Of a stretch of DNA of 64,000 nucleotides, positions 1 to 64,000 are shown piece after piece. The stretch comes from Candidatus Parcubacteria bacterium (GTDB lineage Bacteria; Patescibacteriota; Minisyncoccia; JACPXH01). The translations under genes were made by a program, and so were the position numbers. Location of the stretch: assembly GCA_016196625.1 (NCBI GenBank), contig JACPXH010000013.1, forward strand, positions 4,516 to 68,515, read 5' to 3'. The notes beneath the pieces were generated by a model that did no database searches, was not told the origin of the DNA, and was given only the letters and a program-made list of their open reading frames with translations. How positions within the stretch are numbered: position 1 is the stretch's first letter; the number at the start of each line of letters is the position of its first letter.

Positions 1-1239
1 GAAGAAGATTCGAGCGCCTACAAGTCTTGGGAACAGAGCCCGCGCTACGATACGCGGGAAGTCGCGGAAAAGTTAGCCGAGCTTTCCAAGTCGCAACTGG
101 TGTTTGGTGCTTTGTCTCCCACTAGCACAGCGATGCTGCGAGCAAAGCGCGGGCGGGTTACCCTTACCGGACCGGATGCCGTCGCCGGGCGGTTGCTTAA
201 CCCCACGGTGGTTGACCTAAAGCTTGAACGGCGCGCGGGAAACGAGTCGCCCTTGAGTCGTAGTCTACAAGAGAGGGTCTCTCAAGCGCTGGCGGAGAAA
301 CGTCCGGTACTCCTGTTTATCAACCGGCGCGGCACCGCGCCCGTGGTGCTTTGTCGCGATTGCGGGGCGGTGATTGAATGTCCACGCTGCAGTGTTGCAA
401 TGGTGCAGCACCGTGGTGCGGTGCGTGCCACAAAGGCGGCGGTGAACGTGTTGGTCTGCCATCATTGCAATACCCGTTTAGCTGTCCCCGATGTGTGTCC
501 ACGGTGTCATGGTCATGAATTGCACGCTTTTGGCGCGGGGACAGAGCGGATTGAAGCCGAGGTAAAAAAGCTATGGCCGGCCGCGCGCGCTACTCGGCTT
601 GACACCGACGCTTCGCCCACGAGCCGCGAGGTGGGCGCGGTGATACAGAGCTGGCGCGCTGGCGACGTTGACATTCTGGTGGCGACGCAACTTGCCTTGG
701 CGCTGCGTTACCACATCTTCTCGCGGCCGCCGCTCCTTGGTATTGTAGCCTTGGATCCGCTGATGGCTTTTCCCGACTATCGGGTTGGCGAACGGCTGTG
801 GCAGCTGATTCGGGCGTTGGGGCTTGCCGCGTGCGAGGTGGTTGTCCAAACCTATGCGCCTGAGCAGCCCCTCCTTGAGGCTCTGAAAAGTTCTCCTGAA
901 GCCTTCTACGCGGCCGAGCTCGCCGAGAGACGAACCTTAGGCCTGCCGCCCTTTTCTGAACTCATCAAGCTTACGTTTCGGCACCGCGACAGCGCCAAGG
1001 CCGCGGCAGAAGCGGCGAATGGAGCACAGCAGTTAAGTGCGGTTATCGCCAAGGCCAAAGTTGAGGATCGGGTTCAGATCCTTGGTCCGGTGCCCGCTTT
1101 CATAGCCAAGGAGAAAGGGCAGTATGTCTGGAGTGTGTTGGTTCAGTCTCGGCTCACTTCGCTTAAGGCGCGCAATACCCTCTTGCGTTTCGTGCCGAGC
1201 AACTGGAACGTGGATGTGCATCCGGATTCTATTTTGTGA
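1..1239 (+). CDS. priA: Primosomal protein N' (PriA), C-terminal part; 5' end lies outside the window
   Basis: Frame is open from base 1 into the listed ORF (100..1239). Double CxxC zinc-binding motifs (CRDCGAVIECPRC ... CHHCNTRLAVPDVCPRCHG) and a helicase C-terminal region typical of PriA. Confidence 0.8.
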   Translation, partial: EEDSSAYKSWEQSPRYDTREVAEKLAELSKSQLVFGALSPTSTAMLRAKRGRVTLTGPDAVAGRLLNPTVVDLKLERRAGNESPLSRSLQERVSQALAEKRPVLLFINRRGTAPVVLCRDCGAVIECPRCSVAMVQHRGAVRATKAAVNVLVCHHCNTRLAVPDVCPRCHGHELHAFGAGTERIEAEVKKLWPAARATRLDTDASPTSREVGAVIQSWRAGDVDILVATQLALALRYHIFSRPPLLGIVALDPLMAFPDYRVGERLWQLIRALGLAACEVVVQTYAPEQPLLEALKSSPEAFYAAELAERRTLGLPPFSELIKLTFRHRDSAKAAAEAANGAQQLSAVIAKAKVEDRVQILGPVPAFIAKEKGQYVWSVLVQSRLTSLKARNTLLRFVPSNWNVDVHPDSIL

Positions 1240-1435
1240 ACGAAACCCGGATACCAAAAAACGTTCAAGCCCCCAGCATCAAGAAACGTTCGATCTCGAA
1301 GGCTGAGGCACGGGGACTCTGTAAAGAAGCGCAGGAACTTAACCTCAATTTTCCAGCAATCGTGAGAAAGAAGAAATAATTGGGTTTTGACTGTTGTGAT
1401 TTTTTCGGAATTCTGGTTGCGACCTTGGTCATTTT

Positions 1436-1951
1436 ATGAAATCTCTCCCGCTCATCCCAAGAGATGACCCTACTCTCCACCAGCTCTCGCGTGAGGTGCC
1501 GGATCCGCGCGCGCCAGAAATCCATCAACTCATCCGCGACATGCAGCTTACCATGCGGGTCAAAGAGGGGGTGGGGCTGGCGGCCCCACAGGTGGGGCAA
1601 CCACTCAATATTTTCGTTATCGATCGTGAGTTCGTGGACGCCGACCGCAAGCGGCAATCGCGTTGGGCGCGGTGGTTCCCGAAGCAAGTTCCGGCCGTGT
1701 ACATCAACCCGGAACTAGTCCGGCGAAGCGGCGATGTCGTACTGCTCGAGGAGGGGTGTCTTTCAGTGCCTGGCGTGTTCGGCTTGGTGCCGCGCTGGGA
1801 GAAGGTTACGCTCAAAGCGCAAGATCAAAACGGCAGGCGGTTTCGCGTGCGTGCGAGCGGCCTTCTTGCCCACGTGCTCCAGCACGAGATGGATCATCTC
1901 GCGGGGCAACTGTTTACCGAAAAGGTGAAGAAGTATACTACCCGCAAGTAG
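1436..1951 (+). CDS. def: Peptide deformylase
   Basis: The three PDF motifs GVGLAAPQVG, EGCLSVPG and QHEMDHLAG. Adjacent to fmt in the classic def-fmt arrangement. Confidence 0.9.
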   Translation: MKSLPLIPRDDPTLHQLSREVPDPRAPEIHQLIRDMQLTMRVKEGVGLAAPQVGQPLNIFVIDREFVDADRKRQSRWARWFPKQVPAVYINPELVRRSGDVVLLEEGCLSVPGVFGLVPRWEKVTLKAQDQNGRRFRVRASGLLAHVLQHEMDHLAGQLFTEKVKKYTTRK

Positions 1952-1985
1952 CCCCGTATCTTGTGGAAGTTTCGGAAATAGATTA

Positions 1986-2017
1986 AACTTTCTAATGTAT
2001 TAATACATTAGAAAGTT
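1986..2017. promoter_or_regulatory. 32-bp perfect AT-rich palindrome (AACTTTCTAATGTATTAATACATTAGAAAGTT) directly upstream of the TrpR/YerC-like regulator gene; putative operator
   Basis: Perfect dyad read directly from the sequence. It ends 4 nt before the ATG at 2022. The 24-bp core TTCTAATGTATTAATACATTAGAA recurs at 2504 and 40764. Confidence 0.5.
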
Positions 2018-2021
2018 GCTT

Positions 2022-2480
2022 ATGCCACAGATTTCTCGTGCCCGTCTCAGTAGACAGGTTGAGGAGGAGCTCGTTGAGACGTTTCTCGAGGGCATCGTCA
2101 TCGTTCAGGATAAAAGGTTAGCGAGGCAGGTGGCGGCAGATCTGTTTACCCCCACCGAGAAAATCATGCTGGCCAAGCGTCTTCTTATCGCCGTGCTCCT
2201 CGAAGAAGGATACGACTACCGTGCCATCGAGAAGTCGCTGAAGGTTACTCCCACCACGATTAATAGCATTCGGGCCATACTGGTTCGATCGGGTGCGGGG
2301 TTTCGGGCGCTGGCCGAATTGCTCAAAGGCGGTCGTGCCACACTGAAACGTAAGCAAGAACAAGAACGCCGGAGTGAGGAGGCCACAAATCGAATCGCGC
2401 ACTTTCTTGATATGCTTCGATTACCAGTGAAAGGATCCAAGCGCGACATGATTCGTTGGCGCAAGGCGATGACCAGATGA
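2022..2480 (+). CDS. TrpR/YerC-family small DNA-binding protein (Trp-repressor-like HTH)
   Basis: LFTPTEKIMLAKRLLIAVLLEEGYDYRAIEKSLKVTPTTINS matches the Trp_repressor/YerC family pattern. The ATG at 2022 is preferred over the listed TTG at 2016. Confidence 0.6.
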   Translation: MPQISRARLSRQVEEELVETFLEGIVIVQDKRLARQVAADLFTPTEKIMLAKRLLIAVLLEEGYDYRAIEKSLKVTPTTINSIRAILVRSGAGFRALAELLKGGRATLKRKQEQERRSEEATNRIAHFLDMLRLPVKGSKRDMIRWRKAMTR

Positions 2481-2503
2481 TGAGGTGATTCTTAGTACAT
2501 ACC

Positions 2504-2529
2504 ATTCTAATGTATTAATACATTAGAAT
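2504..2529. promoter_or_regulatory. 26-bp perfect palindrome ATTCTAATGTATTAATACATTAGAAT, second copy, 24 nt downstream of the regulator stop
   Basis: Perfect dyad. The core is identical to the copies at 1986 and 40764. Confidence 0.5.
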
Positions 2530-2650
2530 AGTGGCGTGCAGCGGTCGATGGTCGCAGGAACTTGTTTTGGACCTTTCAGTTCTTCGAAATGGATTCGCGC
2601 CCGCCCAATGAGACGAAGTCTCGTCTTGGGCGGGCGCGGGGGGAACTCTC

Positions 2651-3034
2651 CTAACCTTGCACGGCCTCGGCATACTCGCGTTTGATTTGTTTGGCGGTGG
2701 GCCAAAGGAGCACCGCGAGTGAGACCACGGCAGCAACGGCGATGAACCTAATCCAGCCCCTCGGTCCCTCAACCAGCGCTGTGCCCACCAATGCGCCAGC
2801 GAGGACGGTATACATGCTGCCTACGAAGCACCCCACGAGTGTAGTATTCGCATCCGGACCTAGCTTACCGCAGGAGCCAATCGGTGCTGCTATAAGAGCC
2901 CAGACGGCCGATACTACCATCCCCGCGAGGAATGGGAAAATTTGACTACGCAACTCCCCGAGGAATATCCAGAAGAACACCAGGAGGTAGAGCCACAGAA
3001 GCATCCCAACAATAACACTCACCCTTCTCCCCAT
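2651..3034 (-). CDS. Small integral membrane protein (hypothetical)
   Basis: 127-aa ORF with about four hydrophobic helices. No recognisable motif. Confidence 0.45.
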   Translation of the reverse strand: MGRRVSVIVGMLLWLYLLVFFWIFLGELRSQIFPFLAGMVVSAVWALIAAPIGSCGKLGPDANTTLVGCFVGSMYTVLAGALVGTALVEGPRGWIRFIAVAAVVSLAVLLWPTAKQIKREYAEAVQG

Positions 3035-3149
3035 TCGATGTCCTCCTCTGTTTGCTTCGGTTTCTAGCCGAACAGTTTCAGCCCGTGGCTTGTCCGTTCT
3101 TTCTGCGGTTTCTCAGGGCACAGATTCCATGTAGCATGTCTATGTAACT

Positions 3150-4154
3150 ATGTCAATAGCTAAATTTCTCTATTTCGGCACCCCGGAATTCAGTCGGATT
3201 GTGCTCGAAGAACTCTTGGAAAGCGGCTTTGCGCCGGTTGCGGTTGTTACCGCGCCGGATAAACCGGTTGGCAGAAAACAAGTTTTGACCGAATCGCCAG
3301 TGGCGGCGTTTGCGAAGCAGAACGGTGTTGAAGTTTTGAAGCCGGAGAAGATTAAGCCGCTGGAGTTCGTTGAAAAACTGAAATCGTATCAACCCGATCT
3401 CATGGTGGTGGCGGCCTACGGGAAAATTATCCCGCAGGCAATTTTGGACGTTCCCAAACACGGCGCGATAAATGTGCATCCATCTTTGCTACCCAAGTGG
3501 CGGGGTGCTTCCCCCATCCCCTATGCGATTTTGAACGGCGATCAGAAAACCGGCGTTACGATTATGCTAATGGATGCTGAAATGGATCACGGGGCGATTT
3601 TGGCGCAGGAAGAAGTTGTGCTGAAGGGCGATGAGATAACCGTGGCGCTTACTTCTCGTCTCGCGCGTATCGGCGGCCGGATGCTGACCGAGGTTATCCC
3701 GCGTTGGCTCGCGGGCAAAGTTACGCCGGTTGAACAAGATCATGCCGCGGCGACCTATACGAAAATACTTACTAAAGAAGACGGCCGGATTGATTGGTCA
3801 AAGTCAGCAGCTCAAATCGAGCGGCAAGTGCGCGCGTTTGACCCGTGGCCCGGGGCGTGGGCGGTGTGGGCCAGAGATGGTGAAGCGTCGGTTATCAAGC
3901 TTTTGGCAGCAAGCGCAGTTCCTCATTCTGAGCCGAGGGGGAAGAATCTCGAAGCGCGCCGAGATTCTTCGGCCGCTGCGCGGCCTCAGAATGACGGGGT
4001 GGTAGCGGTGCCCGGCACGGTTACGGCTGCGGGGGTCATCACTGGCGACGGATTACTAGAGCCGGTTACGGTTCAGCTCGCTGGTAAACGCCCGATGGAT
4101 TGGGCGGAGTTTCTTCGCGGGCATGGGGATTTCGTCGGAAGCATTTTGAAATAA
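3150..4154 (+). CDS. fmt: Methionyl-tRNA formyltransferase
   Basis: N-terminal formyltransferase motifs (YFGTPEFS, HPSLLPKWRGASPI) plus a C-terminal domain. Lies downstream of def. Confidence 0.9.
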   Translation: MSIAKFLYFGTPEFSRIVLEELLESGFAPVAVVTAPDKPVGRKQVLTESPVAAFAKQNGVEVLKPEKIKPLEFVEKLKSYQPDLMVVAAYGKIIPQAILDVPKHGAINVHPSLLPKWRGASPIPYAILNGDQKTGVTIMLMDAEMDHGAILAQEEVVLKGDEITVALTSRLARIGGRMLTEVIPRWLAGKVTPVEQDHAAATYTKILTKEDGRIDWSKSAAQIERQVRAFDPWPGAWAVWARDGEASVIKLLAASAVPHSEPRGKNLEARRDSSAAARPQNDGVVAVPGTVTAAGVITGDGLLEPVTVQLAGKRPMDWAEFLRGHGDFVGSILK

Positions 4155-4205
4155 AAAGATGCCCCCGGCCAATCGGCTTGGAGAAGCTCGGTGAACTTTT
4201 CGGCT

Positions 4206-4523
4206 CTATTGAGGCAAATTGAGTGCTTTCCTTATTCGTTCCATTTCTCGCGCCACAACTTCCGAATCATACTCCCCGCTATGCGCAGCCGACCCCTCGT
4301 ACGAGGGCTTTTTTTGGTCTAGATGGAGACGCAACCGGATCCCGCGGCCTTGACTCGAGCTTGTCGAGGGGCCTTCCGGCACCGCATAGATATGAAACCG
4401 CGGATATGGGTTCGGACCGGCCCGGCGAATGAAGCTTTGGCCGTCAGCCGGATGCGGTGCATAGCCACACTGGCGCATGAGGCTCAGGGTGTTTTCGGTT
4501 GGGTTGGTGATGACAATGTCCAT
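4206..4523 (-). CDS. Hypothetical protein
   Basis: 105-aa ORF on the strand opposite fmt. No confident motif. Confidence 0.3.
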   Translation of the reverse strand: MDIVITNPTENTLSLMRQCGYAPHPADGQSFIRRAGPNPYPRFHIYAVPEGPSTSSSQGRGIRLRLHLDQKKPSYEGSAAHSGEYDSEVVAREMERIRKALNLPQ

Positions 4524-4535
4524 GCCGGCAATTCG

Positions 4536-5201
4536 TCAACTCATCGCCTGACTGGTCGGTAAGCTCGATGTTGGCGGGAGCCGCCATCGGCCGAACAGGC
4601 GTTGCGAGATTTTGTAAATCGTATAGGTTATGAAAAAGGCGGCAAACACGTCAATTGAATAGTGGAGATGCATAAGCAGCACCGTAGCCCCCATGACAAA
4701 AGACGAAGCAAGAAAGAAGTACCGCACCCAGCGTTGGCGCATGACGAGAAATACCAGGAACGGAAAGCCGGTGTGGCCGGAGAAAAAAAGATCATTTTGT
4801 GCCGCCAAGGTTCGGAGTATTCGAAAGTAGTAGTCGGGCGGGCTTGCATCGGCTGGAGGTGCGAGGTGCGTGAGCGTTACAAAGAGCGCCCGCACGAATA
4901 CAAAGAGCGCAAAACTCATGAGGGCGAAGGGCAGGTTTTCCGGCTCCAAGAACGCAATCGCGACGATCGCCGCGAGCACCAGAAACAAGTATCCCCACAC
5001 GGCAAGCCACTCGAGGTTGACGAGCGGCAGGCGATCGAGCAGGAGATCCGGTACGGGAAAAGCGGCGGTGCGGTCGGCGTAGCGGCCGGTAACCGCCTGC
5101 AGCTTGAGGCTGCTTGCCACCGCCAACACGCTGGCTCCCGCAAACAGCATGAGCCAGCGGATTTTAAGAAGTTCTTTCCAGCGGTTGATGGTTTGGCGCA
5201 T
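4536..5201 (-). CDS. PAP2-superfamily membrane protein (lipid phosphatase/synthase-like)
   Basis: Multi-TM protein with a PSGH-like motif (FFSGHTGFPF) and a distal H...D motif (HLHYSIDVF) typical of PAP2 enzymes. Confidence 0.55.
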   Translation of the reverse strand: MRQTINRWKELLKIRWLMLFAGASVLAVASSLKLQAVTGRYADRTAAFPVPDLLLDRLPLVNLEWLAVWGYLFLVLAAIVAIAFLEPENLPFALMSFALFVFVRALFVTLTHLAPPADASPPDYYFRILRTLAAQNDLFFSGHTGFPFLVFLVMRQRWVRYFFLASSFVMGATVLLMHLHYSIDVFAAFFITYTIYKISQRLFGRWRLPPTSSLPTSQAMS

Positions 5202-5263
5202 GGGCGGCGAATTATGAATAACTAATCATGAATACCAGGAGGCGTAGGGTCCCGATTCGCGAT

Positions 5264-6298
5264 TCATAATTCCTGATTCAGTAGCGATCCGTACATTTCC
5301 TTGAGTCGTGCCGCCACAGCTTCGAGACTATGATGCTGGACCATCTGTTTGGCGTTGGCCGCGAGCCGTGCGCGGAGTGTTGCATCTTCTACGAGGCGTT
5401 TTAGATGTATGGCAAAATCCGCTTCGTCTTTGGCTTTGAGACAATTCTCTTCATGTGTGAGCCAGTCTTTATAGACCGGAATGTCGCGCACGAGAATGGG
5501 TCGGCCCACCGCCGCAGCCTCCAAAATCACCATGCCCTGGTTTTCTTCGAGCGACGGGAATACAAAAATGTCGCCGGCCGCATAGAGGCGCTCGGCGCCT
5601 TCGACGTTTCCGGGAAACTGAATGTTCTGGGGCAGGTCTTGGGGCAGGTTCTGCGCGGCAATGCTCGATGAGTATACTTTGCCGAACCAGATGAATTGGT
5701 TTTTCGGAAATGCACGCGCGAGGTTGACGAAAGTGTTGATGCCCTTGCGGGGGATGACGAGACCGACGTTAAATACGACCAGGTCCTTAAGCCCAAACCG
5801 CTCGCGGATATTTCGGCGGTTTTCTTCGGAGTCTTTGAAGCGTTCCGTGTCAACGCCGTTCGTGATGACTTCAAGGCGCGCTCGGACCGGATATTTCTGC
5901 AAGAGTCCTTTTGTGTATTCGGATGGACAGAGGACCAAGTCCGCTTGGCTGTACGCCCAGCGCAGGTATCGCCGGATCAGCGGATAGAGGGGTTTATTTA
6001 TCCAAAACACGCCTTGCGCGTCTTCAGCCGTGGTGTGGGCGTAGACGATCACTTTTTTGCCTTGGCGCTTCATCTTGCGCATGAGCCACGCCGAGCGCAG
6101 CCACGGCGTATTGAACTGTACGATGTTGCAATCCGCCGGCAACCCTTCGTGCCATTCCGTTACCGAGATTCCCGCCCGCGCGAGCGCGGTCTTTTGATTT
6201 TTGTAGCTTGAAAGGAGTCCGGTGCCGACATTTTGATACAGCCGCCCTTTAGCCAGATGGTAGTACTCAAGGTAGATGCAGACGCTGGCAGGGGTCAT
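5264..6298 (-). CDS. Glycosyltransferase family 4 (GT-B)
   Basis: C-terminal EX7E-type region (FPSLEENQGMVILEAAAVGRPILVRDIP). Confidence 0.8.
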   Translation of the reverse strand: MTPASVCIYLEYYHLAKGRLYQNVGTGLLSSYKNQKTALARAGISVTEWHEGLPADCNIVQFNTPWLRSAWLMRKMKRQGKKVIVYAHTTAEDAQGVFWINKPLYPLIRRYLRWAYSQADLVLCPSEYTKGLLQKYPVRARLEVITNGVDTERFKDSEENRRNIRERFGLKDLVVFNVGLVIPRKGINTFVNLARAFPKNQFIWFGKVYSSSIAAQNLPQDLPQNIQFPGNVEGAERLYAAGDIFVFPSLEENQGMVILEAAAVGRPILVRDIPVYKDWLTHEENCLKAKDEADFAIHLKRLVEDATLRARLAANAKQMVQHHSLEAVAARLKEMYGSLLNQEL

Positions 6299-7467
6299 AT
6301 TAGAGCAGCATAAACTTTTTCGAGCGCTTCGGCTACGTGGTGCCGGTCGAAGCGTTGGGCGAGCTCTCTTGACCGTTCTCCGAAACGCCGGCAGCGATCT
6401 GGTTCGTTCAGCAATTCGCGTACCCCAGCCGCGAGCCCCTCGCGGTCCCCGGGTTCGGCAAGGTAGGCGTTTTCGCCTTCGACGACCTGCTCGGGCGTTC
6501 CCCCGCCCCGGGTGGCCACGATCGCAAGCCCCGCGGCCATGGCTTCCAAAAGCGCCATGGATTGGTTTTCCGAGTCGCTGGGACTTACGAATATATCCGA
6601 GGCCACAATGAGTTGAGTGAGTTCTTGGCCGTGGAGCATGCCGGGAAATTTAACTGCATTTTGAAGGCCGAGCCGTGCTGCGTGCTGTTTTAGGTGCTGG
6701 AGATTCGGGCCGTCTCCGGCAATGGTCAAGGTGATCTGGGGCGCGGCGCGGTAGATGCCGGCCATGGCGTCAAGCAGCACCTCAACGCGGTTTTCTGCCG
6801 CAATCCGGCCGTGATATAGAAGCGCTGGGCTGGAGAGGCCGAAGCGTTGCTTAAGGGCTTCTTTCGGAGCGCTGCCGATGAAACGGTCGGTGTCGAGCGG
6901 GTTTGAGATCCATTGTACTAGTTGGGTCAAGCCCCCGGCCTTGAGTTCGTCTGCGACTGCTTTGGAGGAAGCCAGCACCAACTGGCAGTGGCGGTAGTAG
7001 CGAGCGGTATAACGCAGCACCAGGCTTCTGGCGATAGGCACGGGCAGGAGCGGTAGGTACACGCGGAATTTTTCTGCGAGCGTGTGGTGCGTGCCCACGA
7101 GCGGTCGGCCAAGGTGCTTGGCCGCGGCCACCGCTTCCCAACCGACGCCAAAAGGTGTGTGCGTGTGGATGATGTCGGGCCGGCCTGAAAGAGATCGCCA
7201 GCGCCCAAAGGTTGGGATGACCAACCGATATTGCCTATAGTTGGGGAGTGTGAAAGAGGCGTACCTTAGGACGCGTATCCCGCGAAGGTCAGGTGACTCT
7301 CCCCCCGGAGCGCTCGGGGCATGGACTTCGATTTCGTGGCCGCGCTCGCGGAGAGTTTCCGCGAGCGTTACCAGCGACCGCACGACACCATTCACTTGCG
7401 GCCAGAACGTGTCGGAGTAGAAAGCGATTTTCATGATGGAGTAATCGGAGTAATCTCGAATATACAA
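6295..7467 (-). CDS. Glycosyltransferase family 4 (GT-B)
   Basis: FVSPSDSENQSMALLEAMAAGLAIVATRGGG. Overlaps the downstream GT4 gene by 4 nt, as expected in an operon. Confidence 0.8.
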   Translation of the reverse strand: MYIRDYSDYSIMKIAFYSDTFWPQVNGVVRSLVTLAETLRERGHEIEVHAPSAPGGESPDLRGIRVLRYASFTLPNYRQYRLVIPTFGRWRSLSGRPDIIHTHTPFGVGWEAVAAAKHLGRPLVGTHHTLAEKFRVYLPLLPVPIARSLVLRYTARYYRHCQLVLASSKAVADELKAGGLTQLVQWISNPLDTDRFIGSAPKEALKQRFGLSSPALLYHGRIAAENRVEVLLDAMAGIYRAAPQITLTIAGDGPNLQHLKQHAARLGLQNAVKFPGMLHGQELTQLIVASDIFVSPSDSENQSMALLEAMAAGLAIVATRGGGTPEQVVEGENAYLAEPGDREGLAAGVRELLNEPDRCRRFGERSRELAQRFDRHHVAEALEKVYAALI

Positions 7468-7530
7468 ATAATTACGAGATTGCGTTCACGATTCGATTCG
7501 TATATTTATGTCGTATTCGTATATTCGCGA

Positions 7531-8481
7531 TTACTCCCCTTCAATTCCTTTACTCTCAAAGGCAATTTTCTCGGGTTTCCCCACCGGCCTGGGCTCGTCT
7601 CTATTTGCCGGTAGAAATTCTGGCGGTTCCTCCAAGAACTCTTTGATAATGGCATAGAGCCTTCCGGCGTGGCGCGTTAAAAGCCAGTGCCCGCCCACGT
7701 CCAGACTCAGCAGTTTGGCCTTGGGCATGCGGTGGACCATTTCCTCGGCTTCGCGCTCGGTTACCAGTGGATCATGGAGCGATCGGATTATGAGCGTGGG
7801 TTGCGCAATGGCCGAGAGGCTCTCGCCCAAATCGAGCTCTCCCATGGTGGCCAGACACCGCAAATTAACCGCCAAAGGCATGCTGGTAAGCCCTTGATAG
7901 ACCGACGGCCAGTAGCCGCCTACCGTTCGTAGGTCAGCAAAGTTGTACGTGCGCCGTTTATACCAACCAACAAGCCACGACAGAAAATGGACGCCCGCTT
8001 TTGCCGGCCGCGAGAGAAAACCGATGCGCCAGTAGAAAAACGGATTTTTGTGGTTGGCCGAGATGAGGATGAGTTTTTTAAGCCGTGTCGGTGCCCTGAG
8101 CGCGGTTTGCAGCGCGATTGCTCCCCCGGCCGAATAGCCAAGCACAGCGGCCCCTGAAACGTTGAGGCGCTCGAGAATTTCCAGGAAGTCGGCCGTGAAT
8201 AGCGCGAAGCTGTATTTGCGCCAGGCCAGGGGTTTGGCTGAAAGGCCGTGGCCGCGCAGGTCAAAAACAAGGGTCCCCCAGCCATGCTCTTCCAGAGATT
8301 CAAGCACCGGCAGCCACGAGGTGTGGTTGCCCGTATAGCCGTGGATCGCGACCACCATGGGGCGAAGGGGCTCGGCTACTTCGGGGTTGCTTCTTTGGGC
8401 CGGCCGGCAGAGACGATAGAAAATTTTGGTCCCGTCGGCGAGCGTCAGGAAGTCGAGCCGTGGTTTTTCTGCGACAGCCAT
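7531..8481 (-). CDS. Alpha/beta-hydrolase fold protein
   Basis: VVAIHGYTGNHTSW and a nucleophile elbow GYSAGG. Confidence 0.75.
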   Translation of the reverse strand: MAVAEKPRLDFLTLADGTKIFYRLCRPAQRSNPEVAEPLRPMVVAIHGYTGNHTSWLPVLESLEEHGWGTLVFDLRGHGLSAKPLAWRKYSFALFTADFLEILERLNVSGAAVLGYSAGGAIALQTALRAPTRLKKLILISANHKNPFFYWRIGFLSRPAKAGVHFLSWLVGWYKRRTYNFADLRTVGGYWPSVYQGLTSMPLAVNLRCLATMGELDLGESLSAIAQPTLIIRSLHDPLVTEREAEEMVHRMPKAKLLSLDVGGHWLLTRHAGRLYAIIKEFLEEPPEFLPANRDEPRPVGKPEKIAFESKGIEGE

Positions 8482-9482
8482 GAGGTAAAGAAATTTCTAA
8501 GCAGCGGGCTGTTTCCCTTGAGCAACCAGAGTAAACTCGCAATGCCGATGCCTGCAATGAGGAGATCTTTGGCGCGCACGACGAACGCAAACGCCACGCC
8601 GCGGACCGCGCCCAGGCCGAGGGCTCCAAATATTGCCGCGCCGCTCAGATCCCCAACGCCCACGTTGGCCACACCCGGGACGGCGTAGACCGCAATGAGT
8701 ATGGTTTGAATGATGACGACTTCGGTGAGGTTTGGCTGGTAGCCGAGGAAGCTCACCACGAGCCACACCTCTACAAATGTGATCGCTGAGATGAGCGAAC
8801 TCAAAAGCACCGCCCGGCCGAGCACCGACCGTTTTTCCAGGAGGTAGTCCGCGAGGATATCTTCGAAGCGGTCAATGCTGCGAGCAGTATTCTTGAGCGC
8901 TTTGAGGTTCGAGATGCGCAGCATCCGGAAAAACGGTCCAAGTACTCTCCGGCCCGCGGCCAGATGTGCTCCCACCAGGAGTATGAGGACAATCACCGCC
9001 ACGAGAGCAATAAGCAGGGTTGGGCTCTGGAAGGGTAGCGCTCCGCTGGCCGCTGCACTAGTAAGCACGATGAGCGTAAGCGTGATGTGCACTGTCCATT
9101 CGATGAGTCGATCGCTCGCGGCCGCGGCGAGGGCGAGCGGTGCACGGACGTTCTCGCGGCTCAATAGGTATGCCCGCACTCCCTCGCCCAGAAGATCGGC
9201 CAGCGGGGTCAGATACGTCATGGCGAATGCAGCCAGCCGTATTTGAAGCAAGCGCCGGAACCGCAACCGTACGTTCTGTGCTCTTAGCAGCATGCGCCAG
9301 CGCGTTACCTGCAAGGTGAGGTTAAGGAGCGAAAGCAGCACTAAAACCCCGAACTGCCAGAGGGCGACAGAACGGAGCGCGGCCCAAATCTTGTTCAGGG
9401 GAATGCGCGAGAGGGTCCCCGCGAGCAGTGTTGCTCCGACTACCAGCGCGAGAAATATGCTGAGAGTTCGCCAGCGACGCAT
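8445..9482 (-). CDS. Lysylphosphatidylglycerol-synthase TM-region-like (flippase-like) membrane protein
   Basis: Polytopic protein. Its N-terminal pattern (LNKIWAALRSV...WRMLLRAQNV) is typical of the UPF0104/LPG-synthase TM family. Confidence 0.6.
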   Translation of the reverse strand: MRRWRTLSIFLALVVGATLLAGTLSRIPLNKIWAALRSVALWQFGVLVLLSLLNLTLQVTRWRMLLRAQNVRLRFRRLLQIRLAAFAMTYLTPLADLLGEGVRAYLLSRENVRAPLALAAAASDRLIEWTVHITLTLIVLTSAAASGALPFQSPTLLIALVAVIVLILLVGAHLAAGRRVLGPFFRMLRISNLKALKNTARSIDRFEDILADYLLEKRSVLGRAVLLSSLISAITFVEVWLVVSFLGYQPNLTEVVIIQTILIAVYAVPGVANVGVGDLSGAAIFGALGLGAVRGVAFAFVVRAKDLLIAGIGIASLLWLLKGNSPLLRNFFTSWLSQKNHGSTS

Positions 9483-9494
9483 GGGGACGACAAC

Positions 9495-9935
9495 TTAGCC
9501 CTCGACGGTAATGCGGTTGGCCTGGATGATCGAACGACCGATAAGCCTGCCTCGTACGCTCACGCGCTGGCCGGCGGACAGCCTTTCAAACGCGAGTGCG
9601 CCTCCCGCCACGGAAACGATCTGGGTGGACGGGAGAATCTTCACGCCATAGGGGAGTTTGCCCGGGCCAATCCGAAGGGCAAGCATGAATTCTCCGCTAT
9701 ACACCTCTTTCACTGTACCGCGGTACAATGTTCCCACGACTTTCGTGGCTGGTTTTTTGGGTGCTGGTTTTTTAACCACGGGCTTCGCCGAGGCTTTTGG
9801 TTGGACGTTATAAGGTTGCAAAGCCTTGGTGCGAGGAGCCGAGAATGGCGCTTTTGGAGCCGTGGCTGCGAGCGCGGCCATAGCCCCGCCTAACGCGAAT
9901 GCAAGGGTAACCACAAAAATAGCGAATGTTCGCAT
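9495..9935 (-). CDS. Secreted/lipoprotein-like hypothetical protein
   Basis: Internal ATG at 9933-9935 gives MRTFAIFVVTLAFALGGAMAALAA, a signal peptide. The listed N-terminal extension to 10118 runs through REP elements. Confidence 0.5.
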   Translation of the reverse strand: MRTFAIFVVTLAFALGGAMAALAATAPKAPFSAPRTKALQPYNVQPKASAKPVVKKPAPKKPATKVVGTLYRGTVKEVYSGEFMLALRIGPGKLPYGVKILPSTQIVSVAGGALAFERLSAGQRVSVRGRLIGRSIIQANRITVEG

Positions 9936-10040
9936 TGATTCCAGAGTAGCAGATTCTGTGGGGCGGAACAACGATTGACAGTTTAAATGGTCTTGTGTTC
10001 TCTTCGAGGGGGCGCGCAGACCGCGCCTTATCCGCCTTCG

Positions 10041-10117
10041 TGAAACTCCACGGGCAGAGCCCGTGGTCCTCTGCGACGGCGGGCAGAAAACCGCGGGCGT
10101 AAGCCCGCGGAGCTTCA
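10041..10117. repeat. Tandem pair of REP-like hairpin elements (TGAAACTCCACGGGCagaGCCCGTGG... and CCGCGGGCgtaaGCCCGCGGAGCTTCA)
   Basis: Stems CCACGGGC/GCCCGTGG and CCGCGGGC/GCCCGCGG with AGCTTCA flanks. Related copies at 36906, 36998, 37746, 53336 and 63723. Confidence 0.6.
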
Positions 10118-10822
10118 TTTGCTTTCTGGCCCCACGAGGCGCTTCAGATCGGCATAGGTTTTCGGCAGGTCAATGCGCCGGCCATTCACGAAAAACGCCG
10201 GCACGCTCTCGACGCCTGACTTCCGTCCGCTCCGGAGATCGTCCATGATTTTTTTGCGCACGCTCGGGTCGTTGAAGTCTTTGCGAAAGCGCTGGATATC
10301 AAGGCCGAGTTCACGGGCGTACCGTTCAAATTGGACTTCGACACGCGTCGCGCTCTTCCAGTCCGATTGGCGCTCATAGAGTATTTGATAGTAATCCCAG
10401 AACCTTTCCTGTTGGCCAGCCGCTTCGGCCGCAACCGCAGCCGAGCGGGCATTGGGGTGAATGCGATCCAATGGGAAGTGCCGGTAGATAAAGCGGAAGC
10501 GCCCGCCAAAATCTTTTTCAAGCTGATTGGTCGCTTGCCAAAAATTGCGGCAGGCCGGGCACTGGAAGTCGCTATACTCGACGACCGTAACGTGCGCCTC
10601 GGTCGGACCGCGGGTCCAGTCACGCTCGGTTGGCGCAAGCGCCAAGAGTGCGGCGGCGGTCTGCCCTGCGTTAGGCTCGATACGGGAGAGGGAAAATCGC
10701 CAGATGGCCCAAGAGATTGCGACCACAATCAAAACAATGCCCAGCCACAGGGCGTATTTCTTGGCGGATTGAGGCCATTTTCCGTTTGGAGGTTGACCGG
10801 GCATCAACCTTGAGGAAACCAA
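10115..10822 (-). CDS. DsbA-like thioredoxin-fold thiol-disulfide oxidoreductase
   Basis: CxxC active site (FQCPACRNFW) in a thioredoxin-like context. N-terminal TM/signal. Confidence 0.7.
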   Translation of the reverse strand: MVSSRLMPGQPPNGKWPQSAKKYALWLGIVLIVVAISWAIWRFSLSRIEPNAGQTAAALLALAPTERDWTRGPTEAHVTVVEYSDFQCPACRNFWQATNQLEKDFGGRFRFIYRHFPLDRIHPNARSAAVAAEAAGQQERFWDYYQILYERQSDWKSATRVEVQFERYARELGLDIQRFRKDFNDPSVRKKIMDDLRSGRKSGVESVPAFFVNGRRIDLPKTYADLKRLVGPESK

Positions 10823-10911
10823 AAACAGCCGCCGCGGTCAATCCATCACCGCTCGGGCTAAAGCCCGACCTAGTCCGACCGGACGGTCTGGGAGGCTCGC
10901 CCTTTAGGGTT

Positions 10912-11085
10912 TCAGCGCTTTCGCTTCTTGGCCTTTTTCTTTGCCTTGCGTCCGAATTCCCAAGGTTCGTTGGCCGCCTTAAAGAATCGGTCGAGCCAGC
11001 GCTTGGTTAGGTCATCGCCGTGTCTAAAGCGCGGTCCCCGCCGGACGCGCTTCTTTGGGGTGGCGGCTTTTCGGCGTGCAGCCAT
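10912..11085 (-). CDS. Small, highly basic hypothetical protein (57 aa from the ATG at 11083-11085)
   Basis: MAARRKAATPKKRVRRGPRFRH...KAKKKAKKRKR. Lys/Arg-rich. Confidence 0.35.
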   Translation of the reverse strand: MAARRKAATPKKRVRRGPRFRHGDDLTKRWLDRFFKAANEPWEFGRKAKKKAKKRKR

Positions 11086-11196
11086 ATGCAAAGATCGGAT
11101 GTAAAATGAGCTAAATATAGAAAGGTATATTATACCGCAGATCGCGAAACCCCGACACAAAAATCATCCACAGGGGCTCCGTCTGCAGGGCAAGAG

Positions 11197-11766
11197 CTAC
11201 CGGTACTGTTCGTATTCGTAGACAGGCTCTGGTTCGGTGTCGGATTCGATTGCCGGTTCTGGTTCAACCTCCGCCGCGCGGCGTTTGCCCGGCATCAACC
11301 AATAGCCGTAGAGAACCGCCAACGCAAGAACGTTGGGGATGAAAATGAGGGGGTGCGACCACGAGATGCCGGCAAAACGCATATCGGAAACTGGCCAGAG
11401 GAACGGCGTCGGAAAGAATTGTTCGGAATGCGTGAAGATGTCAAAGAGAACATGCAGCCCCCACGCCGACATCTCCCAGAGCGGCCTTTTACGGATGAAC
11501 CAGACGAGGAGAAATACTGCTGCGAAGATTACCAGGCTGTGGCTCAAGTTATAGAGTTCGAGAACATACGGCGGGATAAAGCTCGGGTCAGGGTGCCCAA
11601 AAGTAAATTGGGGCCAGGGTGCAAATCCGAGAATGACCCGCGCGGACAAGAGTCCGAACGCAAAAAGATCGGGAGCCATCCCGAACAGGACCGCAAGCCA
11701 GAAACGCTTTTTATCTGTTCTGCCAAAGGCGATCCCTCCCCACAGCCCATGCGAAATGATATCCAT
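11197..11766 (-). CDS. Membrane-bound metal-dependent hydrolase-like protein (YdjM/DUF457-like)
   Basis: Starts MDIISHGLWGG (ATG at 11764-11766). Multiple TM helices and an acidic C-terminal tail. The listed N-terminal extension is likely spurious. Confidence 0.5.
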   Translation of the reverse strand: MDIISHGLWGGIAFGRTDKKRFWLAVLFGMAPDLFAFGLLSARVILGFAPWPQFTFGHPDPSFIPPYVLELYNLSHSLVIFAAVFLLVWFIRKRPLWEMSAWGLHVLFDIFTHSEQFFPTPFLWPVSDMRFAGISWSHPLIFIPNVLALAVLYGYWLMPGKRRAAEVEPEPAIESDTEPEPVYEYEQYR

Positions 11767-11836
11767 AGCGTGGAGTCCGGCGTTGCAGTCTATGATACAG
11801 GACGGGGGCGGTATGCCGTCAAGGAATCCTTTGATA

Positions 11837-12448
11837 CTAGAACCCCAGTGCTTCGTTGACGAGAATGATTCGCGCTCTGCCGGCTTGCCCTTCCCGGTTG
11901 ATGATAAGTAGTTTGTTGACTGAACTGCCCGCGACGCCATAGGCCCTGCGGGCCCGTTCGCTCTCAAGTGGCAGGGCATATTCGTATATGCGCTTGAGGC
12001 CTGCCGCGGTGTCTTTGACGATTTTGTTCGTGCCGGCAATCCAAACTACGTTCGCCGCACCGTAGGCGTACGCGGGCAGCTGGCTGCCCGAGGCCGACGC
12101 AATCATAACATGGCCGTCTTCGGTGACGGCATGGACGCTGCCCACCGTCCACTGGGGAGCGGCTGCGAGTTTTCGCATCTCGGCGCCCTGCGTTTGGGGG
12201 TCCAGGGCCGCAAAGCGTTTACGGATTGAGTCGTACCTCCCCGATTCGAAAAATTCTTTGTCCGCGCCGACGGCATCCAGCGTAACCGAGGTCATGGTCA
12301 TGACTTCGGCCCCGGCGGGAATCATTTCGAAAAGTTTGGCCTTGGCTTGAGCCGCGTTCTCAACGGTGTGAGCTTCAATGCCGTTGGCGGTGAGTGCGGC
12401 GGCGGTTCGGGCGGTTATGTCCTGGGAAGCAGGTTGAGTGTAATCCAT
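11837..12448 (-). CDS. LUD-domain (LutC/YkgG-like) protein
   Basis: About 200-aa protein. Its overall pattern and C-terminus (VNKLLIINREGQAGRARIILVN) match the DUF162/LUD family. Confidence 0.5.
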   Translation of the reverse strand: MDYTQPASQDITARTAAALTANGIEAHTVENAAQAKAKLFEMIPAGAEVMTMTSVTLDAVGADKEFFESGRYDSIRKRFAALDPQTQGAEMRKLAAAPQWTVGSVHAVTEDGHVMIASASGSQLPAYAYGAANVVWIAGTNKIVKDTAAGLKRIYEYALPLESERARRAYGVAGSSVNKLLIINREGQAGRARIILVNEALGF

Positions 12449-12502
12449 AGTGTTGATGTAAGATTTTCGAACGTTGTTTACCTAAAAGTACTGCCGGTCT
12501 TA

Positions 12503-12632
12503 CCCCAAGCGCGCGAACTCCCGCTTCGCGAAAATCCCCAGCGAGCCCCATACAACAACTAGTTGTTGTATACGGGGCGAGGATTTTCGCTGGCCCTCGG
12601 CCCCAGATCCCGCGGAGAGCTCGCGCTTGGTG
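12503..12632. repeat. About 130-bp imperfect palindrome with a perfect 20-bp core (TACAACAACTAGTTGTTGTA, 12551-12570)
   Basis: Arms GCGAAAATCCCCAGCGAGCCCCA / TACGGGGCGAGGATTTTCGC and CCCCAAGCGCG / CGCGCTTGG read from the sequence. Lies between the arsR stop and the LUD-gene start. Confidence 0.5.
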
Positions 12633-12668
12633 TAAACAGCGCTGGGATTTCTTACAGATTTAATTTAG

Positions 12669-12962
12669 TTACCTCCGGCGGCGGCATTTCTTAATGTTCT
12701 CGGCAAACCTGGCCAGCATTTGAAGCAAGTATTCGGTGTTGAGCGAATAGAACACTTCAATTCCGCGTTTTTCGTCCGCCACCAAACTGCAGGCTTTGAG
12801 AGTTTTGAGGTGTTGGGAAACAGCCGGTTGAGACAGTTTGGCCACCCGTATGAGTTGGCTGACCGACCGCGGTCCCCGCATGAGGGCTTCCAGCATCCGG
12901 TAGCGGGCAGCGTTCTCAATGCCCCGGCCAAGCTTGCGTATTTCGTCGCAGAAGCTCTGCAT
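12669..12962 (-). CDS. ArsR/SmtB-family transcriptional regulator
   Basis: wHTH pattern RMLEALMRGPRSVSQLIRVAKLSQPAVSQHLKTLK. Confidence 0.8.
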   Translation of the reverse strand: MQSFCDEIRKLGRGIENAARYRMLEALMRGPRSVSQLIRVAKLSQPAVSQHLKTLKACSLVADEKRGIEVFYSLNTEYLLQMLARFAENIKKCRRRR

Positions 12963-13057
12963 TATAAATCAGTATATTCGGATAAGCTTATGTGTCAATG
13001 GGGATAACTTTAAACGCCCCGGGTGAAGGCCCGGGACTTTCTGTCTATGACAGCACG

Positions 13058-13810
13058 CTAAAGGTAATTCAGTAACCGGTCGTACTGAATGAAGTTGAAG
13101 AGGCGGTAGCCGTAGGCTATGAGGACATAGGTTTTTCCGGTCACGAGAAGTATGCCCAGTAAAACGAGAAAGATGCCGCCAACCACCGAGACCACGTGGA
13201 GGTAGCGCGATACTTGTGCGAGGTAGGCGCTTGCGCTGCCGATACCCAGAGCGATCGTGAGGAACGGTACGGCAAGCCCCAAAGAGAATATCGCCAACAG
13301 GAGTGCGCCCTGCCCGGCGGTCGCCGCGGTTGAAGCCAGGAACAGGATCGAACCTAAAATCGGCCCCACGCAAGGCGTCCAGCCAAAACCGAATGCCGCC
13401 CCCAACACGAGGGAGCTCATCGGTTTGCCTCGCTTAAAGAGCGCAGGCACCCGCAAGCGTCTTGCCCGGGCCAAAAAAGGAATGCGCAACACGCCCAGCA
13501 TAAAGAGTCCAAAGATGATCACGAATACGCCGGCGATGCGGGTAAGCCAGATGCGGTATGGTAAGAGTCCCCGTCCGGCAAGACCTGCGGCCGTGCCGAA
13601 GAAGATAAACACTAAACTGAACCCGAGGACGAAAAGGAGGCCATTGAGAAAAATCTTTAGCCGCAGCCGCGCTGCTTTCTCGGAGGTTTGCAAATCGTCT
13701 AGAGAGACTCCGCTGATAAAGCCAAGATATCCCGGCACTAATGGGAGCGTGCAGGGCGCCAGAAAGGTAAGGAGGCCGGCCATGAAGGCCGGGGCGAGGA
13801 GCTCCCCCAT
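13058..13810 (-). CDS. ccdA: Cytochrome c-type biogenesis protein CcdA / DsbD-like thiol-disulfide transporter
   Basis: Conserved Cys pair in TM helices (LAPCTLPLVPGY ... GFGWTPCVGPILGSIL). Confidence 0.75.
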   Translation of the reverse strand: MGELLAPAFMAGLLTFLAPCTLPLVPGYLGFISGVSLDDLQTSEKAARLRLKIFLNGLLFVLGFSLVFIFFGTAAGLAGRGLLPYRIWLTRIAGVFVIIFGLFMLGVLRIPFLARARRLRVPALFKRGKPMSSLVLGAAFGFGWTPCVGPILGSILFLASTAATAGQGALLLAIFSLGLAVPFLTIALGIGSASAYLAQVSRYLHVVSVVGGIFLVLLGILLVTGKTYVLIAYGYRLFNFIQYDRLLNYL

Positions 13811-13813
13811 GCC

Positions 13814-13993
13814 TTAGGACGCGGCCGAGCTATCCGTTGGCGGGAGCCCGTACTTGATTATTTCGAGGTTGCAGCTGCGGTGTTCTCGGCACCACGCCTC
13901 GCAGCGCTGCGCGAGGTCTTCGGTCGGATACCGGAAGCCGCAGGCCTCGCAGGCAAAGAGCGTGCGATTCTGATCGGTGAGCGTTTTGACCAT
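13814..13993 (-). CDS. Small Cys-rich (zinc-ribbon-like) hypothetical protein, 59 aa
   Basis: ATG at 13991-13993 lies 4 nt after the DEAD-box stop. MVKTLTDQNRTLFACEACGFRYP...CEAWCREHRSC. Only the C-terminal portion of the listed 233-aa ORF is judged real. Confidence 0.4.
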   Translation of the reverse strand: MVKTLTDQNRTLFACEACGFRYPTEDLAQRCEAWCREHRSCNLEIIKYGLPPTDSSAAS

Positions 13994-13997
13994 AGAT

Positions 13998-15452
13998 TTA
14001 AGATTTACCCAACGCACCACAAGGCCATCGTCTCCTGCTCGCCTCGCTTCGCGGGCGAAGCGGGCCGGTGGATGAATGGTTGGTGCGTAGGCCTTCGGTG
14101 CGGGGTTCCGCCCCGCCACCGAAATACGAGGTGCCGCCGACTCCCGTCGGCGGGGCTCCACGGTGATGCGGATGGCCGCCAAAGCGGGTGCGGCTGACGC
14201 GGTGGATGGGGCGTTGCAGCGGGTGATGGGTGCGGGCCGGCGGGAGCTCGGGGAGCTTTGATACGGGCAGAGACTTTCGGATGAGCCGTTCAATGCTGCG
14301 AACTTCGCGCTGTTCTTCAGGCAGCACGAACGATATGGCGTGCCCCTCGGCCCCGGCCCGGGCCGTGCGGCCGATCCGGTGAACGTAGTCTTCTGAATGC
14401 GCCGGCAAGTCGTAGTTGAGCACGAGTTCAATCCCCTGTACGTCAATGCCGCGCGCCGCAATGTCGGTAGCCACAAGCACCCGGTATTTACCCGACTTAA
14501 ACCCGTCCAGCGCATCGCGCCGCTGCCCGAGCGAGCGGTTGGAGTGAATTTCGGCCGCGCTGTGGCTCATGGCGCGTACAGCCTTGGTCACGCGTTTGGC
14601 GCCGTATTTCGTACGGGTGAATACCAGCGCCGACCCGGTGTGTTCCGTGAGGATAATCTCGAGCAGGCGGTTTTTCGCTTCGCGCTTTACGATGAAGAGC
14701 TCTTGAGTCACGCGTTCAACCGTGGTGCCGGAAGGTGCGATTTCAATGCGAACGGGGAGTTTCATGTTGGCCGTTGCGACCCTCATGATTGCCGGCGAGA
14801 GCGTGGCCGAAAACAACATGGTCTGGCGATCTTTGGGAACGGCCTGGAGGATTTTTTGGACTTGCGGCAGAAACCCCATGTCGAGCATGCGGTCGGCTTC
14901 GTCGAGGACGAGCATATGGACGTTTCCGAGCGTTACCGTTTTCTGATTCAGGTGGTCAATCAACCGGCCGGGGGTGGCAACGATAATGTGGGGGTTCTTC
15001 CCAATCGCTTGGATCTGCGGCTTCATGGAAGCGCCGCCGATTAAAACCGCTGTGCGCAGCCCGAGTGAGCGGCCGACCGCGTGAAGCATCTCATCAACTT
15101 GGAGCGCCAGTTCTCGCGTGGGCACCAGAACAAGGCCTCGCCCTTTGGTTCGGGCGAGGATTTGAATCATGGGGATACCGAAGGCGAGAGTCTTGCCGGT
15201 TCCAGTTTGCGCCACGCCCACAACGTCTTTGCCCTGCATGGCAATCGGAATCGCTTGACGCTGAATCGGGGTCGGGGTCGCATAGCGGAGCTGTGCGAGA
15301 ATCTCAAGAATTCCCGGCGCGATGCCAAGACCGTAGAAACCAGAAGCGGGTGGTTGGACTGGTTGCCTCATGGAATCATCGGGGCCGATTGGTCTGCGAT
15401 TATCGGGAGCATCACGAGAACCTCTGTGTGGCGTTTGTAAAATTCCACGCAC
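13998..15452 (-). CDS. DEAD-box ATP-dependent RNA helicase with a Gly-rich C-terminal tail
   Basis: Q motif and motif I (PTPIQRQAIP...AQTGTGKT), DEAD, SAT and HRIGRTAR motifs. The last roughly 50 codons are encoded by repeat element A (14006-14161). Confidence 0.85.
   Translation of the reverse strand: MRGILQTPHRGSRDAPDNRRPIGPDDSMRQPVQPPASGFYGLGIAPGILEILAQLRYATPTPIQRQAIPIAMQGKDVVGVAQTGTGKTLAFGIPMIQILARTKGRGLVLVPTRELALQVDEMLHAVGRSLGLRTAVLIGGASMKPQIQAIGKNPHIIVATPGRLIDHLNQKTVTLGNVHMLVLDEADRMLDMGFLPQVQKILQAVPKDRQTMLFSATLSPAIMRVATANMKLPVRIEIAPSGTTVERVTQELFIVKREAKNRLLEIILTEHTGSALVFTRTKYGAKRVTKAVRAMSHSAAEIHSNRSLGQRRDALDGFKSGKYRVLVATDIAARGIDVQGIELVLNYDLPAHSEDYVHRIGRTARAGAEGHAISFVLPEEQREVRSIERLIRKSLPVSKLPELPPARTHHPLQRPIHRVSRTRFGGHPHHRGAPPTGVGGTSYFGGGAEPRTEGLRTNHSSTGPLRPRSEASRRRWPCGALGKS
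14006..14161. repeat. Hairpin-rich repeat element, copy A (156 nt), in-frame inside the 3' end of the DEAD-box helicase CDS
   Basis: About 95% identical to 40600-40728 apart from a 27-nt insertion. Contains a 13-bp stem (CTTCGGTGCGGGG ttcc GCCCCGCCACCGAAG) and an 8-bp stem (CCGCCGAC tccc GTCGGCGG). Confidence 0.6.
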
Positions 15453-15796
15453 GGCCTCGCGGGATCTCGCTTACAACTTCGGGCAAGCTCGTCGAACGCG
15501 GGGCCAACCTGACGAACGATATCCCGATAGTCCCCCACAATCGTGGTATACGCATACGCTCCGCCCTGGATGACTCCGCGATCCATGCTTTGAGTTGAAT
15601 CTTGGTTCGTTTCGCTTAGCGCCACACAGGCGCGGTATTCATTCTTACTTTCGTCAAAAACTCCGTAAAATTTGTTTCCCTTGAGCGGCACTCTTTGCTC
15701 AAGCTCCCAGAAGGCCTGTCCTGCAACGACTGCAGGATGGCCCCTTTTTTGTACATACGCTATCGGGATATCTTCGATCGTTTTGACTTGAAACAT
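15368..15796 (-). CDS. GyrI-like small-molecule-binding domain protein
   Basis: About 140 aa with a GyrI/AraC effector-binding-like pattern (fold inference). SD AGGAGGGA 7 nt upstream of the ATG. Confidence 0.5.
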   Translation of the reverse strand: MFQVKTIEDIPIAYVQKRGHPAVVAGQAFWELEQRVPLKGNKFYGVFDESKNEYRACVALSETNQDSTQSMDRGVIQGGAYAYTTIVGDYRDIVRQVGPAFDELARSCKRDPARPCVEFYKRHTEVLVMLPIIADQSAPMIP

Positions 15797-15982
15797 GGCT
15801 GTCCCTCCTGAACAAAATCCGACCTGCCCTCCGAAACTTTAGTGAAGGAGGGACTTTTTATCAAAAGAATCCTGACGACTGACCTCCTCGTTGCGCTCGG
15901 CGGAAAGCCCGGGCTGGAACCTGCCAAGGTAAGAGCGTCCCTCGACTTTGCTTCGGGTTAAGCCTAGAACCTCGTCTGATGT

Positions 15983-16213
15983 CTATTTTTCGTGATGTGT
16001 AGTATGCCAGTCCATAAATCTCTTGCGGTGTTTATCGATGGACCAGCCATCCCCGCTTTTAAAAAGCGGCCGGTAAGCCATCTGGAATTCTCGCAAAGCT
16101 TTTCCTGAAGCGCGAGGGAATCCGACGGGCAGGGTTTTGTTATAGACTTCAGCAAAGCTCGCAAGCGAGGTCAATGCTTTGTTTGCTTCTTGTTTTAAGT
16201 CTCGTCGTATCAT
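15983..16213 (-). CDS. Hypothetical protein
   Basis: 76-aa ORF. No motif recognised. Confidence 0.3.
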   Translation of the reverse strand: MIRRDLKQEANKALTSLASFAEVYNKTLPVGFPRASGKALREFQMAYRPLFKSGDGWSIDKHRKRFMDWHTTHHEK

Positions 16214-16242
16214 AGGATTTTAGTGTAGCATATTTGATATGG

Positions 16243-16276
16243 AAAAACCACTCCGGCGTACGCCGGAGTGGTTTTT
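16243..16276. terminator. Bidirectional rho-independent terminator (AAAAACCACTCCGGCG ta CGCCGGAGTGGTTTTT)
   Basis: Perfect 11-bp GC-rich stem flanked by an A5 run on one side and a T5 run on the other. Immediately downstream of cspA. Confidence 0.7.
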
Positions 16277-16291
16277 GATTGAATCGGCGCC

Positions 16292-16486
16292 CTAGACGCG
16301 CTTCACATGTTTTGCGGCTGGGCCTTTTTCACCTTCAACAACTTCAAAGCTGACGGCATCGCCAACCTTGAGTTCGTCGTAAGTGACGCCTTCCAAATCC
16401 GTGGAGTGGAAGAAAAGATCCTTGGCCTCGCCTTCGCGAGCGATGAATCCGAATCCGTTCTTTAGCGTTTTAATGGTTCCTTGCAT
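16292..16486 (-). CDS. cspA: Cold-shock protein (CspA family)
   Basis: RNP motifs KNGFGFI and DLFFHSTD. 64 aa. Confidence 0.9.
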   Translation of the reverse strand: MQGTIKTLKNGFGFIAREGEAKDLFFHSTDLEGVTYDELKVGDAVSFEVVEGEKGPAAKHVKRV

Positions 16487-16580
16487 AACTTCTTAATATT
16501 CCCAAGATTAAAGAGATCCGACCATATCTCTTATTACTAAGTATATCTTACATTCAATCTCAAGTGAAGTCTAGGCCCCC

Positions 16581-16769
16581 TTACCGGCGCCTCGCTTTCG
16601 TGCGCCCCGATTCGTTCAAATGTTGCCTACGCAACTGAAGGCTCTTCGGAGTAATTCCCAAATACTCATCCTCGGCCATGACTTCAAGTCCGCCTTCAAT
16701 ACTAAGTTCAAAGGGCGGCACAAGATCAATCGCTTCATCCGATTTTAAAACCTTCCGCGTGCCAGATCC
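16581..16769 (-). pseudogene. typA: Remnant of the 3' end of typA/bipA (GTPase)
   Basis: Start-less ORF fragment GSGTRKVLKSDEAIDLVPPFELSIEGGLEVMAEDEYLGITPKSLQLRRQHLNESGRTKARRR resembles the TypA C-terminus (..PP..SLE.A.E....DE.VEVTP.SIRLRK..L.E..R.RA). An upstream in-frame stop and a frameshift are present, and no N-terminal 500+ aa remain. Confidence 0.45.
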
Positions 16770-16924
16770 TCACCGAGGCGACCTTTCCGATTCATATTTT
16801 GTGCACTTCCTCATCCTTAAAGGATTCGTCAGCGCCTCCTTCTTTTTTATTTTAGTGGGCCGAAGGCCTCATCGAGCCTGAAGATCTCAGGGCCGAATGG
16901 CCTGATGAGCGAAGCGAAGAAGGG

Positions 16925-16996
16925 CTGCGGGGGAAGGAGTCGAACCTTCATACCGGGATTCAAAGTCCCGTGTCCTACCGTTAGACGACCCCGCAA
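16925..16996 (-). tRNA. tRNA-Gln (anticodon UUG)
   Basis: Cloverleaf folded by hand: acceptor TGCGGGG/CCCCGCA, D-arm GTCT-AACGGTA-GGAC, anticodon arm CGGGA-CTTTGAA-TCCCG, T-arm GAAGG-TTCGACT-CCTTC. No CCA is encoded. Confidence 0.8.
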
Positions 16997-17017
16997 TGTG
17001 AGTACAGTACGTCCAGT

Positions 17018-18220
17018 TTACGCTTGGTGTCGAGGTTGATCGCCAGGCAGCAGTAGTTGTACCACCGCAAGCTCAAGGGGCAGCAACGGCAGCGGCGAGC
17101 GGCGCAGCTCGTTTTCTGCCCGGATAAACCGATCAATGACTCTGGTAAGCTGGTTAATCGGGAACGCGTTTGCGTGGGCGTGTACCGCGGCGAACTCCTC
17201 ATCGGTTAGAGATGTAGAGAGTGCAGCTTTGAGTTGGGGGCTTGCGGCGAGCACCATGGCTCGGCGCAGGTGCTGGATAAGGCCCTTGGTAAATTCGTGC
17301 AGGTTGATTCCGGCATCCGAAAGCTCGTGCAGGTTGTGCACGGCGCCGGCAAGGTTATGCGCAGAGAGTAAATCAACGAAGCCTGTGATTTTTTCAATGT
17401 TCACTCGGCCGAGGATGCTCTCTACGTGGGCGAGCGTGATCGGGCTTTCGCTGAACGCAATTACCTGTTCCAGCGTGCGTTCGGCATCGCGGAGCGATCC
17501 CTCGCCCGCGGCGGCAACTGTGCGCAAGGCCGCGGCCTCAATCTTCACTCCCTCGGCTTTGGTGAGCGTAGACAAGCGCGTTTCAATTTGTGGGACCGTA
17601 AATTTTTTAAAGTCGAACCGCTGAACACGCGAGAGAATCGTGGCCGGCATGCGTTCCACCTCAGTGGTGGCTAAGACAAAGATGGCGTGCGCCGGCGGCT
17701 CTTCCAGAGTTTTTAAGAGCGCGTTGAACGCTTCCTTGGTGAGCTGATGTGCTTCGTCAATGATGTAGGCTTTGTATTTTGCTTTGGCCGGCGCGAAGCG
17801 TATGCCTTCACGCAGCTCACGGATTTCGTCAATGCCGCGGTTGGAAGCCGCGTCAATTTCCACGAGGTCGAGGGCGACCCCTTTTGAGAATTCTTGGCAG
17901 GAGAGGCATTTGTTGCAGGGTTCAACGGATTTGTGGGGCCCGCCTTCGCCAAGGCTTCGGCGGATGCTCAATGTGTCCGCGGATTTTCCTGCGGAAATTC
18001 CGGACACATTGGCACAGTTGACGGTCTTGGCGAGGATGCGGGCGAGGGTGGTTTTGCCGGTGCCGCGTGAGCCTGCAAAGAGGTACGCGTGCCCCACGCG
18101 CCCCAATGCGATGGCGTTCGTGAGCGTGCTCACCACGTGCTCTTGCCCGACTACTTCGGCAAAGGTCTGCGGTCGGTATTTGCGGTAGATAACTTGGCGC
18201 ATCATTGCGCAGGATATCAC
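17018..18220 (-). CDS. dnaX: DNA polymerase III subunit gamma/tau
   Basis: AAA+ Walker A GSRGTGKTT, a zinc module CNKCLSCQEF and an SRC/sensor region. Confidence 0.85.
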   Translation of the reverse strand: MISCAMMRQVIYRKYRPQTFAEVVGQEHVVSTLTNAIALGRVGHAYLFAGSRGTGKTTLARILAKTVNCANVSGISAGKSADTLSIRRSLGEGGPHKSVEPCNKCLSCQEFSKGVALDLVEIDAASNRGIDEIRELREGIRFAPAKAKYKAYIIDEAHQLTKEAFNALLKTLEEPPAHAIFVLATTEVERMPATILSRVQRFDFKKFTVPQIETRLSTLTKAEGVKIEAAALRTVAAAGEGSLRDAERTLEQVIAFSESPITLAHVESILGRVNIEKITGFVDLLSAHNLAGAVHNLHELSDAGINLHEFTKGLIQHLRRAMVLAASPQLKAALSTSLTDEEFAAVHAHANAFPINQLTRVIDRFIRAENELRRSPLPLLPLELAVVQLLLPGDQPRHQA

Positions 18221-18282
18221 AGCGGCTCGCTACTCGGCTAGGCTCTGTCCAGTGGAGGCGTGTGCTCGTTTCTCGTGCGTCA

Positions 18283-18314
18283 ACATATTATAATACGATC
18301 GTATTATAATATGT
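18283..18314. promoter_or_regulatory. 32-bp perfect palindrome ACATATTATAATACGATCGTATTATAATATGT overlapping the start codon of the PaaX-like regulator; putative auto-operator
   Basis: Perfect dyad read directly. Half-site ATTATAATACGA. Related sites at 18967, 21361, 37578 and 49594. Confidence 0.5.
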
Positions 18315-18921
18315 GAACGGGAGGGAATCAGAGCGTATGAAGATAAACGGAGCGAAACCGGTGCGCCGGCGGCCGAAGCTACGCGGGCCTTCCCGGGAGT
18401 TCCTGCGGTATCTCGCCGTTGCCGGAGTCGTTGTGGCGATCTCATTGATTGCGCCGCAGCTTCCGGTACAGCTCCTCAAGAACTTCCTGCGCAGACGCCA
18501 CACGTTCGACCCGTCGTCCTTCAGGCAATTTGGTGCGCGTCTGCACAAGCAAGGGCTTGTCAAAATGCAGCAACGAGAAAGCATCCTTACGTTCCGTTTG
18601 ACTGCGGGGGGAGAACGTCTGGCGCAGCAGATCGCGCTCACTAACATCTCGATTGTTCGGCCGCCACGGTGGGATGGTCTTTGGCGGGTCGTCCTCTTTG
18701 ATATCCCGGAGCATGATCGCTTTACGCGGGATTCATTCCGCGCCCTCTTAGAGCGCATCGGATTTGTGAAGATTCAGCGGAGTGTGTTTGCTCATCCCTT
18801 TCCATGCGACAAAGAGATTGAGCTTGCCGTTCGAGTATTCCATCTCGATCGCTCGGTTATTCTGTTTACCGCGACGACTCTGAGCGACGATCGCAGACTC
18901 CGAAGTTTATTTAATCTGTAA
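18313..18921 (+). CDS. PaaX-family-like transcriptional regulator (wHTH + WDGxW domain)
   Basis: PRWDGLWRVVLFDIPEHD is comparable to E. coli PaaX PAWDGKWLLLLSEGLDKS. It is preceded by a wHTH-like segment and followed by GFVKIQRSVF. The start may be the ATG at 18337. Confidence 0.5.
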   Translation: MNGRESERMKINGAKPVRRRPKLRGPSREFLRYLAVAGVVVAISLIAPQLPVQLLKNFLRRRHTFDPSSFRQFGARLHKQGLVKMQQRESILTFRLTAGGERLAQQIALTNISIVRPPRWDGLWRVVLFDIPEHDRFTRDSFRALLERIGFVKIQRSVFAHPFPCDKEIELAVRVFHLDRSVILFTATTLSDDRRLRSLFNL

Positions 18922-19003
18922 GCCGAGCAGATTCTCGATCTGGTTTCTGATTTTCTGTTTGCCAAATTATACTACGATCGTATTATAATGCGTAAACGTT
19001 TGG
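18907..19003. repeat. About 95-bp segment (3' tail of the PaaX-like gene plus downstream near-palindrome 18967-18990), duplicated at 37517-37616
   Basis: About 97% identity to 37517-37616 (copies differ at 2 positions; TTTATTTAATCTGTAAGCCGAGCAGATTCTCGATCTGGTTTCTGATTTTCTGTTTGCCAAATTATACTACGATCGTA[T/G]TATAATGCGTAA[A/G]CGTTT). The site ATTATACTACGATCGTATTATAAT is a 24-bp dyad with one mismatch. Confidence 0.6.
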
Positions 19004-19092
19004 AGTATATAATATATGGGATACATAATGGGTATATGAAAACTACGGTCGGTAATCGGCGAAAACTTAGCACCGTGGCCGGAAAATCGAAA

Positions 19093-19135
19093 CGCAAAAA
19101 AGATTGGGGCGGGCAACCAGCTGGTTGCCCGCCCC
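19093..19135 (-). terminator. Rho-independent terminator
   Basis: GGGGCGGGCAACCAG/CTGGTTGCCCGCCCC perfect stem followed on the minus strand by AATCTTTTTTG. Downstream of the 19156-19452 gene. Confidence 0.6.
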
Positions 19136-19155
19136 ATCGTTGAAGGATCGTTGGG

Positions 19156-19452
19156 CTACTCGGTTCTGCCCGGCAGACGTTCGGTCGCCACACTATACAG
19201 CAGTCTTGCTCGGGAGCTTGGCAGCGGCCCCAGCGCACGATTGGCCTCGCGCAGGGCCTCGGCGTCATCCTCCGGCGACTCTACGGGCTCGAGGAAATCC
19301 GAGAGTTCGGCGAGCGTAAGCTGGAACGAATCCTCGTAGAGCTCGCCGATCGTAATGGTAAAAGTTACCGCATCCGGGTCCAGCGTCTCGTCGCGCGCCA
19401 CGCGAAGCGCGGCTTTGTCCGCCAAGAGACTCGCAAGCGAGTGAGCTATCAC
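19156..19452 (-). CDS. Acidic hypothetical protein (98 aa)
   Basis: Asp/Glu-rich ORF with a terminator immediately downstream. No motif. Confidence 0.4.
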   Translation of the reverse strand: MIAHSLASLLADKAALRVARDETLDPDAVTFTITIGELYEDSFQLTLAELSDFLEPVESPEDDAEALREANRALGPLPSSRARLLYSVATERLPGRTE

Positions 19453-19583
19453 CCGTTCGGGATCGTCGCGCGGGTCGAGAAGTTCCGAGAGATCGAGCCA
19501 AGCCTCTCCTCGCGCGGGGAACAGTTCTACCTGGAGGAGATTCTCGAACTCAATCGTAAGTTCCGGCTCCTCCGCTCCCAGAT

Positions 19584-19763
19584 CTACCAGTGGGCGCGAG
19601 AGGGTAAGTTGAACCGCGCGCGTCCGGCTTTCGGCAGCAGACGTGCCGAGAACGAACCGAGTACCCCTCCTCTCGCGGACCCCCTCGAAGTGGGGGTGAT
19701 GATTTGTCCGCTTCCGGCATCCGCTCCGCTGATGAGGCGGACGCCTTTCTTCTCCTTGGGCAT
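19584..19763 (-). CDS. Small basic hypothetical peptide (59 aa)
   Basis: ATG preceded by GGAGGGA. MPKEKKGVRLISGADAGSGQIITPTSRGSARGG... Low confidence. Confidence 0.25.
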   Translation of the reverse strand: MPKEKKGVRLISGADAGSGQIITPTSRGSARGGVLGSFSARLLPKAGRARFNLPSRAHW

Positions 19764-19813
19764 AATATTCCCTCCTTTCCCACGGCGCGCTCGAGCGCGC
19801 CGTGCGTACGAGG

Positions 19814-20335
19814 TTAAACTTGAGTTACCCTTCTGTTTCCTCGGAGCCACTTGGTCTGCTGGAGCCGGCCGGTTCGCCAATCGTAGGCGAAGGTCGCGGC
19901 GAACACAAGTCCGAAGAACAGGAATGCTGCCCGCTCATAGAAGGCTCCACTCACGAATACCACGGGCAACGCGGTCAGGGGCACCAGGTATACGAGTAGT
20001 GAGACGACGACGAGATTGTGGTACGTATCGGTGAGTGTATTCCTCCAGATACCGCTGGCTATCACTGTTGCGTCGAGAACCCCTACGGCGACGCTCGCCC
20101 AACCGATGGCGAGCTGATTCCGACGGAGCCACTCCGGCGCGCCCTCGCGTTGGAGCACTGTGACTCCGATCATCACACAGACGATCAACGCCACGTCTCC
20201 GTACGCGTTTGAGAGCGCGATGTTATATGGGAACCCCTCGAAGTATCGACGGCCTAGCGGCAGGATGCCGATACACAGGAAGAAGAGAACCGCGAACGTG
20301 AGCCAGATCGGCATTGCGGCTAGCAGGTTGAGCAC
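19814..20335 (-). CDS. Integral membrane protein (about 5 TM), hypothetical
   Basis: Hydrophobic helices throughout. No motif. Confidence 0.45.
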   Translation of the reverse strand: MLNLLAAMPIWLTFAVLFFLCIGILPLGRRYFEGFPYNIALSNAYGDVALIVCVMIGVTVLQREGAPEWLRRNQLAIGWASVAVGVLDATVIASGIWRNTLTDTYHNLVVVSLLVYLVPLTALPVVFVSGAFYERAAFLFFGLVFAATFAYDWRTGRLQQTKWLRGNRRVTQV

Positions 20336-20504
20336 GGCGTACCCCCTCTTCTGTTTTTCGGCTCGGTCATTCGAGCCGAGGTTTGAGTAAAAAGAACGCC
20401 CGATTCCTCCTTCTCTAAAAGCACTACTCGGTAATGCTCTCGGAAAAGGTTGGGAGAACGAGCGGCTGTCCCGCAGGATAGACCAACTCGTTCTCCCGAT
20501 AACG

Positions 20505-21050
20505 CTAGGCGGTCTCGGCGCGCTTGATCACCGTGAGCATCTCGTCCAGCAGCTCGCGGCGTTTACGGATTGCGATGAGACTCGTTTCGCGGCGCTTTTC
20601 GGCCCTCGCGAGCGCATTACGGAACGCCGAGACGACCTCATCGAAGAAGAAGAACTCCCAGGTTGGTTGACCACTATCCTCGGTACAGTGGAGATGGAAT
20701 CTGCGTGCAGGGCAGATCCGCAGAACCAAAAAGGTCCCTTTCTCTCCCAAGCACAGCTCCTCGTCCAGGTCGGTCCCGTTGATGGCGTCGTGGACCTGCT
20801 GTCGCAACAGCCGTACCGACCTCTCCTTGGTAAAATGGTTGGGGGGGAGCTGGGGACAACGCTCGCCGTGCGCGGCGTAGATCCACTCGATCGGTACCGC
20901 GATGTGTCCAAGGATCGGTTTCAGACGTTGCACGAGCTCGGAGACGATTTCTCTCGCCTTCGCTGCGCACTCGAGATCCCGGACGGTCGAGTCTTCACCG
21001 TACATGAGATCATGAACGCGGAAACTTGTCGGACTGTTGGGCGTACCCAT
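20505..21050 (-). CDS. Hypothetical protein (181 aa)
   Basis: ATG at 21048-21050. No recognisable domain. Confidence 0.4.
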   Translation of the reverse strand: MGTPNSPTSFRVHDLMYGEDSTVRDLECAAKAREIVSELVQRLKPILGHIAVPIEWIYAAHGERCPQLPPNHFTKERSVRLLRQQVHDAINGTDLDEELCLGEKGTFLVLRICPARRFHLHCTEDSGQPTWEFFFFDEVVSAFRNALARAEKRRETSLIAIRKRRELLDEMLTVIKRAETA

Positions 21051-21360
21051 TGTCAGTCCTCCGTTCGTCTGCGCGCGCCGTATGTGGCGCTACGGCTGCC
21101 GAGATTCCTCTGCGGCAACGAAGAACAGACTGGCTAGAAATCCCCTCTTCGCTGCCGCAGAAATGGCTTTGGTTCTGAAAACTTGTTTAGCGTACTATAC
21201 TCTTTACTGCATTTACTGTCAATAGGAAAGAGACGGGTTTTCAACCGGCTGTATGTATCGGACGATGAGGTCCTTCGCTTCTTGATAAGCTCGAGGCTCA
21301 GGATGACGCCTTGCGTCACTTCGTCATCCCTCGACGAGCTCGGGACTCCTCACATTTACG

Positions 21361-21386
21361 CATTATAATACGATCGTAGTATAATG
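21361..21386. promoter_or_regulatory. 26-bp near-perfect palindrome CATTATAATACGATCGTAGTATAATG (PaaX-like site family), solo copy
   Basis: One mismatch in the dyad. Lies about 95 bp beyond the 3' end of the giant gene. Confidence 0.45.
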
Positions 21387-21481
21387 TGGCAGACAAAAAA
21401 TTAGAACTAGAGACAGAATTTAAACTCTGTCTGCTTAGCAATGACGCTCCGTGCGGGAGGTGCTGTGAGGCAACTGCGCAA

Positions 21482-24400
21482 CTAAACAGCCGTCGGCGGC
21501 TCGATCGCTTTACCTCCGACGATGAATTTTTTGAGGAAGGTCTCGACGGTCATCTGCAGCGGTCGCTCGCGGCTGGGCGTGATTTTGAGATAGTCTTGAA
21601 CACGTCGGGCAAGCCCGCCGAAATCACGCATAGCCGGAGAGTCTTTTTCAGCGAGTAGTCTTTCCACGGTTAAGGTTTTGAGTTCGGCTAATTTACTCGA
21701 AGGCAGCTCAACGGATTTGAGCAGTTCGGAGAAAGCTCGCTGCTGGCTTCCAAAATCCGGCGAGAGGGTCAGGCGCTGGCGGGTCGCATCGAGCCGCTGC
21801 ATCTCCTCGAAGATGGCGCTCTCGCGCGCTTGGTTGTCGGCGGCGTTGTGCCACTCGTACTCAAGGCGTTGGCGGACGTCGTGGATGCGCTGGAGCACCT
21901 CTTCCTGTTTGATCAAATCCGCCTGTCTAAAGTCGCGGTGCAGCTCGTCCAGCGCGGAGGAAAATTCATCGGGTGGAGCAACGGCAATCTGCTCCACTTG
22001 TTTGGTTATTTCAGCCGAAGGAGCAATTTTCTCTTGTAGCCACTCGGGCACTTCCTTGCCCAAGCGGCGGTAGATGTCGGCCAAGTCCTTCGCCGTGCCC
22101 GTGGCAAGGCCGCTTTCCGGGATTACTTCAAAGTGCGCCGGCGCGCCTTCCGCAGCTGACACAAACTTGACCACGTCCCCGGGATGAACCAAATCAGGCA
22201 GGTGCTGGACCGATTGTTCCCACGCCGCGGCAAACTCTTTGGCCGAAATTTTGCCCTCCCCTGCACCGACCAGAGATTTCGCCGCATCCCAGACGTTGCC
22301 GCCCTGCTCGATGGTTGCGGCCGGCGCCTGAGCGATTGCTTCGGTCAACGCGCTAGGTTCCGTTGCACCGTGCCATTCGCGCATTCCGACGGCCCTGGCC
22401 GCTTCGCGGAGAGCTTCGTTTTGCTGGTCTGATAGCTTAACTGCCTGTTCGATTTCTGCTTCGCTTAAGCCGGCCGGAACAGTTGGCGGAGTTTCCTGAA
22501 ATTGTTTGATCGCTTCTTCGCCCATCCCCTCCGGCTTTCCGTATGCGGCTTCATCATGGCTCGGCGGAGACGTGGCTTCGATGTGTCGAACCTCATCGCT
22601 CAACGAGCCAGAGGCGTGGGGGCCGCGCGTCAAATCTGCTCGGTCAAAACGCATCGCCGTGAACCGTTCGCTCGTATCGTTGAAGTTTTTCCACCAGTTT
22701 TGCGCCGCAGCCTCGGCGGCGCCCGACACGCTTTTCTCGGACAATTCGTCTGTTATAGCGCCAATCCCTTTTCCCTCAAACTCTGTCAGCAGTTCCTCTA
22801 CAACCTCCACGGGCGGCCTCTCGAGCAGGGCGTTGACCGCCGCACCGCCAATGCCGTAGGCAATGGCGAGTTTGCTTGCGGCTTGGAAGAATTCGCCCGT
22901 TCGCTCCAGGCCCGTTCGGCGCCCCCGCGCTTCTTTGGATCGCAGCATCCCGCCGGTCAGACCGTGGAGCGTTTCGGCCGTGCTCGTCAAAAACAGGTCC
23001 TTTGCTTGTGCGATTCTCTTGCCCCGGAATGACGCGGAATGTTCGCCGTCCCACGCGGCTTTTTCGTACGCGCGGCCCGCCTTTGCCCATCGCTCCGCAG
23101 CCGCGGTGGCCGCGTACGCAGCGCCGCGCAGCACCGGCATCCCGCCGAGCACAAGGGCGGTATTCAGCGCTTCGCGAGCCACCTGATAGCCGGAGATTTT
23201 GGTGTTGAGGTAGAGACGCGAAAGCTTGTCGGCGCGGCTCATATCTTCTTGGCGTAACTCTTCGTCGGTCCGTTTGCGTTCGGCCATGATGCTGGCAAGG
23301 CGTTTTCGAAACTCCTTTTTTTCGTGCGCCGGGAGGTACTGCGCCTGCTCAAGCGCCTCTTTGAAACGTTTGACCGTTGGCGCCACCGCCTCGGTGTAGG
23401 CAAGGTTGTCAGGTCGGTAGAGCGCCGTTCGCTCTTCGGCTGCCCGGCGCTCGGCGCGGAGCGTATGAGCCATTTCAGCAAGTGCTGCCTGCACTTCTCG
23501 TCGCTCTCGGCGGACTTTTCCGCGTTGGCGCCCCCACGCAAAAACGTCATAGAAGAATTTCACGCCCAGGAGGGAGCCTGCGGTTTTGGCCGCGGCAGCG
23601 CCAACGTGCTTGAGCACGCCGGCCGCCACCCGACCGGCTTTGGGCCGCTCGCGGCGTCTTTCGGCAGTAGCGTCAGACGGAGGAGCAGACTCGCGCATGC
23701 TGCGGGCAAGGGCATGCACGCGGGCGAGCGCATCCGCGATCTCGGGATCTCCGGGTTGGCGCGCTTCGGCCTTGTCTGCGCCCTGTGCAGTTTCAGCCAA
23801 AACCCGTGCGCGCTCTTCTCCCTCGCTGGCCGCCTCGGTTACGGCCGCTGCGTAGTCGTAGGCTGTCTCGCCATCAGCGGCGCGACTCGGCGAGGGGGCT
23901 TGTCGTTCGACTGGTTCGGTTTGGGTGGGTTCCGGTCGTTCAGGCGTAGCTGGTGGTATCGTTTGTTGCAGCAGCGCCCAGTGACTCTCTTCCGTAGTTT
24001 GTTGTCGTTGCGTTCGGGTCGGGCCGCCGTCGTTTGGAAATTCGTCTGGATGCTGTTCCAGCAGCCGTGAGGCTTGCGTGCGCGCCTCCGCTTCAGTGAA
24101 TACCGAGAGGTCGGCATTGGCCGCAATGACCCGGCGGATTTCATCTGCTTGAGCCGACTGTTCTTCGCGCTGGAGCCGTTCGGTTCGGGTCGGGCCGCTG
24201 GTCGGGTACAGATCCGGTCGGGTGAGGAGACGCTGGATCGCTTCTGCCCGGCTCATATCAACTCCGGCCGCGCGCGCTTCTTCCACCATGCGGTGGATTT
24301 CATCCTCATCAGGCGAAAGCGCCGGCTTTTCCGGCTCTGGCCGCGCTGCGGCGTCGGCCATCGCCGCTTCGTCGGCTGCGACCGTTGTCGTCATCTCACT

Positions 24401-25903
24401 CGCAGCGCGTCTGGCAGCCTTATCCGCAGCTTCTTCTGCGTCCGGCTTTGCCGGTCTGGTTGGCGCGGTTGTCAGCTCTTCGGCCGGGGGTTGGGCGGTA
24501 CCGGCACGGTGTCGCGCCCGCGCGCGGCGAAGCGAGTCTTCGTCCCAAGCCAGATCGCCTTCATCATAAACACGTCCACCCCTTGCCTTTCTTTGATTGC
24601 GCTGTTTTTGTGGTCTGGTTTCGTCTGCGGCCGGTGCTGGCGTTTCCGCTTCGATCGTCGTGAGAACATCCGGCTCTTTTTCTGCTAAGTCGTACGCTTC
24701 CCATTGACTGATGCCGTGCTGTTGAGCTAGACGGTTTACCAGTTCCCAGTGGTGGCGGGTCTGCTCATAGTTGCGGACGTTTGACGGGGCAGGCGGCGCT
24801 TCGCCTGGCTCAGGAGTCGGAGGTGGCGCCGGTTCGGGTTTTGGCTCTGGCGCGGGGGGCGTTTCCGGACCGGCGATTTGCTTGACGGCGTTCAATGAGT
24901 AGTAATGGATAATGTGCTCGCGCGCGGCACGCTCATCTCCGTTTGCGGTGCGCCCGGCCAAGGACCGTATTTCATTTTGGAGCTGCGCCGATTGCTCCGG
25001 CGTGAGCCCTTGGAGGAATGTTTCAATTTCGGTCTGCAGTTCGGGCGGATTTTCCGGATACTCGCGTTTTCCCCGGCGTTGTTCGGCAGGCGCAGGAGCG
25101 GGCGGGCTGACTACGCGCTCGCGCGACCAGTCCGGATAGCGGCGCAAAATCAAAAGACTCGCCTCACGGATCATTTGGGCGCGGTTTTCCGGCGTTACCG
25201 GTATTTCGTGGTTACTCAAAAAGATCTCTGCTTCTTTTTCAAGGAGTGCCTGTGTGTCTGTCGGCAGATTCGCAAGATCGCTCAAGGCATTCTCGAGCGC
25301 AGCTTTTTCCTCCGGAGTTTTGGGCGGGGCCGTCAGTTCAGCAAAAGTTTTCTCCCAGCGCTTTGGTCGTCGCGGCGCGGGAGTGGGCACTGGCTTTTCA
25401 CCGGAAGTCTCCGTGGCGGCAGGGGTTGGTTCGGCAGGCGGAGCTTCTCGGCCAGCCGCGTCGCTTGTCTCTTCGATTTCGGCAGCGTCAGCAGCCGGGG
25501 TACCTTCAGTTGTCTCAATCACGGCCGGGGATGGTAATGGCTCCACGGGTAGTCCGCGGGGCACGCTCCCCGCCCGCCGCGCGCGCCGGGTGTCTGGCTC
25601 TTCGTCAGGCTGACCCCCTATCTCTGGTGAGTCCTTTGCTCTTGGCGGGGGCGGAACGGTTTCGGCACGCTGGAGGAATTTAAGCCGTCTGTCGAGCGCC
25701 ATGAGCTTTATTTTCGCCTCGGGCCTTTCAAGAACGCCGAGCGCCTCGACTCTCCGCATTGCCTCCTCGTACGCTTCCTGCTCTTCGGGCAGGAAAGTTT
25801 CCCCGTTGTTGTTGCGCTTGGCTTCTTCGTAGGCAAACTTAATGAAATCGGCCAACGCCTGTTCATGACTTTCAGTCCACGGGTTTGGGATTTCTCTCGA
25901 CAT
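21482..25903 (-). CDS. Giant Ala/Glu/Pro/Arg-rich low-complexity protein (1473 aa from the ATG at 25901-25903), function unknown
   Basis: Single long ORF. Pro-rich linkers (PAPEPKPEPAPPPTPEPGEAPPAP) and predicted coiled-coil/helical acidic stretches. No signal peptide at MSREIPNPW. The listed start at 26044 would overlap the upstream gene. Confidence 0.65.
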   Translation of the reverse strand: MSREIPNPWTESHEQALADFIKFAYEEAKRNNNGETFLPEEQEAYEEAMRRVEALGVLERPEAKIKLMALDRRLKFLQRAETVPPPPRAKDSPEIGGQPDEEPDTRRARRAGSVPRGLPVEPLPSPAVIETTEGTPAADAAEIEETSDAAGREAPPAEPTPAATETSGEKPVPTPAPRRPKRWEKTFAELTAPPKTPEEKAALENALSDLANLPTDTQALLEKEAEIFLSNHEIPVTPENRAQMIREASLLILRRYPDWSRERVVSPPAPAPAEQRRGKREYPENPPELQTEIETFLQGLTPEQSAQLQNEIRSLAGRTANGDERAAREHIIHYYSLNAVKQIAGPETPPAPEPKPEPAPPPTPEPGEAPPAPSNVRNYEQTRHHWELVNRLAQQHGISQWEAYDLAEKEPDVLTTIEAETPAPAADETRPQKQRNQRKARGGRVYDEGDLAWDEDSLRRARARHRAGTAQPPAEELTTAPTRPAKPDAEEAADKAARRAASEMTTTVAADEAAMADAAARPEPEKPALSPDEDEIHRMVEEARAAGVDMSRAEAIQRLLTRPDLYPTSGPTRTERLQREEQSAQADEIRRVIAANADLSVFTEAEARTQASRLLEQHPDEFPNDGGPTRTQRQQTTEESHWALLQQTIPPATPERPEPTQTEPVERQAPSPSRAADGETAYDYAAAVTEAASEGEERARVLAETAQGADKAEARQPGDPEIADALARVHALARSMRESAPPSDATAERRRERPKAGRVAAGVLKHVGAAAAKTAGSLLGVKFFYDVFAWGRQRGKVRRERREVQAALAEMAHTLRAERRAAEERTALYRPDNLAYTEAVAPTVKRFKEALEQAQYLPAHEKKEFRKRLASIMAERKRTDEELRQEDMSRADKLSRLYLNTKISGYQVAREALNTALVLGGMPVLRGAAYAATAAAERWAKAGRAYEKAAWDGEHSASFRGKRIAQAKDLFLTSTAETLHGLTGGMLRSKEARGRRTGLERTGEFFQAASKLAIAYGIGGAAVNALLERPPVEVVEELLTEFEGKGIGAITDELSEKSVSGAAEAAAQNWWKNFNDTSERFTAMRFDRADLTRGPHASGSLSDEVRHIEATSPPSHDEAAYGKPEGMGEEAIKQFQETPPTVPAGLSEAEIEQAVKLSDQQNEALREAARAVGMREWHGATEPSALTEAIAQAPAATIEQGGNVWDAAKSLVGAGEGKISAKEFAAAWEQSVQHLPDLVHPGDVVKFVSAAEGAPAHFEVIPESGLATGTAKDLADIYRRLGKEVPEWLQEKIAPSAEITKQVEQIAVAPPDEFSSALDELHRDFRQADLIKQEEVLQRIHDVRQRLEYEWHNAADNQARESAIFEEMQRLDATRQRLTLSPDFGSQQRAFSELLKSVELPSSKLAELKTLTVERLLAEKDSPAMRDFGGLARRVQDYLKITPSRERPLQMTVETFLKKFIVGGKAIEPPTAV

Positions 25904-25920
25904 GATCGTGCTGATTGCGG

Positions 25921-26250
25921 TTACCTGTCTCTCCGTTCCTTCAACGCTCGCTCCAGTTCGGAAACTGCGGAGGTTGCTTGCTCGTTTATCTGTTTCTCGC
26001 GAGCACTGCGCTCCGCGGCGAATTGCCTCAACCGTTCCAACCACTGCGCATCAATAGCGGCTGTGGCTGCGTCCAACACTCGTTTCTCGAGTAAGTCAGA
26101 GAAACGCATAAGCTGTTCCGGGGTCATCTCGGGCAGCATGGCGAGCCACGCCTGCTTTTCGTCTTCCGGCAAGGGGGCCGTAGCCAACAGGAGGCCGAGC
26201 TTCCTGCCGAGCAAGCCAGCAAGGGTTTGGACTTTTTCAACGCTTGGCAT
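25921..26250 (-). CDS. Coiled-coil hypothetical protein (109 aa)
   Basis: ATG at 26248-26250 (MPSVEKVQTLAG...). Stop lies 17 nt before the giant-gene start. Confidence 0.4.
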   Translation of the reverse strand: MPSVEKVQTLAGLLGRKLGLLLATAPLPEDEKQAWLAMLPEMTPEQLMRFSDLLEKRVLDAATAAIDAQWLERLRQFAAERSAREKQINEQATSAVSELERALKERRDR

Positions 26251-26866
26251 TGAATACGAAAATTTTAAAGCCAAGAAAATTCCCGGCGAGAGCCAGTATT
26301 GTTCCGGCGAGGTTTGCGACGTTGAGCCACTGTGTCGCCGTGAGTCCCGTAGGCGGGCTCGCAAAATGGGTGATGGCAGAAACTAATAGTGCTGCCAAGA
26401 GCGAGCTCGTGAGCGTAACGGCAGAAAACTGTAGATATTGCACTGGTGCCGCGCGCGCTGCAGTTGCATTGAAGGTCCAGTTTTTGTTCCACAAGAAGCT
26501 ATGGGTGTTCGCGATGACAAAGGCCATAACAACGAACACCCCTGCGCCGAGCCCTTGCGTGACGCCAGTGAGGTGTGCGAGGAAATTGAGGATGGCAAAA
26601 CTCAAGAGCGTATTGACCACTCCAATCAGGCCATACTTAGCGAACTGGTAGAGTGTCGGTAGCTGTCGGGTGAGCACTGCCGCAAACCATAGGCCAACTG
26701 GTGCGGCGATCCCCACCACCAGCCACAGCCACGGCAGGAAAGAGCGCACGAGCGAATTACCCACGCTAGCACTCGTGAGCACGTACCACGCGAGGAGTCC
26801 CGCGGCGACTCCGATCACTGTGGCATTCAACGCATCGTGTGCGGCAAGCTTTGGGGTCATTGACAA
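26237..26866 (-). CDS. GtrA-family membrane protein
   Basis: YGLIGVVNTLLSFAILNFL ... SFLWNKNWTFN, the GtrA signature. Confidence 0.7.
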   Translation of the reverse strand: MSMTPKLAAHDALNATVIGVAAGLLAWYVLTSASVGNSLVRSFLPWLWLVVGIAAPVGLWFAAVLTRQLPTLYQFAKYGLIGVVNTLLSFAILNFLAHLTGVTQGLGAGVFVVMAFVIANTHSFLWNKNWTFNATAARAAPVQYLQFSAVTLTSSLLAALLVSAITHFASPPTGLTATQWLNVANLAGTILALAGNFLGFKIFVFNAKR

Positions 26867-26955
26867 GTAAAATTTAGCGAAGTACTGTCTGTTCGGGAGT
26901 TAGACACGCTTCAGGCCGTTTGATTCGGTTTGATTGCACTATGAGGAGGTGAAGA

Positions 26956-27207
26956 ATGTCTGGTGATGAAGTCGGGAGGGCTCGCGACCTTGATCCTTTC
27001 GAACAATACCTGTGCGCATTTCGGGATTCTGTGGCGTCACGTCCGCGGCTGTCCGGGCGCATCCTATCCGTCTCTCTTCGGGAAAATGTCGTCGTGGTGC
27101 GGCTGTCCGACGGACGCGACGCACTCATCCCGCTGGTGATGCGCCCCGACGGGGTCGTGGCGCACGAGGGAGTGCAGGTGTTCCCGCCGCGGGCGGCTGG
27201 GGCGTAA
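26956..27207 (+). CDS. Hypothetical small protein (83 aa)
   Basis: Strong SD AGGAGGTGAAGA before the ATG. Confidence 0.5.
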   Translation: MSGDEVGRARDLDPFEQYLCAFRDSVASRPRLSGRILSVSLRENVVVVRLSDGRDALIPLVMRPDGVVAHEGVQVFPPRAAGA

Positions 27208-28036
27208 GCCCAAGGCCGCCCGTTTTCTTACGCGCAAACTCTTCGACAAAGGCGTCGATGCTGGCGATGGCGTCAGTGCACGCGTGCTGGATCGGGATTT
27301 CGTGAACGTGGGGGTGACTCTGGATTTGTTTCTGGAGCGAGCGTCGGATTTCGGCGATGAACTGTGCGGCTAGCCTGGCGCGTTCGCTCTGGCCGAGGTA
27401 GTCGGCCGGCGACTGTTCGCGGCTGTGACCCTCCCATTCGGTTATGACTCGATCGAGAATGGCGGCATCCGGTTCGAAGAGCGCGAGCGGCGTCACGCTG
27501 CCGTCGGCATTCCTCACGAACGCTTGCTCCTCAACGCGCCCTTCTTTTTCAGCGCGGAAATGCGCAGGGCTGATAGGTTCTGGGCGCAGCGGGTCACGTC
27601 TGCGCGTGAACATCTGTACGGCAACGCCACGTTCCCCCGGAACGGGGAGGAAGAAAAAATCCGCCTGAGCTTTCCCGACGGGGTTTTCATCGGCGTGAGG
27701 TTTGCGGCGGTCAATGCTCAACGGCGCATCGACAATGTGATCCCGGCCCAAGGTTTTCGCGAGCGCGGCCTCGACAAGCTCTTCGGCAACGTCGCCAAAC
27801 TCTTTTTTATATTCAATGGTCAGCAGGTCTTTTTTCGCCCGAGCGCGCTCCGTGGCGGCTTGAACCGATTTTTCCACGCCGGTCTCTAAAAGGAGTTTGA
27901 CCTCGCGGTCAATCCTCGCCGTGAGTCTCGGGTCGTCCGGCGAACGGGGTTGCGGCAATTCGAATGGATTGGTTGTGGACATCGGGTCTGGCGCGGCTCT
28001 CAAGGATGGATATACGATACCAGTACAGTATAGCAC
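27125..28036 (-). CDS. Hypothetical protein (303 aa)
   Basis: Long ORF with no motif. Its 3' end overlaps the convergent 26956-27207 gene by 83 nt, so one end may be mis-called. Confidence 0.45.
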   Translation of the reverse strand: MLYCTGIVYPSLRAAPDPMSTTNPFELPQPRSPDDPRLTARIDREVKLLLETGVEKSVQAATERARAKKDLLTIEYKKEFGDVAEELVEAALAKTLGRDHIVDAPLSIDRRKPHADENPVGKAQADFFFLPVPGERGVAVQMFTRRRDPLRPEPISPAHFRAEKEGRVEEQAFVRNADGSVTPLALFEPDAAILDRVITEWEGHSREQSPADYLGQSERARLAAQFIAEIRRSLQKQIQSHPHVHEIPIQHACTDAIASIDAFVEEFARKKTGGLGLTPQPPAAGTPALPRAPRPRRGASPAG

Positions 28037-28075
28037 GGCTCAGGCACTGAACTTTCCACAAGGGAGGGGAAGGCC

Positions 28076-28288
28076 ATGGAGCTCTTAGTCCGGCCGGAGA
28101 CGACCCAAGAGGCGGAGTTGCGCAATGCGGTTGGGTTTGAGGCGGCCCGCGAGATTTGTCCGTACTTGTGGCGGATCTTGCCCGTGACGACGGAGGATGG
28201 CGCGTGGCTCGTTGAAACGGTCTGTGCGCTTGACCCGCAAGCGCCAGGCGCCGCAAACGGATGGGCACAGCAGCAGGAAGCTGCCTGA
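28076..28288 (+). CDS. Hypothetical small protein (70 aa)
   Basis: SD AAGGGAGGGGAAGG before the ATG. Confidence 0.45.
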   Translation: MELLVRPETTQEAELRNAVGFEAAREICPYLWRILPVTTEDGAWLVETVCALDPQAPGAANGWAQQQEAA

Positions 28289-28299
28289 AGGGAGGTGCG

Positions 28300-28533
28300 A
28301 TGGCGGATGGCGACGTTCGTGTTCGGGAAAGCCCTTTTCGTAGTCCTTACCGCGATCGCGGTGGGGATAGTCGCGAGGGCTATCGGACGTGCCTTGGGGC
28401 CTGCGGCCAGTCATTTTGGTCACAGGGGCCGGAGAACCGTTTCTGCCCCTCGTGCGACCCGAAACGTAGGCGCGCGTCTGCATCTGTTATTCCCGACTGT
28501 CCGGTGGCGTTGAAGCGTCTGCGTCGGCAGTGA
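28300..28533 (+). CDS. Small Cys-rich zinc-ribbon-like protein (77 aa)
   Basis: SD GGGAGGTG before the ATG at 28300. CLGACGQSF...CPSCD. Confidence 0.4.
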   Translation: MADGDVRVRESPFRSPYRDRGGDSREGYRTCLGACGQSFWSQGPENRFCPSCDPKRRRASASVIPDCPVALKRLRRQ

Positions 28534-28593
28534 GCTCGGCCCGGTCTCTCCAGACCGGGCCGATTCTTGTTTCGAAAATTTTCACTTTTCCCC

Positions 28594-31020
28594 TTACCGC
28601 CCGGTCCCCTGCTCTGTGGGTGGAGCTGTGGTGAGCGCGGGCATTTGGGAAAGTCGGGTCCGAACTTCTTGTTCGACCGCCGCGCGGTCCCGGCCGTATA
28701 TTGAGCTCGACCACTGCCGAACTGCGTGTGCCGCCGCCGGATCCCCTTTGCGCGGCAGGTTGATCACAAAGTTAAAGGGCGAAGTGGTTTTGCCTTGAGA
28801 CATGAGCCGCGCGTAGGCGTTGAAGTTATCAAGGTTGATGAGATCAGATGCGGCAAAGGCCGGCGCAAACTGGGGTTCGATGGATTCGGCGTCTTCCACT
28901 CCCACCCGAAACGAAACCAAGGATCCCACGTTGCCGAAGACCGCGTTTTTGATTTCGTCCGTGAGTTGTTTGATGAATTGATGCGCGAGCGTGAGATTGA
29001 GCCGGTACTTGCGTGCTTCGGACAGGATTGTCGCAATGGACGGGGTCGCGAAGCTCTGGAATTCGTCCAAGTAGAGGTAAAAATCGGACCGCGCCTCCTC
29101 GGCTGCGTCGGTTCGGCTCAAAGCCGCCAAAAGCAGTTTGCCCACGAGAATCAGGCCAAGGAGGGAGCTGTTGAGTTCGCCCAGACGCCCTTTGGTGAGG
29201 TTAACGAGGAGAATCTTGCGTTCGTCCATCACTTGGCGAAAATTAAATGAGCTTTGCTCTTGGGCGATGATGGGGCGCATGATGTCGTTGGCAATGAACA
29301 GGTTCATCTTTGAAGTGATGTAGGGCACCATGTTCGCGAGCGCCGCTTCCCCGCCGGCTTTCTCCGCCTCCAGCTCCCAGAAATTCTTGATTACCATGTT
29401 CGTCGTGCGTGAGAGTTTCAACTTGCGAAACTCTTTATCCGCGAGCACCCGCGGGATTTCCAGGAGCGTATTGCCGGAGGCAGGATCTTCCATGACCAGC
29501 AGCACGGCGTTGCGCATGTATTGTTCAAACATGGGCCCGCCGGTAACTTTCAGATCGTAGAGCTTGTCAAAAATGGCGATGAGTTCATTCGCGATGAAGG
29601 TTTTCTGCTCGGGGTGCGCCGGGTCATATTCAAGCATGTTAAGCCCGAGGGGCCGTTCGATGTCGCCCGGGTTGAAATAGATTACTTCTTCCCGGCGGCT
29701 CGCGGGCACGAGTCCGAGGAGGTCGTCGGCCAAATCTCCGTGCGGGTCTATAAGCGCAAGGCCCTCTCCGGCCTCAATGTCTTGACGCGCGAGTTCTTTG
29801 ATGAGCGACGATTTGCCGGTTCCAGTTTGGCCTATAATATAGAGGTGTCTCCGGCGGTCTTCGCGCGCGATACGGATTACGGTTTCTCTGCCCCGAAAGA
29901 CGTTGCGCCCCAACATCAGACCTTCAAGGGGAAGGTTGAGCGGCGGCTCGGCCTGACGGGCTTTGAGCGCGTGCAGTTTGGGTGCTTCGAGCGAGGGGGT
30001 CGCAAAGTGATACATGCTACTCAACTCATCGGCACTCAAGATAAGCGCATCGCGTGAACGAAAGAGACGCCATGAAAACGCAAAGAGAAGCGACTCCAAC
30101 CGGCCGCCCTTGCGCCGCTTAAATGAGAGCGAGTTGGTCGGGGGAGCGCTCAAGGGGGCAAAGGCGGTTTCCATCTGTTCGAGCAGCGCTTTCGCCCGAG
30201 TCTCTTCTGCCGCCGAGGCCACCACCCGAACATTGGCTGCAAAGACGGGCGTGCGGGCCTTGCGCTCGATGGCCTCCACCGCTTCGGGGTCAACGGGTTC
30301 GTTCTTGCTTTCGCCGGGGCCTCGGGTCGAGTTTGCTTTGAGCTTTTGGGCTTGGGCCACGCTTTCGGCGCCCCAGCGTTTGGGAGCGGGTTGGAGCAGA
30401 ATTTGGATGGCCGCACCCTCCCCTTCTTTGGCAATTTTGCTTAAGGCCGTGGCAATCGCGCTTAAGGGATCCACTTCAAGCTCACGGAAGGTGCGCAGCG
30501 ACAGGCGGCTGTTTTTGACCTCAAGGATTGAGGCTTCGTGTCTGCCGTGGGGATTGAACAGGTTATAGTCCGGTACCGCCTCGATTACGGCTTCCGGGAA
30601 AAAGCCGTGGATGTGTTTTTCGAACGCTTCAGCCAGCCGCCTCGGGAAGGCCGCGAAAAACTGAATTTCCTCGCCCACATGGGGGACGGCCAGTTCAAAG
30701 GCAACCGTGGGCATCCCCCGGAGGATCGCCCGCCACCACTTCTCTTTTAGAAACGTCAGGCTCGCGTAGAACTGACTCATGACGGCGAGCCCCTCGCGCA
30801 TTCGTTCCACTGCCGATCGATCCGACTCCAGGGGACGGTTCGGAAGCGCAATCGCGAAGAGGGCGAGGTTCAGGGCGCGCGCGGTCTCCCCTCGGCGTCG
30901 GAGCGTAACTAAACCCCAAGCCGCCGCAGTGCCGCCCACCGTAAGGACGGCGAGGGTTATGAGGATGAGCCAGAGGAGGAAAGAGAGATCGAGGGGCACG
31001 GTCAAAAGTTCAAATGCCAA
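28594..31020 (-). CDS. Membrane-anchored VirB4/TraG/HerA-like P-loop NTPase (AAA_10/DUF87-type)
   Basis: Two N-terminal TM helices. Walker A GQTGTGKSS followed by LIDPHGDL, Walker B FYLYLDEFQ, then LTLAHQ. TTG start at 31018-31020 lies inside an AT-rich heptad leader. Confidence 0.55.
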   Translation of the reverse strand: MAFELLTVPLDLSFLLWLILITLAVLTVGGTAAAWGLVTLRRRGETARALNLALFAIALPNRPLESDRSAVERMREGLAVMSQFYASLTFLKEKWWRAILRGMPTVAFELAVPHVGEEIQFFAAFPRRLAEAFEKHIHGFFPEAVIEAVPDYNLFNPHGRHEASILEVKNSRLSLRTFRELEVDPLSAIATALSKIAKEGEGAAIQILLQPAPKRWGAESVAQAQKLKANSTRGPGESKNEPVDPEAVEAIERKARTPVFAANVRVVASAAEETRAKALLEQMETAFAPLSAPPTNSLSFKRRKGGRLESLLFAFSWRLFRSRDALILSADELSSMYHFATPSLEAPKLHALKARQAEPPLNLPLEGLMLGRNVFRGRETVIRIAREDRRRHLYIIGQTGTGKSSLIKELARQDIEAGEGLALIDPHGDLADDLLGLVPASRREEVIYFNPGDIERPLGLNMLEYDPAHPEQKTFIANELIAIFDKLYDLKVTGGPMFEQYMRNAVLLVMEDPASGNTLLEIPRVLADKEFRKLKLSRTTNMVIKNFWELEAEKAGGEAALANMVPYITSKMNLFIANDIMRPIIAQEQSSFNFRQVMDERKILLVNLTKGRLGELNSSLLGLILVGKLLLAALSRTDAAEEARSDFYLYLDEFQSFATPSIATILSEARKYRLNLTLAHQFIKQLTDEIKNAVFGNVGSLVSFRVGVEDAESIEPQFAPAFAASDLINLDNFNAYARLMSQGKTTSPFNFVINLPRKGDPAAAHAVRQWSSSIYGRDRAAVEQEVRTRLSQMPALTTAPPTEQGTGR

Positions 31021-31088
31021 AATCCAAATGCCAAATCAAACTTAAAGTTCAAAATCCAAAATCGCTTCGGCATTTGGGCTTTGGATTT
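31021..31088. promoter_or_regulatory. AT-rich heptad-repeat leader (units TTTGRMW) abutting the ATPase start
   Basis: Shares an about 55-nt block (AAATGCCGAAGCGATTTTGGATTTTGAACTTTAAGTTTGATTTG) with 33745-33821. Related repeats at 31488-31551, 49621-49675 and 60941-61124. Confidence 0.5.
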
Positions 31089-31487
31089 CTAAATTGGTTT
31101 CAGTTTTCCCCTGCTCACTAAATCGTTGTACAGGTGGTCCACGAGAGCATCGTGGAAAGCGTCAATGAGGCGCGCGTTGTGCGAGGCCTTGACCGCGCCA
31201 ATGGCTTGCCCCAAGCCTTTGAGGAACGCGACGTCAACGAGCTCTTGCACCTTCAGTGCTTCTTCTTGGGCGGTCGGAGCGCCCCCGGACGCTTGGCCAG
31301 TGGTTGGAGGTACGGTGATGTTTGGCGGCGGGACCGCGCCCGCGATTTTTTCGCCGACGTATTCGCGAATCGTTGCTCGCTCCGATTCCGGTTCGCGCTG
31401 TTCAGAGAGCGTCTGCTTGCGCTCCGCGAGGCGCTCCTCAAGCTCCCGGATTTCTGATTCAAGCTGATGAGGGGTTTCGTAGGGCAT
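31089..31487 (-). CDS. Coiled-coil hypothetical protein (132 aa)
   Basis: ATG at 31485-31487 (MPYETPHQLESEIRELEERL...) directly follows a heptad-repeat leader. Confidence 0.45.
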   Translation of the reverse strand: MPYETPHQLESEIRELEERLAERKQTLSEQREPESERATIREYVGEKIAGAVPPPNITVPPTTGQASGGAPTAQEEALKVQELVDVAFLKGLGQAIGAVKASHNARLIDAFHDALVDHLYNDLVSRGKLKPI

Positions 31488-31551
31488 ATCTCGAAATGAC
31501 AAATGCCAAAATCCAAATGTCAAATGCAAAATCAAACAGCGCTACAGTATA

Positions 31552-31806
31552 TCACCCTTCGATTTTCAGAGATTTGTATTTTCGTACAATGCGCATGATG
31601 GCTAGTGGGATGTAAAAGACGGGAAAGACGTATGACACCACTCCAACCGCAAGGTACGGGAGGTTAATTCGAAACAAGCCGATGTCGTACGGCGCCACAG
31701 TATCGGGATATATGGAAGCAACTACCAATAGTAAAACCGCAGGTCCCTCAATCGCCATGAAGGTCCCCGCAAGTTTCCCGATGTAGCGCCTCAGGCGCGG
31801 GTCCAT
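31552..31806 (-). CDS. Small membrane protein (84 aa)
   Basis: Two hydrophobic helices. Confidence 0.35.
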   Translation of the reverse strand: MDPRLRRYIGKLAGTFMAIEGPAVLLLVVASIYPDTVAPYDIGLFRINLPYLAVGVVSYVFPVFYIPLAIMRIVRKYKSLKIEG

Positions 31807-31999
31807 GATTGCTTAGTCTAGCACAGTCCGGGGCCTCGACTTACTTTAATTTATCCACACGGCGGCATGCAGGAGCGTGCTAGACTGGAAGCGGAAAAAC
31901 TCCTTTTTGGATCGTACGGGATTGCTTCGCCCGCCTCCGCCAGTTGGCGGATGGCGGGCTCGCAATGACGGCCGACAGCGGCTCTCGCTGAACTCTATT

Positions 32000-33694
32000 A
32001 TGGATAAGCGCCAACGAACTTGGATTTTCCTTGGCATCATTCTTGTAGTTGCCATCTTTTTTCGCTTCTGGCAGTTTACCGAATTTCCTCCCGGGTTGTA
32101 TCCGGACGAGGCGGTCAATGGCGTAAATGGTCTCCAAGCGGTTGAGACCGGCAACTATCAAGTTTTCTACCCGGACAACAACGGCCGCGAGGGGCTGTGG
32201 ATGAACGTGCAGGGATTAGTCTCAAAGGCGCTCGGCCCTTCGCCCTGGGCTCTGCGGGTGCCCAGCATGGTGATAGGCGTGCTCACGGTTCTCGGCCTTT
32301 TCTTATTAGTGCGCGAGCTAGTCGGCGACGAGGTGGCTTTGGTTTCGGCAGCGCTGCTGGCGACTTCCTTTTGGCACACGGTGTTTTCCCGCATGGCCTT
32401 CCGGGCCATTCTATTGCCGTTCGTGCTTACCTATCTTTTCTACTTTTTGGTTCGGGGATTGAAACGCGGGCGCGGATCAGATTTTGTCGGAGCCGGTTTT
32501 TTCTTCGGGCTGGGTTTTCACACCTATATTTCTTACCGGATCGTGCCGCTGCTGCTGGTTGCGCTGTTCGGCGTACTCATTTGGTTAAAGCGGCGCAAGG
32601 TTTGGCAGCCAATATTCTGCGCGCCGTGTGCGGTTAGTCTTATGCTGATTGTGGGGCTTGTGGTGGCAACTCCCATGCTTCTTTATTTGATTCAGCACCC
32701 GGAAGATTGGAGCGGTCGGACCGGCGGCATTTCTGTCTGGAGCGCGCAAAGTCCTCTCAAGGCCGTTCTCATCTCCACGGCCGCAACATTAGGGCAGTTT
32801 AACGTGCTCGGGGATCGCAACTGGCGGCATAACTTCCCCGGCCGGCCGGAGCTGTTTTGGCCCGCCGGGATTATGATGCTGGTAGGGCTTGCGATAACGT
32901 TTCGGACAGCGTTCCGAATATTCCGCGCAAAGCCAGCCGCGCCACCCTCGGAGGAAACCGTTCGGCCATGCCACTCTAATATACTAGTATATGATAGTGG
33001 AAACGGCTGGCTCGTCATTTTCGGGGCGTGGCTCATGCTCGGATGGTTCTTTGCCTTGATGGTGCCGGCGATTCTCACGCGCGAAGGCCTGCCCCATGCG
33101 CTGCGCACCATCGGCACTATCCCGCCCGCGTACGCGTTTGCCGGGGTTGGCACGTGGCTCACGTGGAAGGCGTTGCGGCGCAAGGTTCTCGGTGGGCTCG
33201 AAGGATTTTTGGAACGCGATCCGAATCTGGAGTTTCTGCGATCCAGATTGAACCGTATTCGGCGGTGGTTCGGGGTGCTGCTCGCGACTTTTCTTCTGTG
33301 GGTGGCGGGCAGCGAAGGGGTTACGTACTTTGTGCGTTGGGCGCCCCACCCGCGCGTGGCCGACGCTTTTGCGGCTCACCAGACCGAGCTCGCCAACTAC
33401 ATCAACGCCGCGGAGCCCGACATTTCGATCTACGTGGTGGTTAACGCCCCCAGTCTCAACGTCAACGGCATCTCGCTCAACGCCCAACCCCTCGTGTATC
33501 TGAATCACGGCCGGCCCAACTTGTTTTTCGTAACTCCAGAGACCATCGGTTCGATCCCCCGCGATCTGCATCGGGCCGAGATTATCCTGCTCGATTCGGA
33601 TCGGCAGTTTCTGGCCCAACTCCAGCGTGAGCGTTATCCCCAAGGAAAGACCAAGGCAGTCTCGGGGACGATCGTGCCGTTGGTGATTCCGTAA
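32000..33694 (+). CDS. Glycosyltransferase family 39 (ArnT/PMT-like) polytopic membrane protein
   Basis: N-terminal loop motif GLYPDEAVNGVNG (DE motif) after the first TM, with many TM helices. ATG at 32000. Confidence 0.7.
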   Translation: MDKRQRTWIFLGIILVVAIFFRFWQFTEFPPGLYPDEAVNGVNGLQAVETGNYQVFYPDNNGREGLWMNVQGLVSKALGPSPWALRVPSMVIGVLTVLGLFLLVRELVGDEVALVSAALLATSFWHTVFSRMAFRAILLPFVLTYLFYFLVRGLKRGRGSDFVGAGFFFGLGFHTYISYRIVPLLLVALFGVLIWLKRRKVWQPIFCAPCAVSLMLIVGLVVATPMLLYLIQHPEDWSGRTGGISVWSAQSPLKAVLISTAATLGQFNVLGDRNWRHNFPGRPELFWPAGIMMLVGLAITFRTAFRIFRAKPAAPPSEETVRPCHSNILVYDSGNGWLVIFGAWLMLGWFFALMVPAILTREGLPHALRTIGTIPPAYAFAGVGTWLTWKALRRKVLGGLEGFLERDPNLEFLRSRLNRIRRWFGVLLATFLLWVAGSEGVTYFVRWAPHPRVADAFAAHQTELANYINAAEPDISIYVVVNAPSLNVNGISLNAQPLVYLNHGRPNLFFVTPETIGSIPRDLHRAEIILLDSDRQFLAQLQRERYPQGKTKAVSGTIVPLVIP

Positions 33695-33821
33695 GTTCAA
33701 AGTTCAAAGTTCAAATTTCAAAGCTCAAATGTCAAATCCAAAGCCCAAATGCCGAAGCGATTTTGGATTTTGAACTTTAAGTTTGATTTGAAATTTGGAT
33801 TTTGTCATTTGGATTTCAGGT
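33695..33821. repeat. AT-rich heptad repeats in palindromic arrangement ((GTTCAAA)3 TTTCAAA GCTCAAA TGTCAAA ... then the inverse TTTTGGATTTTGAACTTTAAGTTTGATTTG...)
   Basis: Tandem 7-mers read directly. The right half is a leader for the downstream GT39 gene. Confidence 0.6.
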
Positions 33822-35729
33822 ATGACCGCTTCATCAGTACGCCACAATATATCCATTACGGGTTGGGCGTTCGTCATCCTCGCCCTCATGTTCGTCCTGA
33901 TGTTTGCGTCAGCGTGGGACGACACGCTTACCTTCGACGAAATCGCCCATATCCCCGCCGGATACAGCTACCTCACGAGAGCCGATATGCGGCTAAATCC
34001 CGAACACCCGCCACTCCTTAAAGACTGGGCCGCACTCCCGCTTCTTGCCGCCGGCCTCAAGTTCCCGGCAGACAATCCGGGCTGGAAAGATGACGTGAAT
34101 GGGCAATGGACGTTCGGGTACGGATTTATCTATTTTGCGGGGAACAACCCCGATGTAATCCGGCACTTGGCGCGAATTCCGATGATGGTTCTCACCGTAG
34201 GGCTGGGAGCACTCTTGTTTTGGTGGACGAGACGCCGCTATGGGCAGGTTGCCGCGTTCACGGCGCTGGTATTGTTTGCGCTTTCGCCCAACTTCATTGC
34301 TCACGGTCGCTACGTTACCACTGACGTGGGCGCTTCGTTTGGATTTTTAGTCGCCATCATCGCCTTCATTCGCTTTCTGGAAGAGCCGACTTCAAAGCGA
34401 CGTTTGGTGCTGGCGGGTTTTGCGTATGGGTTTGCCCAACTGCTTAAGTTTTCCGCCTTTTTGCTTGGGCCGCTGTTTGTGGCGCTCACGGTTCTTTACA
34501 TCGTTCTGGAGAGCGACGCGGGCTTCTGGTCTATGGTGCGCCGGTACTTGGGCGCGCTCATTGCCATTTTTGCCATCGGCTACGCGTTCGTCTGGGCGGT
34601 GTATGTATTTCATACTGCGGGCTACCCTCCCGCCCGTCAAGCTCACGACATGGCCGCAGAACTATATAACTACGCCGGCGGTCCGTCCTCACCCGCCTTT
34701 GCCGTGTGCAATCCGGCTCTCGTGGGACTTAAACGCTTTGCGCGCTGTCCGGCTGAAATCGGAATCTGGATGGCAGACAAGCCCGTTTTGCGCGCCTTGG
34801 CGCACTATCTCAAAGGAGTGCTGATGGTCTTCCAGCGTTCAGCCGGCGGTAACACTACGTACTTCTGGGGGCAAGTTTCCGCGGCCGGGTGGCGGTCCTA
34901 CTTTCCCGCGATCTATGTGCTCAAAGAGACTCTGCCGGCGTTGATTCTGGCTTTCTTGGCCTTAGCGTATGCGCTCGCCCGGAGCATTCGGAGCATGACG
35001 CGCGAAGCCCATTGTTTTAAACGGTCTCTGCGCTGGTTGCGCGAGCACCCAGCCGAGACTGCCATGAGCGCTTTTGTTGCGTTTTATTGGTTGACCAGCA
35101 TCCGTTCAAACCTGAACATCGGCTTCAGGCACATCCTGCCAACGCTGCCTTTTATCTACATTTTGACCGCGCGCCAAATTGCCCTTTGGCTTAAGCCGGT
35201 TATTCAATCGGGCGGCCAGATGCCTTGGCGCACGCTCGCAAATTTTGCCAAAGGGTATGGAACGGTGCTGCGTAAATCAGTACTACTCGGGGTGTTCATG
35301 CTGTGGCAGGCGGTCAATACCTTTGCAATTTTTCCGTCGTACCTTGCCCATTTCAACGAGTTGGCCGGCGGACCTGCCAGCGGCTACAAGTGGGCGGTGG
35401 ACTCAAACTTGGACTGGGGTCAGGACCTGAAACGCTTGGGCGACTGGCTTGAAGTCAATAACATCCCCAAGATAAAACTGGATTATTTTGGTGGCGGCGT
35501 GCCCGAGTACTATCTGGGCGATCGATACGAAAAGCTTCGCTGCGACGACAAAGCGTGTGCGGCCCCAACGTCCGGCTGGGTGGCGGTTTCGGCTACGCTT
35601 TTACAGGGTGGGCGCGGCATGGCCGCGGCCGGTTATGACAAGCGAACCGACTACTACCGCTGGCTTGAGCGCTACGAGCCGCCGGTGGCCAAGATCGGGT
35701 ATTCGATTTTCGTGTATCGGATTCAATAG
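33822..35729 (+). CDS. Glycosyltransferase family 39 (ArnT/PMT-like), second copy
   Basis: DDTLTFDEIAHIPAGYSYL with many TM helices. ATG at 33822. Confidence 0.7.
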   Translation: MTASSVRHNISITGWAFVILALMFVLMFASAWDDTLTFDEIAHIPAGYSYLTRADMRLNPEHPPLLKDWAALPLLAAGLKFPADNPGWKDDVNGQWTFGYGFIYFAGNNPDVIRHLARIPMMVLTVGLGALLFWWTRRRYGQVAAFTALVLFALSPNFIAHGRYVTTDVGASFGFLVAIIAFIRFLEEPTSKRRLVLAGFAYGFAQLLKFSAFLLGPLFVALTVLYIVLESDAGFWSMVRRYLGALIAIFAIGYAFVWAVYVFHTAGYPPARQAHDMAAELYNYAGGPSSPAFAVCNPALVGLKRFARCPAEIGIWMADKPVLRALAHYLKGVLMVFQRSAGGNTTYFWGQVSAAGWRSYFPAIYVLKETLPALILAFLALAYALARSIRSMTREAHCFKRSLRWLREHPAETAMSAFVAFYWLTSIRSNLNIGFRHILPTLPFIYILTARQIALWLKPVIQSGGQMPWRTLANFAKGYGTVLRKSVLLGVFMLWQAVNTFAIFPSYLAHFNELAGGPASGYKWAVDSNLDWGQDLKRLGDWLEVNNIPKIKLDYFGGGVPEYYLGDRYEKLRCDDKACAAPTSGWVAVSATLLQGGRGMAAAGYDKRTDYYRWLERYEPPVAKIGYSIFVYRIQ

Positions 35730-35828
35730 GATTTATAAGACCTATAAGATTTATAGGTCTTAATGGGTCTCCGCTACGGCGGAAAAGTTTTGCGCCCCGC
35801 GCACAAAGTGCGCGGGGCGCCCCGTCTC

Positions 35829-36122
35829 TTAGTCGTCCGTCCATGGACACAGCCGAGAACGGAGTTTGATCTCGGCTAGAATCAAGCATCCCGTTAGCCA
35901 GTCGCCGATCCGCTGGCCGATCGCGCGTCCCATGCTTGCTCGCTCTACTTCCCTCCGGTGGGCTGTGGCGTCTCCGCGGCGCTGTCGTTGCCGCTCGTAG
36001 CTGGACGCGGTGATGATAACGCACACGACAAGCCCGAACGCGAGCGCGAGCCAGCGGATGAGTTCAGTCATCCAGTCCATCGGTTCTCCCCCCTTCTTTC
36101 CCCTTGCGTACTTCTTTATCAT
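35829..36122 (-). CDS. Small membrane-anchored hypothetical protein
   Basis: 97-aa ORF with one TM. Confidence 0.3.
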   Translation of the reverse strand: MIKKYARGKKGGEPMDWMTELIRWLALAFGLVVCVIITASSYERQRQRRGDATAHRREVERASMGRAIGQRIGDWLTGCLILAEIKLRSRLCPWTDD

Positions 36123-36184
36123 CCGGCAAGAGGAGTGCGAGAATGATGAGGAAGATCGCGAGGATCGCCGTTGCGACCTCCATG

Positions 36185-36736
36185 CTAGTTTCCCAGATTG
36201 CCGCGGCTTAAGCCGTAGTCAAGTGCGACGCGGGCCGGTCGTCGAAACGACGGTGTCCTAAAGTCCGGCTGAACTGCATGCTGCCTCGTGAGCCGCCGTA
36301 CCACTCTCCGACACGCGGCGAGCTTGCTCGCGAGGGAAGACTTCCCGTGCTTCGCGAGCGCCGCCGAGACTTCCCGTTGGCCATCTGAGAGGATTTGGAC
36401 GTTTGCCTCCAGCTCGTTAAGCCGGCGACTTCCTTCCTCCGCCGGAGTAACGACGTCCGCATCAGTTCTGGGATCCAGGCCGAGCGCGTAGTACAGCTGC
36501 GGTTCTTGTTGGAGTATGGCCACGAGCATCAGCACGATCCCGCCGAGGGCGAGCGTCGACCCCCCGATTCGGAAGAGCCTGCCGGTGTACTGCATCCGGA
36601 GCCGGTCGTTGAACGCCGCCATGGTTTCGGCGTACCGAGGGGAGCGAGTCCAGAGCACAAACGCGATAATACCCGAGATGGCGACGAGTAGCACTCCCAG
36701 CAGCAACACGGTCTTACCGAACTCCATCCCGTCCAT
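36185..36736 (-). CDS. Membrane protein, hypothetical (183 aa)
   Basis: SD GGAGGAGG before the ATG at 36734-36736. Two TM helices followed by a coiled-coil. Confidence 0.45.
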   Translation of the reverse strand: MDGMEFGKTVLLLGVLLVAISGIIAFVLWTRSPRYAETMAAFNDRLRMQYTGRLFRIGGSTLALGGIVLMLVAILQQEPQLYYALGLDPRTDADVVTPAEEGSRRLNELEANVQILSDGQREVSAALAKHGKSSLASKLAACRRVVRRLTRQHAVQPDFRTPSFRRPARVALDYGLSRGNLGN

Positions 36737-36905
36737 TGCCCTCCTCCTTTCGCGCATCTCGCGCAGCATCACCACGCAAGTGCAGCGCTGGATATTGCGA
36801 ACCCGGTGTGGTTTTCGAGGAACACTCTTACTACTATGATACACCGCCTCAGCATTATGTCAATCTCAAATTGAAAAATGTCTTGGCTGGCGGCAAATTC
36901 TTTTA

Positions 36906-37022
36906 CCCGCCGTCGCAGAAAGCCACGGCCGTGAGGCCGTGGATGAATGCGTAAGCAGAGTCCTTCCGAAGCTCGAAGGACAAAGGAGGATGCTTTGGCG
37001 GGCGTAAGCCCGCGGAGCTTTA
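36906..37022. repeat. Cluster of REP-like hairpins (CCACGGCCgtgaGGCCGTGG; GCGGGCgtaaGCCCGCGGAGCTT)
   Basis: Same family as the elements at 10041-10117, here with the first unit inverted. Confidence 0.55.
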
Positions 37023-37099
37023 TAAAAAGTTAAGAGCCGCCGCGAAGCGATGACTCTGAAGGACGACTCTCTTGGGCGGTCGTCCGATTGCCCGAAGTC

Positions 37100-37522
37100 T
37101 CACGGGAGAGCCGCGAGGACCTTTTCCACCACCTTGCGATGGTTCGGAAAAAAATCCTGCTTGGCGAGGATGTCCCGGGGCTTGAACACCCCGATTTCCT
37201 CGCTCTCGTCTCCCTCGGACTTCATCTGCGGGAGGGCCGTGAGGTTTGCCCGAAAGATGGTGAGGATGTGGCTGCCCTTGTCCTCGGAGTGGACGACTGC
37301 GAGGTCATTCTCCGACAAGGACACACCAATCTCCTCTTCCAACTCCCGAATGGCGCAACCCCGGGCCGTTTCCGTTGCTTCGCCCCTACCGCCGGGCAAC
37401 TTCCAGAAAACTGGTGCCGGCTTTTTGGGGTCCCGAATGAGCGGGATGCCCTGGGGCGTGACGAGGAGAACTGCAACTGCGTGTCCTTTTTTTGGTGCTG
37501 TTTTCGAGAACGTAGATTTTAT
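37100..37522 (-). CDS. NUDIX hydrolase with no canonical start codon (possibly 5'-disrupted)
   Basis: Nudix box GGRGEATETARGCAIRELEEEIGV. The open frame extends upstream (..KGHAVAVLLVTPQGIPLIRDPKK..) to an in-frame stop at 37523-37525 with no ATG or GTG. The only listed start is the TTG at 37399, which falls inside the fold. Confidence 0.45.
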   Translation of the reverse strand: MKSTFSKTAPKKGHAVAVLLVTPQGIPLIRDPKKPAPVFWKLPGGRGEATETARGCAIRELEEEIGVSLSENDLAVVHSEDKGSHILTIFRANLTALPQMKSEGDESEEIGVFKPRDILAKQDFFPNHRKVVEKVLAALP

Positions 37523-37616
37523 TTAATCTGTAAGCCGAGCAGATTCTCGATCTGGTTTCTGATTTTCTGTTTGCCAAATTATACTACGATCGTAGTATAA
37601 TGCGTAAGCGTTTTGG
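37517..37616. repeat. Second copy of the 95-bp PaaX-gene-tail + palindrome segment (perfect 24-bp palindrome ATTATACTACGATCGTAGTATAAT at 37578-37601)
   Basis: Near-identical to 18907-19003. Abuts the 5' end of the NUDIX reading frame. Confidence 0.6.
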
Positions 37617-37745
37617 GGCCGTAAGATTTTATCCGTTTCTCAGAAAACCGTGGGCGTGAACCCACAGTTGAATGCGGAGCGGATATCATGAGTAAATATC
37701 AAAGGGCATGCCTTCGGAATGCTGCGGCGGATTCCGCCGAGGATA

Positions 37746-37772
37746 CCACGGGCGTAAGCCCGTGGAGCTTCA
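37746..37772. repeat. REP-like hairpin CCACGGGCgtaaGCCCGTGGAGCTTCA
   Basis: Family member. Confidence 0.5.
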
Positions 37773-37800
37773 CTTTATCGCCGGCCGAGGTTACTTTCTT

Positions 37801-38697
37801 TCATTTGTAGTACACGCGGTTTTCTATTCTCGCGTCTACGTATTCTTGAATTTTGCTAAAGTCGCCCCTGATCTCTTGTTTGAAAAACCGGCCGAGGTTG
37901 GCTAGTTGCCGGCCGAAGAGTTCTCCGCGCGGAACGATAATGCGGATTCCACTGGGTCCGTAACCAACGAAACTGTCTGCAAGCTCGGGCACCACCGCAA
38001 AGGCGGCGACGGGAAACCCAAACTCTTGCGGCGCGGCAGCGTTGATCGAGAGTAGTTCGTGGATCAGCTGTTGGTCTGCGACCGGTTTGCCCAACTGCCA
38101 CGTTTGCCCCCGGTAATCTTTGGCGACCACTACGAGCGCTCCTTGGGAGGCGAGCGCCGGCCGGAACGCGATGCCCTCTTGGTCAACCGAAGCGCACGCG
38201 GCAATGTCCTCTGTGCCCGTTGCCGGAAGCGCGAGTGCGGCCGTGGTGGTGGCTGTTGGTTCGGCTGGCGGGATGGGCGGGCGCTGTGCCCGGCACCATA
38301 GCAGCGCCTGCGTACGTTCCGTAAGTGTGAGGATGCGCGTGTGGGGGAAGAGTGTGGTGAAGGCGGCAGAGGCAATTTCGGGAAATTGATTTTTTAGGGC
38401 CGCCTCGGCGTTTCGAGGCCTCGGCCATAAAAGCGATAAGAAGAAGTTTCGGTTTGAAAAACCGAACTTCCGCTGGGAGTACAGCTCTCCAAAAGCGTGC
38501 TGGACAAGCGTGCGGTCGAGGTTTCGGGTGCCGGCCACGGTAAATTCTTGAAGCTCAAAAGTCTTTGCGCGCAGAAGCCACACGCTAACGCCGGCGAGCG
38601 CGATCAGGGCGGCGAGCGCCCCGGCCAGCCACCGCCCAAAACGGGATTTTTTTGTGGCACCGCGCACCATTCCCGCTACTCTTGACTTATTGACCAC
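37801..38697 (-). CDS. ftsQ: Cell-division protein FtsQ/DivIB-like
   Basis: N-terminal TM, a POTRA-like segment (FELQEFTVAGTRNLDRTLVQ) and a C-terminal FtsQ-type domain. Confidence 0.6.
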   Translation of the reverse strand: MVNKSRVAGMVRGATKKSRFGRWLAGALAALIALAGVSVWLLRAKTFELQEFTVAGTRNLDRTLVQHAFGELYSQRKFGFSNRNFFLSLLWPRPRNAEAALKNQFPEIASAAFTTLFPHTRILTLTERTQALLWCRAQRPPIPPAEPTATTTAALALPATGTEDIAACASVDQEGIAFRPALASQGALVVVAKDYRGQTWQLGKPVADQQLIHELLSINAAAPQEFGFPVAAFAVVPELADSFVGYGPSGIRIIVPRGELFGRQLANLGRFFKQEIRGDFSKIQEYVDARIENRVYYK

Positions 38698-38776
38698 AAG
38701 GAGTTATACTTTGATGGTGTAATGGGAGCGACATGAGCGACGGCAGACACGCTTTTCGCAAAGGAAGGAGGAGGAT

Positions 38777-39229
38777 ATGCCGACGCGGAGAGGACGAAGG
38801 GTACTCTGTTCCATTCAGCCGAGACAGGGAGCTGTTTCTACGGAGGCGTTCGAGCTTGTTCGCGAGGGGGCGGGCGAACTCTTGAACGCCCTCGGCATTG
38901 CTCCGCTGCGCAACGGTCGAGAGCGCGTGCACGCGGTTCTGTGTGACCCTGGCCGCACCATGGTGTTTGTCCACGTTTGGAACGTGGACGTGGGGGCGCT
39001 TCGACCGGCGGTGGTTGCCCAGAAACTGGAGGGCACGCCGTTCCAAGAGATATCCTCTTTGGACGGGGGATATTCTCGCCGCTTCAGCTGGCAGGCGGGG
39101 CCATGGACTTTGAAGTTCATCTTGTGGCCCTCGCTTGCACCCGACGACCTCAACTTCTCGCCGAAATACGATGCGCGTTGGGGCATCTTCTGGATCGGTC
39201 AGGAAGTGCCGGCCCCGGCCGCTCGCTAG
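38777..39229 (+). CDS. Hypothetical protein (150 aa)
   Basis: Strong SD AAGGAGGAGGA before the ATG. Confidence 0.45.
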   Translation: MPTRRGRRVLCSIQPRQGAVSTEAFELVREGAGELLNALGIAPLRNGRERVHAVLCDPGRTMVFVHVWNVDVGALRPAVVAQKLEGTPFQEISSLDGGYSRRFSWQAGPWTLKFILWPSLAPDDLNFSPKYDARWGIFWIGQEVPAPAAR

Positions 39230-40545
39230 GCTTCGGAGTTATGGGCCCTGCGCAGACCACGCGCCGGGCTCTTCTTTTTCGCAGTGCGCTTGCGCGGGAT
39301 TACACTGAAACCAAGGTAAGGCTGGAGCGCTTTTGGCATTGCCACTGACCCGTCTTTTTTCTGAAAGTTTTCTAAAATCGCAATGATGGCCCGCGAGGTG
39401 GCGATGGCGGTACCGTTCAAAGTGTGTACATAGCCTGTTTCACCGCTGGCTTTCCGATATTTGATGCCGAGACGCCGGGCCTGATAGTCGGTCGTATTCG
39501 AGGTTGAGGTAACCTCGCCCCAATCGTTTCGTCCGGGCATCCAGGCTTCAAGATCAAACTTTCGAGCCGCCTGGGCCCCCAAGTCCCCGGTACACATTTC
39601 CACCACGCGGTATGGGATGCCCAGTCCCTGCCAGAGCGCTTCTTCAAGCGCAAGCAACTCCGCGTGCAATTTGGGCGAATCTTCCGGTTTGATGTACACA
39701 AACATTTCCACCTTTGTGAATTGGTGCAGGCGATAGAGGCCCTTTGAGTACCGGCCGTAGCCGCCGGCCTCTTGCCGGAAACAGTGCGAGTAGCCGGCAT
39801 AACGTTTGGGCAGGGAGTCTTCGGGCAAGATTTCATCAGCATGGATGCCGGCCAGCGTAACTTCGGCGGTGGCAATCAAGCCAAGATTGGAATTTTCAAT
39901 AACGTACGTCTGCGCTTCCGGCCCCCGCGGCAGATAGCCGGTCCCAAGGTAGAACCGGTCGCGAGCAAGATCGGGGGTAAGCCAAAGCGCAAAGCCCTTT
40001 TTGGCAAGAAAATCGAGGGCATAGCGCACGAGCGCCAGTTCAAGTAGGATGCCTTCATTCTTGAGATAGCAGAAATCAGCGCCCGCAACTTTACTACCGG
40101 CCTCGAAGTCAAGAATACCGAGCGCGGTTCCGAGCTCAAGATGATCTTTCGGCTGGAAGAGGAACGTCGGTTTCTTCCCCACCTCGCGCAGCGCTTGGTT
40201 TTGCGATTCGTCTTTCCCGACCGGCACGGTTTCTTGGGGCAGGTTCGGTAAAGTAAGCAGTATCTCCTCCACCGCTTTGGCCGCGGCCGCAAGCCCTTTT
40301 TCTTTTTCTGCCAAGAGACCGCTCAAGCGTTTCGCTTCGGTAAGTAGCGTCTCGTCTTTCCCCAGCCGGCTGATTTCTGTGGAAACTTTGTTTTTGCCGT
40401 GTCGCAACTCTTCAACTTCCTTGATGAGCTGACGATGCCCGGCATCAGTTTTGAGAAATTTGTCGGTATCGAACGCAAAGCCTTTCTTTTTCAGGCCAGC
40501 TTTCACGTAATCTGGCTGTTTGCGGATAAGGTGGATGTCGAGCAT
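39226..40545 (-). CDS. serS: Seryl-tRNA synthetase
   Basis: N-terminal coiled-coil arm and class II core motifs (e.g. RYAGYSHCFRQEAG, GLYRLHQFTKVEMF). Confidence 0.9.
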   Translation of the reverse strand: MLDIHLIRKQPDYVKAGLKKKGFAFDTDKFLKTDAGHRQLIKEVEELRHGKNKVSTEISRLGKDETLLTEAKRLSGLLAEKEKGLAAAAKAVEEILLTLPNLPQETVPVGKDESQNQALREVGKKPTFLFQPKDHLELGTALGILDFEAGSKVAGADFCYLKNEGILLELALVRYALDFLAKKGFALWLTPDLARDRFYLGTGYLPRGPEAQTYVIENSNLGLIATAEVTLAGIHADEILPEDSLPKRYAGYSHCFRQEAGGYGRYSKGLYRLHQFTKVEMFVYIKPEDSPKLHAELLALEEALWQGLGIPYRVVEMCTGDLGAQAARKFDLEAWMPGRNDWGEVTSTSNTTDYQARRLGIKYRKASGETGYVHTLNGTAIATSRAIIAILENFQKKDGSVAMPKALQPYLGFSVIPRKRTAKKKSPARGLRRAHNSEA

Positions 40546-40599
40546 ACGTGAGGAATATAGAATCTCGAATTATGAATCACGAATAACGGCTTAAATTCT

Positions 40600-40728
40600 T
40601 ACCCAACGCACCAGAAGGCCATCGGCTCCTGCCGGTAGATGAATGGTTGGTGCGTAGGCCTTCGGTGCGGGGTTCCGCCCCGCCACCGAAGTACGAGGTG
40701 CCGCCGACTCCAGTCGGCGGGGCTCCAC
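40600..40728. repeat. Hairpin-rich repeat element, copy B (129 nt), in the serS upstream region
   Basis: Near-identical to 14006-14161, including the stop-codon-proximal end. Remains open in the DEAD-helicase frame. Confidence 0.6.
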
Positions 40729-40763
40729 TCCGCGATTTCATGGTTAGTCTTCGTGGTAATTCG

Positions 40764-40793
40764 CCATTCTAATGTATTAATACATTAGAATGG
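40764..40793. promoter_or_regulatory. 30-bp perfect palindrome CCATTCTAATGTATTAATACATTAGAATGG, third copy of the TrpR-like site
   Basis: Perfect dyad. Lies 14 nt after the NUDIX-HD gene stop and about 220 nt upstream of the serS start. Confidence 0.5.
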
Positions 40794-40806
40794 AAGGATG
40801 GCGTGT

Positions 40807-41808
40807 CTACAGACCGAGTTCGGGAGAGATGCTCCGCATCGCTTCAAGACTCAAGCGCGTTACCGCTTCAAGCGACAGGCCGATCATGTCAGGAGCTTTG
40901 GCAATGATATCGCGGTTGACCCCTTTCGCAAAAGACTTTTCTTTGAACTTTTTGAGCACCGACTCGACCGAAACGTCGGCCAGCTTCTTGGAGGGCTGCA
41001 CTAGCGCGGCGGCGGTAATGAGGCCCGTGAGTTCTTCTACACAAAAGAGTGTTTTTTCAAGCAGCGTCTCTGGCGCAATGCCGTGGTGCCAATTGTGAAC
41101 CTTGATCGCTTTTACAATGTGAGGCGCAAGCCCGGCTTCGGTGAGGATCCGTTCGGCCATGAGCGTGTGCTCGGGAAAATTATCCTTGGTTTTCTCCCAA
41201 TCTACATCATGCAAGAGTCCCGTGAGCGCCCATTCGTCGGCGTTTTCGCCAAAATGTTCGGCCAAACGCCTCATTACCGCCTCGGCCGCGAGGAGGTGTT
41301 TTTTGAGGTTGGGGTTTTGGATGTGTTGGTTAATGATGCTAATTGCTTGCGCTCGGTCCATATCAGCCGGTTTTCTGGTAAGCCGGAGGTACTCTTCGAC
41401 GCCCTTTAACCAGCCCCCGGTGAAGTACTGCTGCGGTCTGAGCGAAGAAAGTGGTACCCATAGAAACTCGGAATGCGTTGACGAGAGTCGCACCTCACCC
41501 TTCGTCCAGTGCGCGGCAAAGCCGATGGCAAAAATTCGGACAGGTTTATGGAGCGAGCGCTCCCGTCGTTCATGGCGCATGAATACAATTGCTTGACCGA
41601 GCGTGTATCGGATTGTGAGACCCAATTCCTCTCGAGCTTTTCGTTCGATGATTTTATTAAGCGGCGTCGCAAATTCATTCGTGCGGATTCTGCCACCCGG
41701 CAGGTCCCAATCTCCGAATACGTCCTTGATGATGAGGAGCGTGTTCTTCCGCCTGAGAAACATTTTCACCGCCACAAAATACAGGTCTTTAGCGGCAAGG
41801 TTCCTCAT
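40807..41808 (-). CDS. NUDIX hydrolase fused to an HD-domain phosphohydrolase
   Basis: N-terminal Nudix region (LPGGRIRTNEFATPLNKIIERKAREELGL). C-terminal HD signature (HDVDW ... HNWHH). Confidence 0.65.
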   Translation of the reverse strand: MRNLAAKDLYFVAVKMFLRRKNTLLIIKDVFGDWDLPGGRIRTNEFATPLNKIIERKAREELGLTIRYTLGQAIVFMRHERRERSLHKPVRIFAIGFAAHWTKGEVRLSSTHSEFLWVPLSSLRPQQYFTGGWLKGVEEYLRLTRKPADMDRAQAISIINQHIQNPNLKKHLLAAEAVMRRLAEHFGENADEWALTGLLHDVDWEKTKDNFPEHTLMAERILTEAGLAPHIVKAIKVHNWHHGIAPETLLEKTLFCVEELTGLITAAALVQPSKKLADVSVESVLKKFKEKSFAKGVNRDIIAKAPDMIGLSLEAVTRLSLEAMRSISPELGL

Positions 41809-43289
41809 TCCCTTGGTTTCATTAGCGGGAAAAGTACGGCCTCGCGCACCGATTTATCCATGAGTACAGCAAAGAGGCGCTCAGAGAACCCAAACCCAGC
41901 TGTCGGCGGCATGCCGTACTCTAAAGCCTCCAAGAAATCCTCATCCAGCATTTGCGCTTCCTTATCACCTGCCTCTCTTAATGCCATTTGGTCCTGAAAA
42001 CGTTTCCGCTGATCATCAGGGTCATTCAATTCGGAAAATCCCTTGCCCAATTCGGTTCCCGCTGCCACAACTTGTAATCTCAGTACTCTCCTCGAATCAT
42101 TCGGGTCACGTTTTGCTAATGGTTCCATTTCTACGGGTGGTCTAACGAGAAATCGTGGCTGAATCAACTTCGGGCGTATAACCTTCTTATAGAGCAAATC
42201 CCACCCCTTTGGAGAATCCGGATCAAGCCCGTATTTTATCAGAGCTTCCTGAACTACTTTTCGGGGCTCCCCCGGCCGAAAACCAAAATTTTCATTAAAC
42301 AAATCGTAAAATTCCACTTCCGACCAGTTTCCGGACCAATCAATTTCTTGATTTTGATAGGTGGCTTTCAGTGTGCCGAGAGTTTCTTTAATTACATATT
42401 GGTACATCTCCTGCACAAATTTCCTTAAATCTTCGTAATCAGCATAAGCCCAGTAAAATTCCATTTGCGTGTAATCCTGCAGGTGTTCCCGATCCATTCC
42501 CTCGTTGCGGAAAATCCGGCCAATCTCAAATACTTTTTCATAGCCGCCAACAATGAGCCGCTTCAAATGGAGCTCCGGCGAAATTCTCAAATATAAATCA
42601 ATATCGAGCGCGTTCAAGTGAGTTACGAAAGGCTCCGCGTCGGCACCGCCAGGAACCTGCTCCAAAACGGGGGTCTCCACTTCCAAAAATCCTTTTTGCA
42701 ATAAAAACTCGCGCGTCGCCTGCCAGAATTTTGCTTTTTTGCGGAAAAGTTCCCGCTCATTGGCGTTCACCACTAAATCAAGGTAGCGCCTGCGTAGGCG
42801 TTCCTCGATGTCGGTAAGTCCGTGCCATTTTTCGGGGAGCGGCCGGAGGGATTTGGTAAGCAGGCGAACTTCGCTTGTCGCCAGGGTCAGCTCACCGGTT
42901 TTGGTGGTGATGGCGGTACCAGTGGCCTCGGCGAAATCGCCGATGTCGAAAAGATCAACAAAATCTTTGACCGTCGGCTGCCGGAGGGTCTCGGGGTTAA
43001 GCAGCAGCTGCAGTTTGCCCGTGCCGTCTTCGAGATCGGCAAAGCAGATCTCACCGTGTTCGCGGACACTCCGGATTCGGCCCGCAATGGTGAGCTTGAC
43101 TTTCCCCGATTCAAATTCCGCAAATCCGGCGCGCACCGCCGCAATGGTATGACTGCGGTCCGTGTGCGCAGGATACGGATCAACGCCGGCTTGGCGCAGG
43201 CGCTGCAGTTTTTCCAGCCTGACTTTTCGCAGTTCTTCAAGGCTTGGCATGCCCTTATTGTAACGGAAACAGCCCCCGTGCGACAACAC
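41805..43289 (-). CDS. lysS: Lysyl-tRNA synthetase (class II)
   Basis: OB anticodon-binding N-terminus and class II motifs (FRNEGMDREHLQDYTQMEFY ... GFGFSERLFAVLM). Confidence 0.9.
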   Translation of the reverse strand: MLSHGGCFRYNKGMPSLEELRKVRLEKLQRLRQAGVDPYPAHTDRSHTIAAVRAGFAEFESGKVKLTIAGRIRSVREHGEICFADLEDGTGKLQLLLNPETLRQPTVKDFVDLFDIGDFAEATGTAITTKTGELTLATSEVRLLTKSLRPLPEKWHGLTDIEERLRRRYLDLVVNANERELFRKKAKFWQATREFLLQKGFLEVETPVLEQVPGGADAEPFVTHLNALDIDLYLRISPELHLKRLIVGGYEKVFEIGRIFRNEGMDREHLQDYTQMEFYWAYADYEDLRKFVQEMYQYVIKETLGTLKATYQNQEIDWSGNWSEVEFYDLFNENFGFRPGEPRKVVQEALIKYGLDPDSPKGWDLLYKKVIRPKLIQPRFLVRPPVEMEPLAKRDPNDSRRVLRLQVVAAGTELGKGFSELNDPDDQRKRFQDQMALREAGDKEAQMLDEDFLEALEYGMPPTAGFGFSERLFAVLMDKSVREAVLFPLMKPRE

Positions 43290-43531
43290 GGGGGCTGTTT
43301 GGCCTACTTGCGCAGACCGTACTGGGTTCTAATCCTCCACGCCGTCTCCTTCAGGGAGACGGCGTGGATCGAACCTACGACGGCAACGCATTCGGCCCCT
43401 CGGAGAATATAGTACGGTACCCTAATTCGCAGCAGGCGCGCACAGAATTCTCGTACGCCGTTGTTCGGGCCAGGAAATGTAACGAGCTGGTAGACCTCCG
43501 CGAGTGGTCGCGTGCCCCCCTCCTGTCTTGA

Positions 43532-43999
43532 TTACGGGATGCTGACGATCTTGTACGTTCGCTCTCCCGCGGGCGCTTGCACGGTGATTTTATCGCCCAC
43601 CTTGTGTCCGAGGAACGCCTTGCCCAGGGGTGATTCGTTGGAGATGCGACCTTCCAAGGGGCGCGCCTCTTCCGAGCCCACGATGGTGTACGTTTCCCTG
43701 ACGCCAGCGGCTTCAATTTCCACGGTTGAGCCGATGACAACCACGCCGCTTTTTTCGCCGTTTTTCTGAATGAGCACGACGTTTTTGGTGAGCAGCTCCA
43801 ATTCCGCGATGCGCTTTTCCAGTTGCTCCTGCGCTTCTTTCGCCTCCATGTATTCGGAGTTTTCGGTGAGATCCCCCAGCGACTTTGCTTCGGCCAGCCG
43901 CGTGGAGATTTCTTGGCGCTTTACGGTTTTAAGCTCCTCGAGTTCGGTTTTGAGTTTGGCGAGTCCTTCAGGACTTAAGTAGGTTGGTTCGTCGCCCAT
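43532..43999 (-). CDS. greA: Transcription elongation factor GreA
   Basis: Coiled-coil N-terminus (GDLTENSEYMEAKEAQ) and FKBP-like C-terminus. 155 aa. Confidence 0.85.
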   Translation of the reverse strand: MGDEPTYLSPEGLAKLKTELEELKTVKRQEISTRLAEAKSLGDLTENSEYMEAKEAQEQLEKRIAELELLTKNVVLIQKNGEKSGVVVIGSTVEIEAAGVRETYTIVGSEEARPLEGRISNESPLGKAFLGHKVGDKITVQAPAGERTYKIVSIP

Positions 44000-44152
44000 A
44001 ACGATTCTCGGTTATTGGTTTTAGAGTTTCAGTTTCGAGTTGCCGGTTTAGGTTAGGCGGCGCATTAGCTGAAAACTATCGGAGGTATTGGTGATAAAGA
44101 ATAAGGTTGGGATAATACGCTGTCAAGGGATAACTACTGTTTGTTAAAACTT

Positions 44153-44188
44153 GAGCGGCGGGAGTTCAATGGAACTCCCGCCGCGCTC
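44153..44188 (-). terminator. Possible terminator hairpin (GAGCGGCGGGAGTTC aatg GAACTCCCGCCGCGCTC)
   Basis: 15-bp stem overlapping the stop of the 44187-44477 gene. Only a short T-run follows on the minus strand. Confidence 0.35.
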
Positions 44189-44477
44189 ACACGGTTAGCT
44201 TTGGTTGACCCCTGAGAACTTGATCGAGGCAGCTTTGCAGGCCTGGATCTTGGGTGAGTGAGAATAACTCCCGCCCACTCTGGATCAGACGGACGACGAT
44301 TCCGAGCTGCGTGAGTCGGTCGAGGGCTTCCCGGGTGAGCCGTCGGTCCTCCTGGACCCACCAGTCGGCGATCCCCTCCCAAGTATCCACTGCGTTAGTA
44401 TGACCAAGAAAGAATCTGGCAATCCGTACGTCGAGCAGGCGGCCCTGGAGTGCCTGTGCCAGCGTTGCCGTGTCCAT
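44187..44477 (-). CDS. Hypothetical protein (96 aa)
   Basis: ORF with no motif. Confidence 0.35.
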   Translation of the reverse strand: MDTATLAQALQGRLLDVRIARFFLGHTNAVDTWEGIADWWVQEDRRLTREALDRLTQLGIVVRLIQSGRELFSLTQDPGLQSCLDQVLRGQPKLTV

Positions 44478-44566
44478 CGTTCCTCCTTCAGGATTTGAGC
44501 GTCCGAGATCCCCAATACAATACCCCGATCACGATCATCGCATCCTCCTTTAGCTGAGGGTTGACA

Positions 44567-44830
44567 TCAATTTACATCCGCCTGTTGCCACCATACCTGA
44601 CAGCCGTAGACCACTTGCCCGTTGTCGAGGACGATCTTCTGGTTGTCTTCGACCACCGCGAGCTCTCCTTCGCACTCGGCTATAAAAGCGGGTGGCGGCA
44701 TTTCCTCGGCGTTGGCCAAACTGGTTAAGCTGCCGTCGGGCCGTATTACGAAGTAAACCGTAACCTGTCCGACGAGCGTGCCAAAACCGAGAAAATTCTT
44801 GCCAGTGCCGTCGAAAACCTGAACTTTCAT
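44567..44830 (-). CDS. Hypothetical protein (88 aa)
   Basis: SD AAGGAGG before the ATG at 44828-44830. The listed upstream extension is GC-rich and likely spurious. Confidence 0.45.
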   Translation of the reverse strand: MKVQVFDGTGKNFLGFGTLVGQVTVYFVIRPDGSLTSLANAEEMPPPAFIAECEGELAVVEDNQKIVLDNGQVVYGCQVWWQQADVN

Positions 44831-44881
44831 CCAGTTTTCCTCCTTGTTCTCGGTTATTGAGGCGTTTCCGGGTTGAATCGT

Positions 44882-45143
44882 GCCTTGAAGCGCAACACGC
44901 CGAGGGGTGCTGGCGAGAAAAGCGTCGCGCAGGCCGAGCGGGCACGGTGCCCGCCTAGCTGATAGCTCCCTTCGCGAAGCATCGCCCTCGCTTTGCTCGG
45001 GCGCTCCCACCCACCCTCCATTTCGCTCATGGAGACTACCAGCTAGGCGGGCGAGCGAGGCCGAGCGAGAGTGCGGCCCGCACGCTGGGCGGGACGACAC
45101 GTCTTTTCGAGATAGCCCCCGAAGGTAAGTGTTGCGCTTGAGG
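44882..45143. repeat. About 260-bp nested-palindrome intergenic element
   Basis: Outer inverted repeats CCTTGAAGCGCAACAC / GTGTTGCGCTTGAGG. Inner pairs CGCCTAGCTG / CAGCTAGGCG, GGGCACgGTGCCC, CTTCGCGAAG and GTGCGGcCCGCAC. Confidence 0.5.
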
Positions 45144-45198
45144 GGTTAATTTGCCTGAAAAGAACAGAAGTAAGATTAGCACGTAATATGGTTACTCG

Positions 45199-47178
45199 TT
45201 AAGTGCCACGGAAGTACCGTTCAAAAAACTTTTTTGCGACCGGCACCGCTGCTTGCGAGCCTTCTCCGCCTTCCTCGATGAGGACAGTAAGCACAATCTT
45301 GGGGTGATCAAAGGGGGTAAAGCCGGTGAACCACGCATGCGTCTTGCCGTTGCCGATTTGCGCGGTGCCGGTTTTGCCCGCGACTGCCACGGGCAAATCT
45401 GAAAGTCCTATGCTCGAGCCGGAAAGCACAGCTTCGCGCAGGCCGCGACGGACAATGTCGAGATCGGAGACCGGAATGTTTAAGTCAACGCTTTTCGAGC
45501 TTGCGGCGTCAGCGATCTGTCCGGACGCGTCAAAAACCCCGCGCACCAACGTGGGTTGCACCAGCCTACCGCCGTTGGCAATCGCGGCGGTCGCGCGAGT
45601 CAACTGCAGAGGGGTAAGACGAAAGTCTCCCTGCCCGATGGAGACGTTATAGGTATCCCCTATGTACCACGGCGCGCCGCGCGCTTCAACTTTCCAGTCG
45701 GGCGTTGGTACGAGGCCCGTTGACTCCGGAAGCTCCAAGCCTGCCTTTTGTCCCAGACCAAAGCGCGCCAGGTGCTTGGCGATGCGTTCAATGCCCAGAC
45801 CTTCGATGTCGCCGTAGCCGCCGCCAACGGTGTAGAAGTAGACATTGGAAGAGACGGCTATGGCGCGCACCATATTCACCCAGCCGTGCGGCTTCCAGTC
45901 GTGGAATGTGTAGACAATGGCGGGGTCAGACGGATGGGGTACGGAAATGGAGCCGGTTACGAAGACCTGCCGGCTGGGGCTCAAGATCTTTTCGGCCAAT
46001 GCCCCAATGGCAATGAACGGCTTGATGGTTGACCCCGACGGGTACTGGCCGGAAAGGGCGCGGTTGAAGATCGGCTCGTCCGGATCGTTGAGCACGTCGT
46101 CAATCTCTTCGGCGGTGCCTGTGCCGGGCACAAAGAGATTGCTGTCAAAGGTGGGCAGGCTCACGAGGGCCAGTATTTCGCCCGTGTTGGGATCCATGGC
46201 CACTGCAGCGCCCTTTTTCTTTCCGAGCGCTGCGCTGACGGCCGTAAGAGATTCGGTCAGCTCGGTTTGTAGATCACGCGAGATGCTAAGTTCAACGTTC
46301 TGTCCGGGGCGAGGCTCGCGGATGACCGCATCGGACTGCTCGGTGCGTCTACGGCGCAAACCCGGTTCACCCCGCAGCACTGCATCGTAGGCTTTTTCGA
46401 TTCCCGTTTTGCCTATGAGATCCGCGAGCGCGTAGTCGGGCTGTTCCTGGCGTTCTTCCGCACCCACCCGACCGACGTAGCCAATAATGTGACTCAATAA
46501 TGTGCGATCTGGGTACACCCGCGACAACTCTTGGCCCACCCCAAATCCCGGGAACTCGTCTGTCCGCGTCTCAAAAACTACCGCGGCTTCTTGCGTGAGC
46601 CCGGGCCAGACCACGACCGGCTCGGGCGTCTCATTGGTTTGAGCCTTGAGCACGCGCCGGCGCAACTCGGCCCGGTCAAGCGCAAAAAGTTCGCTTAGGC
46701 GCTCCAGGGTTTTGTCGAGCGCTTGGCCGCGAGGCAATTCGTCAGGTACGACTTCCAGAGTAAAACCGGGGACATTTTGAACCACGGGGTGGCCGTCCCG
46801 GTCGGTGATGATGCCGCGTGGAGCTGGCACCGGCAGGGTCTGGACGGTATGGCGCAAGGCGAGAGCCCGATAGCGACTGCCCTCCAGCACCTCGTACCGA
46901 AACGCAAACAACCAAAACAGCACGAGCATACCCGCGCCCGCGATGAACGACGCGCGCGCGGTTCTGAGTCTCACCACTCCCTCAAGGCGGTCATGGCCCC
47001 CGGTTTTCTGGGCCTCAAGGTCAGCGATGACATCTTCAACGGTGATGCCGGTTTGCGCTTGGCCGAGTCGCAGCTCGGTGTGCGGTTCAAACGGCAGGAA
47101 ATCCATAACGTAACGGGGTTTTAAGGCGTCCGATAATCCAAAGCCACAGTCCGGCCAGGATCGTGATCGCGACCGCAA
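45199..47178 (-). CDS. mrdA: Penicillin-binding protein 2 (elongasome transpeptidase)
   Basis: N-terminal TM and dimerisation domain plus transpeptidase motifs (SGSTIKP, SSN, KTGTA). Last gene of the mreBCD-mrdA operon. Confidence 0.85.
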   Translation of the reverse strand: MRSRSRSWPDCGFGLSDALKPRYVMDFLPFEPHTELRLGQAQTGITVEDVIADLEAQKTGGHDRLEGVVRLRTARASFIAGAGMLVLFWLFAFRYEVLEGSRYRALALRHTVQTLPVPAPRGIITDRDGHPVVQNVPGFTLEVVPDELPRGQALDKTLERLSELFALDRAELRRRVLKAQTNETPEPVVVWPGLTQEAAVVFETRTDEFPGFGVGQELSRVYPDRTLLSHIIGYVGRVGAEERQEQPDYALADLIGKTGIEKAYDAVLRGEPGLRRRRTEQSDAVIREPRPGQNVELSISRDLQTELTESLTAVSAALGKKKGAAVAMDPNTGEILALVSLPTFDSNLFVPGTGTAEEIDDVLNDPDEPIFNRALSGQYPSGSTIKPFIAIGALAEKILSPSRQVFVTGSISVPHPSDPAIVYTFHDWKPHGWVNMVRAIAVSSNVYFYTVGGGYGDIEGLGIERIAKHLARFGLGQKAGLELPESTGLVPTPDWKVEARGAPWYIGDTYNVSIGQGDFRLTPLQLTRATAAIANGGRLVQPTLVRGVFDASGQIADAASSKSVDLNIPVSDLDIVRRGLREAVLSGSSIGLSDLPVAVAGKTGTAQIGNGKTHAWFTGFTPFDHPKIVLTVLIEEGGEGSQAAVPVAKKFFERYFRGT

Positions 47179-47566
47179 GGCGCAGCAGTTCCCATATTGA
47201 CCACAGCAACGTTTCTGATGCGAGCAGTTGGGCCACGCCGTACGCGAGGCCGGCTGCGAGCACGCACGCTACAGCGAGAAGCGCGGTTCGGCTCCCGACC
47301 CCCCTTCGTTGGAAAAGACGTTGACTCAAGAGAAATGTGACCGGAGCGATGAGCAGCAAAGGCAGGGACAGCGTTCCGAGAGGCGAAATGCTGATGGTCT
47401 CAAGTAGAACGCTGCCGGCCACAGCGCTCACCATCGCGACTCCCGGTCCGGCCGAAAACCCGGCCGCCACCACGAGCGCGAGCACAAAAGGGAAGGTGCC
47501 GATCCCCGCTTGCAGGATCACTGCGCCCACCGCCAAAAGTAACATAATCCAAGGACGCATATCCAA
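47087..47566 (-). CDS. mreD: Rod shape-determining protein MreD
   Basis: Small polytopic membrane protein located between mreC and mrdA. Confidence 0.6.
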   Translation of the reverse strand: MDMRPWIMLLLAVGAVILQAGIGTFPFVLALVVAAGFSAGPGVAMVSAVAGSVLLETISISPLGTLSLPLLLIAPVTFLLSQRLFQRRGVGSRTALLAVACVLAAGLAYGVAQLLASETLLWSIWELLRLAVAITILAGLWLWIIGRLKTPLRYGFPAV

Positions 47567-47569
47567 GTT

Positions 47570-48376
47570 TTATCTGTTTTCTCCCACAACGACGAGTACA
47601 GTCTCGAGGCTGCGGAAGATCTCGACGGGAGCGACTGCGGCAGTGGTCAGCATCCCGGTTGTAGACTGGTCCACCGCGCTTATTGTACCGATGGTGAACC
47701 CACGCGGAAAGAGTCCATCTTGGCCAGACGAGAGCACCAGTTCGCTGTGATCGAGCTTTCGTCCAGGCTCCACAAGTTCAAGGCGCAGCCCCAAGCCCTT
47801 CCGGCCACGGATAAGGCCGGTCGCGCGACTATTCGCCGTAACAGAGCTGACCGAACTTGCGGGATCGGTCAGCACGCGGACCGCGGCCGAGCGGTTGTCC
47901 GTCCGGACCACCCGACCCACGAGGATGTCGCCGGGAGCAATCACCACGGCACCCGTGGTGATGCCGTCGCGCCGGCCACGATTGATCGTGATGTTGTCGC
48001 TGGTGAGGTCAGGGTCGCGGCCGATGACTCGGGCGGCAAGAAGCCGGAAACGCACTTCACCCGCGAGACCAAACTCGCGCCGTACGGTCTCGGTTTCTTT
48101 GAGCAGTTCTTGCAGCCTTACGTTTTCCGATCGCAGGGTGCGTGTCTCCGCGCGCAGGGTTATGTTTTCGGTGTACAGATCACGTACGGTGGACACGAAA
48201 CGGACTGCGCTTTGGACGGCGGCGGTGGTTTGGTGCGTGAGTTTGACTGCGGGTAGCAGTATTGAGCGGATCGCGCCGAGTGCCGTTTGCATAATCGGCC
48301 AGCGAAGCAGCAGCCCGGCCACCACCACCGCCAGCACCAGAATTCCAGTAAGCCGCAACCAGGCGGATATGGTCAT
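47570..48376 (-). CDS. mreC: Rod shape-determining protein MreC
   Basis: N-terminal TM, coiled-coil (LRSENVRLQELLKE) and beta-domains. Confidence 0.8.
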   Translation of the reverse strand: MTISAWLRLTGILVLAVVVAGLLLRWPIMQTALGAIRSILLPAVKLTHQTTAAVQSAVRFVSTVRDLYTENITLRAETRTLRSENVRLQELLKETETVRREFGLAGEVRFRLLAARVIGRDPDLTSDNITINRGRRDGITTGAVVIAPGDILVGRVVRTDNRSAAVRVLTDPASSVSSVTANSRATGLIRGRKGLGLRLELVEPGRKLDHSELVLSSGQDGLFPRGFTIGTISAVDQSTTGMLTTAAVAPVEIFRSLETVLVVVGENR

Positions 48377-48378
48377 GA

Positions 48379-49437
48379 CTAAGAAATTTTGAGCCCCATT
48401 TCGTAGGGAGTCGGCACCAGAAGAGGTTTCAGAGAGTCTATGTCTTCAAGGATGAGCCCGGTGCCGCGCACTACCGTGGTCAGCGGATCTTCGGCCACGC
48501 GCGTGGGGATCTGTGTTTCAAGCTGGACCAGTTCCGCCAGTTTGCGCAAGAGACTCCCGCCGCCCGCCAGCACGATGCCCCGGTCCATGATGTCGGCCAC
48601 AAGCTCCGGCGGGGTTTCTTCCACAGTCGTTTTGATGGCGTTGACTACCGCGGCGACCGAATGCTGAATTGCCCGGCGGATGTGAGCATCGGTTACCGTT
48701 ACCTCCTTGGGAAGTCCGGTGATGAGGTCGCGGCCGCGCATGGGAGCCTCTTCCGGCTTTTCGAGCTCCATGGCTGAACCGACGGCGATTTTCACCTCCT
48801 CGGCAGTACGTTCGCCCAAAAGCAGCTTGCATTCATCCCGGGCAAAACTAATGATGTCCTCTGACATTTTGTCGCCGGCAATCCGGAGGCTGCGACTGGT
48901 TACGATGCCGCCCAGTGAAATAACCGCGACTTCAGTCGTGCCTCCGCCTATATCCACGATCATGTTGCCGGCGGCGTCCTGGACCGGAAGGCGCGCGCCG
49001 ATAGCGGCGGCCATGGGCTCTTCCACCAGATACACTTCGCGCGCGCCCGCATTTCGCGAGGCATCCTCCACGGCCCGCCTTTCAACCTCGGTTACGCCCG
49101 AGGGAATTCCGATCACCACCCGCGGCCGGGGCAACAGGGAAAAGCCGCCTTCGTGCACTCGGGAGATAAAATAGCGCAGCATAGTCTCGGTGATTTCAAA
49201 ATCAGAGACCACGCCGGCAACCAAGGGCCGCGTGGCCACGATGTGGCCGGGGGTGCGGCCCACCATACGTTTGGCCGCAGTGCCGATTGCAAGAATCTGG
49301 CCAGTCTTTTGGTTGATGGCGACAACCGACGGCTCGTTAATAACAATGCCGCGGCCGCGCACGTAGACCAACGTATTGGCCGTGCCAAGGTCAATACCTA
49401 TATCTTTCGAAAACAGGCCAAAGAATCTGTTGAGCAC
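48379..49437 (-). CDS. mreB: Rod shape-determining protein MreB (actin homolog)
   Basis: GIDLGTANTLVYV..., DIGGGTTEVAVISLGGIV and other actin-fold motifs. Confidence 0.9.
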   Translation of the reverse strand: MLNRFFGLFSKDIGIDLGTANTLVYVRGRGIVINEPSVVAINQKTGQILAIGTAAKRMVGRTPGHIVATRPLVAGVVSDFEITETMLRYFISRVHEGGFSLLPRPRVVIGIPSGVTEVERRAVEDASRNAGAREVYLVEEPMAAAIGARLPVQDAAGNMIVDIGGGTTEVAVISLGGIVTSRSLRIAGDKMSEDIISFARDECKLLLGERTAEEVKIAVGSAMELEKPEEAPMRGRDLITGLPKEVTVTDAHIRRAIQHSVAAVVNAIKTTVEETPPELVADIMDRGIVLAGGGSLLRKLAELVQLETQIPTRVAEDPLTTVVRGTGLILEDIDSLKPLLVPTPYEMGLKIS

Positions 49438-49593
49438 GTTTTTGGTATTAAAGCCGATATCCGGCCCGCGCCACGGGGTTTTCGGAAAAGAGGCTAGAGA
49501 AACGGTTGATCATAACAGCGCGAGCCCAGTATATACACGACCAGACGAAGAAAGCAAAAACGTTTCGCCGGCCGCAAGCTATCCAGTGCCACG

Positions 49594-49615
49594 TTATACT
49601 ACGATCGTAGTATAA
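49594..49615. promoter_or_regulatory. 22-bp perfect palindrome TTATACTACGATCGTAGTATAA (PaaX-like site family), about 160 bp upstream of mreB
   Basis: Perfect dyad. The downstream flank TATGTAAGCGTT resembles the flanks of the copies at 18990 and 37601. Confidence 0.45.
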
Positions 49616-49690
49616 TATGTAAGCGTTATGTAAACGTTTTGGATATTTTGGATTCTGAGCTTGATTTAAAATGAAGTTGTATATGCCGAA

Positions 49691-49728
49691 CGCAAAAAGG
49701 AACCGGGAGCCGACTCGTCGGCTCCCGG
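49691..49728 (-). terminator. Rho-independent terminator (CCGGGAGCCGAC tcg TCGGCTCCCGG followed by a T-run on the minus strand)
   Basis: Perfect 12-bp stem. The minus strand continues TTCCTTTTTGCG. Lies right after the 49733-50263 gene stop. Confidence 0.6.
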
Positions 49729-49732
49729 TGGG

Positions 49733-50263
49733 CTAGATGGTTCGCGGATAAAGGCCGCGTACCTCCTGCGGGAGAGAATCCGCCGAGAGAGGCAGCGCGT
49801 ATCCCTCCTCCAAAACCATTTTGTACAATTCCTCGTGCGCGTGCTGGATGAGCTGGAGCTTCTGGAGGATGGGAGGAAGTCTCCGGTCGGAAAGCAGCTC
49901 CTTGAGTTTCCTCACGGCGCGTTGGCGTCGCGACTCAACGAACAAAGGGACCCCTATGAGTCGGCCGGCGATCCCGCCGACGATCACGAACAGGATCGAA
50001 ACCCCCAGACCCACCACAACGCGGATACTGCCTGATGTGGACGGGGGAGGGAGCGGGACGGCGAACGCCACGGCAAGCTGATCGGCGAAGATCGCGACGA
50101 CGACACTTGCAAGGAAACCGAACACTCCACCCGCAAAGGGACACAATCCGCGTCCAAACTTCAAAAAGCGGAGCCCTGCGAGCGCATGACTTACTTCCTT
50201 GGCGAACTTTGCCTCATCGGGAGTGAGGCGCTCCACCAGAAAGGTGCGAACCGATCCACCCAT
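49733..50263 (-). CDS. Membrane hypothetical protein (176 aa)
   Basis: Two to three TM helices. No motif. Confidence 0.4.
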   Translation of the reverse strand: MGGSVRTFLVERLTPDEAKFAKEVSHALAGLRFLKFGRGLCPFAGGVFGFLASVVVAIFADQLAVAFAVPLPPPSTSGSIRVVVGLGVSILFVIVGGIAGRLIGVPLFVESRRQRAVRKLKELLSDRRLPPILQKLQLIQHAHEELYKMVLEEGYALPLSADSLPQEVRGLYPRTI

Positions 50264-50292
50264 GACCCCTCCTCCTCAATGTGGGTTTCTGC

Positions 50293-50754
50293 TCACGCTA
50301 CTGCCTCGATTTTCTCCAAACAACCGAGCATGATCATCTCAAATTGCGTACGGCCGAAGCTGGGGAGCTCTGGGCCAATCGTGACGAAGAACGTCCGCTT
50401 TCCTCTGTCCCACACGCCTTCCCGTGCGGCACACAAAACGGCGACTGGAGCGGTCCAATCTTCGAAGCGGATAACGTCGGCGCTGTTCAGCGCGACTACG
50501 CTTCGAAGGCTGAGCGCGGCATTCTCCGCTCTCGCATCATAAAACGTGAGGCGAAGCCGCTTGCCGACTTCCGCGTTGCCGAGGGCTTCACTCAAATCCC
50601 GCTCGGTGATCATTTGTCGCCTCCTTTCGACACTCGGCCTTTGCGCCGCAGGGAGTTTTGGGGAACAAAACAACTTTACTATATTTATTGTTGCTCCGTC
50701 AAGGGCCAGAAAAGCAAAATTGCCGCCGAGGTTGGGGTAGCCGAATCGGGTCAA
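50293..50754 (-). CDS. Hypothetical protein (start uncertain)
   Basis: ORF upstream of the TA pair. No motif. Confidence 0.3.
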   Translation of the reverse strand: MTRFGYPNLGGNFAFLALDGATINIVKLFCSPKLPAAQRPSVERRRQMITERDLSEALGNAEVGKRLRLTFYDARAENAALSLRSVVALNSADVIRFEDWTAPVAVLCAAREGVWDRGKRTFFVTIGPELPSFGRTQFEMIMLGCLEKIEAVA

Positions 50755-50767
50755 GCGCGCTCGTCAG

Positions 50768-51013
50768 CTATTTCGGGTGTGATCGAATTTCAATCAGGAG
50801 GTAGCGATCCTTAAGAATCTGAAAATAAAACCGCCACCCTCCGTTCACCCGAGCCTGCCAAATGTCACGGGCCTCTTCGTACTTCTTGGCATGCAGGGAG
50901 TGGTGGCGGAAATCGCGCAACAGGTGGCCGAGCTGTTTGCCGAAGGCCTTTTGGATCTGCTCCGGGGCTTTCTGAAACTGTCGGGCGAAATGGGGACTAA
51001 ACTCAACCGTCAT
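50768..51013 (-). CDS. Type II toxin, RelE/ParE superfamily
   Basis: 81-aa protein with the C-terminal pattern WRFYFQI..DRYLLIEIRSHPK. Overlaps the antitoxin gene by 4 nt. Confidence 0.65.
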   Translation of the reverse strand: MTVEFSPHFARQFQKAPEQIQKAFGKQLGHLLRDFRHHSLHAKKYEEARDIWQARVNGGWRFYFQILKDRYLLIEIRSHPK

Positions 51014-51270
51014 ACCCTGGCCCGCTTCAGGGCCCGGATCGCAGCCTTAGCGTTCCTGAATGGACCAAGGACACCCTTCCGTTCGGCCTCGGCGAGCGAG
51101 GCGAGGAGCGAAGCGTGGAGGTCCTTGTCCACGAGCGCCTTCGGGGTCAACGTGATCTTTTTGCCTTCGACCGCAGCCTCGAGGAGGTCACCCACGGCCA
51201 CGCCGGCGCGCTGGCGTACCGGCACGGGGAGCGTTACTCGATACTTCTCTTTGACTTTGACGACAGGCAT
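51010..51270 (-). CDS. AbrB/MazE/SpoVT-type antitoxin
   Basis: N-terminal swapped-hairpin pattern KYRVTLPVPVRQRAGVAVGDLL. 86 aa. Confidence 0.65.
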   Translation of the reverse strand: MPVVKVKEKYRVTLPVPVRQRAGVAVGDLLEAAVEGKKITLTPKALVDKDLHASLLASLAEAERKGVLGPFRNAKAAIRALKRARV

Positions 51271-51371
51271 GGAGACTATTGGTTAGAGTTAGAAAGTTGG
51301 AAAGTAAGAATAGCGTTAGTATAGAGGGTGTTGCGGGGACGGTCAAGTGCATCTATCTCCCGCATCGTCTC

Positions 51372-52616
51372 CTATTTGAACCGTTTTCCTATCTGTTCAA
51401 TGGCAACCAATTCTGTCGTTTGGGTTGATCGAGCTTTGAGCTCAACCGAACCGCGCGCGAGGGTTTTCTCGCTTATCACCACCCGCCACGGCAAACCAAT
51501 CAGATCGGCGTCGGCAAACTTGACACCGGCGGATTCGTCACGGTCGTCGTAGAGAACCGCAATCCCGACATCCTGCAGTTCACGGTAGAGTTTTTCCGCC
51601 GCCTCCATGATTCTTGATTCTTGATTCTTGATTCCAACGAGGTGTACGTCGTACGGCGCCACCTCTTTCGGCCACACGATGCCTTTCTCGTCGTGGTGCA
51701 CTTCTACGACCGTGGCCATCACGCGCCCCGGCCCGATGCCGTAAGAGCCCATGACCACGGGCTTCATCGAGCCGTCTTCGTCCGTGAATATGAGATCCAA
51801 ATCTTTCGAGTACTTGGTGCCGAGTTTATATATGTGTCCCACCTCGACGCTCGTGCCCTCTTTGAGTGTGCCGGAACAATTCGGGCATGTCTCCCCTGCT
51901 TTTGCGGTCGCAATTTCTGTATTCTGTGCGAACGCGCACGATTCGCAGTAGACGGTCGTATCTTCTCCCGCCTCGGTGAGCACCTGAAACTCGTGCGTGA
52001 AATCTTTGGTAAATGCTCCGCCTGACGCTTCCACGATTTTGGCGTCCAAACCGCAGCGCCGAAAGATGTTGGCGTAGGCAGTCTTGCTTTTTTCGTAATA
52101 CGCGTCGAGTCCAGCCTGATTTCGATCGAAGCTGTAAAGATCTTTCATGAAAAACTCACGCAGCCGGATGAGTCCTGATTTCGCGCGCGGCTCGTTCCGG
52201 AACTTAAGTTGAATCTGATAGAGGTAGAGCGGCAGATCTTTGTAGGAACGAATTGAGTTTTTCGCGACTTCAGCCAGCGGCTCCTCGTGGGTTATGCCCA
52301 AGCCCAGCTCGCGGTCAGACGAATCTTTGAATTGGTACATCACGTCCCGCAAGGTTTCCCATCGACCGGTCTTGACCCAGAGGTCCTTGGATTGGAGAGC
52401 CGAAAGGAGTAATTCCTGCCCACCGATCGCGTTCATCTCTTCTCGGATGATCGTGTTAATCCGCTCGAGAACCCGAAGGCCCAATGGCAGAAAGGCGTAC
52501 ACGCCGGCCATGACTTTGGCCACAAAGCCGCCACGCACAAGCAGCTGCGCGTTGACCGACACTTCATCTTTTGGGTTTTGACGGGTTGTTTTTCCGAAGA
52601 GAATACTTTGGCGCAT
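51372..52616 (-). CDS. proS: Prolyl-tRNA synthetase (short, editing-domain-less form)
   Basis: Class II motifs and an archaeal/eukaryote-type ProRS pattern (GVYAFLPLGLRVLERI ... GRWETL). ATG at 52614-52616 preferred. Confidence 0.8.
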   Translation of the reverse strand: MRQSILFGKTTRQNPKDEVSVNAQLLVRGGFVAKVMAGVYAFLPLGLRVLERINTIIREEMNAIGGQELLLSALQSKDLWVKTGRWETLRDVMYQFKDSSDRELGLGITHEEPLAEVAKNSIRSYKDLPLYLYQIQLKFRNEPRAKSGLIRLREFFMKDLYSFDRNQAGLDAYYEKSKTAYANIFRRCGLDAKIVEASGGAFTKDFTHEFQVLTEAGEDTTVYCESCAFAQNTEIATAKAGETCPNCSGTLKEGTSVEVGHIYKLGTKYSKDLDLIFTDEDGSMKPVVMGSYGIGPGRVMATVVEVHHDEKGIVWPKEVAPYDVHLVGIKNQESRIMEAAEKLYRELQDVGIAVLYDDRDESAGVKFADADLIGLPWRVVISEKTLARGSVELKARSTQTTELVAIEQIGKRFK

Positions 52617-52633
52617 ATGTGTGCCAGTGTCTA

Positions 52634-53176
52634 TCACCAATCGCACGCCGGCGGGCCGCTGCAGAGCATCAACGACCAGTTGGGACGCAGAGGATCGTAG
52701 AACGGATCGGTGTCGGACCACGTGCCTTCCGGCGAGCAGTTGGCCAGCAGTTTGTAATTCGTCTCGTCCGATTTATAGAGGTAGGCGGACTTGGTGCCTA
52801 CCAGACACCGCAGCGGCACGTACGGTGATTCGCCGCCTCGGGGATCGCGAGGCAGGGCCGAGACGTAGGTGGGGGTAAGTCCCGGGATCCAGTTGCCGCT
52901 GTTGTTGGAATAGAGATCTCCCGGCTCGGAAGAATACCAGTTGCTGCTGGTCGAGGGGTAGCGGTTGTTACGGTCGTAGTAGAGTTCAAGCGCGGTCTGG
53001 AGCTGGCGCATCGTGCTGCGCCGCGCGCTGTCGCGGGCGTTGATGCGCACGGTGCTCAAGGCAACGAGGATGATGCTGGCCACAAGCCCGGCGATCGCCA
53101 CGACCACTAAGAGTTCAATCATGGTAAACCCCGTTTGAGCGGCTGCTCCGCGACCGGCTCGCGTAAATAACGCCAT
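52634..53176 (-). CDS. Type IV pilin/pseudopilin with a prepilin-type N-terminal methylation motif
   Basis: Leader ...AQTG then FTMIELLVVVAIAGLVASIILVA (G/F cleavage site, Glu+5). The long listed N-terminal extension was discarded. Confidence 0.65.
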   Translation of the reverse strand: MALFTRAGRGAAAQTGFTMIELLVVVAIAGLVASIILVALSTVRINARDSARRSTMRQLQTALELYYDRNNRYPSTSSNWYSSEPGDLYSNNSGNWIPGLTPTYVSALPRDPRGGESPYVPLRCLVGTKSAYLYKSDETNYKLLANCSPEGTWSDTDPFYDPLRPNWSLMLCSGPPACDW

Positions 53177-53335
53177 CTTATTGGCTACCCGCCGTCGCAG
53201 AGGGCCATGGGCTCTGTCCGTGGGTGAATGCGCGGTTGGTATTCCGGGTGGGGTTGAGGGGGGTATATTCCTTGAGGCTGTGGCGGATGACGCTGCAGCC
53301 CGCTTGGATTCGCCCGAAAGGCGAATAGCGGGCTG

Positions 53336-53361
53336 CCACGGGCTCCGCCCGTGGAGCTTCA
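53336..53361. repeat. REP-like hairpin CCACGGGctccgCCCGTGGAGCTTCA
   Basis: Family member. Confidence 0.5.
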
Positions 53362-53433
53362 CTTCGGTGGGCATCGTCGTGAGGAGCTGGGTAAATCCGC
53401 GTTCGCCTCGGCTGGGGGAAATGCGGGTCATGG

Positions 53434-53808
53434 TCAGCGGGGACGCAGCGGCTTTTCAAGCCGCGGCGGCTCCCCTGGCGGCAGGATAATTTTGGCGTCA
53501 GGCGGCAGGGAGATGTTTGGCCGGCGATCCCGCAAGCTATAGGCCACAAGTAAGACCGACCCCGCGATCGCCAACGCCGTGAAGATGAGGAGAACGTACG
53601 TGGCCTGCGTGGCAGTGTGAACGATTCCGCCAGAGTGTTGAATGACCCAACGGACCATCTTGGGGGCGGAGGTTTCGTGGTAGTACTTCACGGCACCCCA
53701 ACCATGAGGTTCGGGCGCGGCCGGAGCTTTACCTCTCAAATAGCCGCTCAAATCAATGTCGTCGCGGGAAGTTCCAGTTTCTTGTTGTTCTTGGTCAGAC
53801 ATACGCAT
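53434..53808 (-). CDS. Membrane hypothetical protein (124 aa)
   Basis: One TM. Upstream of rseP. Confidence 0.4.
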   Translation of the reverse strand: MRMSDQEQQETGTSRDDIDLSGYLRGKAPAAPEPHGWGAVKYYHETSAPKMVRWVIQHSGGIVHTATQATYVLLIFTALAIAGSVLLVAYSLRDRRPNISLPPDAKIILPPGEPPRLEKPLRPR

Positions 53809-54950
53809 TACAGACGCCAGCGTTGGACGTCGAGGATGCTTACCGCCACAATAGCAAAAAGCAGTAGAGCGAGGCCAATGGAGTGCGCGAGCTGCTCGGC
53901 GCGGCGCGGTACTGGCGAGCCCTTCAGTTTTTCGATCAAGAGAAAGAGTAGCCGTCCGCCGTCAAGCGCCGGAATGGGCAGACTGTTGATGACGGCCAGG
54001 TTGACCGAAATGATTGCGGCCAGCCGCAGCAGGTACCCAAAGCCAAGCTGGCTTGCGTCTCGCACCACCGCGGCGATGCCGATGGGCCCGGCGAGTTCCG
54101 TGGGCACGCGACCCCGCGTAAAGAGTCGAGCCAGTATATCGAAGAGTGCGACTGCAAAATCACGGACGAGCGCAAAGGCGGTGGTCGCTCCTTGCCAGAG
54201 TGCGGCGGGCAAAGGCAGGCGCTCAACACCGGTTTTTTCCATGGCAATGCCAATAGCTCCCTCGCCGGCCGGGGGATTCACGCGGGGCGTGATGGCAAGG
54301 CTGGAGACGGCTTTACCGCGCACCAAGGTGAAGGTGACGGGTTCGCCCGCAAAACGCCCGATGAATGCTTGGACCTCACCGATTTCTTTTGGTTCGAGGA
54401 CTGCGTTGGCGTGCCGAAGTTCGACGATCGCGTCTCCCGCTTTGAACCCGGCCATGGCTGCAGGCGAGTTCGGAGCGACGAACGCAATTTGGATTTTGAT
54501 ATCGGTGAGCGCTTGGGGGTTGGTGGCTTTGCTGGCAGCAATCGGAGTTCCGGCTGCGAAACCGATCGTAAGCAGGATGATGGCGAGAGCCGTGTTCATA
54601 ACGACACCGGCGAGAATGGTGCGTACCCTCACCCACCACGTTTGGCTCGCAAAGCTGCGCGGATCGCGTTCGGCCACCCCGTCTTCGCCGAAGATTTTTA
54701 CGAACCCGCCAATGGGCAGCAGGTTGAACGAATAGATGGTGGTGGCCGCGGGGCGCCGTTTTGACCAAAACCCCGCTACGAGCTGCAGGCGGCCGGTGCC
54801 CGGGTGACGCTGCAGGCCGATGAGGCGCGGCGGCAAACCCAAGCCAAACTCTTCAATGCGAATTCCAGCCTGCCGGGCAGAAACAAAGTGGCCCAGTTCG
54901 TGGACAAAGACGAGAACGGTCAGGAGTACGATGAAGATAATGATTGTCAT
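53808..54950 (-). CDS. rseP: RIP metalloprotease RseP (site-2 protease, M50)
   Basis: HELGHFVSARQ (HExxH) in TM1, a PDZ segment and a C-terminal LDGG motif. Confidence 0.85.
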   Translation of the reverse strand: MTIIIFIVLLTVLVFVHELGHFVSARQAGIRIEEFGLGLPPRLIGLQRHPGTGRLQLVAGFWSKRRPAATTIYSFNLLPIGGFVKIFGEDGVAERDPRSFASQTWWVRVRTILAGVVMNTALAIILLTIGFAAGTPIAASKATNPQALTDIKIQIAFVAPNSPAAMAGFKAGDAIVELRHANAVLEPKEIGEVQAFIGRFAGEPVTFTLVRGKAVSSLAITPRVNPPAGEGAIGIAMEKTGVERLPLPAALWQGATTAFALVRDFAVALFDILARLFTRGRVPTELAGPIGIAAVVRDASQLGFGYLLRLAAIISVNLAVINSLPIPALDGGRLLFLLIEKLKGSPVPRRAEQLAHSIGLALLLFAIVAVSILDVQRWRL

Positions 54951-55510
54951 GTCCTCGTAATCTCTGCCTCTTTCTCCGCGCCCAGCTGCTCCAGGCGCTC
55001 TTGGCAGTGATCAATGATTTTTTGCAGCTCGGTTTTGCCACGGAACTTATCATCTTCGGAAATCTGTTTTTCTTTTTCGAGCGCCTGGATTTTCTTCCAG
55101 GTCTCCTCGCGGATGGTCCGAATTTTTACGCGTGTCTCCTCAAGGCGCTGATGGAGAGCCTTCAAGAGTTCTTTGCGCCGTTCCTCGGTGAGCGCCGGAA
55201 CTGTGAGCTTGATGGATGTTTTGTCGAGGACGGGCGCAAGGCCGCTCGCCTGCGTTGCCAGCGCGTGTTCAATCGCCGGAATGACCGTTGGATCCCACGG
55301 CGTGATCAAAAGCACTCGGGGCTCGGGCACACTGATCGAGGCCACGGCCTTGAGCGGCAATTTGCTGCCGTAGGTTTCAATCATAACGTTTTCCACGATG
55401 GCGGGCGTGGCCCGAGAGGTGCGCAGTGCCGCCAGCTGCTCTTTAAGATACGCCAAGGCCGCTTCGAGCGGCTGGGACAAGCTGTGGAGGGTTTCTTTCA
55501 GCATGGACAT
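54947..55510 (-). CDS. frr: Ribosome recycling factor
   Basis: 187-aa protein with the typical RRF pattern (IRVPLPPLTEERR-like PALTEERRKELLK, DKFRGKTELQK). Confidence 0.85.
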   Translation of the reverse strand: MSMLKETLHSLSQPLEAALAYLKEQLAALRTSRATPAIVENVMIETYGSKLPLKAVASISVPEPRVLLITPWDPTVIPAIEHALATQASGLAPVLDKTSIKLTVPALTEERRKELLKALHQRLEETRVKIRTIREETWKKIQALEKEKQISEDDKFRGKTELQKIIDHCQERLEQLGAEKEAEITRT

Positions 55511-55515
55511 GAACG

Positions 55516-56598
55516 TTATGAACCGAACAGGAGGCGTCCTTCGCCTCGGGCCAACCCCAAGAATATCGTTCCGCTGTGTATAGGATCAGCGATTAAGGCC
55601 ACGATCCTGCGGCTGGTGGGCAGACGCACACTCTGCCAAGTCAGGCCCCCGTCATTGGATTTGAAGACGAAATTGCCTCCCCCGGCGTAGATGGTTTGAG
55701 GATCCGACATGGGCAGGGCGACTGCCGTTATGGGGAGCGCTTGAGGCGGGACAATAAGATTGAAGTAAGACCACGTGTTGCCACTATCGGTCGAACGCTT
55801 GAGCCCCTGGTTTGTGCCGGCGTAGATCGTGCCCGGCCGATTCGGATCGAACTCAAACGATCGTATCGCGCCCCCCAGTTTTGCCGACATATCCTCCCAG
55901 GTGTTGCCCCTATCCTTGCTGCGCAAAAGCCCCGACGATTTCAGCGCGATCCAGATTGTCCCGTCAGGAGCAAGCCGTAACAGCCCGACTTGAGCGCCAA
56001 ACCACCGGAGCGCTCGCCAGGTTGTGCCCCGGTTTTCAGAGACGAGTGTGCCGCCGTCGCTTGTGCCGATGTATATTCTCTCTGGTCTTGACGGGTCGAC
56101 GACGACCCCAACGATGGTGGCGTTCGTCCGGGCCGGTATAAAGACGGTTTCAAACGTTGCGCCGCCGTCAGTGGTGCGCTCAAGTTCGCCCCCGCGCTCA
56201 AGTCGCGCGCCCACATAAAAAAGCGCGGGGTTCACCGGATCTAGAGCCAGAGCCGTAATTTCGGTTCGGTTGGTGAGCGCTTGACCGGAGACTACTGGAG
56301 TCCACTCTTCGGCGCTCGAGGTGCTGCGCCAGAGGCCATGGCCGAGGGTACCAAGGTAGATCGTCTGGGGCAATTTCGGAAAAATTGCCAAGTGTGTTGC
56401 CTCAACCCCGGCGAGACTCCCTCCGCCGGCAACTTTTACCTTCTGAACCCAGGTCGCGCCGCGGTCTACGGTTTGAAACACTCCCCCGTCTCGGCCGCTC
56501 CCCGTGCCCAACCCGGCGCCGAAAAAGATCGCGCTCCCCACGCCGAGTGCGAGGATGATGAGCACGACGAAAGCAAGGATGACCAGCGCTTGTTTCAT
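55516..56598 (-). CDS. BNR/Asp-box repeat (Ycf48/sialidase-like beta-propeller) protein with an N-terminal TM
   Basis: Repeated S/TxDxGxTW motifs (TDGGATF, STDSGNTWS, SNDGGLTWQ, VDRGATW). Confidence 0.55.
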   Translation of the reverse strand: MKQALVILAFVVLIILALGVGSAIFFGAGLGTGSGRDGGVFQTVDRGATWVQKVKVAGGGSLAGVEATHLAIFPKLPQTIYLGTLGHGLWRSTSSAEEWTPVVSGQALTNRTEITALALDPVNPALFYVGARLERGGELERTTDGGATFETVFIPARTNATIVGVVVDPSRPERIYIGTSDGGTLVSENRGTTWRALRWFGAQVGLLRLAPDGTIWIALKSSGLLRSKDRGNTWEDMSAKLGGAIRSFEFDPNRPGTIYAGTNQGLKRSTDSGNTWSYFNLIVPPQALPITAVALPMSDPQTIYAGGGNFVFKSNDGGLTWQSVRLPTSRRIVALIADPIHSGTIFLGLARGEGRLLFGS

Positions 56599-57524
56599 GA
56601 GAGGACGAGGGCTAGCGTATCGGCCGCCAATTTCGTGTTGAGGGCGCTATCCCGAAGGCGCTCGCGTAACGTATCAACGGCGCCCATCTGGCTCGCTAGG
56701 CGGAGCGAGAGGTTGGCGGGGGCGCCCTCGATGCTTTCCAACAGGGTAGTCCGGAGCGCGATCACAAGCGTATCCATGAACGCGCGAATTTCTTCGGGGC
56801 GGCCTTCGAAGATAGCGGCAAGCCGGCGGTGGCGTTTAACAAAGGTTGGGGCGTTGAGCGTCTCAAATGCGGCGCGAAGCGGATCTAAATTCCGGCTGCG
56901 CCACCACTTGAGCGCCAGCCCGACCCGGCCCGCAGCAAGACCCGAGAGTTCCCGGGCCTCGCGGACGCCCGCACCCTCTTGGACGAGCGCCGCTTCAATC
57001 AGTTTTGACGGCACCGGGTTTACCGGAATAGTAGTGAGCCGGGATTGCACGGTCTCTGGAAGCTTTGCGGGTTCATGGCAGACCATTAGAATTAGCGCCC
57101 CGCGGGGAGGCTCTTCCAGTGTTTTAAGCAACATGTTGGCTGCCTCGTTCGTCAGGCGTTCGCCATCGTCCACGATTACCACCCGCTGGCTACCGGAGAG
57201 TGAACTTAAAGCCAGGAAGCGGCGGACGCTGCGCGCTAAGGCAATCCCGATTTCCGGAAGTTTTTTTGTACTCGTATCCGCGTGCGCATCTAAGCCGGCT
57301 GAAATTTCAAGCAGGTCATCGGTCGCCCCAAGACAGCTCGGGCACTGTTTACAGGAATCTCTGCCAAGATCACCTTTTTGGCAGAGCACCCTGCGGGCAA
57401 GCTCGCGCGCCACAGTGGCTTTGCCGATATGCTGCGGGCCAACAAAAAGGTAGCCGTGTCCCAGACGATTGTGCCGGTGGCTATGGCTGAACCACTTGAA
57501 TACTGTTTCGTGCCCGACAATCAT
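56595..57524 (-). CDS. holB: DNA polymerase III delta' subunit
   Basis: AAA+-like N-terminus (HGYLFVGPQHIGKATVAREL), a zinc module (CKQCPSC) and a VVIVDD box. Confidence 0.7.
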   Translation of the reverse strand: MIVGHETVFKWFSHSHRHNRLGHGYLFVGPQHIGKATVARELARRVLCQKGDLGRDSCKQCPSCLGATDDLLEISAGLDAHADTSTKKLPEIGIALARSVRRFLALSSLSGSQRVVIVDDGERLTNEAANMLLKTLEEPPRGALILMVCHEPAKLPETVQSRLTTIPVNPVPSKLIEAALVQEGAGVREARELSGLAAGRVGLALKWWRSRNLDPLRAAFETLNAPTFVKRHRRLAAIFEGRPEEIRAFMDTLVIALRTTLLESIEGAPANLSLRLASQMGAVDTLRERLRDSALNTKLAADTLALVLS

Positions 57525-57719
57525 TCTCCTAATATAGTGAGTTTATCTGTAAGAAAGGCGAGCGTTGTTTATGTATCAAGCAGGGCGGGCTCGGAGCGGC
57601 ATCTGAGGCCAAGCGGGGTGCGGAGCGAACTGCTTCGCTCCGCACGGGCGTTGCCGGTTGAGCGTGTCCCGAGTTGCAGCGAGGGACGCGAGACCGAGAA
57701 CGCAACGCCCCGGGCATTC

Positions 57720-58733
57720 CTAAGGGCGAGCGAGGCGGGATCGGTTGTGCTCAAGTCGGCGCAAACCGGCCAGCAGCACCTCCGGACTTGGATCGTCGAA
57801 GAATTCGCCCGTTACGCCCTCGCGGACGGTTTCGGTTGCGCCACCGGCACGCAACGCCAGCACGGGAGAGCCTGTCAGCATCGCTTCCACCGCGGCCATA
57901 CCAAAATCCTCGGCCGCAGGCAGGACAAAGGTGCGAGCGTGTTGGAGCAGATACGCCACAACGTGATCCGGCTGCCAGCCGAGAAAGCGGATGGTCGGGC
58001 CGGCCAGTTTTTTTAGATGAGCGAGTGCCGGCCCCTCGCCTACAACCGTAAGGCGTCTACGAATCCTGGTGTAGGCCGAGACTGCGATGTCAATCCGCTT
58101 GAAATGCCTGAGTGGGGAGACGATGAGGTCGTAATGAGACGGAATGACGAATGACGATGGCCGAGGATCGTGTGCCGCTCCGAGCTGGCGGACGGGTGGG
58201 TAGATGATCGGCGCGTGGCGGCGGTAGTACTTGGCGATGCGCGCTTGTGTGGTCTTGGAGTTCGCAATGAGCAGCTCCGGACGTTGAGCAGCCTGGAAGT
58301 CCCAAAGACGGAGGTAATGAAAGATGACCCGTGCTGCCTTGGCGCGAACGCCGGTAACGCCCCGCTCAAGCAAATACTCATGGGTCCAATCCCATAAATA
58401 CCGCACCGGAGAATGGACGTAGCTTACGTGCCGGACTCCGGGTTTGGTGATGAGTCCTTTCATGAAGCCGGCCGAAGAGACAACCAGTTCTGCTTCCGGA
58501 AGCACGATGCTTTCTACGGCCGTGGGGATGAGCGGCGCTTGGAGTATGGCGGGTACGTTCTGCAGCCAAGAGGTATAAACCCGCGCCCGCGGGAAGTGCT
58601 CAACTAAGATGCGTGGGTCTGCGGCCAGCGTGTAAATTGGCGCTTCTGGCAAGCGCTCGTGGAGGACTTGGAGCACCCGCTCGGCACCGCCAAAGCGGTT
58701 GAGAAAGTCGTGAGCGAGGACGATGCGAAGCAC
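57720..58733 (-). CDS. Glycosyltransferase family 4
   Basis: GT-B pattern with C-terminal SAGFMKG / EDFGMAAVEAMLTGSPVLA. Confidence 0.7.
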   Translation of the reverse strand: MLRIVLAHDFLNRFGGAERVLQVLHERLPEAPIYTLAADPRILVEHFPRARVYTSWLQNVPAILQAPLIPTAVESIVLPEAELVVSSAGFMKGLITKPGVRHVSYVHSPVRYLWDWTHEYLLERGVTGVRAKAARVIFHYLRLWDFQAAQRPELLIANSKTTQARIAKYYRRHAPIIYPPVRQLGAAHDPRPSSFVIPSHYDLIVSPLRHFKRIDIAVSAYTRIRRRLTVVGEGPALAHLKKLAGPTIRFLGWQPDHVVAYLLQHARTFVLPAAEDFGMAAVEAMLTGSPVLALRAGGATETVREGVTGEFFDDPSPEVLLAGLRRLEHNRSRLARP

Positions 58734-58745
58734 GGAGGCGAGTAG

Positions 58746-59840
58746 TTAGTAGTTAGTAGTTAGGGGCTGGTGCGCCGTAATGGCGGCGAGGGTTTCTGTG
58801 GCGGTCTTCTCCCACGAGAAGCGTTGGGCGCTGCGCCGGCTTCCTTCAACCAATATGGCGCGGAGCTGCGGGTTACGCGTGACTTCAACCAGCGCACCGG
58901 CGAGGTCCGCATCGTCCCCCGCACGCGCCCATCGAATGCCGCTGTCCGCGATCTCTCGAAACACGGGGATGTCTGCCGCGATGACGGGTGTTCCGACTGC
59001 CTGCGCCTCAATCAAGGGAATCCCAAAACCTTCGGCGTGCGACGGAAAGACCAATGCCCGGGCCCCTCTGAGCAGCGCCCACTTTGTGTCTTCAGGCACG
59101 TAGCCGGTGAAAACGATTGAGTCGGTTGCTGGAAGCTTGCGGGCAAGCGCGATGAGGCGAGCAGTATCATGACCCCAGGGACCCGCAATGACAAGCTGGT
59201 GCCTAGTGCGGTGCTCCACGGCAGCTTGGTTGAACGCCCGGATGAGACCGTCCACGTTTTTCTTAAAACCCACGCGGCCCAGAAACAGGAAAAAAGGCTT
59301 TTGGACTCCTGCGGGGAGTTCGCTTCCGATCGGTGAAGGCACCGAGACACCGTGATGGATCACGATCGCTCGACCAGCCGGAAACCCGTAGTGGCGTTCG
59401 AGCGCTCCCGCAGTCGCTTGGGAAACCGCAAGCACGACGCGGGCCTTTTTGAGCGAGAGCGCAGTTAGACGATCAAGATAGATGCGCTGCCAGAAGGGAT
59501 AGTGCTCTGGGTACTCTTTGAACTCGCAGCCGTGAATCGTAACCGCAACCGGACCGGCATAGGCAAGCGGCGGGAATTGGCTCGGGAAGAACATAATGTC
59601 CGGCCGGTCGCGCCAGAGCGAGAAAGGCAGGCGCCCCTGCGTCCAGAGAAACGGCGCCCGGAGTTGGCGGAACGTAAACGAAGGCGGCAGGTTGAAATCT
59701 AGAGGTGTGTGGCTATAGACGAGAAACGTATGCTCTGGCGGCTGATTGGTCGCCCAAGCCCGCAAGAGCTGATATGTGTACTCGCCCACCCCGGTTCGTT
59801 CTGGATTTACCGCCGCGACGGCGTGGATGCCAATGCGCAT
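58746..59840 (-). CDS. Glycosyltransferase family 4
   Basis: FPSHAEGFGIPLIEAQAVGTPVIAADIPVFREI. Confidence 0.8.
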   Translation of the reverse strand: MRIGIHAVAAVNPERTGVGEYTYQLLRAWATNQPPEHTFLVYSHTPLDFNLPPSFTFRQLRAPFLWTQGRLPFSLWRDRPDIMFFPSQFPPLAYAGPVAVTIHGCEFKEYPEHYPFWQRIYLDRLTALSLKKARVVLAVSQATAGALERHYGFPAGRAIVIHHGVSVPSPIGSELPAGVQKPFFLFLGRVGFKKNVDGLIRAFNQAAVEHRTRHQLVIAGPWGHDTARLIALARKLPATDSIVFTGYVPEDTKWALLRGARALVFPSHAEGFGIPLIEAQAVGTPVIAADIPVFREIADSGIRWARAGDDADLAGALVEVTRNPQLRAILVEGSRRSAQRFSWEKTATETLAAITAHQPLTTNY

Positions 59841-59932
59841 AAGTTTGAAACTTATCGTACCGGCTGCACACGTCGCTGCCGAGTACGATGCAAAAGTTTG
59901 CGTTCTTGAGGCACGCTGCTTCCGGATAGCGG

Positions 59933-60964
59933 CTATGAGCGCCTCAGCATGATGCTGCGTTTATAGATGTCGAGGTGCTCGAGCGCCACTCCGGTGCCGC
60001 GCGCCACGCACAAAAGCGGATCTTTGGCGATCGTCGCCGGCACGCTGGTCGCTTCGGAAATGAACGTATCAATGTTGCGAAGCAATGCGCCTCCGCCTGA
60101 AAGCACCATGCCTCTATCCATAATGTCGGCCGCAAGTTCCGGCGGAGTTTCTTGAAGCACTTTCTTGACCGTCTGGATGATCTCTCGAAGTTGATCCGTC
60201 ATCGCCGCGGTAACCTCGTTCGTCGAGATTTCAACGATTTTGGGCAGGCCTTGGGCCAAATCCCGGCCCCGGACTTCAAGCCACTCTTGCTCTTTGACCG
60301 GGGTGGCCGAGCCGATCGCCATTTTAATCTCTTCAGCCGTGCGCTCGCCGATAACAAGTCCTTTCTTTTTCTTTACCTCTTCCATGATGGCTTGGTCTAT
60401 CTTGTCTCCGCCCACCCGCGCCGAAGCCGAAGCCACAATGCCGCCGAGCGAAATAACCGCGACTTCAGTGGTGCCTCCGCCGATATCCACGATCATGTGT
60501 CCGGCCGGAGTGTTGACCGGTATGCCGGCGCCGATTGCGGCCACGATAGGTTCTTTCACGATGTAGGTAGCTCGCGCTCCGGCTTGCGTTGCCGCATCAA
60601 CCACTGCGCGCCGCTCGGTTGAAGTAATCCCGGCCGGTACCGCCACCATGACTTCCGGCCTAAACAGCCGCAAACGCCCGCCAGCTTTGTTGATGAGATA
60701 ACGGAGCATTGCTTCGGTTACGCGGTAGTCGGCAATTACGCCGTCTCGGAGGGGCTTCGCTGCGATAATGCCAGCCGGAGTGCGACCCAGCATGTTTTTG
60801 GCCTCGAGCCCCACGGCCAGCACTCGGTTGTCGTCAACCGAGATCGCGACAATTGAGGGTTCATTGATGACCACGCCGCGACCCGGCACGTAGACAAGCG
60901 TGTTGGCTGTTCCGAGGTCAATGCCGAGGCGGCGGGAAAACATGGACTGAAATCCAAATTTCAA
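59933..60964 (-). CDS. Second MreB/Mbl-like actin homolog
   Basis: GIDLGTANTLVYVPGRGVV... Paralog of the 48379-49437 gene at about 60% identity by eye. TTG start lies inside a heptad repeat. Confidence 0.8.
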   Translation of the reverse strand: MKFGFQSMFSRRLGIDLGTANTLVYVPGRGVVINEPSIVAISVDDNRVLAVGLEAKNMLGRTPAGIIAAKPLRDGVIADYRVTEAMLRYLINKAGGRLRLFRPEVMVAVPAGITSTERRAVVDAATQAGARATYIVKEPIVAAIGAGIPVNTPAGHMIVDIGGGTTEVAVISLGGIVASASARVGGDKIDQAIMEEVKKKKGLVIGERTAEEIKMAIGSATPVKEQEWLEVRGRDLAQGLPKIVEISTNEVTAAMTDQLREIIQTVKKVLQETPPELAADIMDRGMVLSGGGALLRNIDTFISEATSVPATIAKDPLLCVARGTGVALEHLDIYKRSIMLRRS

Positions 60965-61124
60965 AGCTCAAATTTCAAATCAAGTTCAAAATGACGCCGC
61001 GCGTCATCCTGAGCGCAGCGAAGGATCTCGAGATCCCTCGGTCGCTCCGCTCCCTCGGGATGACAACCGAGTTGTCACTTTGAGCTTTGGATTTAATTTG
61101 TCATTTGGATTTTGACATTAGACA
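60965..61124. repeat. AT-rich heptad leader interrupted by an about 75-bp GC-rich inverted-repeat-bounded insert (60996-61070: GTCATCC...GGATCTCGAGATCC...GGATGAC)
   Basis: Heptads TTTCAAA/CTCAAAT on both flanks. Internal palindrome GGATCTCGAGATCC and terminal inverted repeats GTCATCC/GGATGAC. Confidence 0.5.
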
Positions 61125-62399
61125 TTACACTTCTAACCGCTGGATATCTGCGCCAACAGCCTGTAAACGTTCTTCCAGTCGCTCGTAGCCCCGATCCAAG
61201 TGCTCAATGTCTTTGATGATTGACTGTCCTTGCGCCACCAAAGCCGCAATCACAAGTACCATGCCCGAACGGATATCAAAACTGGTAATTTCGCGGCCAG
61301 TCAGCGCCGTGGGGCCAACCACCATGGCGCGATGCGGGTCAAGAACCGTGGCGTTCGCGCCCAGACGCTGAAGCTCTTCAATGTAGCGCAGGCGCCCTTC
61401 ATACATCCACTCATGCAGGAGTGTGGCGCCGTCAGCTTGAGTCGCCAGAACCGCAAACGGCGGCAGATGATCCGAGCCGAGTTTCGGATAGAGCCCCACC
61501 TGAAGTTTTACCGCACGGTAGGGGCCCCGGTGGGTTAATATCCGAAGCACGCTCTCCTTTTTCCCGCTTTCTACTCGATACCGAACATCCATCGCTCGCA
61601 GAGCCGCCAACACGCTATCGAGACGTTCATCCAAAATTGGCCCCACCGTTACGGAGCTGCGGGTCGCGGCCGCCAACACCGCGAATGCGCTTACTTCGAG
61701 TTCATCGGGTTCAAGGCGGCAGCGAAAGCCGCGCAAAGAGCGCGCCGGTCTGAGGCGAATAAACGGCGTGCCGACTCCCTCCAGCTTGACCCCCATCTGC
61801 CCGAGAACTCCGCAGAGCGCCTGGACGTGAGGTTCCATGGCCGCCAAACGTATTTCACTGCTGCCATCGGCCAAGGCCGCCGCAAGCAGTGCGTTCTCTG
61901 TGCCAGTTACACTGGTTTCCGTCAACACCACGCGACCGCCGGAGAGCCGCGACTTACTCGAAATCTTCATCTCGCTGCCCTCCGAAACTCGCGCCCCGAG
62001 TGCCTGAAATGCGTCCAGATGCACGTGGACGGGTCGCGGCCCGATCAAATCGCCACCCGGGTACGGCATCCGAACATTTCCACACCGAGCGAGCAGCGCA
62101 CCGGCAATGACAATGCTGCCTCTAAGCCGGCCGACCAATTCGGCCCTCAAACCAGCCGGATCAACCGATTTGGCCTCAACCTCCACGGCATCTTCTGTCA
62201 GCCAGCGCACCTTCGCACCAACCCCCGCCATAATCTCAAGCATGCGGCGCACATCGGAGATGCGCGGCAGATTGGTAATCCGGCAGGCGGATTTCGTGAG
62301 CAGTGTTGCTGCCAGCACCGGGAAGGCGGCGTTTTTGGAACCCTGCACCCGGATTCGCCCGACCAGAGGCTTGGCGCCTTGAATGCGGTAGCTGGGCAT
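61125..62399 (-). CDS. murA: UDP-N-acetylglucosamine 1-carboxyvinyltransferase
   Basis: EPSP-synthase-fold pattern (e.g. GGDLIGPRPVHVHLDAF). 424 aa. Confidence 0.85.
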   Translation of the reverse strand: MPSYRIQGAKPLVGRIRVQGSKNAAFPVLAATLLTKSACRITNLPRISDVRRMLEIMAGVGAKVRWLTEDAVEVEAKSVDPAGLRAELVGRLRGSIVIAGALLARCGNVRMPYPGGDLIGPRPVHVHLDAFQALGARVSEGSEMKISSKSRLSGGRVVLTETSVTGTENALLAAALADGSSEIRLAAMEPHVQALCGVLGQMGVKLEGVGTPFIRLRPARSLRGFRCRLEPDELEVSAFAVLAAATRSSVTVGPILDERLDSVLAALRAMDVRYRVESGKKESVLRILTHRGPYRAVKLQVGLYPKLGSDHLPPFAVLATQADGATLLHEWMYEGRLRYIEELQRLGANATVLDPHRAMVVGPTALTGREITSFDIRSGMVLVIAALVAQGQSIIKDIEHLDRGYERLEERLQAVGADIQRLEV

Positions 62400-62468
62400 T
62401 GTTGCCTAATCGTACGGTGGGCATGCACCGTTGGCAAGTTCATGAGAACGTGCCTACAATAACCTAGT

Positions 62469-63725
62469 ATGAAGCTTGCCACACGCCGGTTTCTCTTTTG
62501 GCTCTCAATTGGCTTTTTTGTCGTGTTGGCACCCCTAGTTATCGGCTACGCTATCGGCTATCGGTTTGATTTTTCCGAGGGCGGCTTGGTGCGCACCGGC
62601 GCGCTTTTCGTGGAGGCGGAGCCGAAGAGGGTAGAAATCATCATTGATGGCAAACCGACCAAGCGCACGGGGACTATAATCACCAATTCAACTTTCGTGC
62701 GTGATCTTGCTCCCGGGCGCCACCGCGTGCGGCTTGAAAAAGAAAGCTACCAGCCATGGGAGAAAGAACTCGAAATCCGCCCCGCGGTCGTGACCGAAGT
62801 GCGAGGCGCGCGTCTCTGGCCGGCCGGGCGCGCGCCGGAAAATGTCGCGGTCCTCGGCCAGATTGACCCCGGGACGCTAAGACCATCGCCTGACGGTCGC
62901 GCGCTAGTTTGGGCGAGCACTTCCGGTCGAGTGCGAACGTGGCTTAAAAAAGACCTGCCTGATGGCCAAGTCGGTATCCTTGACTTTGCCACTCTCTTCG
63001 GGCTCAACAGCCGGAGCGCGGCAACTTTTGCTAGTGCCGCGACTGTTGATTGGTCTGCGGACTCGCAGTATCTCGTGGTGCGCCGAGGTGCGGACTGGTG
63101 GCGCTTGAGCCTGGATATCCGACGCGTCGAACGGCTGCCCCGACTTAACGGTCCGGGGTTGGTGCTTACCCCAGACACAGCGCTCACGATTGACGAACTC
63201 GGAATCCTGAACGCGTTCAGCCTACCCAACCAGAACATTGAAGCCATTGCGACGGCGGCGATAAATCCGATCCCGACCCCGGCCGATCGGCTCATCGCGC
63301 TCGACCGCGACCACGTGCTACTCCTCGATCACACCGGCACGTTACGCTGGTTCAACCCGAAAAGTCAGCTCTTCGAAGGGCTGGCCACCCGCGTGCGCGA
63401 CTCGGTTTTTTCGCCGGATCGCACAAAAATTCTTTGGCGGACCGCCACAGAGCTGTGGGTGCGCTCGCTTACCCCCGAAGGGCAGAGCGAGCTGGTTACG
63501 CGCTTATCAAGCCCGCTTGCGCAAGCGCTCTGGGCGGATCGGCAAAGCGCCCACATACTTTTTAGCACGGGCGATGCGGTGAAGGCGATCGAGTTGGACG
63601 CTCGCAGCGGCCGCAACAGCGCCGACCTTATATCGGTCAATGCTCCGACTGTCTTTCTGGGTTCAGGGGGGGAAAGTCTTTTGATTATTACTGCAGGGTC
63701 GCTGAAACGACTTTCGCTCCGGTGA
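62469..63725 (+). CDS. Membrane-anchored PEGA-domain protein with a C-terminal beta-rich domain
   Basis: N-terminal TM then a PEGA pattern (IIIDGKPTKRTGTII...LAPGRHRVRLEKESYQPWEKELEI). Confidence 0.55.
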   Translation: MKLATRRFLFWLSIGFFVVLAPLVIGYAIGYRFDFSEGGLVRTGALFVEAEPKRVEIIIDGKPTKRTGTIITNSTFVRDLAPGRHRVRLEKESYQPWEKELEIRPAVVTEVRGARLWPAGRAPENVAVLGQIDPGTLRPSPDGRALVWASTSGRVRTWLKKDLPDGQVGILDFATLFGLNSRSAATFASAATVDWSADSQYLVVRRGADWWRLSLDIRRVERLPRLNGPGLVLTPDTALTIDELGILNAFSLPNQNIEAIATAAINPIPTPADRLIALDRDHVLLLDHTGTLRWFNPKSQLFEGLATRVRDSVFSPDRTKILWRTATELWVRSLTPEGQSELVTRLSSPLAQALWADRQSAHILFSTGDAVKAIELDARSGRNSADLISVNAPTVFLGSGGESLLIITAGSLKRLSLR

Positions 63726-63768
63726 AGCTCCACGGGCAGAGCCCGTGGCCCTCGGCGACGGCGGGTAG
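63723..63768. repeat. REP-like element TGAAGCTCCACGGGCagaGCCCGTGGCCCTCGGCGACGGCGGGTAG
   Basis: Near-identical to 10041-10086. Confidence 0.55.
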
Positions 63769-63807
63769 ACGCCAAGAGCGCCCGGTGCCTGAAGCGCCGG
63801 CCGCTCT

Positions 63808-64000
63808 GTTATCCTTGGCCAAAGCTCACGCCGTAACCGGCACCGGAAGAGTGGCCATCTGCCGGCGGACGTTGAGCGAACGCCTGATCAGAAAAGCGAG
63901 CGCGCCAACGTTGAGTAGAAACAGCCCCACTTCCACCATCGGGAAGAACTGCCGGAACGTGAGCCCCACTTCCCAGAACGCCTTGATGCCTATCCCCTCG
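63808..64000 (-). CDS. 3' end of a membrane protein gene (partial; start lies outside the window)
   Basis: Minus-strand frame is open from the window edge to a TAA, encoding a hydrophobic segment (..VGLFLLNVGALAFLI..). Confidence 0.3.

What the first reader, a model, noticed from the sequence alone, without database searches (positions are those of the whole stretch)
21482..25903. 1473-aa Ala/Glu/Pro/Arg-rich giant protein without a signal peptide
A single uninterrupted ORF covers 7% of the window. It carries Pro-rich linkers (PAPEPKPEPAPPPTPEPGEAPPAP) and long acidic helical segments. No enzymatic motif, TM helix or signal sequence was seen. It is co-oriented with an upstream coiled-coil protein and a GtrA-like gene. 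Many long plus-strand ORFs are listed inside it and are almost certainly GC-driven artefacts. Giant low-complexity proteins of unknown role are typical of reduced symbiont-like genomes and are rarely characterised.
Basis: seen in the sequence. Interest (0 to 1): 0.6.

Follow-up and report, generated by a model that had tools for sequence, protein, structure and literature searches.

The report
Giant Parcubacteria protein with small partner
The 1473-residue ORF is a real, selected gene of a Parcubacteria (candidate phyla radiation, CPR) bacterium. Its C-terminal half belongs to a widespread but undescribed protein family that always follows a ~110-residue partner gene, and its function is still unknown.

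Summary
The ORF is real. It lies at 21482-25903 on the minus strand, encodes 1473 aa, is A/E/R/P-rich and has no N-terminal signal sequence. Codon usage favours only this frame. dN/dS against a second Parcubacteria copy is 0.30. The long plus-strand ORFs inside it are antisense shadow ORFs.

It is not simply low-complexity.
- Residues 1-739 are an acidic, Pro-rich, fast-evolving, probably disordered region.
- Residues 740-1473 hold three conserved modules. Module A is a basic all-helical domain found in at least 122 database proteins. Module B is a small alpha/beta domain and module C a helical bundle; their AlphaFold2 model has pLDDT 90.

None of the modules matches Pfam, NCBIfam, PHROGs, PDB sequences, or PDB/BFVD folds.

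In all 13 loci examined, a conserved ~110-aa helical partner gene sits directly upstream of the module-A gene. Here it is 25921-26250. No other neighbour is shared. The links to GtrA and to the VirD4-like ATPase hold only in close relatives.

My best guess, at low confidence, is a non-enzymatic, membrane-associated two-protein scaffold. Function remains undetermined. Interest is moderate: an undescribed family of Patescibacteria (the CPR phylum), with no demonstrated new mechanism.

The parts
21482..25903 (-). Giant gene, 1473 aa plus stop codon (NCBI HYZ80_03135, hypothetical protein)
   Evidence: ORF and translation. Identical database protein. Codon usage favours this frame. dN/dS 0.30 against L001.
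23687..25903 (-). N-terminal region, aa 1-739. Acidic (net -43, pI 4.9), 11.5% Pro, probably disordered, lineage-specific.
   Evidence: Composition. Found only in P0002 and P0003. 63-84% aa identity and many indels against P0002.
24788..24859 (-). Pro-rich linker PAPEPKPEPAPPPTPEPGEAPPAP (aa 349-372)
   Evidence: Translation. Partly deleted in P0002.
23984..24328 (-). Tandem internal duplication, aa 526-582 and 583-640 (motif ...LL..PD.[YF]P..GPTRT.R)
   Evidence: Self-alignment score 62-65 against a shuffled mean of 24, sd 6.
22634..23686 (-). Module A, aa 740-1090. A conserved, basic (pI 9.8, net +14), all-helical domain with three Gly/Ala-rich semi-hydrophobic helices.
   Evidence: Found in 122 of 151 representative hits. 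Alignment A1. Conserved polar residues and family hydropathy. Charge pattern across the family. AlphaFold2 (AF2) model all-helical, pLDDT 65.5.
23534..23635 (-). Semi-hydrophobic helix 1 of module A (aa 757-790), with conserved G780, K782 and D786
23090..23176 (-). Semi-hydrophobic helix 2 of module A (aa 910-938). Carries the most conserved motif: N914, G921, R926, Y930, E937, R938.
22823..22891 (-). Semi-hydrophobic helix 3 of module A (aa 1005-1027). Kyte-Doolittle (KD) 1.30. Basic N-flank, acidic C-flank.
   Evidence: Flank charge 4.1 against 1.2 K+R, N-flank higher in 115 of 120 relatives.
22337..22633 (-). Acidic linker, aa 1091-1189
22004..22336 (-). Module B, aa 1190-1300. A small alpha/beta domain (motif GGNVW...AWE.S...LVH.GD.V...FEV).
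   Evidence: Found in 41 representative hits. Alignment A2. AF2 pLDDT about 90.
21485..22003 (-). Module C, aa 1301-1473. A helical bundle with a conserved C-terminal T[VI][ED].FL[KQ]K motif.
   Evidence: Found in 12 hits, always directly after module B. AF2 pLDDT 85-98.
25921..26250 (-). Partner gene, 109 aa, helical (motif G.KLG.LI..L....K.A.L.LLP.M..EQI.RL..LLE...T..ID). Its stop lies 17 nt before the giant's ATG.
   Evidence: Sequence. Relatives directly upstream of the module-A gene in 13 of 13 loci, HMM E 1e-15 to 1e-45.
26237..26866 (-). GtrA-family membrane protein. Its last 14 nt overlap the partner's start. A lineage-specific operon neighbour.
   Evidence: Pfam PF04138, E 6e-15. Overlap. 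Conserved only in L002 and L003.

Best explanation
The gene encodes a structural, non-enzymatic protein. It most likely works as a complex with the small, mostly acidic helical partner encoded directly upstream. I infer that the complex sits at the cytoplasmic membrane.

Proposed anatomy:
- Module A is the basic helical core, with three Gly/Ala-rich semi-hydrophobic helices. It is the conserved anchoring and assembly domain. It would bind anionic lipid, or partly insert into the membrane, and bind the partner.
- The 739-residue acidic, Pro-rich N-terminal region is a flexible cytoplasmic spacer or tether that evolves freely.
- The folded B-C head is the interaction end. Relatives that have modules B and C but lack module A ('B-only' proteins) have true TM helices, and there the head is predicted to lie outside the membrane.

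Shown here: the gene is real and under purifying selection, it has this modular anatomy, the family exists, the partner is obligatory, the charge pattern is conserved, and no catalytic or known domains are detectable.

Inferred only: membrane association, topology, complex formation, and any cellular role such as envelope organisation or host contact.
For: - The gene is real and selected.
- Module A occurs in at least 122 representative proteins, and modules B and C are separately mobile.
- The partner gene is directly upstream on the same strand in 13 of 13 loci, with gaps of -8 to +51 nt. It is the only neighbour shared by more than 3 loci.
- Module A is basic in 89% of the family (median pI 9.4). 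The rest of the protein is net acidic in 95%. The partner is mostly acidic (median pI 5.2).
- Helix 3 of module A has a basic N-flank and an acidic C-flank in 115 of 120 relatives. It reaches KD 1.6-1.8 in a few relatives.
- In B-only relatives, module B follows a hydrophobic segment with K+R-rich N-flanks in 11 of 11 cases where that segment lies within 150 aa.
- Cys is 0% here and 0.1% in the family, against 0.53% in window reference ORFs.
- Nothing catalytic or known was detected: Pfam, NCBIfam and PHROGs, PDB sequences, and PDB/BFVD folds.
- Neighbours in distant relatives are housekeeping genes, so this is a chromosomal core-type gene, not a mobile element.
Against: - No helix passes a TM threshold. 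The query maximum is KD 1.30 and the family mean maximum is 1.03.
- Each semi-hydrophobic helix carries conserved charged residues (K782, D786, R926, and a family-conserved Arg in helix 3). That fits a soluble helical bundle equally well.
- The flank-charge pattern across homologues is not independent evidence.
- The module A model is only moderate (pLDDT 65, pTM 0.37).
- No proper TM or signal-peptide predictor was available, and no complex prediction could be run.
- There are no expression or localisation data.
- Basic charge would also fit nucleic-acid binding.
Confidence: 0.4

Rival explanations
1. The protein is an exported or surface-displayed protein without a Sec signal. The neighbouring VirD4/TraD-like ATPase (28594-31020) would deliver it, with the small partner acting as a secretion chaperone or adaptor. 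The nearby GtrA and PMT_2 (GT-C glycosyltransferase family) proteins might glycosylate its Pro/Thr-rich region.
For: - An 808-aa TrwB/TraD-like ATPase lies 2.7 kb upstream on the same strand. It is also present in L002 and near a B-only relative in L009.
- GtrA overlaps the partner gene, and two PMT_2 GT-C genes are adjacent.
- 'Small helical partner plus large signal-less helical protein' resembles chaperone/effector cassettes.
- Cys depletion.
- Very large proteins of other Patescibacteria are reported to be preferentially surface-targeted (PMC13059738).
Against: - The ATPase, GtrA and PMT_2 neighbours are absent from the more distant loci L004, L006-L008 and L011-L016. Only the partner is conserved.
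- No other secretion-system genes occur in the 64-kb window.
- Neither the partner nor the giant hits WXG100, LXG or any chaperone family.
Confidence: 0.12
2. The protein is a cytoplasmic nucleoid- or division-associated scaffold. The basic module A would bind DNA or RNA, or a division protein. The acidic disordered arms would act as a hub or spacer.
For: - Module A is strongly basic across the family, and there is no TM helix.
- Some loci place the cassette next to FtsZ (L008) or FtsK and GyrA (L016).
- Others place it next to DnaG (L015), GyrB (L008) or DnaX (window and L003).
Against: - These neighbours differ from locus to locus, and none is shared by more than 3 loci.
- In genomes of about 1 Mb, one replication or division gene within 8 kb is expected in roughly 40% of loci by chance (my estimate).
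- No DNA-binding family or fold was detected.
- B-C modules in relatives sit behind TM helices and are predicted to be outside.
Confidence: 0.12
3. The protein is a phage tape-measure-like or otherwise mobile-element protein. Such proteins are long and helical, have Gly/Ala-rich hydrophobic segments, and often follow a small chaperone-like gene.
For: The resemblance is superficial: size, helicity, semi-hydrophobic Gly/Ala helices, a small gene upstream, and a tRNA-Gln 4.5 kb away.
Against: - No PHROG hit for the giant, the partner or four relatives.
- No tblastn match in 50,697 phage or 72,556 plasmid records.
- No BFVD fold match.
- Neighbours are housekeeping genes, and synteny with PaaX and DnaX is kept in relatives.
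- One TMP_3 match at E 0.21 in 1 of 35 members is noise.
Confidence: 0.03
4. It is not a functional gene: a GC-driven open frame, or a decaying or mis-assembled sequence.
For: - High GC and low-complexity composition in the 5' half.
- The only close copy lies on a 3.5-kb contig fragment.
- Nucleotide identity to that copy is mosaic.
Against: - Codon usage is specific to this frame.
- dN/dS is 0.30 overall and 0.07 in the core.
- There are 228 homologues, conserved modules and a conserved partner.
- The B-C region gives a confident AF2 fold.
Confidence: 0.02

Closest known systems
Very large, poorly annotated proteins of Patescibacteria/CPR, and the Parcubacteria-enriched hypothetical families of Meheust et al. 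2019
   Same: - The lineage is Patescibacteria.
- The size is large and annotation is absent.
- A link to the envelope is likely.
- PMC6744442 reports 20 Parcubacteria-enriched families, mostly hypothetical, with 12 predicted to be membrane proteins.
- PMC13059738 reports that very large proteins preferentially carry TM or signal regions.
   Different: - This protein has no predicted TM helix, signal peptide or adhesion domain.
- I could not tell whether it corresponds to any of the published family numbers.
- The obligatory small partner gene is not something I found described.
DUF5663 (PF18908) small proteins
   Same: These are ~100-aa helical proteins encoded immediately next to module-B proteins in L009 and L010. 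They share a loose LG..LP.E.K motif with the partner.
   Different: - The partner does not hit PF18908, even at E<=10.
- DUF5663 genes lie downstream of B-only proteins, whereas the partner lies upstream of module-A proteins.
- The function of DUF5663 is itself unknown, and no paper in the library mentions it.
Small helical partner plus large signal-less helical protein cassettes of type VII secretion (LXG toxins with Lap/WXG100-like partners; recalled from my own knowledge)
   Same: The gene order is small helical protein then large helical protein. There is no Sec signal. The C-terminal regions vary across the family. An FtsK/HerA-superfamily ATPase lies nearby in this window.
   Different: - No LXG or WXG100 match.
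- Module A is often internal rather than N-terminal.
- The ATPase is not a conserved neighbour.
- No toxin or immunity domains are present.
Envelope or division tethers such as TolA, TonB, ZipA and PopZ (analogy only; recalled from my own knowledge)
   Same: All combine an anchoring or assembly domain, a long charged or Pro-rich flexible or helical spacer, and a small folded interaction domain.
   Different: - There is no sequence or fold similarity.
- The domain order differs: here the Pro-rich region precedes the anchor.
- There is no clear TM anchor, and no ExbBD or TolQR partner genes.
LysM peptidoglycan-binding domain
   Same: Module B starts with a strand-helix-helix-strand arrangement and a 'G(D/N)..W.IA'-like motif.
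   Different: - No PF01476 match in 35 members, even at E<=10.
- No LysM structure among the Foldseek PDB hits.
- The domain is larger, with extra strands and helices.

Membership tests
Sec/Tat-exported protein | N-terminal signal peptide (basic n-region followed by a hydrophobic h-region) | tested here: not met
   The N-terminus MSREIPNPWTESHEQALADF... has no hydrophobic stretch. No dedicated predictor was available.
Integral membrane protein | At least one ~19-residue segment with TM-grade hydrophobicity | tested here: inconclusive
   The query maximum is KD 1.30 and the family mean maximum is 1.03, both below 1.6. A few relatives reach 1.6-1.8 in helix 3. Flank charges fit an in-to-out helix. 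DeepTMHMM or TMHMM were not available.
Module-A family (undescribed; defined here) | A ~330-aa helical domain with motifs SIFGVK..TD, K.SG...A.DALNTAL..G...LRG..Y....ER..KA, KD..V..T.ET and G...R..GI.G | tested here: met
   The query was the seed. phmmer found 228 hits at E<1e-3. jackhmmer found 122 module-A proteins. Alignments A1 and A4.
Module-A family (undescribed; defined here) | A ~110-aa partner-family gene directly upstream on the same strand | tested here: met
   Window 25921-26250. Seen in 13 of 13 loci, six of which were retrieved independently of the partner.
LysM (PF01476) | Match to the LysM profile, or a beta-alpha-alpha-beta fold match | tested here: not met
   No hit at E<=10 in 35 module-B sequences. 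No LysM structure in Foldseek against PDB.
Phage tape measure protein | Match to TMP families and a tail-gene context | tested here: not met
   PHROGs gave no hit. Phage tblastn gave no match. The context is housekeeping genes.
T7SS LXG/WXG100-type cassette | An LXG N-terminal domain, WXG100/Lap partners and an EssC-type ATPase | tested here: not met
   No Pfam hits for the giant or the partner. The ATPase is not a conserved neighbour.
Type IV secretion substrate of the VirD4-like ATPase | Co-occurrence with the coupling ATPase and dependence on it | tested here: inconclusive
   The ATPase is present near the gene in the window, L002 and L009. It is absent within the ~8 kb fetched in the other loci. 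Dependence cannot be tested with these tools.
DUF5663 (PF18908), for the partner | Match to the PF18908 profile | tested here: not met
   No hit at E<=1 or at E<=10 across 12 partners.
ESCRT-III/PspA-type membrane remodellers (considered because of the basic helical core plus acidic tail) | Match to the Snf7 or PspA_IM30 profiles, or a helical-hairpin fold match | tested here: not met
   No Pfam hit at E<=1. No such structure appeared in Foldseek against PDB for the module A model, although that model has low confidence.

The most novel reading that the evidence does not exclude
The partner plus module-A gene pair would be a previously undescribed two-protein module of Patescibacteria, present across the phylum and inherited with the core genome. 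Its B-C head would adopt a fold with no solved counterpart. It would form a CPR-specific envelope or cell-organisation apparatus: a membrane-anchored tether linking cytoplasm and cell surface in bacteria that lack most canonical division and envelope scaffolds.
Probability: 0.3. Interest if true: 0.65.

Novelty: new member of a known kind. Interest (0 to 1): 0.4.

Why it matters
CPR bacteria make up a large share of bacterial diversity, and many of their lineage-specific genes have no known function. This analysis turns one 'giant low-complexity hypothetical' into a defined object.

- It has a conserved three-module core.
- It has an obligatory ~110-aa partner.
- It has a family-wide charge architecture.
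- Its B-C head has a confidently predicted fold with no match in PDB or BFVD.

That gives concrete handles for experiments: constructs for structure determination, partner-binding tests, topology mapping, and searches in metaproteomes. If the cassette proves to be a core envelope or cell-organisation module of Parcubacteria, it would bear on how these ultra-small episymbionts build and organise their cells. If not, it remains one of many uncharacterised CPR families.

Tried and rejected
- **Homologue search with profiles.** The search for homologous proteins with the module A profile found nothing, and with the B-C profile found one protein. The word prefilter was swamped. So no source names or precomputed Pfam architectures were obtained beyond the phmmer representative hits.
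- **LysM reading of module B.** No profile or fold support.
- **Tape-measure, prophage or plasmid origin.** No PHROG, phage, plasmid or BFVD match.
- **Module A as a diverged copy of the TM region of B-only proteins.** I saw a G.P motif by eye. hmmsearch gave E >= 0.17 and hhalign gave probability 0.3%, so I rejected it.
- **Partner as DUF5663.** Not supported.
- **Functional link to DNA replication or division neighbours.** The neighbours are not shared between loci, and their frequency fits chance.
- **Functional link to the GtrA, PMT_2 or VirD4-like ATPase genes.** They are conserved only in close relatives, plus L009.
- **Internal repeats.** Apart from one tandem duplication and Pro-rich low-complexity matches, there are none.
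- **Motif search in GTDB genomes.** The first attempt failed for lack of a conserved stretch. The narrower pattern recovered only 6 loci, so the taxonomic breadth is under-sampled.

Full report
**1. The observation**

The window carries an uninterrupted minus-strand ORF that ends at 21482. Its longest form starts at GTG 26044 (1520 aa).

The ATG start is the right one for three reasons.
- An identical 1473-aa protein is deposited as 'hypothetical protein HYZ80_03135 [Candidatus Parcubacteria bacterium]'.
- The two nearest full-length relatives start in the same way: MPREWPR and MMAREWPRN against MSREIPNPW.
- The upstream gene stops at 25921, 17 nt before this ATG.

Composition is A 15.7%, E 12.2%, R 9.0%, P 8.0%, with no Cys. 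The quoted Pro-rich linker is at aa 349-372.

The frame is coding.
- It has one stop, against 18-55 in the other five frames.
- Codon-usage log-likelihood, measured against 20 long ORFs of the window, is +0.27 per codon here and at most 0.007 elsewhere. GC1/2/3 is 0.70/0.50/0.63, like the reference set.
- A second copy exists: P0002, on the 3501-bp contig L001 from another Parcubacteria MAG (metagenome-assembled genome). It is 80% identical and gives dN/dS 0.30 overall, and 0.07 over aa 800-950.

The four longest plus-strand ORFs inside the gene all lie in the codon-for-codon antisense frame, the classical shadow frame.

No N-terminal signal-like hydrophobic stretch exists. No 19-residue window reaches Kyte-Doolittle 1.6; the maximum is 1.30.

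**2. Anatomy**

The protein is not uniformly low-complexity.

*N-terminal region (aa 1-739).* It is acidic (net -43, pI 4.9), 11.5% Pro and 66% disorder-promoting residues. It evolves fast: 63-84% identity to P0002, with many indels. It is found only in P0002 and P0003. Its only repeat is one tandem duplication at aa 526-582 and 583-640.

*C-terminal half.* A filter-free phmmer search of 1.84 billion representative proteins with aa 641-1473 gave 228 hits at E < 1e-3 and 73 at E < 1e-10. The hits fall on two separate stretches of the query. Iterative searches within the hits defined three modules.
- Module A (aa 740-1090) occurs in 122 proteins.
- Module B (aa 1190-1300) occurs in 41 proteins.
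- Module C (aa 1301-1473) occurs in 12 proteins, always directly after B.
- When A and B occur together (12 proteins), the order is always A then B.

*Module A.* It is all-helical in the AlphaFold2 (AF2) model (pLDDT 65.5, pTM 0.37). It contains three Gly/Ala-rich semi-hydrophobic helices, each with conserved polar residues: G780, K782, D786, Y898, K902, N914, R926, Y930, E937, R938, E977, T978 and G1017. The family-mean hydropathy peaks at only 1.03.

*Modules B and C.* They fold confidently (pLDDT 89.8, pTM 0.64) into a small alpha/beta domain followed by a helical bundle.

*Family-wide charge pattern.* Module A is basic: pI 9.8 here, a family median of 9.4, and net positive in 89% of members. 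The rest of the protein is net acidic in 95% of members. Cys is almost absent: 0.1% in the family against 0.53% in window reference ORFs.

*Size.* Family members have a median length of 1115 aa and reach 2432 aa. The N-terminal extension here is the tenth longest of 122. Low-GC relatives are E/K-rich rather than A/E/R/P-rich, so the striking composition here largely reflects this genome's GC content.

**3. No known family or fold**

- The giant has no hit in Pfam at E <= 1 apart from noise, none in NCBIfam and none in PHROGs.
- Thirty-five full-length relatives have no Pfam domain, except PP2C in one.
- Thirty-five B-C segments show only scattered noise, even at E <= 10.
- Profiles of A, of B-C and of the partner find no PDB sequence. 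The best E-values are 0.27, 0.065 and 0.044, all chance matches.
- Foldseek with the B-C model finds nothing below E 0.3 in PDB or BFVD. The module A model gives only generic long-helix matches at E > 1.
- tblastn finds nothing in phage or plasmid records.
- All source names are 'hypothetical protein'. They come from Parcubacteria, Jorgensenbacteria, Kerfeldbacteria, Paceibacterota and other Patescibacteria bins. Two labels are probably wrong: Udaeobacter and Gammaproteobacteria.

**4. Context: a conserved two-gene cassette**

In every locus I could retrieve for a module-A protein, a gene of about 103-121 aa lies directly upstream on the same strand.
- Seven loci came by exact protein look-up.
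- Six more came from GTDB genomes, found with a module-A motif alone.

An HMM built from seven of these small proteins recovers all 13, at E 1e-15 to 1e-45. Gaps to the large gene range from an 8-nt overlap to 51 nt. One locus, L008, has an extra 62-aa ORF in between.

All-against-all clustering of neighbouring ORFs shows that the giant and this partner are the only families shared by more than three loci.

The partner here is 25921-26250 (109 aa). The family motif is G.KLG.LI..L....K.A.L.LLP.M..EQI.RL..LLE...T..ID, followed by a coiled-coil-like tail. It has no Pfam, PHROG or PDB relative. It is mostly acidic, with a median pI of 5.2.

Proteins that have B (and C) but not A are instead followed by a DUF5663 gene (L009 and L010).

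The local arrangement here runs: VirD4/TraD-like ATPase (28594-31020), a 303-aa ORF, GtrA, partner, giant, then PaaX_M on the opposite strand, then DnaX. It is kept only in the two closest relatives. GtrA overlaps the partner start by 14 nt, so in this lineage the three genes are probably co-transcribed.

More distant loci have unrelated housekeeping neighbours: aminoacyl-tRNA synthetases, Lgt, ClpP, FtsZ, FtsK, GyrA/B, DnaG and SecE. The rest of the window is housekeeping too. This is a stable chromosomal gene pair, not a mobile element.

**5. How it most likely works**

*What is shown.* The protein is selected and non-enzymatic as far as can be detected. It has a conserved basic helical core, acidic variable arms, an optional folded B-C head and an obligatory small partner.

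*My inference, at confidence about 0.4.* It is a structural two-protein module at the cytoplasmic membrane.

Arguments for membrane association:
- The core is basic and carries semi-hydrophobic Gly/Ala helices.
- Helix 3 (aa 1005-1027) has 4.1 K+R on its N-flank against 1.2 on its C-flank, with the N-flank higher in 115 of 120 relatives.
- The same helix reaches TM-grade hydropathy in a few relatives.
- In B-only relatives, module B lies behind a genuine hydrophobic segment. The flanks of that segment obey the positive-inside rule in 11 of 11 cases where it lies within 150 aa. This predicts that B-C is extracytoplasmic there.
- Cys is depleted.

Arguments against:
- No helix passes a TM threshold.
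- Conserved charges sit inside the helices.
- The flank pattern across homologues is not independent evidence.
- The module A model is mediocre.

Whether the giant spans the membrane (N-terminus inside, B-C outside) or is peripheral and cytoplasmic cannot be decided with these tools.

*Rivals.*
- Export by the nearby VirD4-like ATPase, with the partner as chaperone and possible glycosylation by GtrA and the PMT_2 (GT-C family) glycosyltransferases (0.12). This is weakened because those neighbours are not conserved.
- A nucleoid or division scaffold (0.12). It rests on basic charge and scattered neighbours whose frequency fits chance.
- A tape-measure-like or mobile-element protein (0.03). No evidence supports it.
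- A non-functional ORF (0.02). This is refuted for the conserved half.

**6. Comparison with what is known**

The closest described things are only descriptive classes: very large, poorly annotated Patescibacteria proteins (PMC13059738), and the Parcubacteria-enriched hypothetical families of Meheust et al. 2019 (PMC6744442).

Mechanistic analogies exist to TolA, TonB, ZipA and PopZ tethers, to T7SS LXG/Lap cassettes, to LysM and to ESCRT-III/PspA. They are resemblances only. Each membership test that could be run failed.

No paper in the searchable library mentions DUF5663 or DUF8128.

**7. Verdict**

I file the gene conservatively as a new member of the known but descriptive kind 'large lineage-specific CPR proteins of unknown function'.

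The added finding is that its conserved half, together with the partner gene, defines a family. That family is not modelled in Pfam-A (2025 copy), NCBIfam 20 or PHROGs v4.

Interest is 0.4. A specialist would not be very surprised by one more unknown CPR family. However, the 13-of-13 partner linkage, the family-wide charge architecture and a confident fold without a PDB or BFVD match make it a tractable target.

Noticed in passing
window 28594-31020 (-): An 808-aa TrwB/TraD/VirD4-like P-loop ATPase with an N-terminal membrane region. Its orthologue in L002 carries Pfam DUF8128. It matches phrog_5156 (unknown function) at E 3e-69 over aa 248-793. No other type IV secretion genes occur in the window.
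   Followed up: partly
window 21482-25903 compared with L001 1-3501: Nucleotide identity between the two Parcubacteria copies is mosaic. It is 53-77% in the 5' third and 96-100% over nt 1950-2700 of the gene, and dS ranges from 0.05 to 0.93. This suggests recombination between populations or strongly uneven rates. The second copy's contig consists only of a fragment of this gene, as expected if strain variation broke the assembly.
   Followed up: partly
L009 8320-8631; L010 2935-3219: Proteins with modules B/C but without module A are followed immediately by a DUF5663 (PF18908) gene. They have true TM helices upstream of module B. This may be a parallel small-partner arrangement. I could not show homology between DUF5663 and the module-A partner.
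   Followed up: partly
window 31877-33694 (+) and 33795-35729 (+): Two tandem PMT_2 (GT-C fold) glycosyltransferase genes are transcribed divergently from the ATPase. An orthologue (E 2e-109) lies near the B-only protein in L009. Together with GtrA, this hints at a lipid-linked sugar glycosylation system nearby.
   Followed up: no
window 18313-18921 (+): A 202-aa PaaX_M / Cas2-like-domain protein (PF20803, E 2e-19) lies on the opposite strand. It is syntenic with the giant gene and DnaX in L002 and L003.
   Followed up: no
window 19814-21050 (-); promoter-like site 21222-21194 (-): Two ORFs without any family lie between the giant gene and PaaX: 181 aa, and a 173-aa hydrophobic protein. They have no counterpart in L002 or L003. 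An 11/12 sigma-70-like site (TTGACA-17-TATAGT) sits just upstream of the 181-aa ORF.
   Followed up: no
window 27125-28036 (-): A 303-aa ORF between the ATPase and GtrA has no Pfam, NCBIfam or PHROG match. It is conserved in L003 (E 1e-35) and weakly in L002.
   Followed up: no
L008 4154-5389; L016 3300-5843: In two distant loci the partner-giant cassette lies directly downstream of FtsZ (L008) or FtsK (L016). GyrB or GyrA is a few kb further on. I judged this compatible with chance in ~1-Mb genomes and did not test it statistically.
   Followed up: partly
window 16922-16996 (-): The window's single tRNA gene, tRNA-Gln(TTG), lies next to dnaX (17018-18220). No integration-type repeats were looked for.
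   Followed up: no
window 28536-28563: A perfect 12-bp GC-rich hairpin (9 GC pairs, 4-nt loop) lies just downstream of the ATPase stop codon. It is the strongest terminator-like element in the 8.4 kb scanned.
   Followed up: no

Follow-up and report, generated by a model that had tools for sequence, protein, structure and literature searches.

A gene for a membrane-anchored ATPase of the VirB4/coupling protein/HerA superfamily lies in the 64,000-nucleotide stretch of Candidatus Parcubacteria DNA analysed here (the window). It raises two questions: which member of that superfamily it encodes, and with which proteins and for what task the ATPase works. A sizeable part of bacterial diversity belongs to the ultra-small Patescibacteria, which are host-dependent; in their only tractable species the T4SS is essential. 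In the T4SS cluster of Southlakia, Wang et al. (PMC10633639) could recognise no coupling protein, and the ATPase family is an obvious candidate for the missing T4SS motor. The gene and its parts are given below with the evidence for each.

28594-31020, minus strand: DUF8128-type type IV coupling protein (T4CP) ATPase gene, 808 aa (ORF, Pfam, AF2 model with pLDDT 85)
30901-30984, minus strand: single N-terminal transmembrane (TM) helix, residues ~13-40, with RRRGE after the helix (Kyte-Doolittle, AF2)
30013-30867, minus strand: N-terminal alpha/beta domain, residues 52-336, Pfam DUF8128, with the VirB4 N-terminal domain fold (PF26449, AF2/Foldseek)
28741-29919, minus strand: T4CP-type nucleotide-binding domain, residues 368-760 (Foldseek, PDB profile search, Pfam)
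29806-29832, minus strand: Walker A GQTGTGKSS, residues 397-405 (motif position, conservation in 40 homologues)
29266-29607, minus strand: all-alpha insertion, residues 472-585, equivalent of the T4CP all-alpha domain (AF2 helices)
29056-29079, minus strand: Walker B YLYLDEFQ, residues 648-655 (motif position, conservation)

The ORF starts with TTG, and NCBI lists an identical protein (P0001) under Candidatus Parcubacteria bacterium. The original prediction, made from the window sequence, had called this ORF correctly, together with four motifs: the two Walker sequences, DPHGD (residues 425-429) and LTLAHQ (residues 676-681). Across 40 homologues all four show little or no variation, with G397, Q398, T399, G400, T401, G402 and K403 of Walker A and D652, E653, F654 and Q655 of Walker B strictly invariant. 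The two N-terminal TM helices it had described reduce to one, as Kyte-Doolittle analysis gives a single hydrophobic segment and AF2 a single continuous helix at residues 12-50.

Pfam matches to the ATPase comprise TrwB_AAD_bind (27.1 bits against a cut-off of 20.5, aligned over residues 385-688), T4SS-DNA_transf (21.4 bits against 20.1), TraG-D_C and DUF87 (27.8 bits, likewise over its cut-off). AAA_10, CagE_TrbE_VirB and TraC gave no Pfam match, so that of the AAA_10/DUF87 family first proposed, the VirB4/T4CP/HerA superfamily and the DUF87 match stand and AAA_10 falls. Scores against the NCBIfam TraD and CD1115 equivalogs were far under their cut-offs, which places the ATPase outside those specific subfamilies. 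PF26449 (DUF8128) is present in the precomputed annotation of P0001 and of all 120 homologues among the matches listed; these calls come from that annotation, the Pfam copy used for our own scan having no PF26449 model.

Structure comparisons divide the protein in two. TrwB was the top match of a single-sequence PDB search (1e-6), and a family-profile search recovered TrwB (6e-8) and DotL (2e-4) but not VirB4. In Foldseek the motor superimposes on TrwB with a TM-score of 0.62-0.65 normalised to TrwB and an rmsd of about 4.6 A, and the AF2 model places seven helices (472-585) between strands 446-449 and 603-607. When the N-terminal domain was modelled by itself (pLDDT 84, pTM 0.84), Foldseek against the PDB gave 14 significant matches, all of them TrwK/VirB4 chains (E 1.5e-6 to 2.7e-4, TMq about 0.5). 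Read from its N-terminus, the protein thus comprises a membrane helix, a cytoplasmic DUF8128 domain of VirB4 N-terminal fold and a TrwB-like motor into which an all-alpha, substrate-binding segment is inserted. The choice between VirB4 and coupling protein that the original prediction had left undecided reflects a real ambiguity, with a motor that is T4CP-like by sequence and fold behind an N-domain of VirB4 fold. Some coupling proteins therefore retain a VirB4-type N-domain, which bears on the divergence of the two T4SS ATPases.

A Walker A/B motor with an all-alpha insertion and an N-terminal membrane anchor is also the plan of TrwB (R388), VirD4 and DotL; over the TrwB match (TM 0.65) identity is 17-18%. 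The window ATPase departs from these proteins in having one TM helix, where TrwB/VirD4-type coupling proteins usually have two, in the extra VirB4-fold domain of ~290 residues between helix and motor, and in the lack of relaxase or T4SS linkage.

Closer relatives are found on conjugative plasmids of monoderms. In Bacillus and Embleya operons, homologues that are full-length and include the N-domain hold the T4CP position beside Replic_Relax relaxases, apart from an AAA_10 VirB4. The homologue on B. subtilis plasmid NZ_CP032854.1 (WP_121549396.1) aligns by BLASTP over 709 residues with 24% identity (E 3e-39); the tblastn figures for this group are 27% identity over 85% of the query (E 8e-51). 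HMMs built from Patescibacteria discriminate between the two ATPases of such operons: the N-domain HMM matches the plasmid T4CPs at 2e-20 and 5e-12 and their cognate VirB4s at 0.46 or not at all, and the motor HMM gives 2e-41 and 2e-66 for the T4CPs against 0.3 and 3e-5 for the VirB4s. The 808-aa protein is a T4CP of the subfamily with which Gram-positive conjugative elements deliver DNA to their secretion channel. The profile comparison suggested in the original prediction (VirB4 versus TraG/VirD4 versus HerA) gives the same answer, with T4CP profiles above cut-off and neither a VirB4-type motor nor a HerA-type N-terminal barrel.

The plasmid T4CPs (WP_121549396.1; WP_331738717.1 of an Embleya plasmid) have the DUF8128-like N-domain and T4CP motor in common with the window protein. 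Their operons carry relaxase, VirB4, TcpE or PrgI, and VirB6-like genes, whereas the window gene is chromosomal with none of these nearby. The Bacillus protein is without a TM helix and has an acidic tail, whereas the window ATPase has the helix. A further difference from the plasmid T4CPs is a Patescibacteria-specific partner encoded upstream, which stands among the following neighbours.

31089-31487, minus strand: conserved partner gene, here called cc148, 132 aa from ATG (the ORF extends to a TTG at 31535)
31552-31806, minus strand: 84-aa ORF with two TM segments
28536-28563, no strand assigned: GC-rich hairpin with a 12-bp stem, likely a bidirectional terminator (terminator scan)
28261-28533, plus strand: small ORF encoding a CxxxC...CxxC zinc ribbon
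28076-28288, plus strand: small ORF with an SD-like sequence upstream
27125-28036, minus strand (that of the ATPase): 303-aa ORF
52634-53431: pilin gene, ~21.6 kb from the ATPase gene

The catalogued family is very large (>6,600 matches, Pfam DUF8128, with an existing NCBI name). In Patescibacteria the DUF8128-type gene is near-universal, vertically inherited and chromosomal; identity is about 50% across Parcubacteria and 35% over the full length to the Saccharimonadia-type orthologue. Flanking genes are housekeeping genes in every class examined, namely dnaX, gyrB/gyrA, ftsW/murG, PBP2 and a POTRA protein, and also tRNA synthetases. VirB4, VirB6, VirB8 and relaxase domains were absent from the 48 window ORFs scanned (most of those of at least 150 aa), as had been noted in the original prediction, and no other T4SS gene was seen among them. 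No relaxase or T4SS gene appeared within 8 kb in 85 related loci, a search of uncertain sensitivity in which two plasmid VirB4s served as queries for VirB4-like ORFs.

The gene directly upstream is of a different kind from the other neighbours. Of 73 loci, 68 have a cc148 homologue either immediately upstream of the ATPase gene in the same orientation or joined to it; 26 of them are in-frame fusions. In these 26 loci cc148 takes the place of the ATPase membrane helix: the helix is found in 57 of 59 unfused homologues and is missing in 25 of the 26 fused ones, so that the anchor is gone in about 30% of the species sampled. The 132-aa protein (NCBI hypothetical protein HYZ80_03165) consists of an N-terminal coiled coil, a variable linker and a C-terminal helical domain of about 65 residues, with no TM segment. 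No Pfam or PDB match was obtained with single sequences or with a 52-sequence profile, and 13 close relatives were all that a word-index search recovered. The small genes in the corresponding position in Levybacteria, Kuenenbacteria and Saccharimonadia-type loci had no detectable homology to cc148 (hhalign probability 0.6%). The coiled-coil neighbour pointed out in the original prediction is thus a genuine partner, and it is the sole conserved partner of the ATPase. The two have become a chromosomal, vertically inherited two-gene module of Patescibacteria that has no relaxase and whose partner protein is helical and fast-evolving.

Small partners of T4SS ATPases are known in VirB3-VirB4 and CagZ-Cagbeta, where the partner is encoded alongside and in some lineages fused to the ATPase N-terminus. 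The present locus, with Cagbeta (PDB 8dol) among the structure matches, offers an analogous adjoining or fused small protein. Unlike VirB3, cc148 has no TM segment, and it has no sequence or profile similarity to any known family.

Published genetics in Southlakia epibionticum give the pair a possible phenotype. SEML1_0142, annotated as a 'TraM recognition domain-containing protein', is T4CP-like with a P-loop domain at about 381-800; 13 bp upstream of it lies SEML1_0141, a Pfam-less protein of ~140 aa. The Southlakia order L20-L35-IF3-YifB ... small TM protein - small protein - T4CP - gyrB - gyrA recurs unchanged in loci whose T4CP aligns full-length to the window protein (35% identity, E 2e-149). 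From synteny and size we infer that the ATPase family and its partner correspond to SEML1_0142 and SEML1_0141. SEML1_0142 itself carries a tail of about 200 residues and was compared with the window ATPase by gene order; the SEML1_0141-type partner has no detectable homology to cc148 at the same 0.6% hhalign probability. SEML1_0293, the 'non-essential t4cp' of the literature, is a different paralogue and not the counterpart. Both SEML1_0141 and SEML1_0142 are essential in published Tn-seq data, SEML1_0142 as class I (ES/ES/ES), and an essential role would likewise be expected of the pair in the present organism. As an essential pair the two genes, linked to the family by gene order, have gone undiscussed in the literature.

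Beyond the observed domain architecture, family membership, partner linkage and fusion, and synteny, the reading that we favour, tentatively and at somewhat less than even likelihood, is that the ATPase is the substrate-feeding motor of the patescibacterial T4SS. That system descends from monoderm conjugation systems, and its VirB4 is separate and monophyletic (PMC12102498). The ATPase would form a hexamer at the membrane and dock, through its VirB4-like N-domain, on the inner-membrane platform of an MPF-FATA-type T4SS encoded elsewhere in the genome. In VirB4 the N-terminal part contacts VirB3 and VirB8, and the N-domain modelled here, which matched TrwK/VirB4 alone in the PDB, is a possible docking surface. 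ATP hydrolysis would then serve to recruit substrates and feed them into the T4SS channel; as there is no relaxase, these substrates are more likely to be proteins than DNA. The partner may act as adaptor or regulator, bound beside the N-domain at the exit of the membrane helix. In Southlakia the T4SS genes are essential in Tn-seq as well, SEML1_0005-0010 (among them the VirB4, SEML1_0008) as class II and SEML1_0011 as ES/ES/ES. The family offers a concrete two-protein target for depletion and interaction experiments. Counting against it are the absent T4SS linkage, the housekeeping flanks, the excess of T4CP over VirB4 in a genome census, class I as opposed to class II essentiality, the loss of the anchor in ~30% of the species sampled and an orthology based on synteny and size.

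Several of these observations fit a second reading, that a captured coupling ATPase and its partner took over a core cellular task independent of any T4SS, such as DNA or protein handling at the membrane in replication or division. We regard it as possible though doubtful. The census in PMC12102498 found T4CP-profile matches in 2,918 genomes and VirB4 in 2,417 of 3,035, which suggests that some genomes keep a T4CP-like gene without a T4SS, although the count pools the t4cp1 and t4cp2 profiles and does not separate paralogues; the authors themselves raise exaptation. This genome and the SEML1 locus tags are not among the entries covered here from the supplementary table of that study. A near-universal, vertically inherited gene that always lies among housekeeping genes, with very high sequence conservation, with a membrane helix that is dispensable in 26 fused lineages, and with a class I essential counterpart where the T4SS genes shown are mostly class II, is consistent with such a task. 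However, no neighbour points to a candidate process or substrate, and the canonical FtsK of Southlakia (SEML1_0096) is essential, so that septal chromosome pumping is already covered. The VirB4-like N-domain and the all-alpha domain, parts associated with T4SS docking and substrate recognition, have been kept with many invariant residues. Soluble T4CPs also occur in true conjugation operons, as the B. subtilis plasmid homologue illustrates. The fuller version of this reading, in which the ATPase and its partner are an essential, Patescibacteria-wide domesticated conjugation motor that no longer needs a T4SS, serves some core process of these minimal cells and represents a living VirB4/coupling-protein intermediate, seems to us rather unlikely. 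Action without a T4SS would, if true, mean a new essential process in minimal cells.

A role as DNA-uptake motor, which like ComFA of Firmicutes and CedB of archaea would draw in DNA, here through ComEC, for natural transformation or nucleotide scavenging, is very improbable. The original prediction had suggested a link to competence or to the pilin. ComFA is missing from the com genes listed as conserved among CPR phyla (ComEC, DprA and ComFC), and the ATPase faintly resembles CedB and CedD in NCBIfam, with scores far under the cut-off; in one Kuenenbacteria locus a pilM/N/O cluster adjoins its gene. In Southlakia, however, cells survive deletion of comEC, and none of comEC, comF and dprA is essential, whereas SEML1_0142, the counterpart of the ATPase by position, is essential. 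Linkage to com or pilus genes was not conserved in 85 plus 80 loci, the window's own pilin gene is distant and shows no conserved linkage, and the fused lineages have no membrane anchor.

That the ATPase might itself be VirB4, the core T4SS assembly ATPase, or a VirB3-VirB4-like fusion is hardly credible for all its resemblance to TrwK/VirB4 (R388; PDB 7o41-7o43, 8rtb, 8rtd). The resemblance includes a two-domain layout of about 800 residues, the lowest whole-model Foldseek E-values (5.5e-15) and the N-domain match (E 1.5e-6, TMq 0.53, about 390 aligned columns), and the small upstream gene, sometimes fused, recalls VirB3-VirB4. Yet identity to TrwK/VirB4 is 6-11%, the motor sequence is T4CP-like, Pfam domains of VirB4 give no match and the family profile finds T4CPs in the PDB. 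In two conjugation operons the protein in T4CP position matches the family HMMs strongly and the VirB4 is rejected, Patescibacteria carry a separate VirB4, and the partner lacks the TM segment of VirB3. VirB3, VirB6 and VirB8 were not found with the ATPase gene in the window or in related loci.

The original prediction had proposed a minimal or novel translocation module, built from the ATPase with the 303-aa, zinc-ribbon, small SD-bearing and 84-aa membrane proteins. These genes are physically close, and SD-like sequences precede two small ORFs, at 28076 and 26956. Judged by conservation, the proposal is refuted, and we assign it a negligible likelihood. The zinc ribbon is present as described, but it and the 303-aa protein have homologues solely in the closest relative (L004) among 85 loci. 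No homologue turned up in those loci for the 70-aa ORF, the 1520-aa protein or the 84-aa membrane protein, and the last, itself correctly noted as a neighbour, is rejected as a conserved third component; Paceibacteria have no conserved small TM protein before the partner gene. The 303-aa gene is on the ATPase strand and therefore not convergent, and of the three small convergent genes described as strongly SD-bearing, the plus-strand ORFs are convergent, and SD-like sequences precede the two ORFs named above. A strong hairpin, between the stop codons of the ATPase gene and the convergent zinc-ribbon ORF, parts the units and likely ends the ATPase transcription unit. Most relatives have other genes directly after the ATPase, GtrA in some and Ndk, MetAP, gyrB or PBP2 in other clades; GtrA lies directly downstream in just 12 of 74 loci, and GtrA and PMT_2 were set aside as functional partners. 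The ATPase thus belongs to a large catalogued family with a conserved context that includes cc148 and none of the other proposed partners.

A housekeeping FtsK/SpoIIIE or HerA-type DNA translocase is barely conceivable, since the common superfamily, the DUF87 score, a weak HerA match in the PDB and nearby division and cell-wall genes in several classes are set against a DUF87 match confined to residues 389-465 around Walker A, no Pfam match to FtsK_SpoIIIE (PF01580), gamma (PF09397) or 4TM (PF13491), an alpha/beta, VirB4-like N-domain in place of a HAS barrel, no NurA or other nuclease neighbour and a true FtsK in Southlakia. The original prediction had named an FtsK fragment or an unconserved neighbourhood as grounds for abandoning it; the protein is no FtsK fragment, and its neighbourhood is conserved.

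Length variants occur within the family. Those of 1,400-2,000 aa (P0165-P0177, leaving aside the 1,267-aa P0172) have disordered C-terminal tails, mostly rich in Pro/Ala/Gly/Val or Ser/Gln, with no Pfam domain and no similarity to the 1520-aa protein of the window. Motor-only proteins (P0219-P0269) were considered as a possible second Patescibacteria paralogue near T4SS genes. The single context obtained (P0302) gave no support for this, being from a non-Patescibacteria genome, where the gene lies with a sigma-54 activator and a PEP-CTERM protein.

The ORF at 28594-31020, on the minus strand, codes for a protein of 808 residues, and the four ATPase motifs quoted from it in the original prediction are all present where they were placed, in columns that vary little or not at all among 40 aligned homologues:

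residues 397-405: GQTGTGKSS
residues 425-429: DPHGD
residues 648-655: YLYLDEFQ
residues 676-681: LTLAHQ

The two N-terminal TM helices read from the sequence reduce to one. Hydropathy gives a single N-terminal hydrophobic segment, and the full-length AlphaFold model (pLDDT 85) draws it as one helix (12-50) followed by RRRGE; as modelled, the ATPase has one transmembrane helix with its short N-terminus outside. Three parts follow the helix in the model: an alpha/beta domain (52-336), a RecA-like core (368-760) carrying an all-helical insertion at 472-585, and two C-terminal helices.

Pfam matches to TrwB_AAD_bind (residues 385-688), DUF87 and T4SS-DNA_transf are weak yet above cut-off, the match to TraG-D_C is near cut-off, and NCBIfam returns only TraD-type matches, all below threshold. 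The nearest sequence relative in the PDB is the coupling protein TrwB; the family profile retrieves TrwB (6e-8) and DotL (2e-4), with VirB4 absent from its PDB matches. The likeness to TrwB extends to fold, the motor superposing with a TM-score of 0.65 and an rmsd of about 4.6 A (Foldseek). Full-length TrwK/VirB4 takes the top Foldseek E-values of the full model because both domains align, and the N-domain was therefore modelled alone (pLDDT 84, pTM 0.84). Its only significant PDB matches were 14 TrwK/VirB4 chains (E 1.5e-6 to 2.7e-4, TMq about 0.5, about 390 columns), other Foldseek matches being at noise level. This domain is DUF8128 of the newer Pfam release and was found in every close homologue. 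The window protein combines a VirB4-type N-domain with a motor of the coupling-protein type.

Full-length homologues, N-domain included, were found by tblastn on plasmids of Streptomyces and Embleya (26-30% identity, E down to 8e-51), Bacillus (24% identity over 83% of the query), haloarchaea and Sulfolobus. On the B. subtilis plasmid NZ_CP032854.1 the homologue is the first gene of the conjugation operon, directly followed by the genes for a Replic_Relax relaxase and a TcpE protein and by a distinct VirB4 (AAA_10). On an Embleya plasmid it sits between VirB4 and a Replic_Relax relaxase, near PrgI, a TrbL_4 protein and an NlpC/P60 hydrolase. N-domain and motor HMMs built from the Patescibacteria family were run against these proteins in type IV coupling protein (T4CP) position and against the VirB4s of the same operons:

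N-domain HMM, T4CP-position proteins: Bacillus 2e-20, Embleya 5e-12
motor HMM, T4CP-position proteins: Bacillus 2e-41, Embleya 2e-66
N-domain HMM, VirB4s: Bacillus 0.46, Embleya no hit
motor HMM, VirB4s: Bacillus 0.3, Embleya 3e-5

As judged from sequence, the family HMMs cleanly tell the T4CP role from the VirB4 role. Since the T4CP-position proteins score high and the VirB4s do not, the family is a subfamily of monoderm conjugative coupling proteins with a VirB4-like N-domain. Pfam, the PDB profile and the family HMMs thus settle on a coupling protein where VirB4, coupling protein and HerA had originally been named together. The window family shares its full-length architecture, N-domain included, with the monoderm conjugative T4CPs, whereas the setting differs: the B. 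subtilis and Embleya genes lie in operons with relaxase and VirB4, and for the window gene neither was found in the window.

Significant relatives of the ATPase numbered more than 6,600 in a word-index search, the best 120 of them at about 50% identity and from many Parcubacteria lineages; an exhaustive search of 50%-identity representatives gave 22,011 matches at E <=1e-3 and 5,715 at E <=1e-30. Further members with DUF8128 come from Levybacteria, Magasanikbacteria, Kuenenbacteria and Kerfeldbacteria. Neighbourhoods were sampled at 85 loci (80 from species-representative genomes), and partners were counted by iterated homologue searches at the 73 with sufficient upstream DNA. In 68 of these 73, the coiled-coil protein already noticed beside the ATPase (cc148; HYZ80_03165 in NCBI, 132 aa) has a homologue that is either fused to the ATPase or encoded immediately upstream of it on the same strand. 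It matches nothing in Pfam or among solved structures. In-frame cc148-ATPase fusions (ORFs of 911-969 aa) occur in 26 loci; there the C-terminal helical domain of cc148 runs straight into the first DUF8128 strand and the membrane helix is gone, a TM segment being absent from 25 of 26 fused proteins and present in 57 of 59 unfused ones. On this comparison of sequences, the membrane helix is interchangeable with the fused partner domain. The fused clade neighbours Ndk, MetAP, adenylate kinase and L20. Other classes carry a Pfam-less gene (154-186 aa, similarity to cc148 undetectable) 2-10 bp upstream of the ATPase gene, in surroundings that are again housekeeping (PBP2, CorA/CysRS, dnaX, ftsW/murG). 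The ATPase gene is chromosomal, vertically inherited, in housekeeping context and without a relaxase.

The window is ordinary Parcubacteria chromosome, with PriA, Def, Fmt, glycosyltransferases, DnaX, a GtrA protein, two PMT_2 glycosyltransferases, a Nudix protein, a POTRA-sized protein, SerRS, a class II tRNA synthetase (tRNA-synt_2, D/K/N type), GreA, PBP2, MreC, MreB, a pilin, RseP and one tRNA. The lack of VirB6, VirB8 and relaxase genes noted at first was borne out by a domain scan of 48 window ORFs, which found no VirB4 either. The features around the ATPase are:

21482-26044, minus: 1520-aa ORF, no Pfam or NCBIfam match
26237-26866, minus: GtrA-family protein
26956-27207, plus: 83-aa ORF with a strong SD sequence, within insertion
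27125-28036, minus: 303-aa Pfam-less protein, within insertion
28076-28288, plus: 70-aa ORF, within insertion
28261-28533, plus: zinc-ribbon ORF, within insertion
28536-28563: 12-bp GC-rich hairpin between the stop codons of the ATPase and the zinc-ribbon ORF
31877-33694 and 33795-35729, both plus: PMT_2 (GT-C) glycosyltransferases
52634-53431, minus: type IV pilin-like gene, N_methyl motif at residues 99-122 of the listed ORF

A lineage-specific insertion (26956-28533) separates the ATPase from GtrA. Its ORFs at 28076-28288 and 28261-28533 converge on the ATPase as predicted; the 303-aa ORF, also thought convergent, lies on the ATPase strand. The hairpin probably ends both convergent transcripts. 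Homologues of the 303-aa and zinc-ribbon proteins are confined to the closest relative (L004), and the other insertion ORFs do not recur; the 70-aa, 84-aa and 1520-aa proteins lack homologues in the 85 related loci. Conservation of neighbourhood thus holds for the cc148 partner and fails for the 303-aa, zinc-ribbon, 70-aa and 84-aa proteins, and the proposed grouping of the ATPase with the 303-aa protein, zinc ribbon, small SD genes and membrane protein is not supported. The 1520-aa ORF has Pro/Glu/Ala low-complexity stretches and hydrophobic stretches mid-protein; another relative (L002) has a different Pfam-less protein, of 1145 aa, upstream of the module. GtrA and the two PMT_2 genes flank the module in a synteny kept in one Parcubacteria subclade, to which GtrA, PMT_2 and DnaX beside the ATPase gene are limited (GtrA immediately downstream in 12 of 74 loci); they plausibly form a polyprenyl-sugar flipping and transfer unit unrelated to the ATPase. 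Given the position of its N_methyl motif, the true pilin start is probably further downstream. The suggested link to this pilin is not supported, the genes being about 21.6 kb apart with no conserved linkage.

In a 2025 survey, 5,713 T4CP-profile hits were spread over 2,918 Patescibacteria genomes, just 148 of the hits lying near virB4 (PMC12102498). Going by Table S3, the count of 5,713 pools two profiles (t4cp1 and t4cp2) and may include FtsK-like proteins; because of the pooling, about two per genome cannot be read as two coupling proteins. VirB4 is present in 2,417 of 3,035 genomes, and the Southlakia "t4cp homologue" is described as not essential and possibly exapted (PMC12102498). Wang et al. 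(2023, PMC10633639) found the type IV secretion system (T4SS) of Southlakia to be without recognisable coupling and relaxase proteins. Their Tn-seq table holds two T4CP-like genes, SEML1_0293 (921 aa, non-essential) and SEML1_0142 (1,019 aa, "TraM recognition domain-containing protein", P-loop domain 381-800), the latter scored as essential at each of the three time points (class I). SEML1_0141 (139 aa, hypothetical), 13 bp before SEML1_0142, is essential with zero insertions in the T0-T2 outgrowth samples, SEML1_0140 (annotated DUF2178 protein) shows a growth defect, and the genuine, essential FtsK (SEML1_0096) and VirB4 (SEML1_0008) are separate genes (PMC10633639).

A metagenome scan with P0203, a heavily sampled DUF8128-family member with a C-terminal tail, yielded 80 loci with the order L20 - L35 - IF3 - YifB (minus) ... 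120-aa TM protein, then ~160-aa Pfam-less protein - TM-DUF8128-T4CP (850-1,150 aa) - gyrB - gyrA, with gyrB <=3 kb downstream of the T4CP in 47 of 48. The 120-aa multi-TM protein precedes the small partner gene in 55/55 Saccharimonadia-type loci (L093-L172; e.g. L105:6159-6518); SEML1_0140 is its positional counterpart, and an equivalent is not conserved in Paceibacteria. The order of SEML1_0135-0146 is the same, bar two inserted genes. The alignment of the L105 T4CP with the window protein runs from the membrane helix through the C-terminal helices (35% identity, E 2e-149), and the two family HMMs match this T4CP at 1e-56 and 7.5e-149. From the gene order, together with these full-length and HMM matches, it is very probable that the window family is orthologous to the essential SEML1_0142 and that the "non-essential t4cp" is a different paralogue.

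The best explanation, which we hold tentatively, is a T4SS-docked substrate motor with the partner as adaptor or regulator. The ATPase would form a hexameric ring at the membrane, with its N-domain docking on the inner-membrane platform of the patescibacterial T4SS, a system of the same kind of monoderm conjugation ancestry, with a locus of its own that lacks a coupling protein. The equivalent VirB4 domain contacts VirB3 and VirB8. The partner would sit at the membrane-proximal end of the N-domain, the place implied by the fusion junction, and proteins would be likelier substrates than DNA because a relaxase is absent. The main rival, in which the module has been exapted to an essential task independent of the T4SS, is somewhat less likely. 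In its favour, T4CPs occur in more genomes than VirB4 does, the neighbours are housekeeping genes throughout, SEML1_0142 is class I essential, and the membrane anchor has been lost repeatedly, although this last point carries less weight since the homologue on the Bacillus plasmid is soluble too. Very little probability falls to a DNA-uptake motor (Southlakia com genes are dispensable), a true VirB4 (cognate VirB4s are rejected by the N-domain HMM and weak with the motor HMM), HerA (HAS barrel and NurA absent), FtsK (neither an FtsK_SpoIIIE nor a gamma-domain match) or the multi-gene module first envisaged.

The "minimal or novel" module is likewise unsupported: the window gene is typical of a family that is catalogued though uncharacterised (Pfam DUF, NCBI name, 2025 survey count), and not a new kind of system. 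The literature searched, in which the name DUF8128 retrieved nothing, yielded no published description of the VirB4-type fold of DUF8128, and no account that places the family with the relaxase-linked T4CPs of monoderms, reports a conserved, sometimes fused partner replacing the membrane anchor, or makes the synteny link to the essential Southlakia gene pair.

Several relatives vary this architecture. A Nomurabacteria genome carries a second, motor-only paralogue (L064:2309-3799, plus strand, 496 aa; motor HMM 2e-106, N-domain absent) about 3.7 kb upstream of the fused gene. P0222 (959 aa) has the same motor behind an N-terminal response-regulator receiver domain in place of DUF8128, and P0302 is a motor-only relative, unlike P0222 in architecture, from a non-Patescibacteria context. 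Among the homologues of 1,400-2,000 aa (P0165-P0177), some have disordered C-terminal tails of 600-1,200 residues, mostly Pro/Ala/Val/Gly-rich with recurring short motifs (PPPIGAPPVDLP, SITDITGGK, GDPYANIDILG, YIHFVDP) that look like linear docking motifs; the tail of P0169 is Ser/Gln/Pro-rich, and tails of Saccharimonadia-type members are about 250 residues. At 10 loci (L013, L019, L020 and seven others) a convergent ~810-aa protein lies just downstream of the ATPase, in which a conserved cytoplasmic domain at the N-terminus and a TM segment precede a C-terminal region resembling a beta-propeller.

Follow-up and report, generated by a model that had tools for sequence, protein, structure and literature searches.

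Heptad elements and their neighbouring genes

The window, by which we mean the whole analysed stretch of 64,000 nt from a Candidatus Parcubacteria bacterium, carries blocks in which the tetranucleotide CAAA (TTTG on the opposite strand) recurs every 7 nt, at 31001–31088, 31494–31540, 33695–33821 and 60945–61124. The blocks and the genes around them are arranged as follows.

28594–30998, minus strand: TrwB/HerA-like ATPase (Pfam); start corrected to GTG 30998, not TTG 31020
30999–31088, minus strand: two-armed element in the spacer from the 132-aa gene (TAG 31089–31091) to the ATPase (GTG 30998); in minus-strand order a short CAAA arm, GCCGAAGCG and a long TTTG arm
31089–31487, minus strand: 132-aa gene, function unassigned, with elements on either side
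31488–31551, minus strand: block with a one-armed TTTGNNN array (about 31494–31540) in the spacer from an 84-aa ORF (stop 31552–31554) to ATG 31487
32000–33694, plus strand: PMT_2 glycosyltransferase, copy 1 (Pfam); its stop codon abuts the next element
33695–33821, plus strand: complete element separating the two PMT_2 genes (TAA 33692–33694 to ATG 33822); NNNCAAA arm 33695–33750, centre GCCGAAGCG, TTTGNNN arm 33759–33817
33822–35729, plus strand: PMT_2/PMT glycosyltransferase, copy 2 (Pfam); ATG 5 nt past the last heptad
49636–49670, plus strand: doubtful heptad-like stretch TTTTGGATATTTTGGATTCTGAGCTTGATTT, adjoining a palindromic TATAAT element; not taken as a family member
59933–60944, minus strand: MreB (Pfam); start corrected to ATG 60944, not TTG 60964
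60945–61124, minus strand: mosaic element in the spacer from MurA (TAA 61125–61127) to MreB (ATG 60944); heptad arms 61071–61124 and 60945–60992 flank a GC-rich insert of about 80 nt (60993–61070) in which the mini-hairpin ATGACGCGCGGCGTCAT lies together with a GTCATCCTGAGCG...GGGATGAC module
61012–60986, minus strand: terminator-like site within block 60945–61124
61125–62399, minus strand: MurA (Pfam); its stop codon abuts the element

A run finder applied to the window detected six period-7 CAAA/TTTG runs of at least three units against 0.13 expected from Markov shuffles, and self-similar segments numbered eight at lag 7 as compared to 0–2 at each other lag from 4 to 12. Within the heptad blocks, TRF reported periods of 7, 14 and 21. 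The GC content of the elements is about 32–35% in a window of about 57%, confirming the AT-rich heptads in high-GC DNA described by the initial annotation. Four of the five blocks listed there belong to one family (31001–31088, 31488–31551, 33695–33821 and 60945–61124), whereas the fifth, 49621–49675, contains only two to three degenerate units, yields no match to the family profile at E-values up to 10 and forms in its 5′ part a portion of another repeat (D3, a palindromic double-TATAAT element). Five copies of this palindrome, TTATACTACGATCGTAGTATAAT, with two facing TATAAT boxes around CGATCG, were found at 18281–18324, 18960–19003, 21356–21399, 37572–37615 and 49587–49630, all in spacers adjoining gene starts, and it is therefore likely a bidirectional promoter or operator. 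A 96-nt repeat of 98% identity lies at 18906–19001 and 37518–37613.

Read in gene sense, three of the four blocks are two-armed: NNNCAAA units make up the 5′ arm and TTTGNNN units the 3′ arm, with a short centre between them. Every block takes up the full spacer of two co-directional genes, beginning at the stop codon of the first and ending a few nucleotides short of the start of the second. Both the inverted-repeat architecture and the contact of every block with the stop codon of the upstream gene had been overlooked. The block of about 55 nt noted earlier as common to the leaders of the ATPase and of the second glycosyltransferase (GT39 copy 2) is indeed shared, measuring 57 nt and occurring as reverse complements (33734–33790 and 31032–31088, identical); it is contained in an 83-nt inverted repeat of 94% identity formed by 31006–31088 and 33734–33816. 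The block at 60945–61124 is a mosaic, combining heptad arms with two GC-rich modules. GC-rich hairpin modules are present at 31913–31968 (GTCATTGCGAGC...GCGAAGCAATC type) and 60993–61065 (GTCATCCTGAGCG...CGAAGGATCTC type); the former is conserved in the divergent spacer between the glycosyltransferase and 132-aa genes of the relatives L128–L131, and similar modules adjoin heptad arrays in other phyla, e.g. at locus L041.

The repeats had been described as running directly into start codons. This description holds for ATG 33822 and ATG 31487, which follow the last heptad by 5–8 nt, and fails for the TTG starts thought to be encoded by the repeat itself, as these are ORF extensions according to the orthologs of both genes. 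MreB orthologs from three relatives begin MFSRRLGIDLGT at the ATG equivalent to 60944 (ATG-TTC/TTT-TCN/TTC-CGN-CGN-CTC-GGN-ATT-GAC, MF(S/F)RRLGID) whatever sequence lies upstream, which fixes this start, and within the long TTG-initiated ORF the Pfam MreB match starts at residue 11. Likewise, the ATPase orthologs of L128 and L130 begin GTG-CCN/ACC-CTC-GAT-CTC, equivalent to GTG 30998, and L130 carries an in-frame TAG two codons upstream of its GTG, together fixing GTG 30998. The 132-aa protein has a 100% identical counterpart, HYZ80_03165, in a Candidatus Parcubacteria MAG. The suggestion of a promoter UP-like element did not find support, as no sigma-70-like site was detected in, or just downstream of, any block and the blocks lie between co-directional genes in apparent operons.

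Period-7 arrays of other units also occur in the window, indicating that heptad periodicity is a general trait of the spacers of this genome. They comprise a GAATNNN/NNNATTC hairpin at 5202–5290, five NNATTCN units at 40546–40595, seven NNAAACN units at 44000–44050 and the perfect heptads TGATTCT (3.9 copies, 51608–51634) and AGTAGTT (3.3 copies, 58741–58763), and all five abut putative minus-strand start codons. Further spacer repeats include an exact 24-nt palindrome, TTCTAATGTATTAATACATTAGAA, at 1990–2013, 2505–2528 and 40767–40790, with a weaker copy at 32971–32998. A GC-rich hairpin, CCACGGGC-N4-GCCCGTGG with an adjoining AGCTTCAY, was observed at 10040–10118, 36998–37023, 37748–37773, 53185–53223, 53328–53375 and 63722–63769, several copies overlapping putative gene starts with the opposite strand reading ATGAAGCTCC. 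Finally, a GC-rich 98-nt direct repeat of 97% identity with hairpins lies at 14064–14161 and 40631–40728, with adjacent 34-nt repeats at 14005 and 40599.

A multi-copy family with fixed arm order in many phyla

We scanned a 596-Gb collection of species-representative genomes with the pattern TTTGNCATTTGGATTTTGNCATT, which is common to three independent window copies and has 21 fixed bases. Against about 0.3 matches expected by chance, the pattern hit at least 120 stretches, spread over MAGs from many phyla. Among the matches listed were Desulfobacteraceae, Syntrophales and Desulfatiglandales (Thermodesulfobacteriota), Omnitrophota, Planctomycetota (including Brocadiaceae and Phycisphaeraceae), Dehalococcoidia and Anaerolineales (Chloroflexota), Nitrospirota, Ignavibacteria, Calditrichia, Cloacimonadota, Auribacterota, Saganbacteria and Gammaproteobacteria, as well as Saccharibacteria, Paceibacterota and Andersen-, Morani-, Portnoy-, Uhr-, Roizman- and Woesebacteria of the Patescibacteria, to which the close relatives of the source organism belong. 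The carriers among these listed matches included contigs of 0.3–1.2 Mb, a closed chromosome and a single-cell genome (SAG), and the GC content of the matched loci was in the range of 34–67%. The mobile-vector collections yielded no match in PLSDB, one partial match in phage genomes and two contigs in IMG/VR.

A profile HMM built solely from 27 canonical foreign copies (consensus AAATTCCAAATGTCAAAATCCAAATGTCAAATGAAATCCAAATTCCAAAATTCAAAATTTTTGACATTTGGAATTTGGATTTCATTTGACATTTGGATTTTGACATTTGGAATTT, a 115-nt heptad ladder) recovered the window copies at 33707–33816 (E = 1e-20), 31006–31089 (4e-14), 61070–61126 (1e-8), 31495–31576 (7e-7) and 60950–60990 (5e-6). This recovery by a foreign-copy profile supports the reading as a miniature repeat family that had been among the initial suggestions, and extends it to many phyla. 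A further 48 copies lacking the search pattern were present in 815 kb of flanking DNA; this density, 0.59 per 10 kb, equals that of the window. Rfam contained no family at the gathering score, and at the E-value threshold returned only chance plant miRNA precursor hairpins (28 bits as compared to a 102-bit cut-off).

Across 121 sequences the arm order was essentially invariant, with 89 CAAA-then-TTTG pairs and a single reverse one. Element lengths cluster at 100–106 nt, and the canonical copy of about 100–115 nt consists of some seven NNNCAAA units, a short centre and some seven TTTGNNN units. Its constant part is the CAAA/TTTG core, while the triplets vary, the units nevertheless following each other in a conserved order. 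In longer copies the centre is interrupted by foreign inserts, some of which define multi-copy subfamilies with identical inner modules. The centres of the Parcubacteria copies hold GC mini-hairpins (AAAATCGTCCGCCG..CGGCGGTACC and GACGCGCGGCGTC), and those of canonical copies from other phyla are AU-rich and lack a GC stem. In the Desulfobacteraceae MAGs (L093, and L032, L036, L070 and L090), the heptad hairpin forms part of a larger composite repeat, about 430 nt long, whose outer GC-rich hairpins are conserved. Target-site flanks read TA on both sides of some copies and not of others, the element ends being ill-defined and the flanks also heptad-like. Two inverted copies in L093 (923–1116 and 5504–5668) enclose secA and argJ; as the only pair examined, they were considered as the boundaries of a transposon and rejected, since no transposase lies between them.

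Placement relative to genes was evaluated for 213 arrays or hairpins in the 121 sequences, using for the foreign loci a greedy longest-ORF heuristic, by which start distances are approximate and strand assignments robust. Outward TTTG-reading ends faced gene starts in 109 cases and gene stops in 117 (40 and 44 for solo arrays), and the median distance was 17 nt to the stop as compared to 52 nt to the start. Hairpins lay in co-directional, convergent and divergent spacers in a ratio of 43/9/6, against a background of 512/90/93 for all neighbouring gene pairs, so that convergent spacers are not depleted. Family-wide, placement is thus indifferent to gene starts, an outcome that the initial annotation had itself named as contrary to a leader role.

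The numbers bear directly on the proposed SD-independent translation enhancer, in which the U-rich TTTGNNN array would recruit ribosomes without an SD box, via S1 or OB-fold/cold-shock proteins binding about 7 nt each. The balance of 109 starts to 117 stops, the closer distance to stops and the occupied convergent spacers all argue against it, and it leaves the CAAA arm without a role and loses its TTG starts to the ortholog comparison. Within the window the picture is different, as all four copies end 3–12 nt ahead of a start codon lacking an SD box, a start-proximal bias that is absent family-wide. SD boxes, however, are rare for most genes here: a GGAG/GAGG box precedes 5 of 60 longest-ORF starts in the window, or 14 of 60 when any nearby alternative start is allowed, and most starts are preceded by AT-rich sequence. 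The source genome appears to be SD-poor with SD-less starts as the rule, and the heptads are hence unnecessary to explain such starts. Weak local support comes in addition from the one-armed NNATTCN and NNAAACN arrays described above, which abut starts far from the upstream stop, from the array of the 132-aa gene, which keeps its place and 3′ end in relatives of 58% identity, and from the 3′ end preceding the MreB ATG, which is nearly unchanged in L126 (see below). A published parallel exists in the TAACTGA heptamers, which lie immediately ahead of starts where spacers are poor in SD boxes (PMC4679880). Taken together, we consider a dedicated leader function unlikely.

Folding of the arms and turnover at orthologous junctions

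The three two-armed window copies are predicted to fold as long imperfect hairpins with z-scores of −3.4 to −4.3. The minimum free energy hairpin of 33695–33821 (−41.5 kcal/mol, z = −4.25) has its base 3 nt before the TAA and 3 nt before the ATG, and the hairpins of 30999–31088 and 60945–61124 reached z-scores of −3.44 and −4.25, respectively. No hairpin signal was obtained for the one-armed array at 31488–31551 (z = 0.24).

The order of an A-rich 5′ arm and a U-rich 3′ arm (89:1) is the one that a bidirectional intrinsic terminator or attenuator requires, with the central GC mini-hairpin and the U-rich arm providing a hairpin and a U-rich tail from either strand. The GC mini-hairpins of the Parcubacteria copies and the median distance of 17 nt to stop codons would fit such a function, as would the terminator-like site in block 60945–61124. 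No such site was scored, however, in the blocks 31001–31088, 31488–31551 and 33695–33821, and the succession of a GC stem and a U run typical of intrinsic terminators is lacking in the canonical copies, whose centres in other phyla are AU-rich. Furthermore, copies are located within ribosomal-protein operons, and the ordinary GC-stem/T-run terminators of the lineage (49700–49735; L126 20443) look different. We regard a bidirectional terminator or attenuator as very unlikely. An example of the ordinary type is the canonical intrinsic terminator GGAACCGGGAGCCGACTCGTCGGCTCCCGGT with its trailing T run at 49700–49735 of the window (minus strand) and at 20443–20480 of L126; it is conserved downstream of an orthologous 176/178-aa gene and serves as a model of this lineage's terminators.

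Conservation of the paired arms was assessed on the family alignment, for which RNAalifold returned no consensus pairs. When the outer helix was imposed, the CAAA/TTTG cores always paired and the variable triplets paired in about 45% of cases, no more than in shuffles; overall pairing amounted to 78.5% of cells as compared to 80.6% in shuffles, and the covariation score was below that of the shuffles. Chimeric pairs of arms from different elements folded like true partners (−32.3 and −31.6 kcal/mol). The sense strand was the more stable one in 28 of 43 co-directional cases and the antisense strand in 15, a difference that is not significant (p = 0.14). The absence of covariation and of excess triplet pairing indicates that a precise RNA duplex is not under selection. 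The conserved feature is a pair of oppositely oriented unit arrays.

A core-only conservation without arm covariation would also suit recognition unit by unit instead of base pairing, as expected for DNA arrays of oppositely oriented 7-bp (or 14-bp) protein-binding sites, which could be the sub-terminal sites of an internally deleted transposon (a true MITE) or sites of a nucleoid protein. The fixed arm order is typical of transposon ends, subfamilies with differing internal segments occur in several copies per genome, and genome-specific unit sequences are expected if the units co-evolve with a trans factor. Against these points, neither a candidate protein nor an autonomous element was found at the one inverted pair examined (L093), inspection of the flanks, where element ends are ill-defined, revealed no target-site duplication, and viral contigs, plasmids and phages contain almost no copies. 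A spacing of 7 bp would moreover set successive sites on different faces of the duplex. On balance, we deem this explanation distinctly improbable.

The orthologous junctions of relatives show how the elements change over time. The MurA–MreB spacer of L126 (MurA 66% identical) has the same layout of heptad arms and a GTCAT...CTGAGCG module, and its last 34 nt before the MreB ATG match the window at 31 positions. In L125 (71%) the heptads are degenerate, and in L124 (MurA 91%) there are none, the spacer holding an inserted 154-aa gene and a palindrome. This palindrome, CACTATAATATATTAGTATATTATAGTG, is related to TTCTAATGTATTAATACATTAGAA and takes the place of the heptad element. The spacer between the 132-aa gene and the ATPase measures 90 nt in the window, 119 nt in L128/L129, where it is built of ATCAAAA/ATTTTTG units, and 28 nt in L130, a remnant of only three CAAA units with a stop-proximal end identical to the window. 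Ahead of the 132-aa gene, the position of the array and its 3′ end TTTGTCATTTCGAGATATG are conserved in L128/L129, and in L130/L131 the array is degenerate with its period of 7 kept. The spacer between the two glycosyltransferase genes contains an ATCAAAA hairpin in L128 and a CAATTTT/AAAATTG hairpin in L131.

The genome GCA_964409225.1 (L126, L128) has heptad hairpins with the GC-rich centre AAAATCGTCCGCCG..CGGCGGTACC in most of its spacers, including S13–S11 and S11–S4. In relatives of only 58–71% protein identity, heptad elements are retained at the same operon junctions, those of S13–S11–S4 among them. Paralogous copies within a genome match at 75 of 78 positions in the window and at 87 (L128) and 92 of 103 positions in GCA_964409225.1, and copies at orthologous spacers of different genomes scored below threshold. 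As the likeness within genomes by far exceeds that between orthologous spacers, the junctions keep their elements while the sequence is replaced or homogenised in each genome.

Interpretation and comparison with known repeat systems

The heptad blocks are multi-copy elements of fixed arm order that occur in many phyla, are placed without regard to orientation and undergo turnover and homogenisation within genomes. They are best read as a REP/BIME- or MITE-like dispersed repeat and not as a dedicated start-codon leader. Specifically, we favour, with a probability of roughly 55%, a dispersed non-coding extragenic palindromic element of 7-nt units that is transcribed inside operons and acts as a putative REP/BIME-like RNA barrier.

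As the copies occupy whole intercistronic spacers in a compact genome, they should be transcribed together with the flanking genes. In the mRNA, the arms would pair as a weak, ladder-like hairpin of 4-bp A-U-rich helices with mismatched triplets in between, extending from the upstream stop codon to just short of the downstream start. By analogy with REP/BIME, this hairpin may form an intercistronic RNA barrier that protects the upstream message, and the same barrier would partly terminate transcription and modulate the translation of the adjoining cistrons, without serving as a dedicated ribosome-recruiting leader. REPs have a stabilising effect on the mRNA upstream of them. In 2015, Liang, Rudd and Deutscher reportedly observed that terminating ribosomes can stall at REPs located no more than about 15 nt from a stop codon. 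The centre of the heptad element can take up other small repeat modules, giving a BIME-like mosaic, and copies may have spread by transposition through an unseen enzyme, by gene conversion or by replication slippage. Weighing against this reading, no transposase, RAYT or target-site duplication was seen (one inverted pair in L093 and inspection of flanks), and the arms lack covariation, with a sense strand only weakly more stable.

A ~100-nt non-coding element with the same heptad order in Desulfobacterota, Omnitrophota, CPR, Planctomycetota, Chloroflexota and others is not expected from vertical descent. Near-identical elements in more than ten phyla suggest one of two things: that transfer between phyla is frequent in anoxic habitats, or that the carriers share an unrecognised trans-acting factor. 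The elements fill most operon spacers of some streamlined CPR genomes, a setting generally regarded as poor in junk DNA, and their persistence at the same junctions in such genomes hints at selection for some role, for which a purely selfish model does not account. A bolder, and in our estimate quite unlikely, proposal is that the heptad ladder represents a selected class of cis-element in many uncultivated phyla, whose 7-nt register is recognised by a conserved trans factor, e.g. an OB-fold cold-shock or S1-type protein. In SD-poor compact genomes it would collapse spacers of 90–180 nt such that stop and start come to lie at the base of one breathable hairpin, coupling the translation of the two cistrons; the near-identity across more than ten phyla would then reflect selection by that factor or an inter-phylum mobile element.

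The elements also have practical consequences. Logan short-read contigs of the source organism end inside heptad elements (L001 at 1621–1655 and L003 at its 3′ end), indicating that the repeats break short-read assemblies, and in MAG annotation they give rise to false upstream TTG/ATG starts and spurious small ORFs.

Elements of this kind are already known (REP/BIME, MITE, STRR and TAACTGA repeats). Searching the literature by sequence strings and keywords, we found analogues only and did not find the present architecture and distribution described. With the REP/BIME elements of enterobacteria and pseudomonads, the heptad elements share their nature as extragenic, multi-copy imperfect palindromes in operon spacers and at gene 3′ ends that form mosaics with other short motifs and have a species-specific sequence; like REPs, they are also predicted to be transcribed. 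A REP is a 20–40-nt unit with a GTAG head and a link to RAYT, whereas the heptad element is about 100 nt long and built of 7-nt units with a constant tetranucleotide, without GTAG. Unlike REPs, it has arms without covariation, the same sequence in many phyla and no known RAYT. MITEs resemble the heptad elements in size, inverted ends, non-coding nature, several similar copies per genome and presence or absence between relatives. They are bounded by a single terminal repeat, whereas the ends of the heptad element are arrays of short units, for which neither a target-site duplication nor a parent transposon was found in the flanks inspected and at the one inverted pair examined, and in contrast to MITEs, heptad copies at orthologous sites change their unit sequence along with the rest of the genome.

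The TAACTGA direct repeats of marine Beggiatoaceae, cyanobacteria and Bacteroidetes, for which S1, Csp and CsrA have been proposed as binders (MacGregor 2015, PMC4679880), are likewise heptamers in SD-poor spacers, often a few nucleotides from a start and patchily distributed across phyla, no mechanism of transfer being known for them. They differ in their unit, are exclusively direct repeats of two to six copies and have a strong start-proximal bias, whereas the heptad family is palindromic and, taken as a whole, free of start bias. The cyanobacterial STRR and the long simple-sequence repeats of 7 nt (Mrazek et al. 2007) are, as far as they are summarised in PMC4679880, also tandem heptanucleotides at many intergenic loci, with polymerase slippage as a likely source of copy-number change in both cases. 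According to that summary, an STRR array repeats a single unit near-perfectly and in one orientation, whereas the heptad elements hold four of seven bases constant and arrange differing units in a set order and in inverted pairs.
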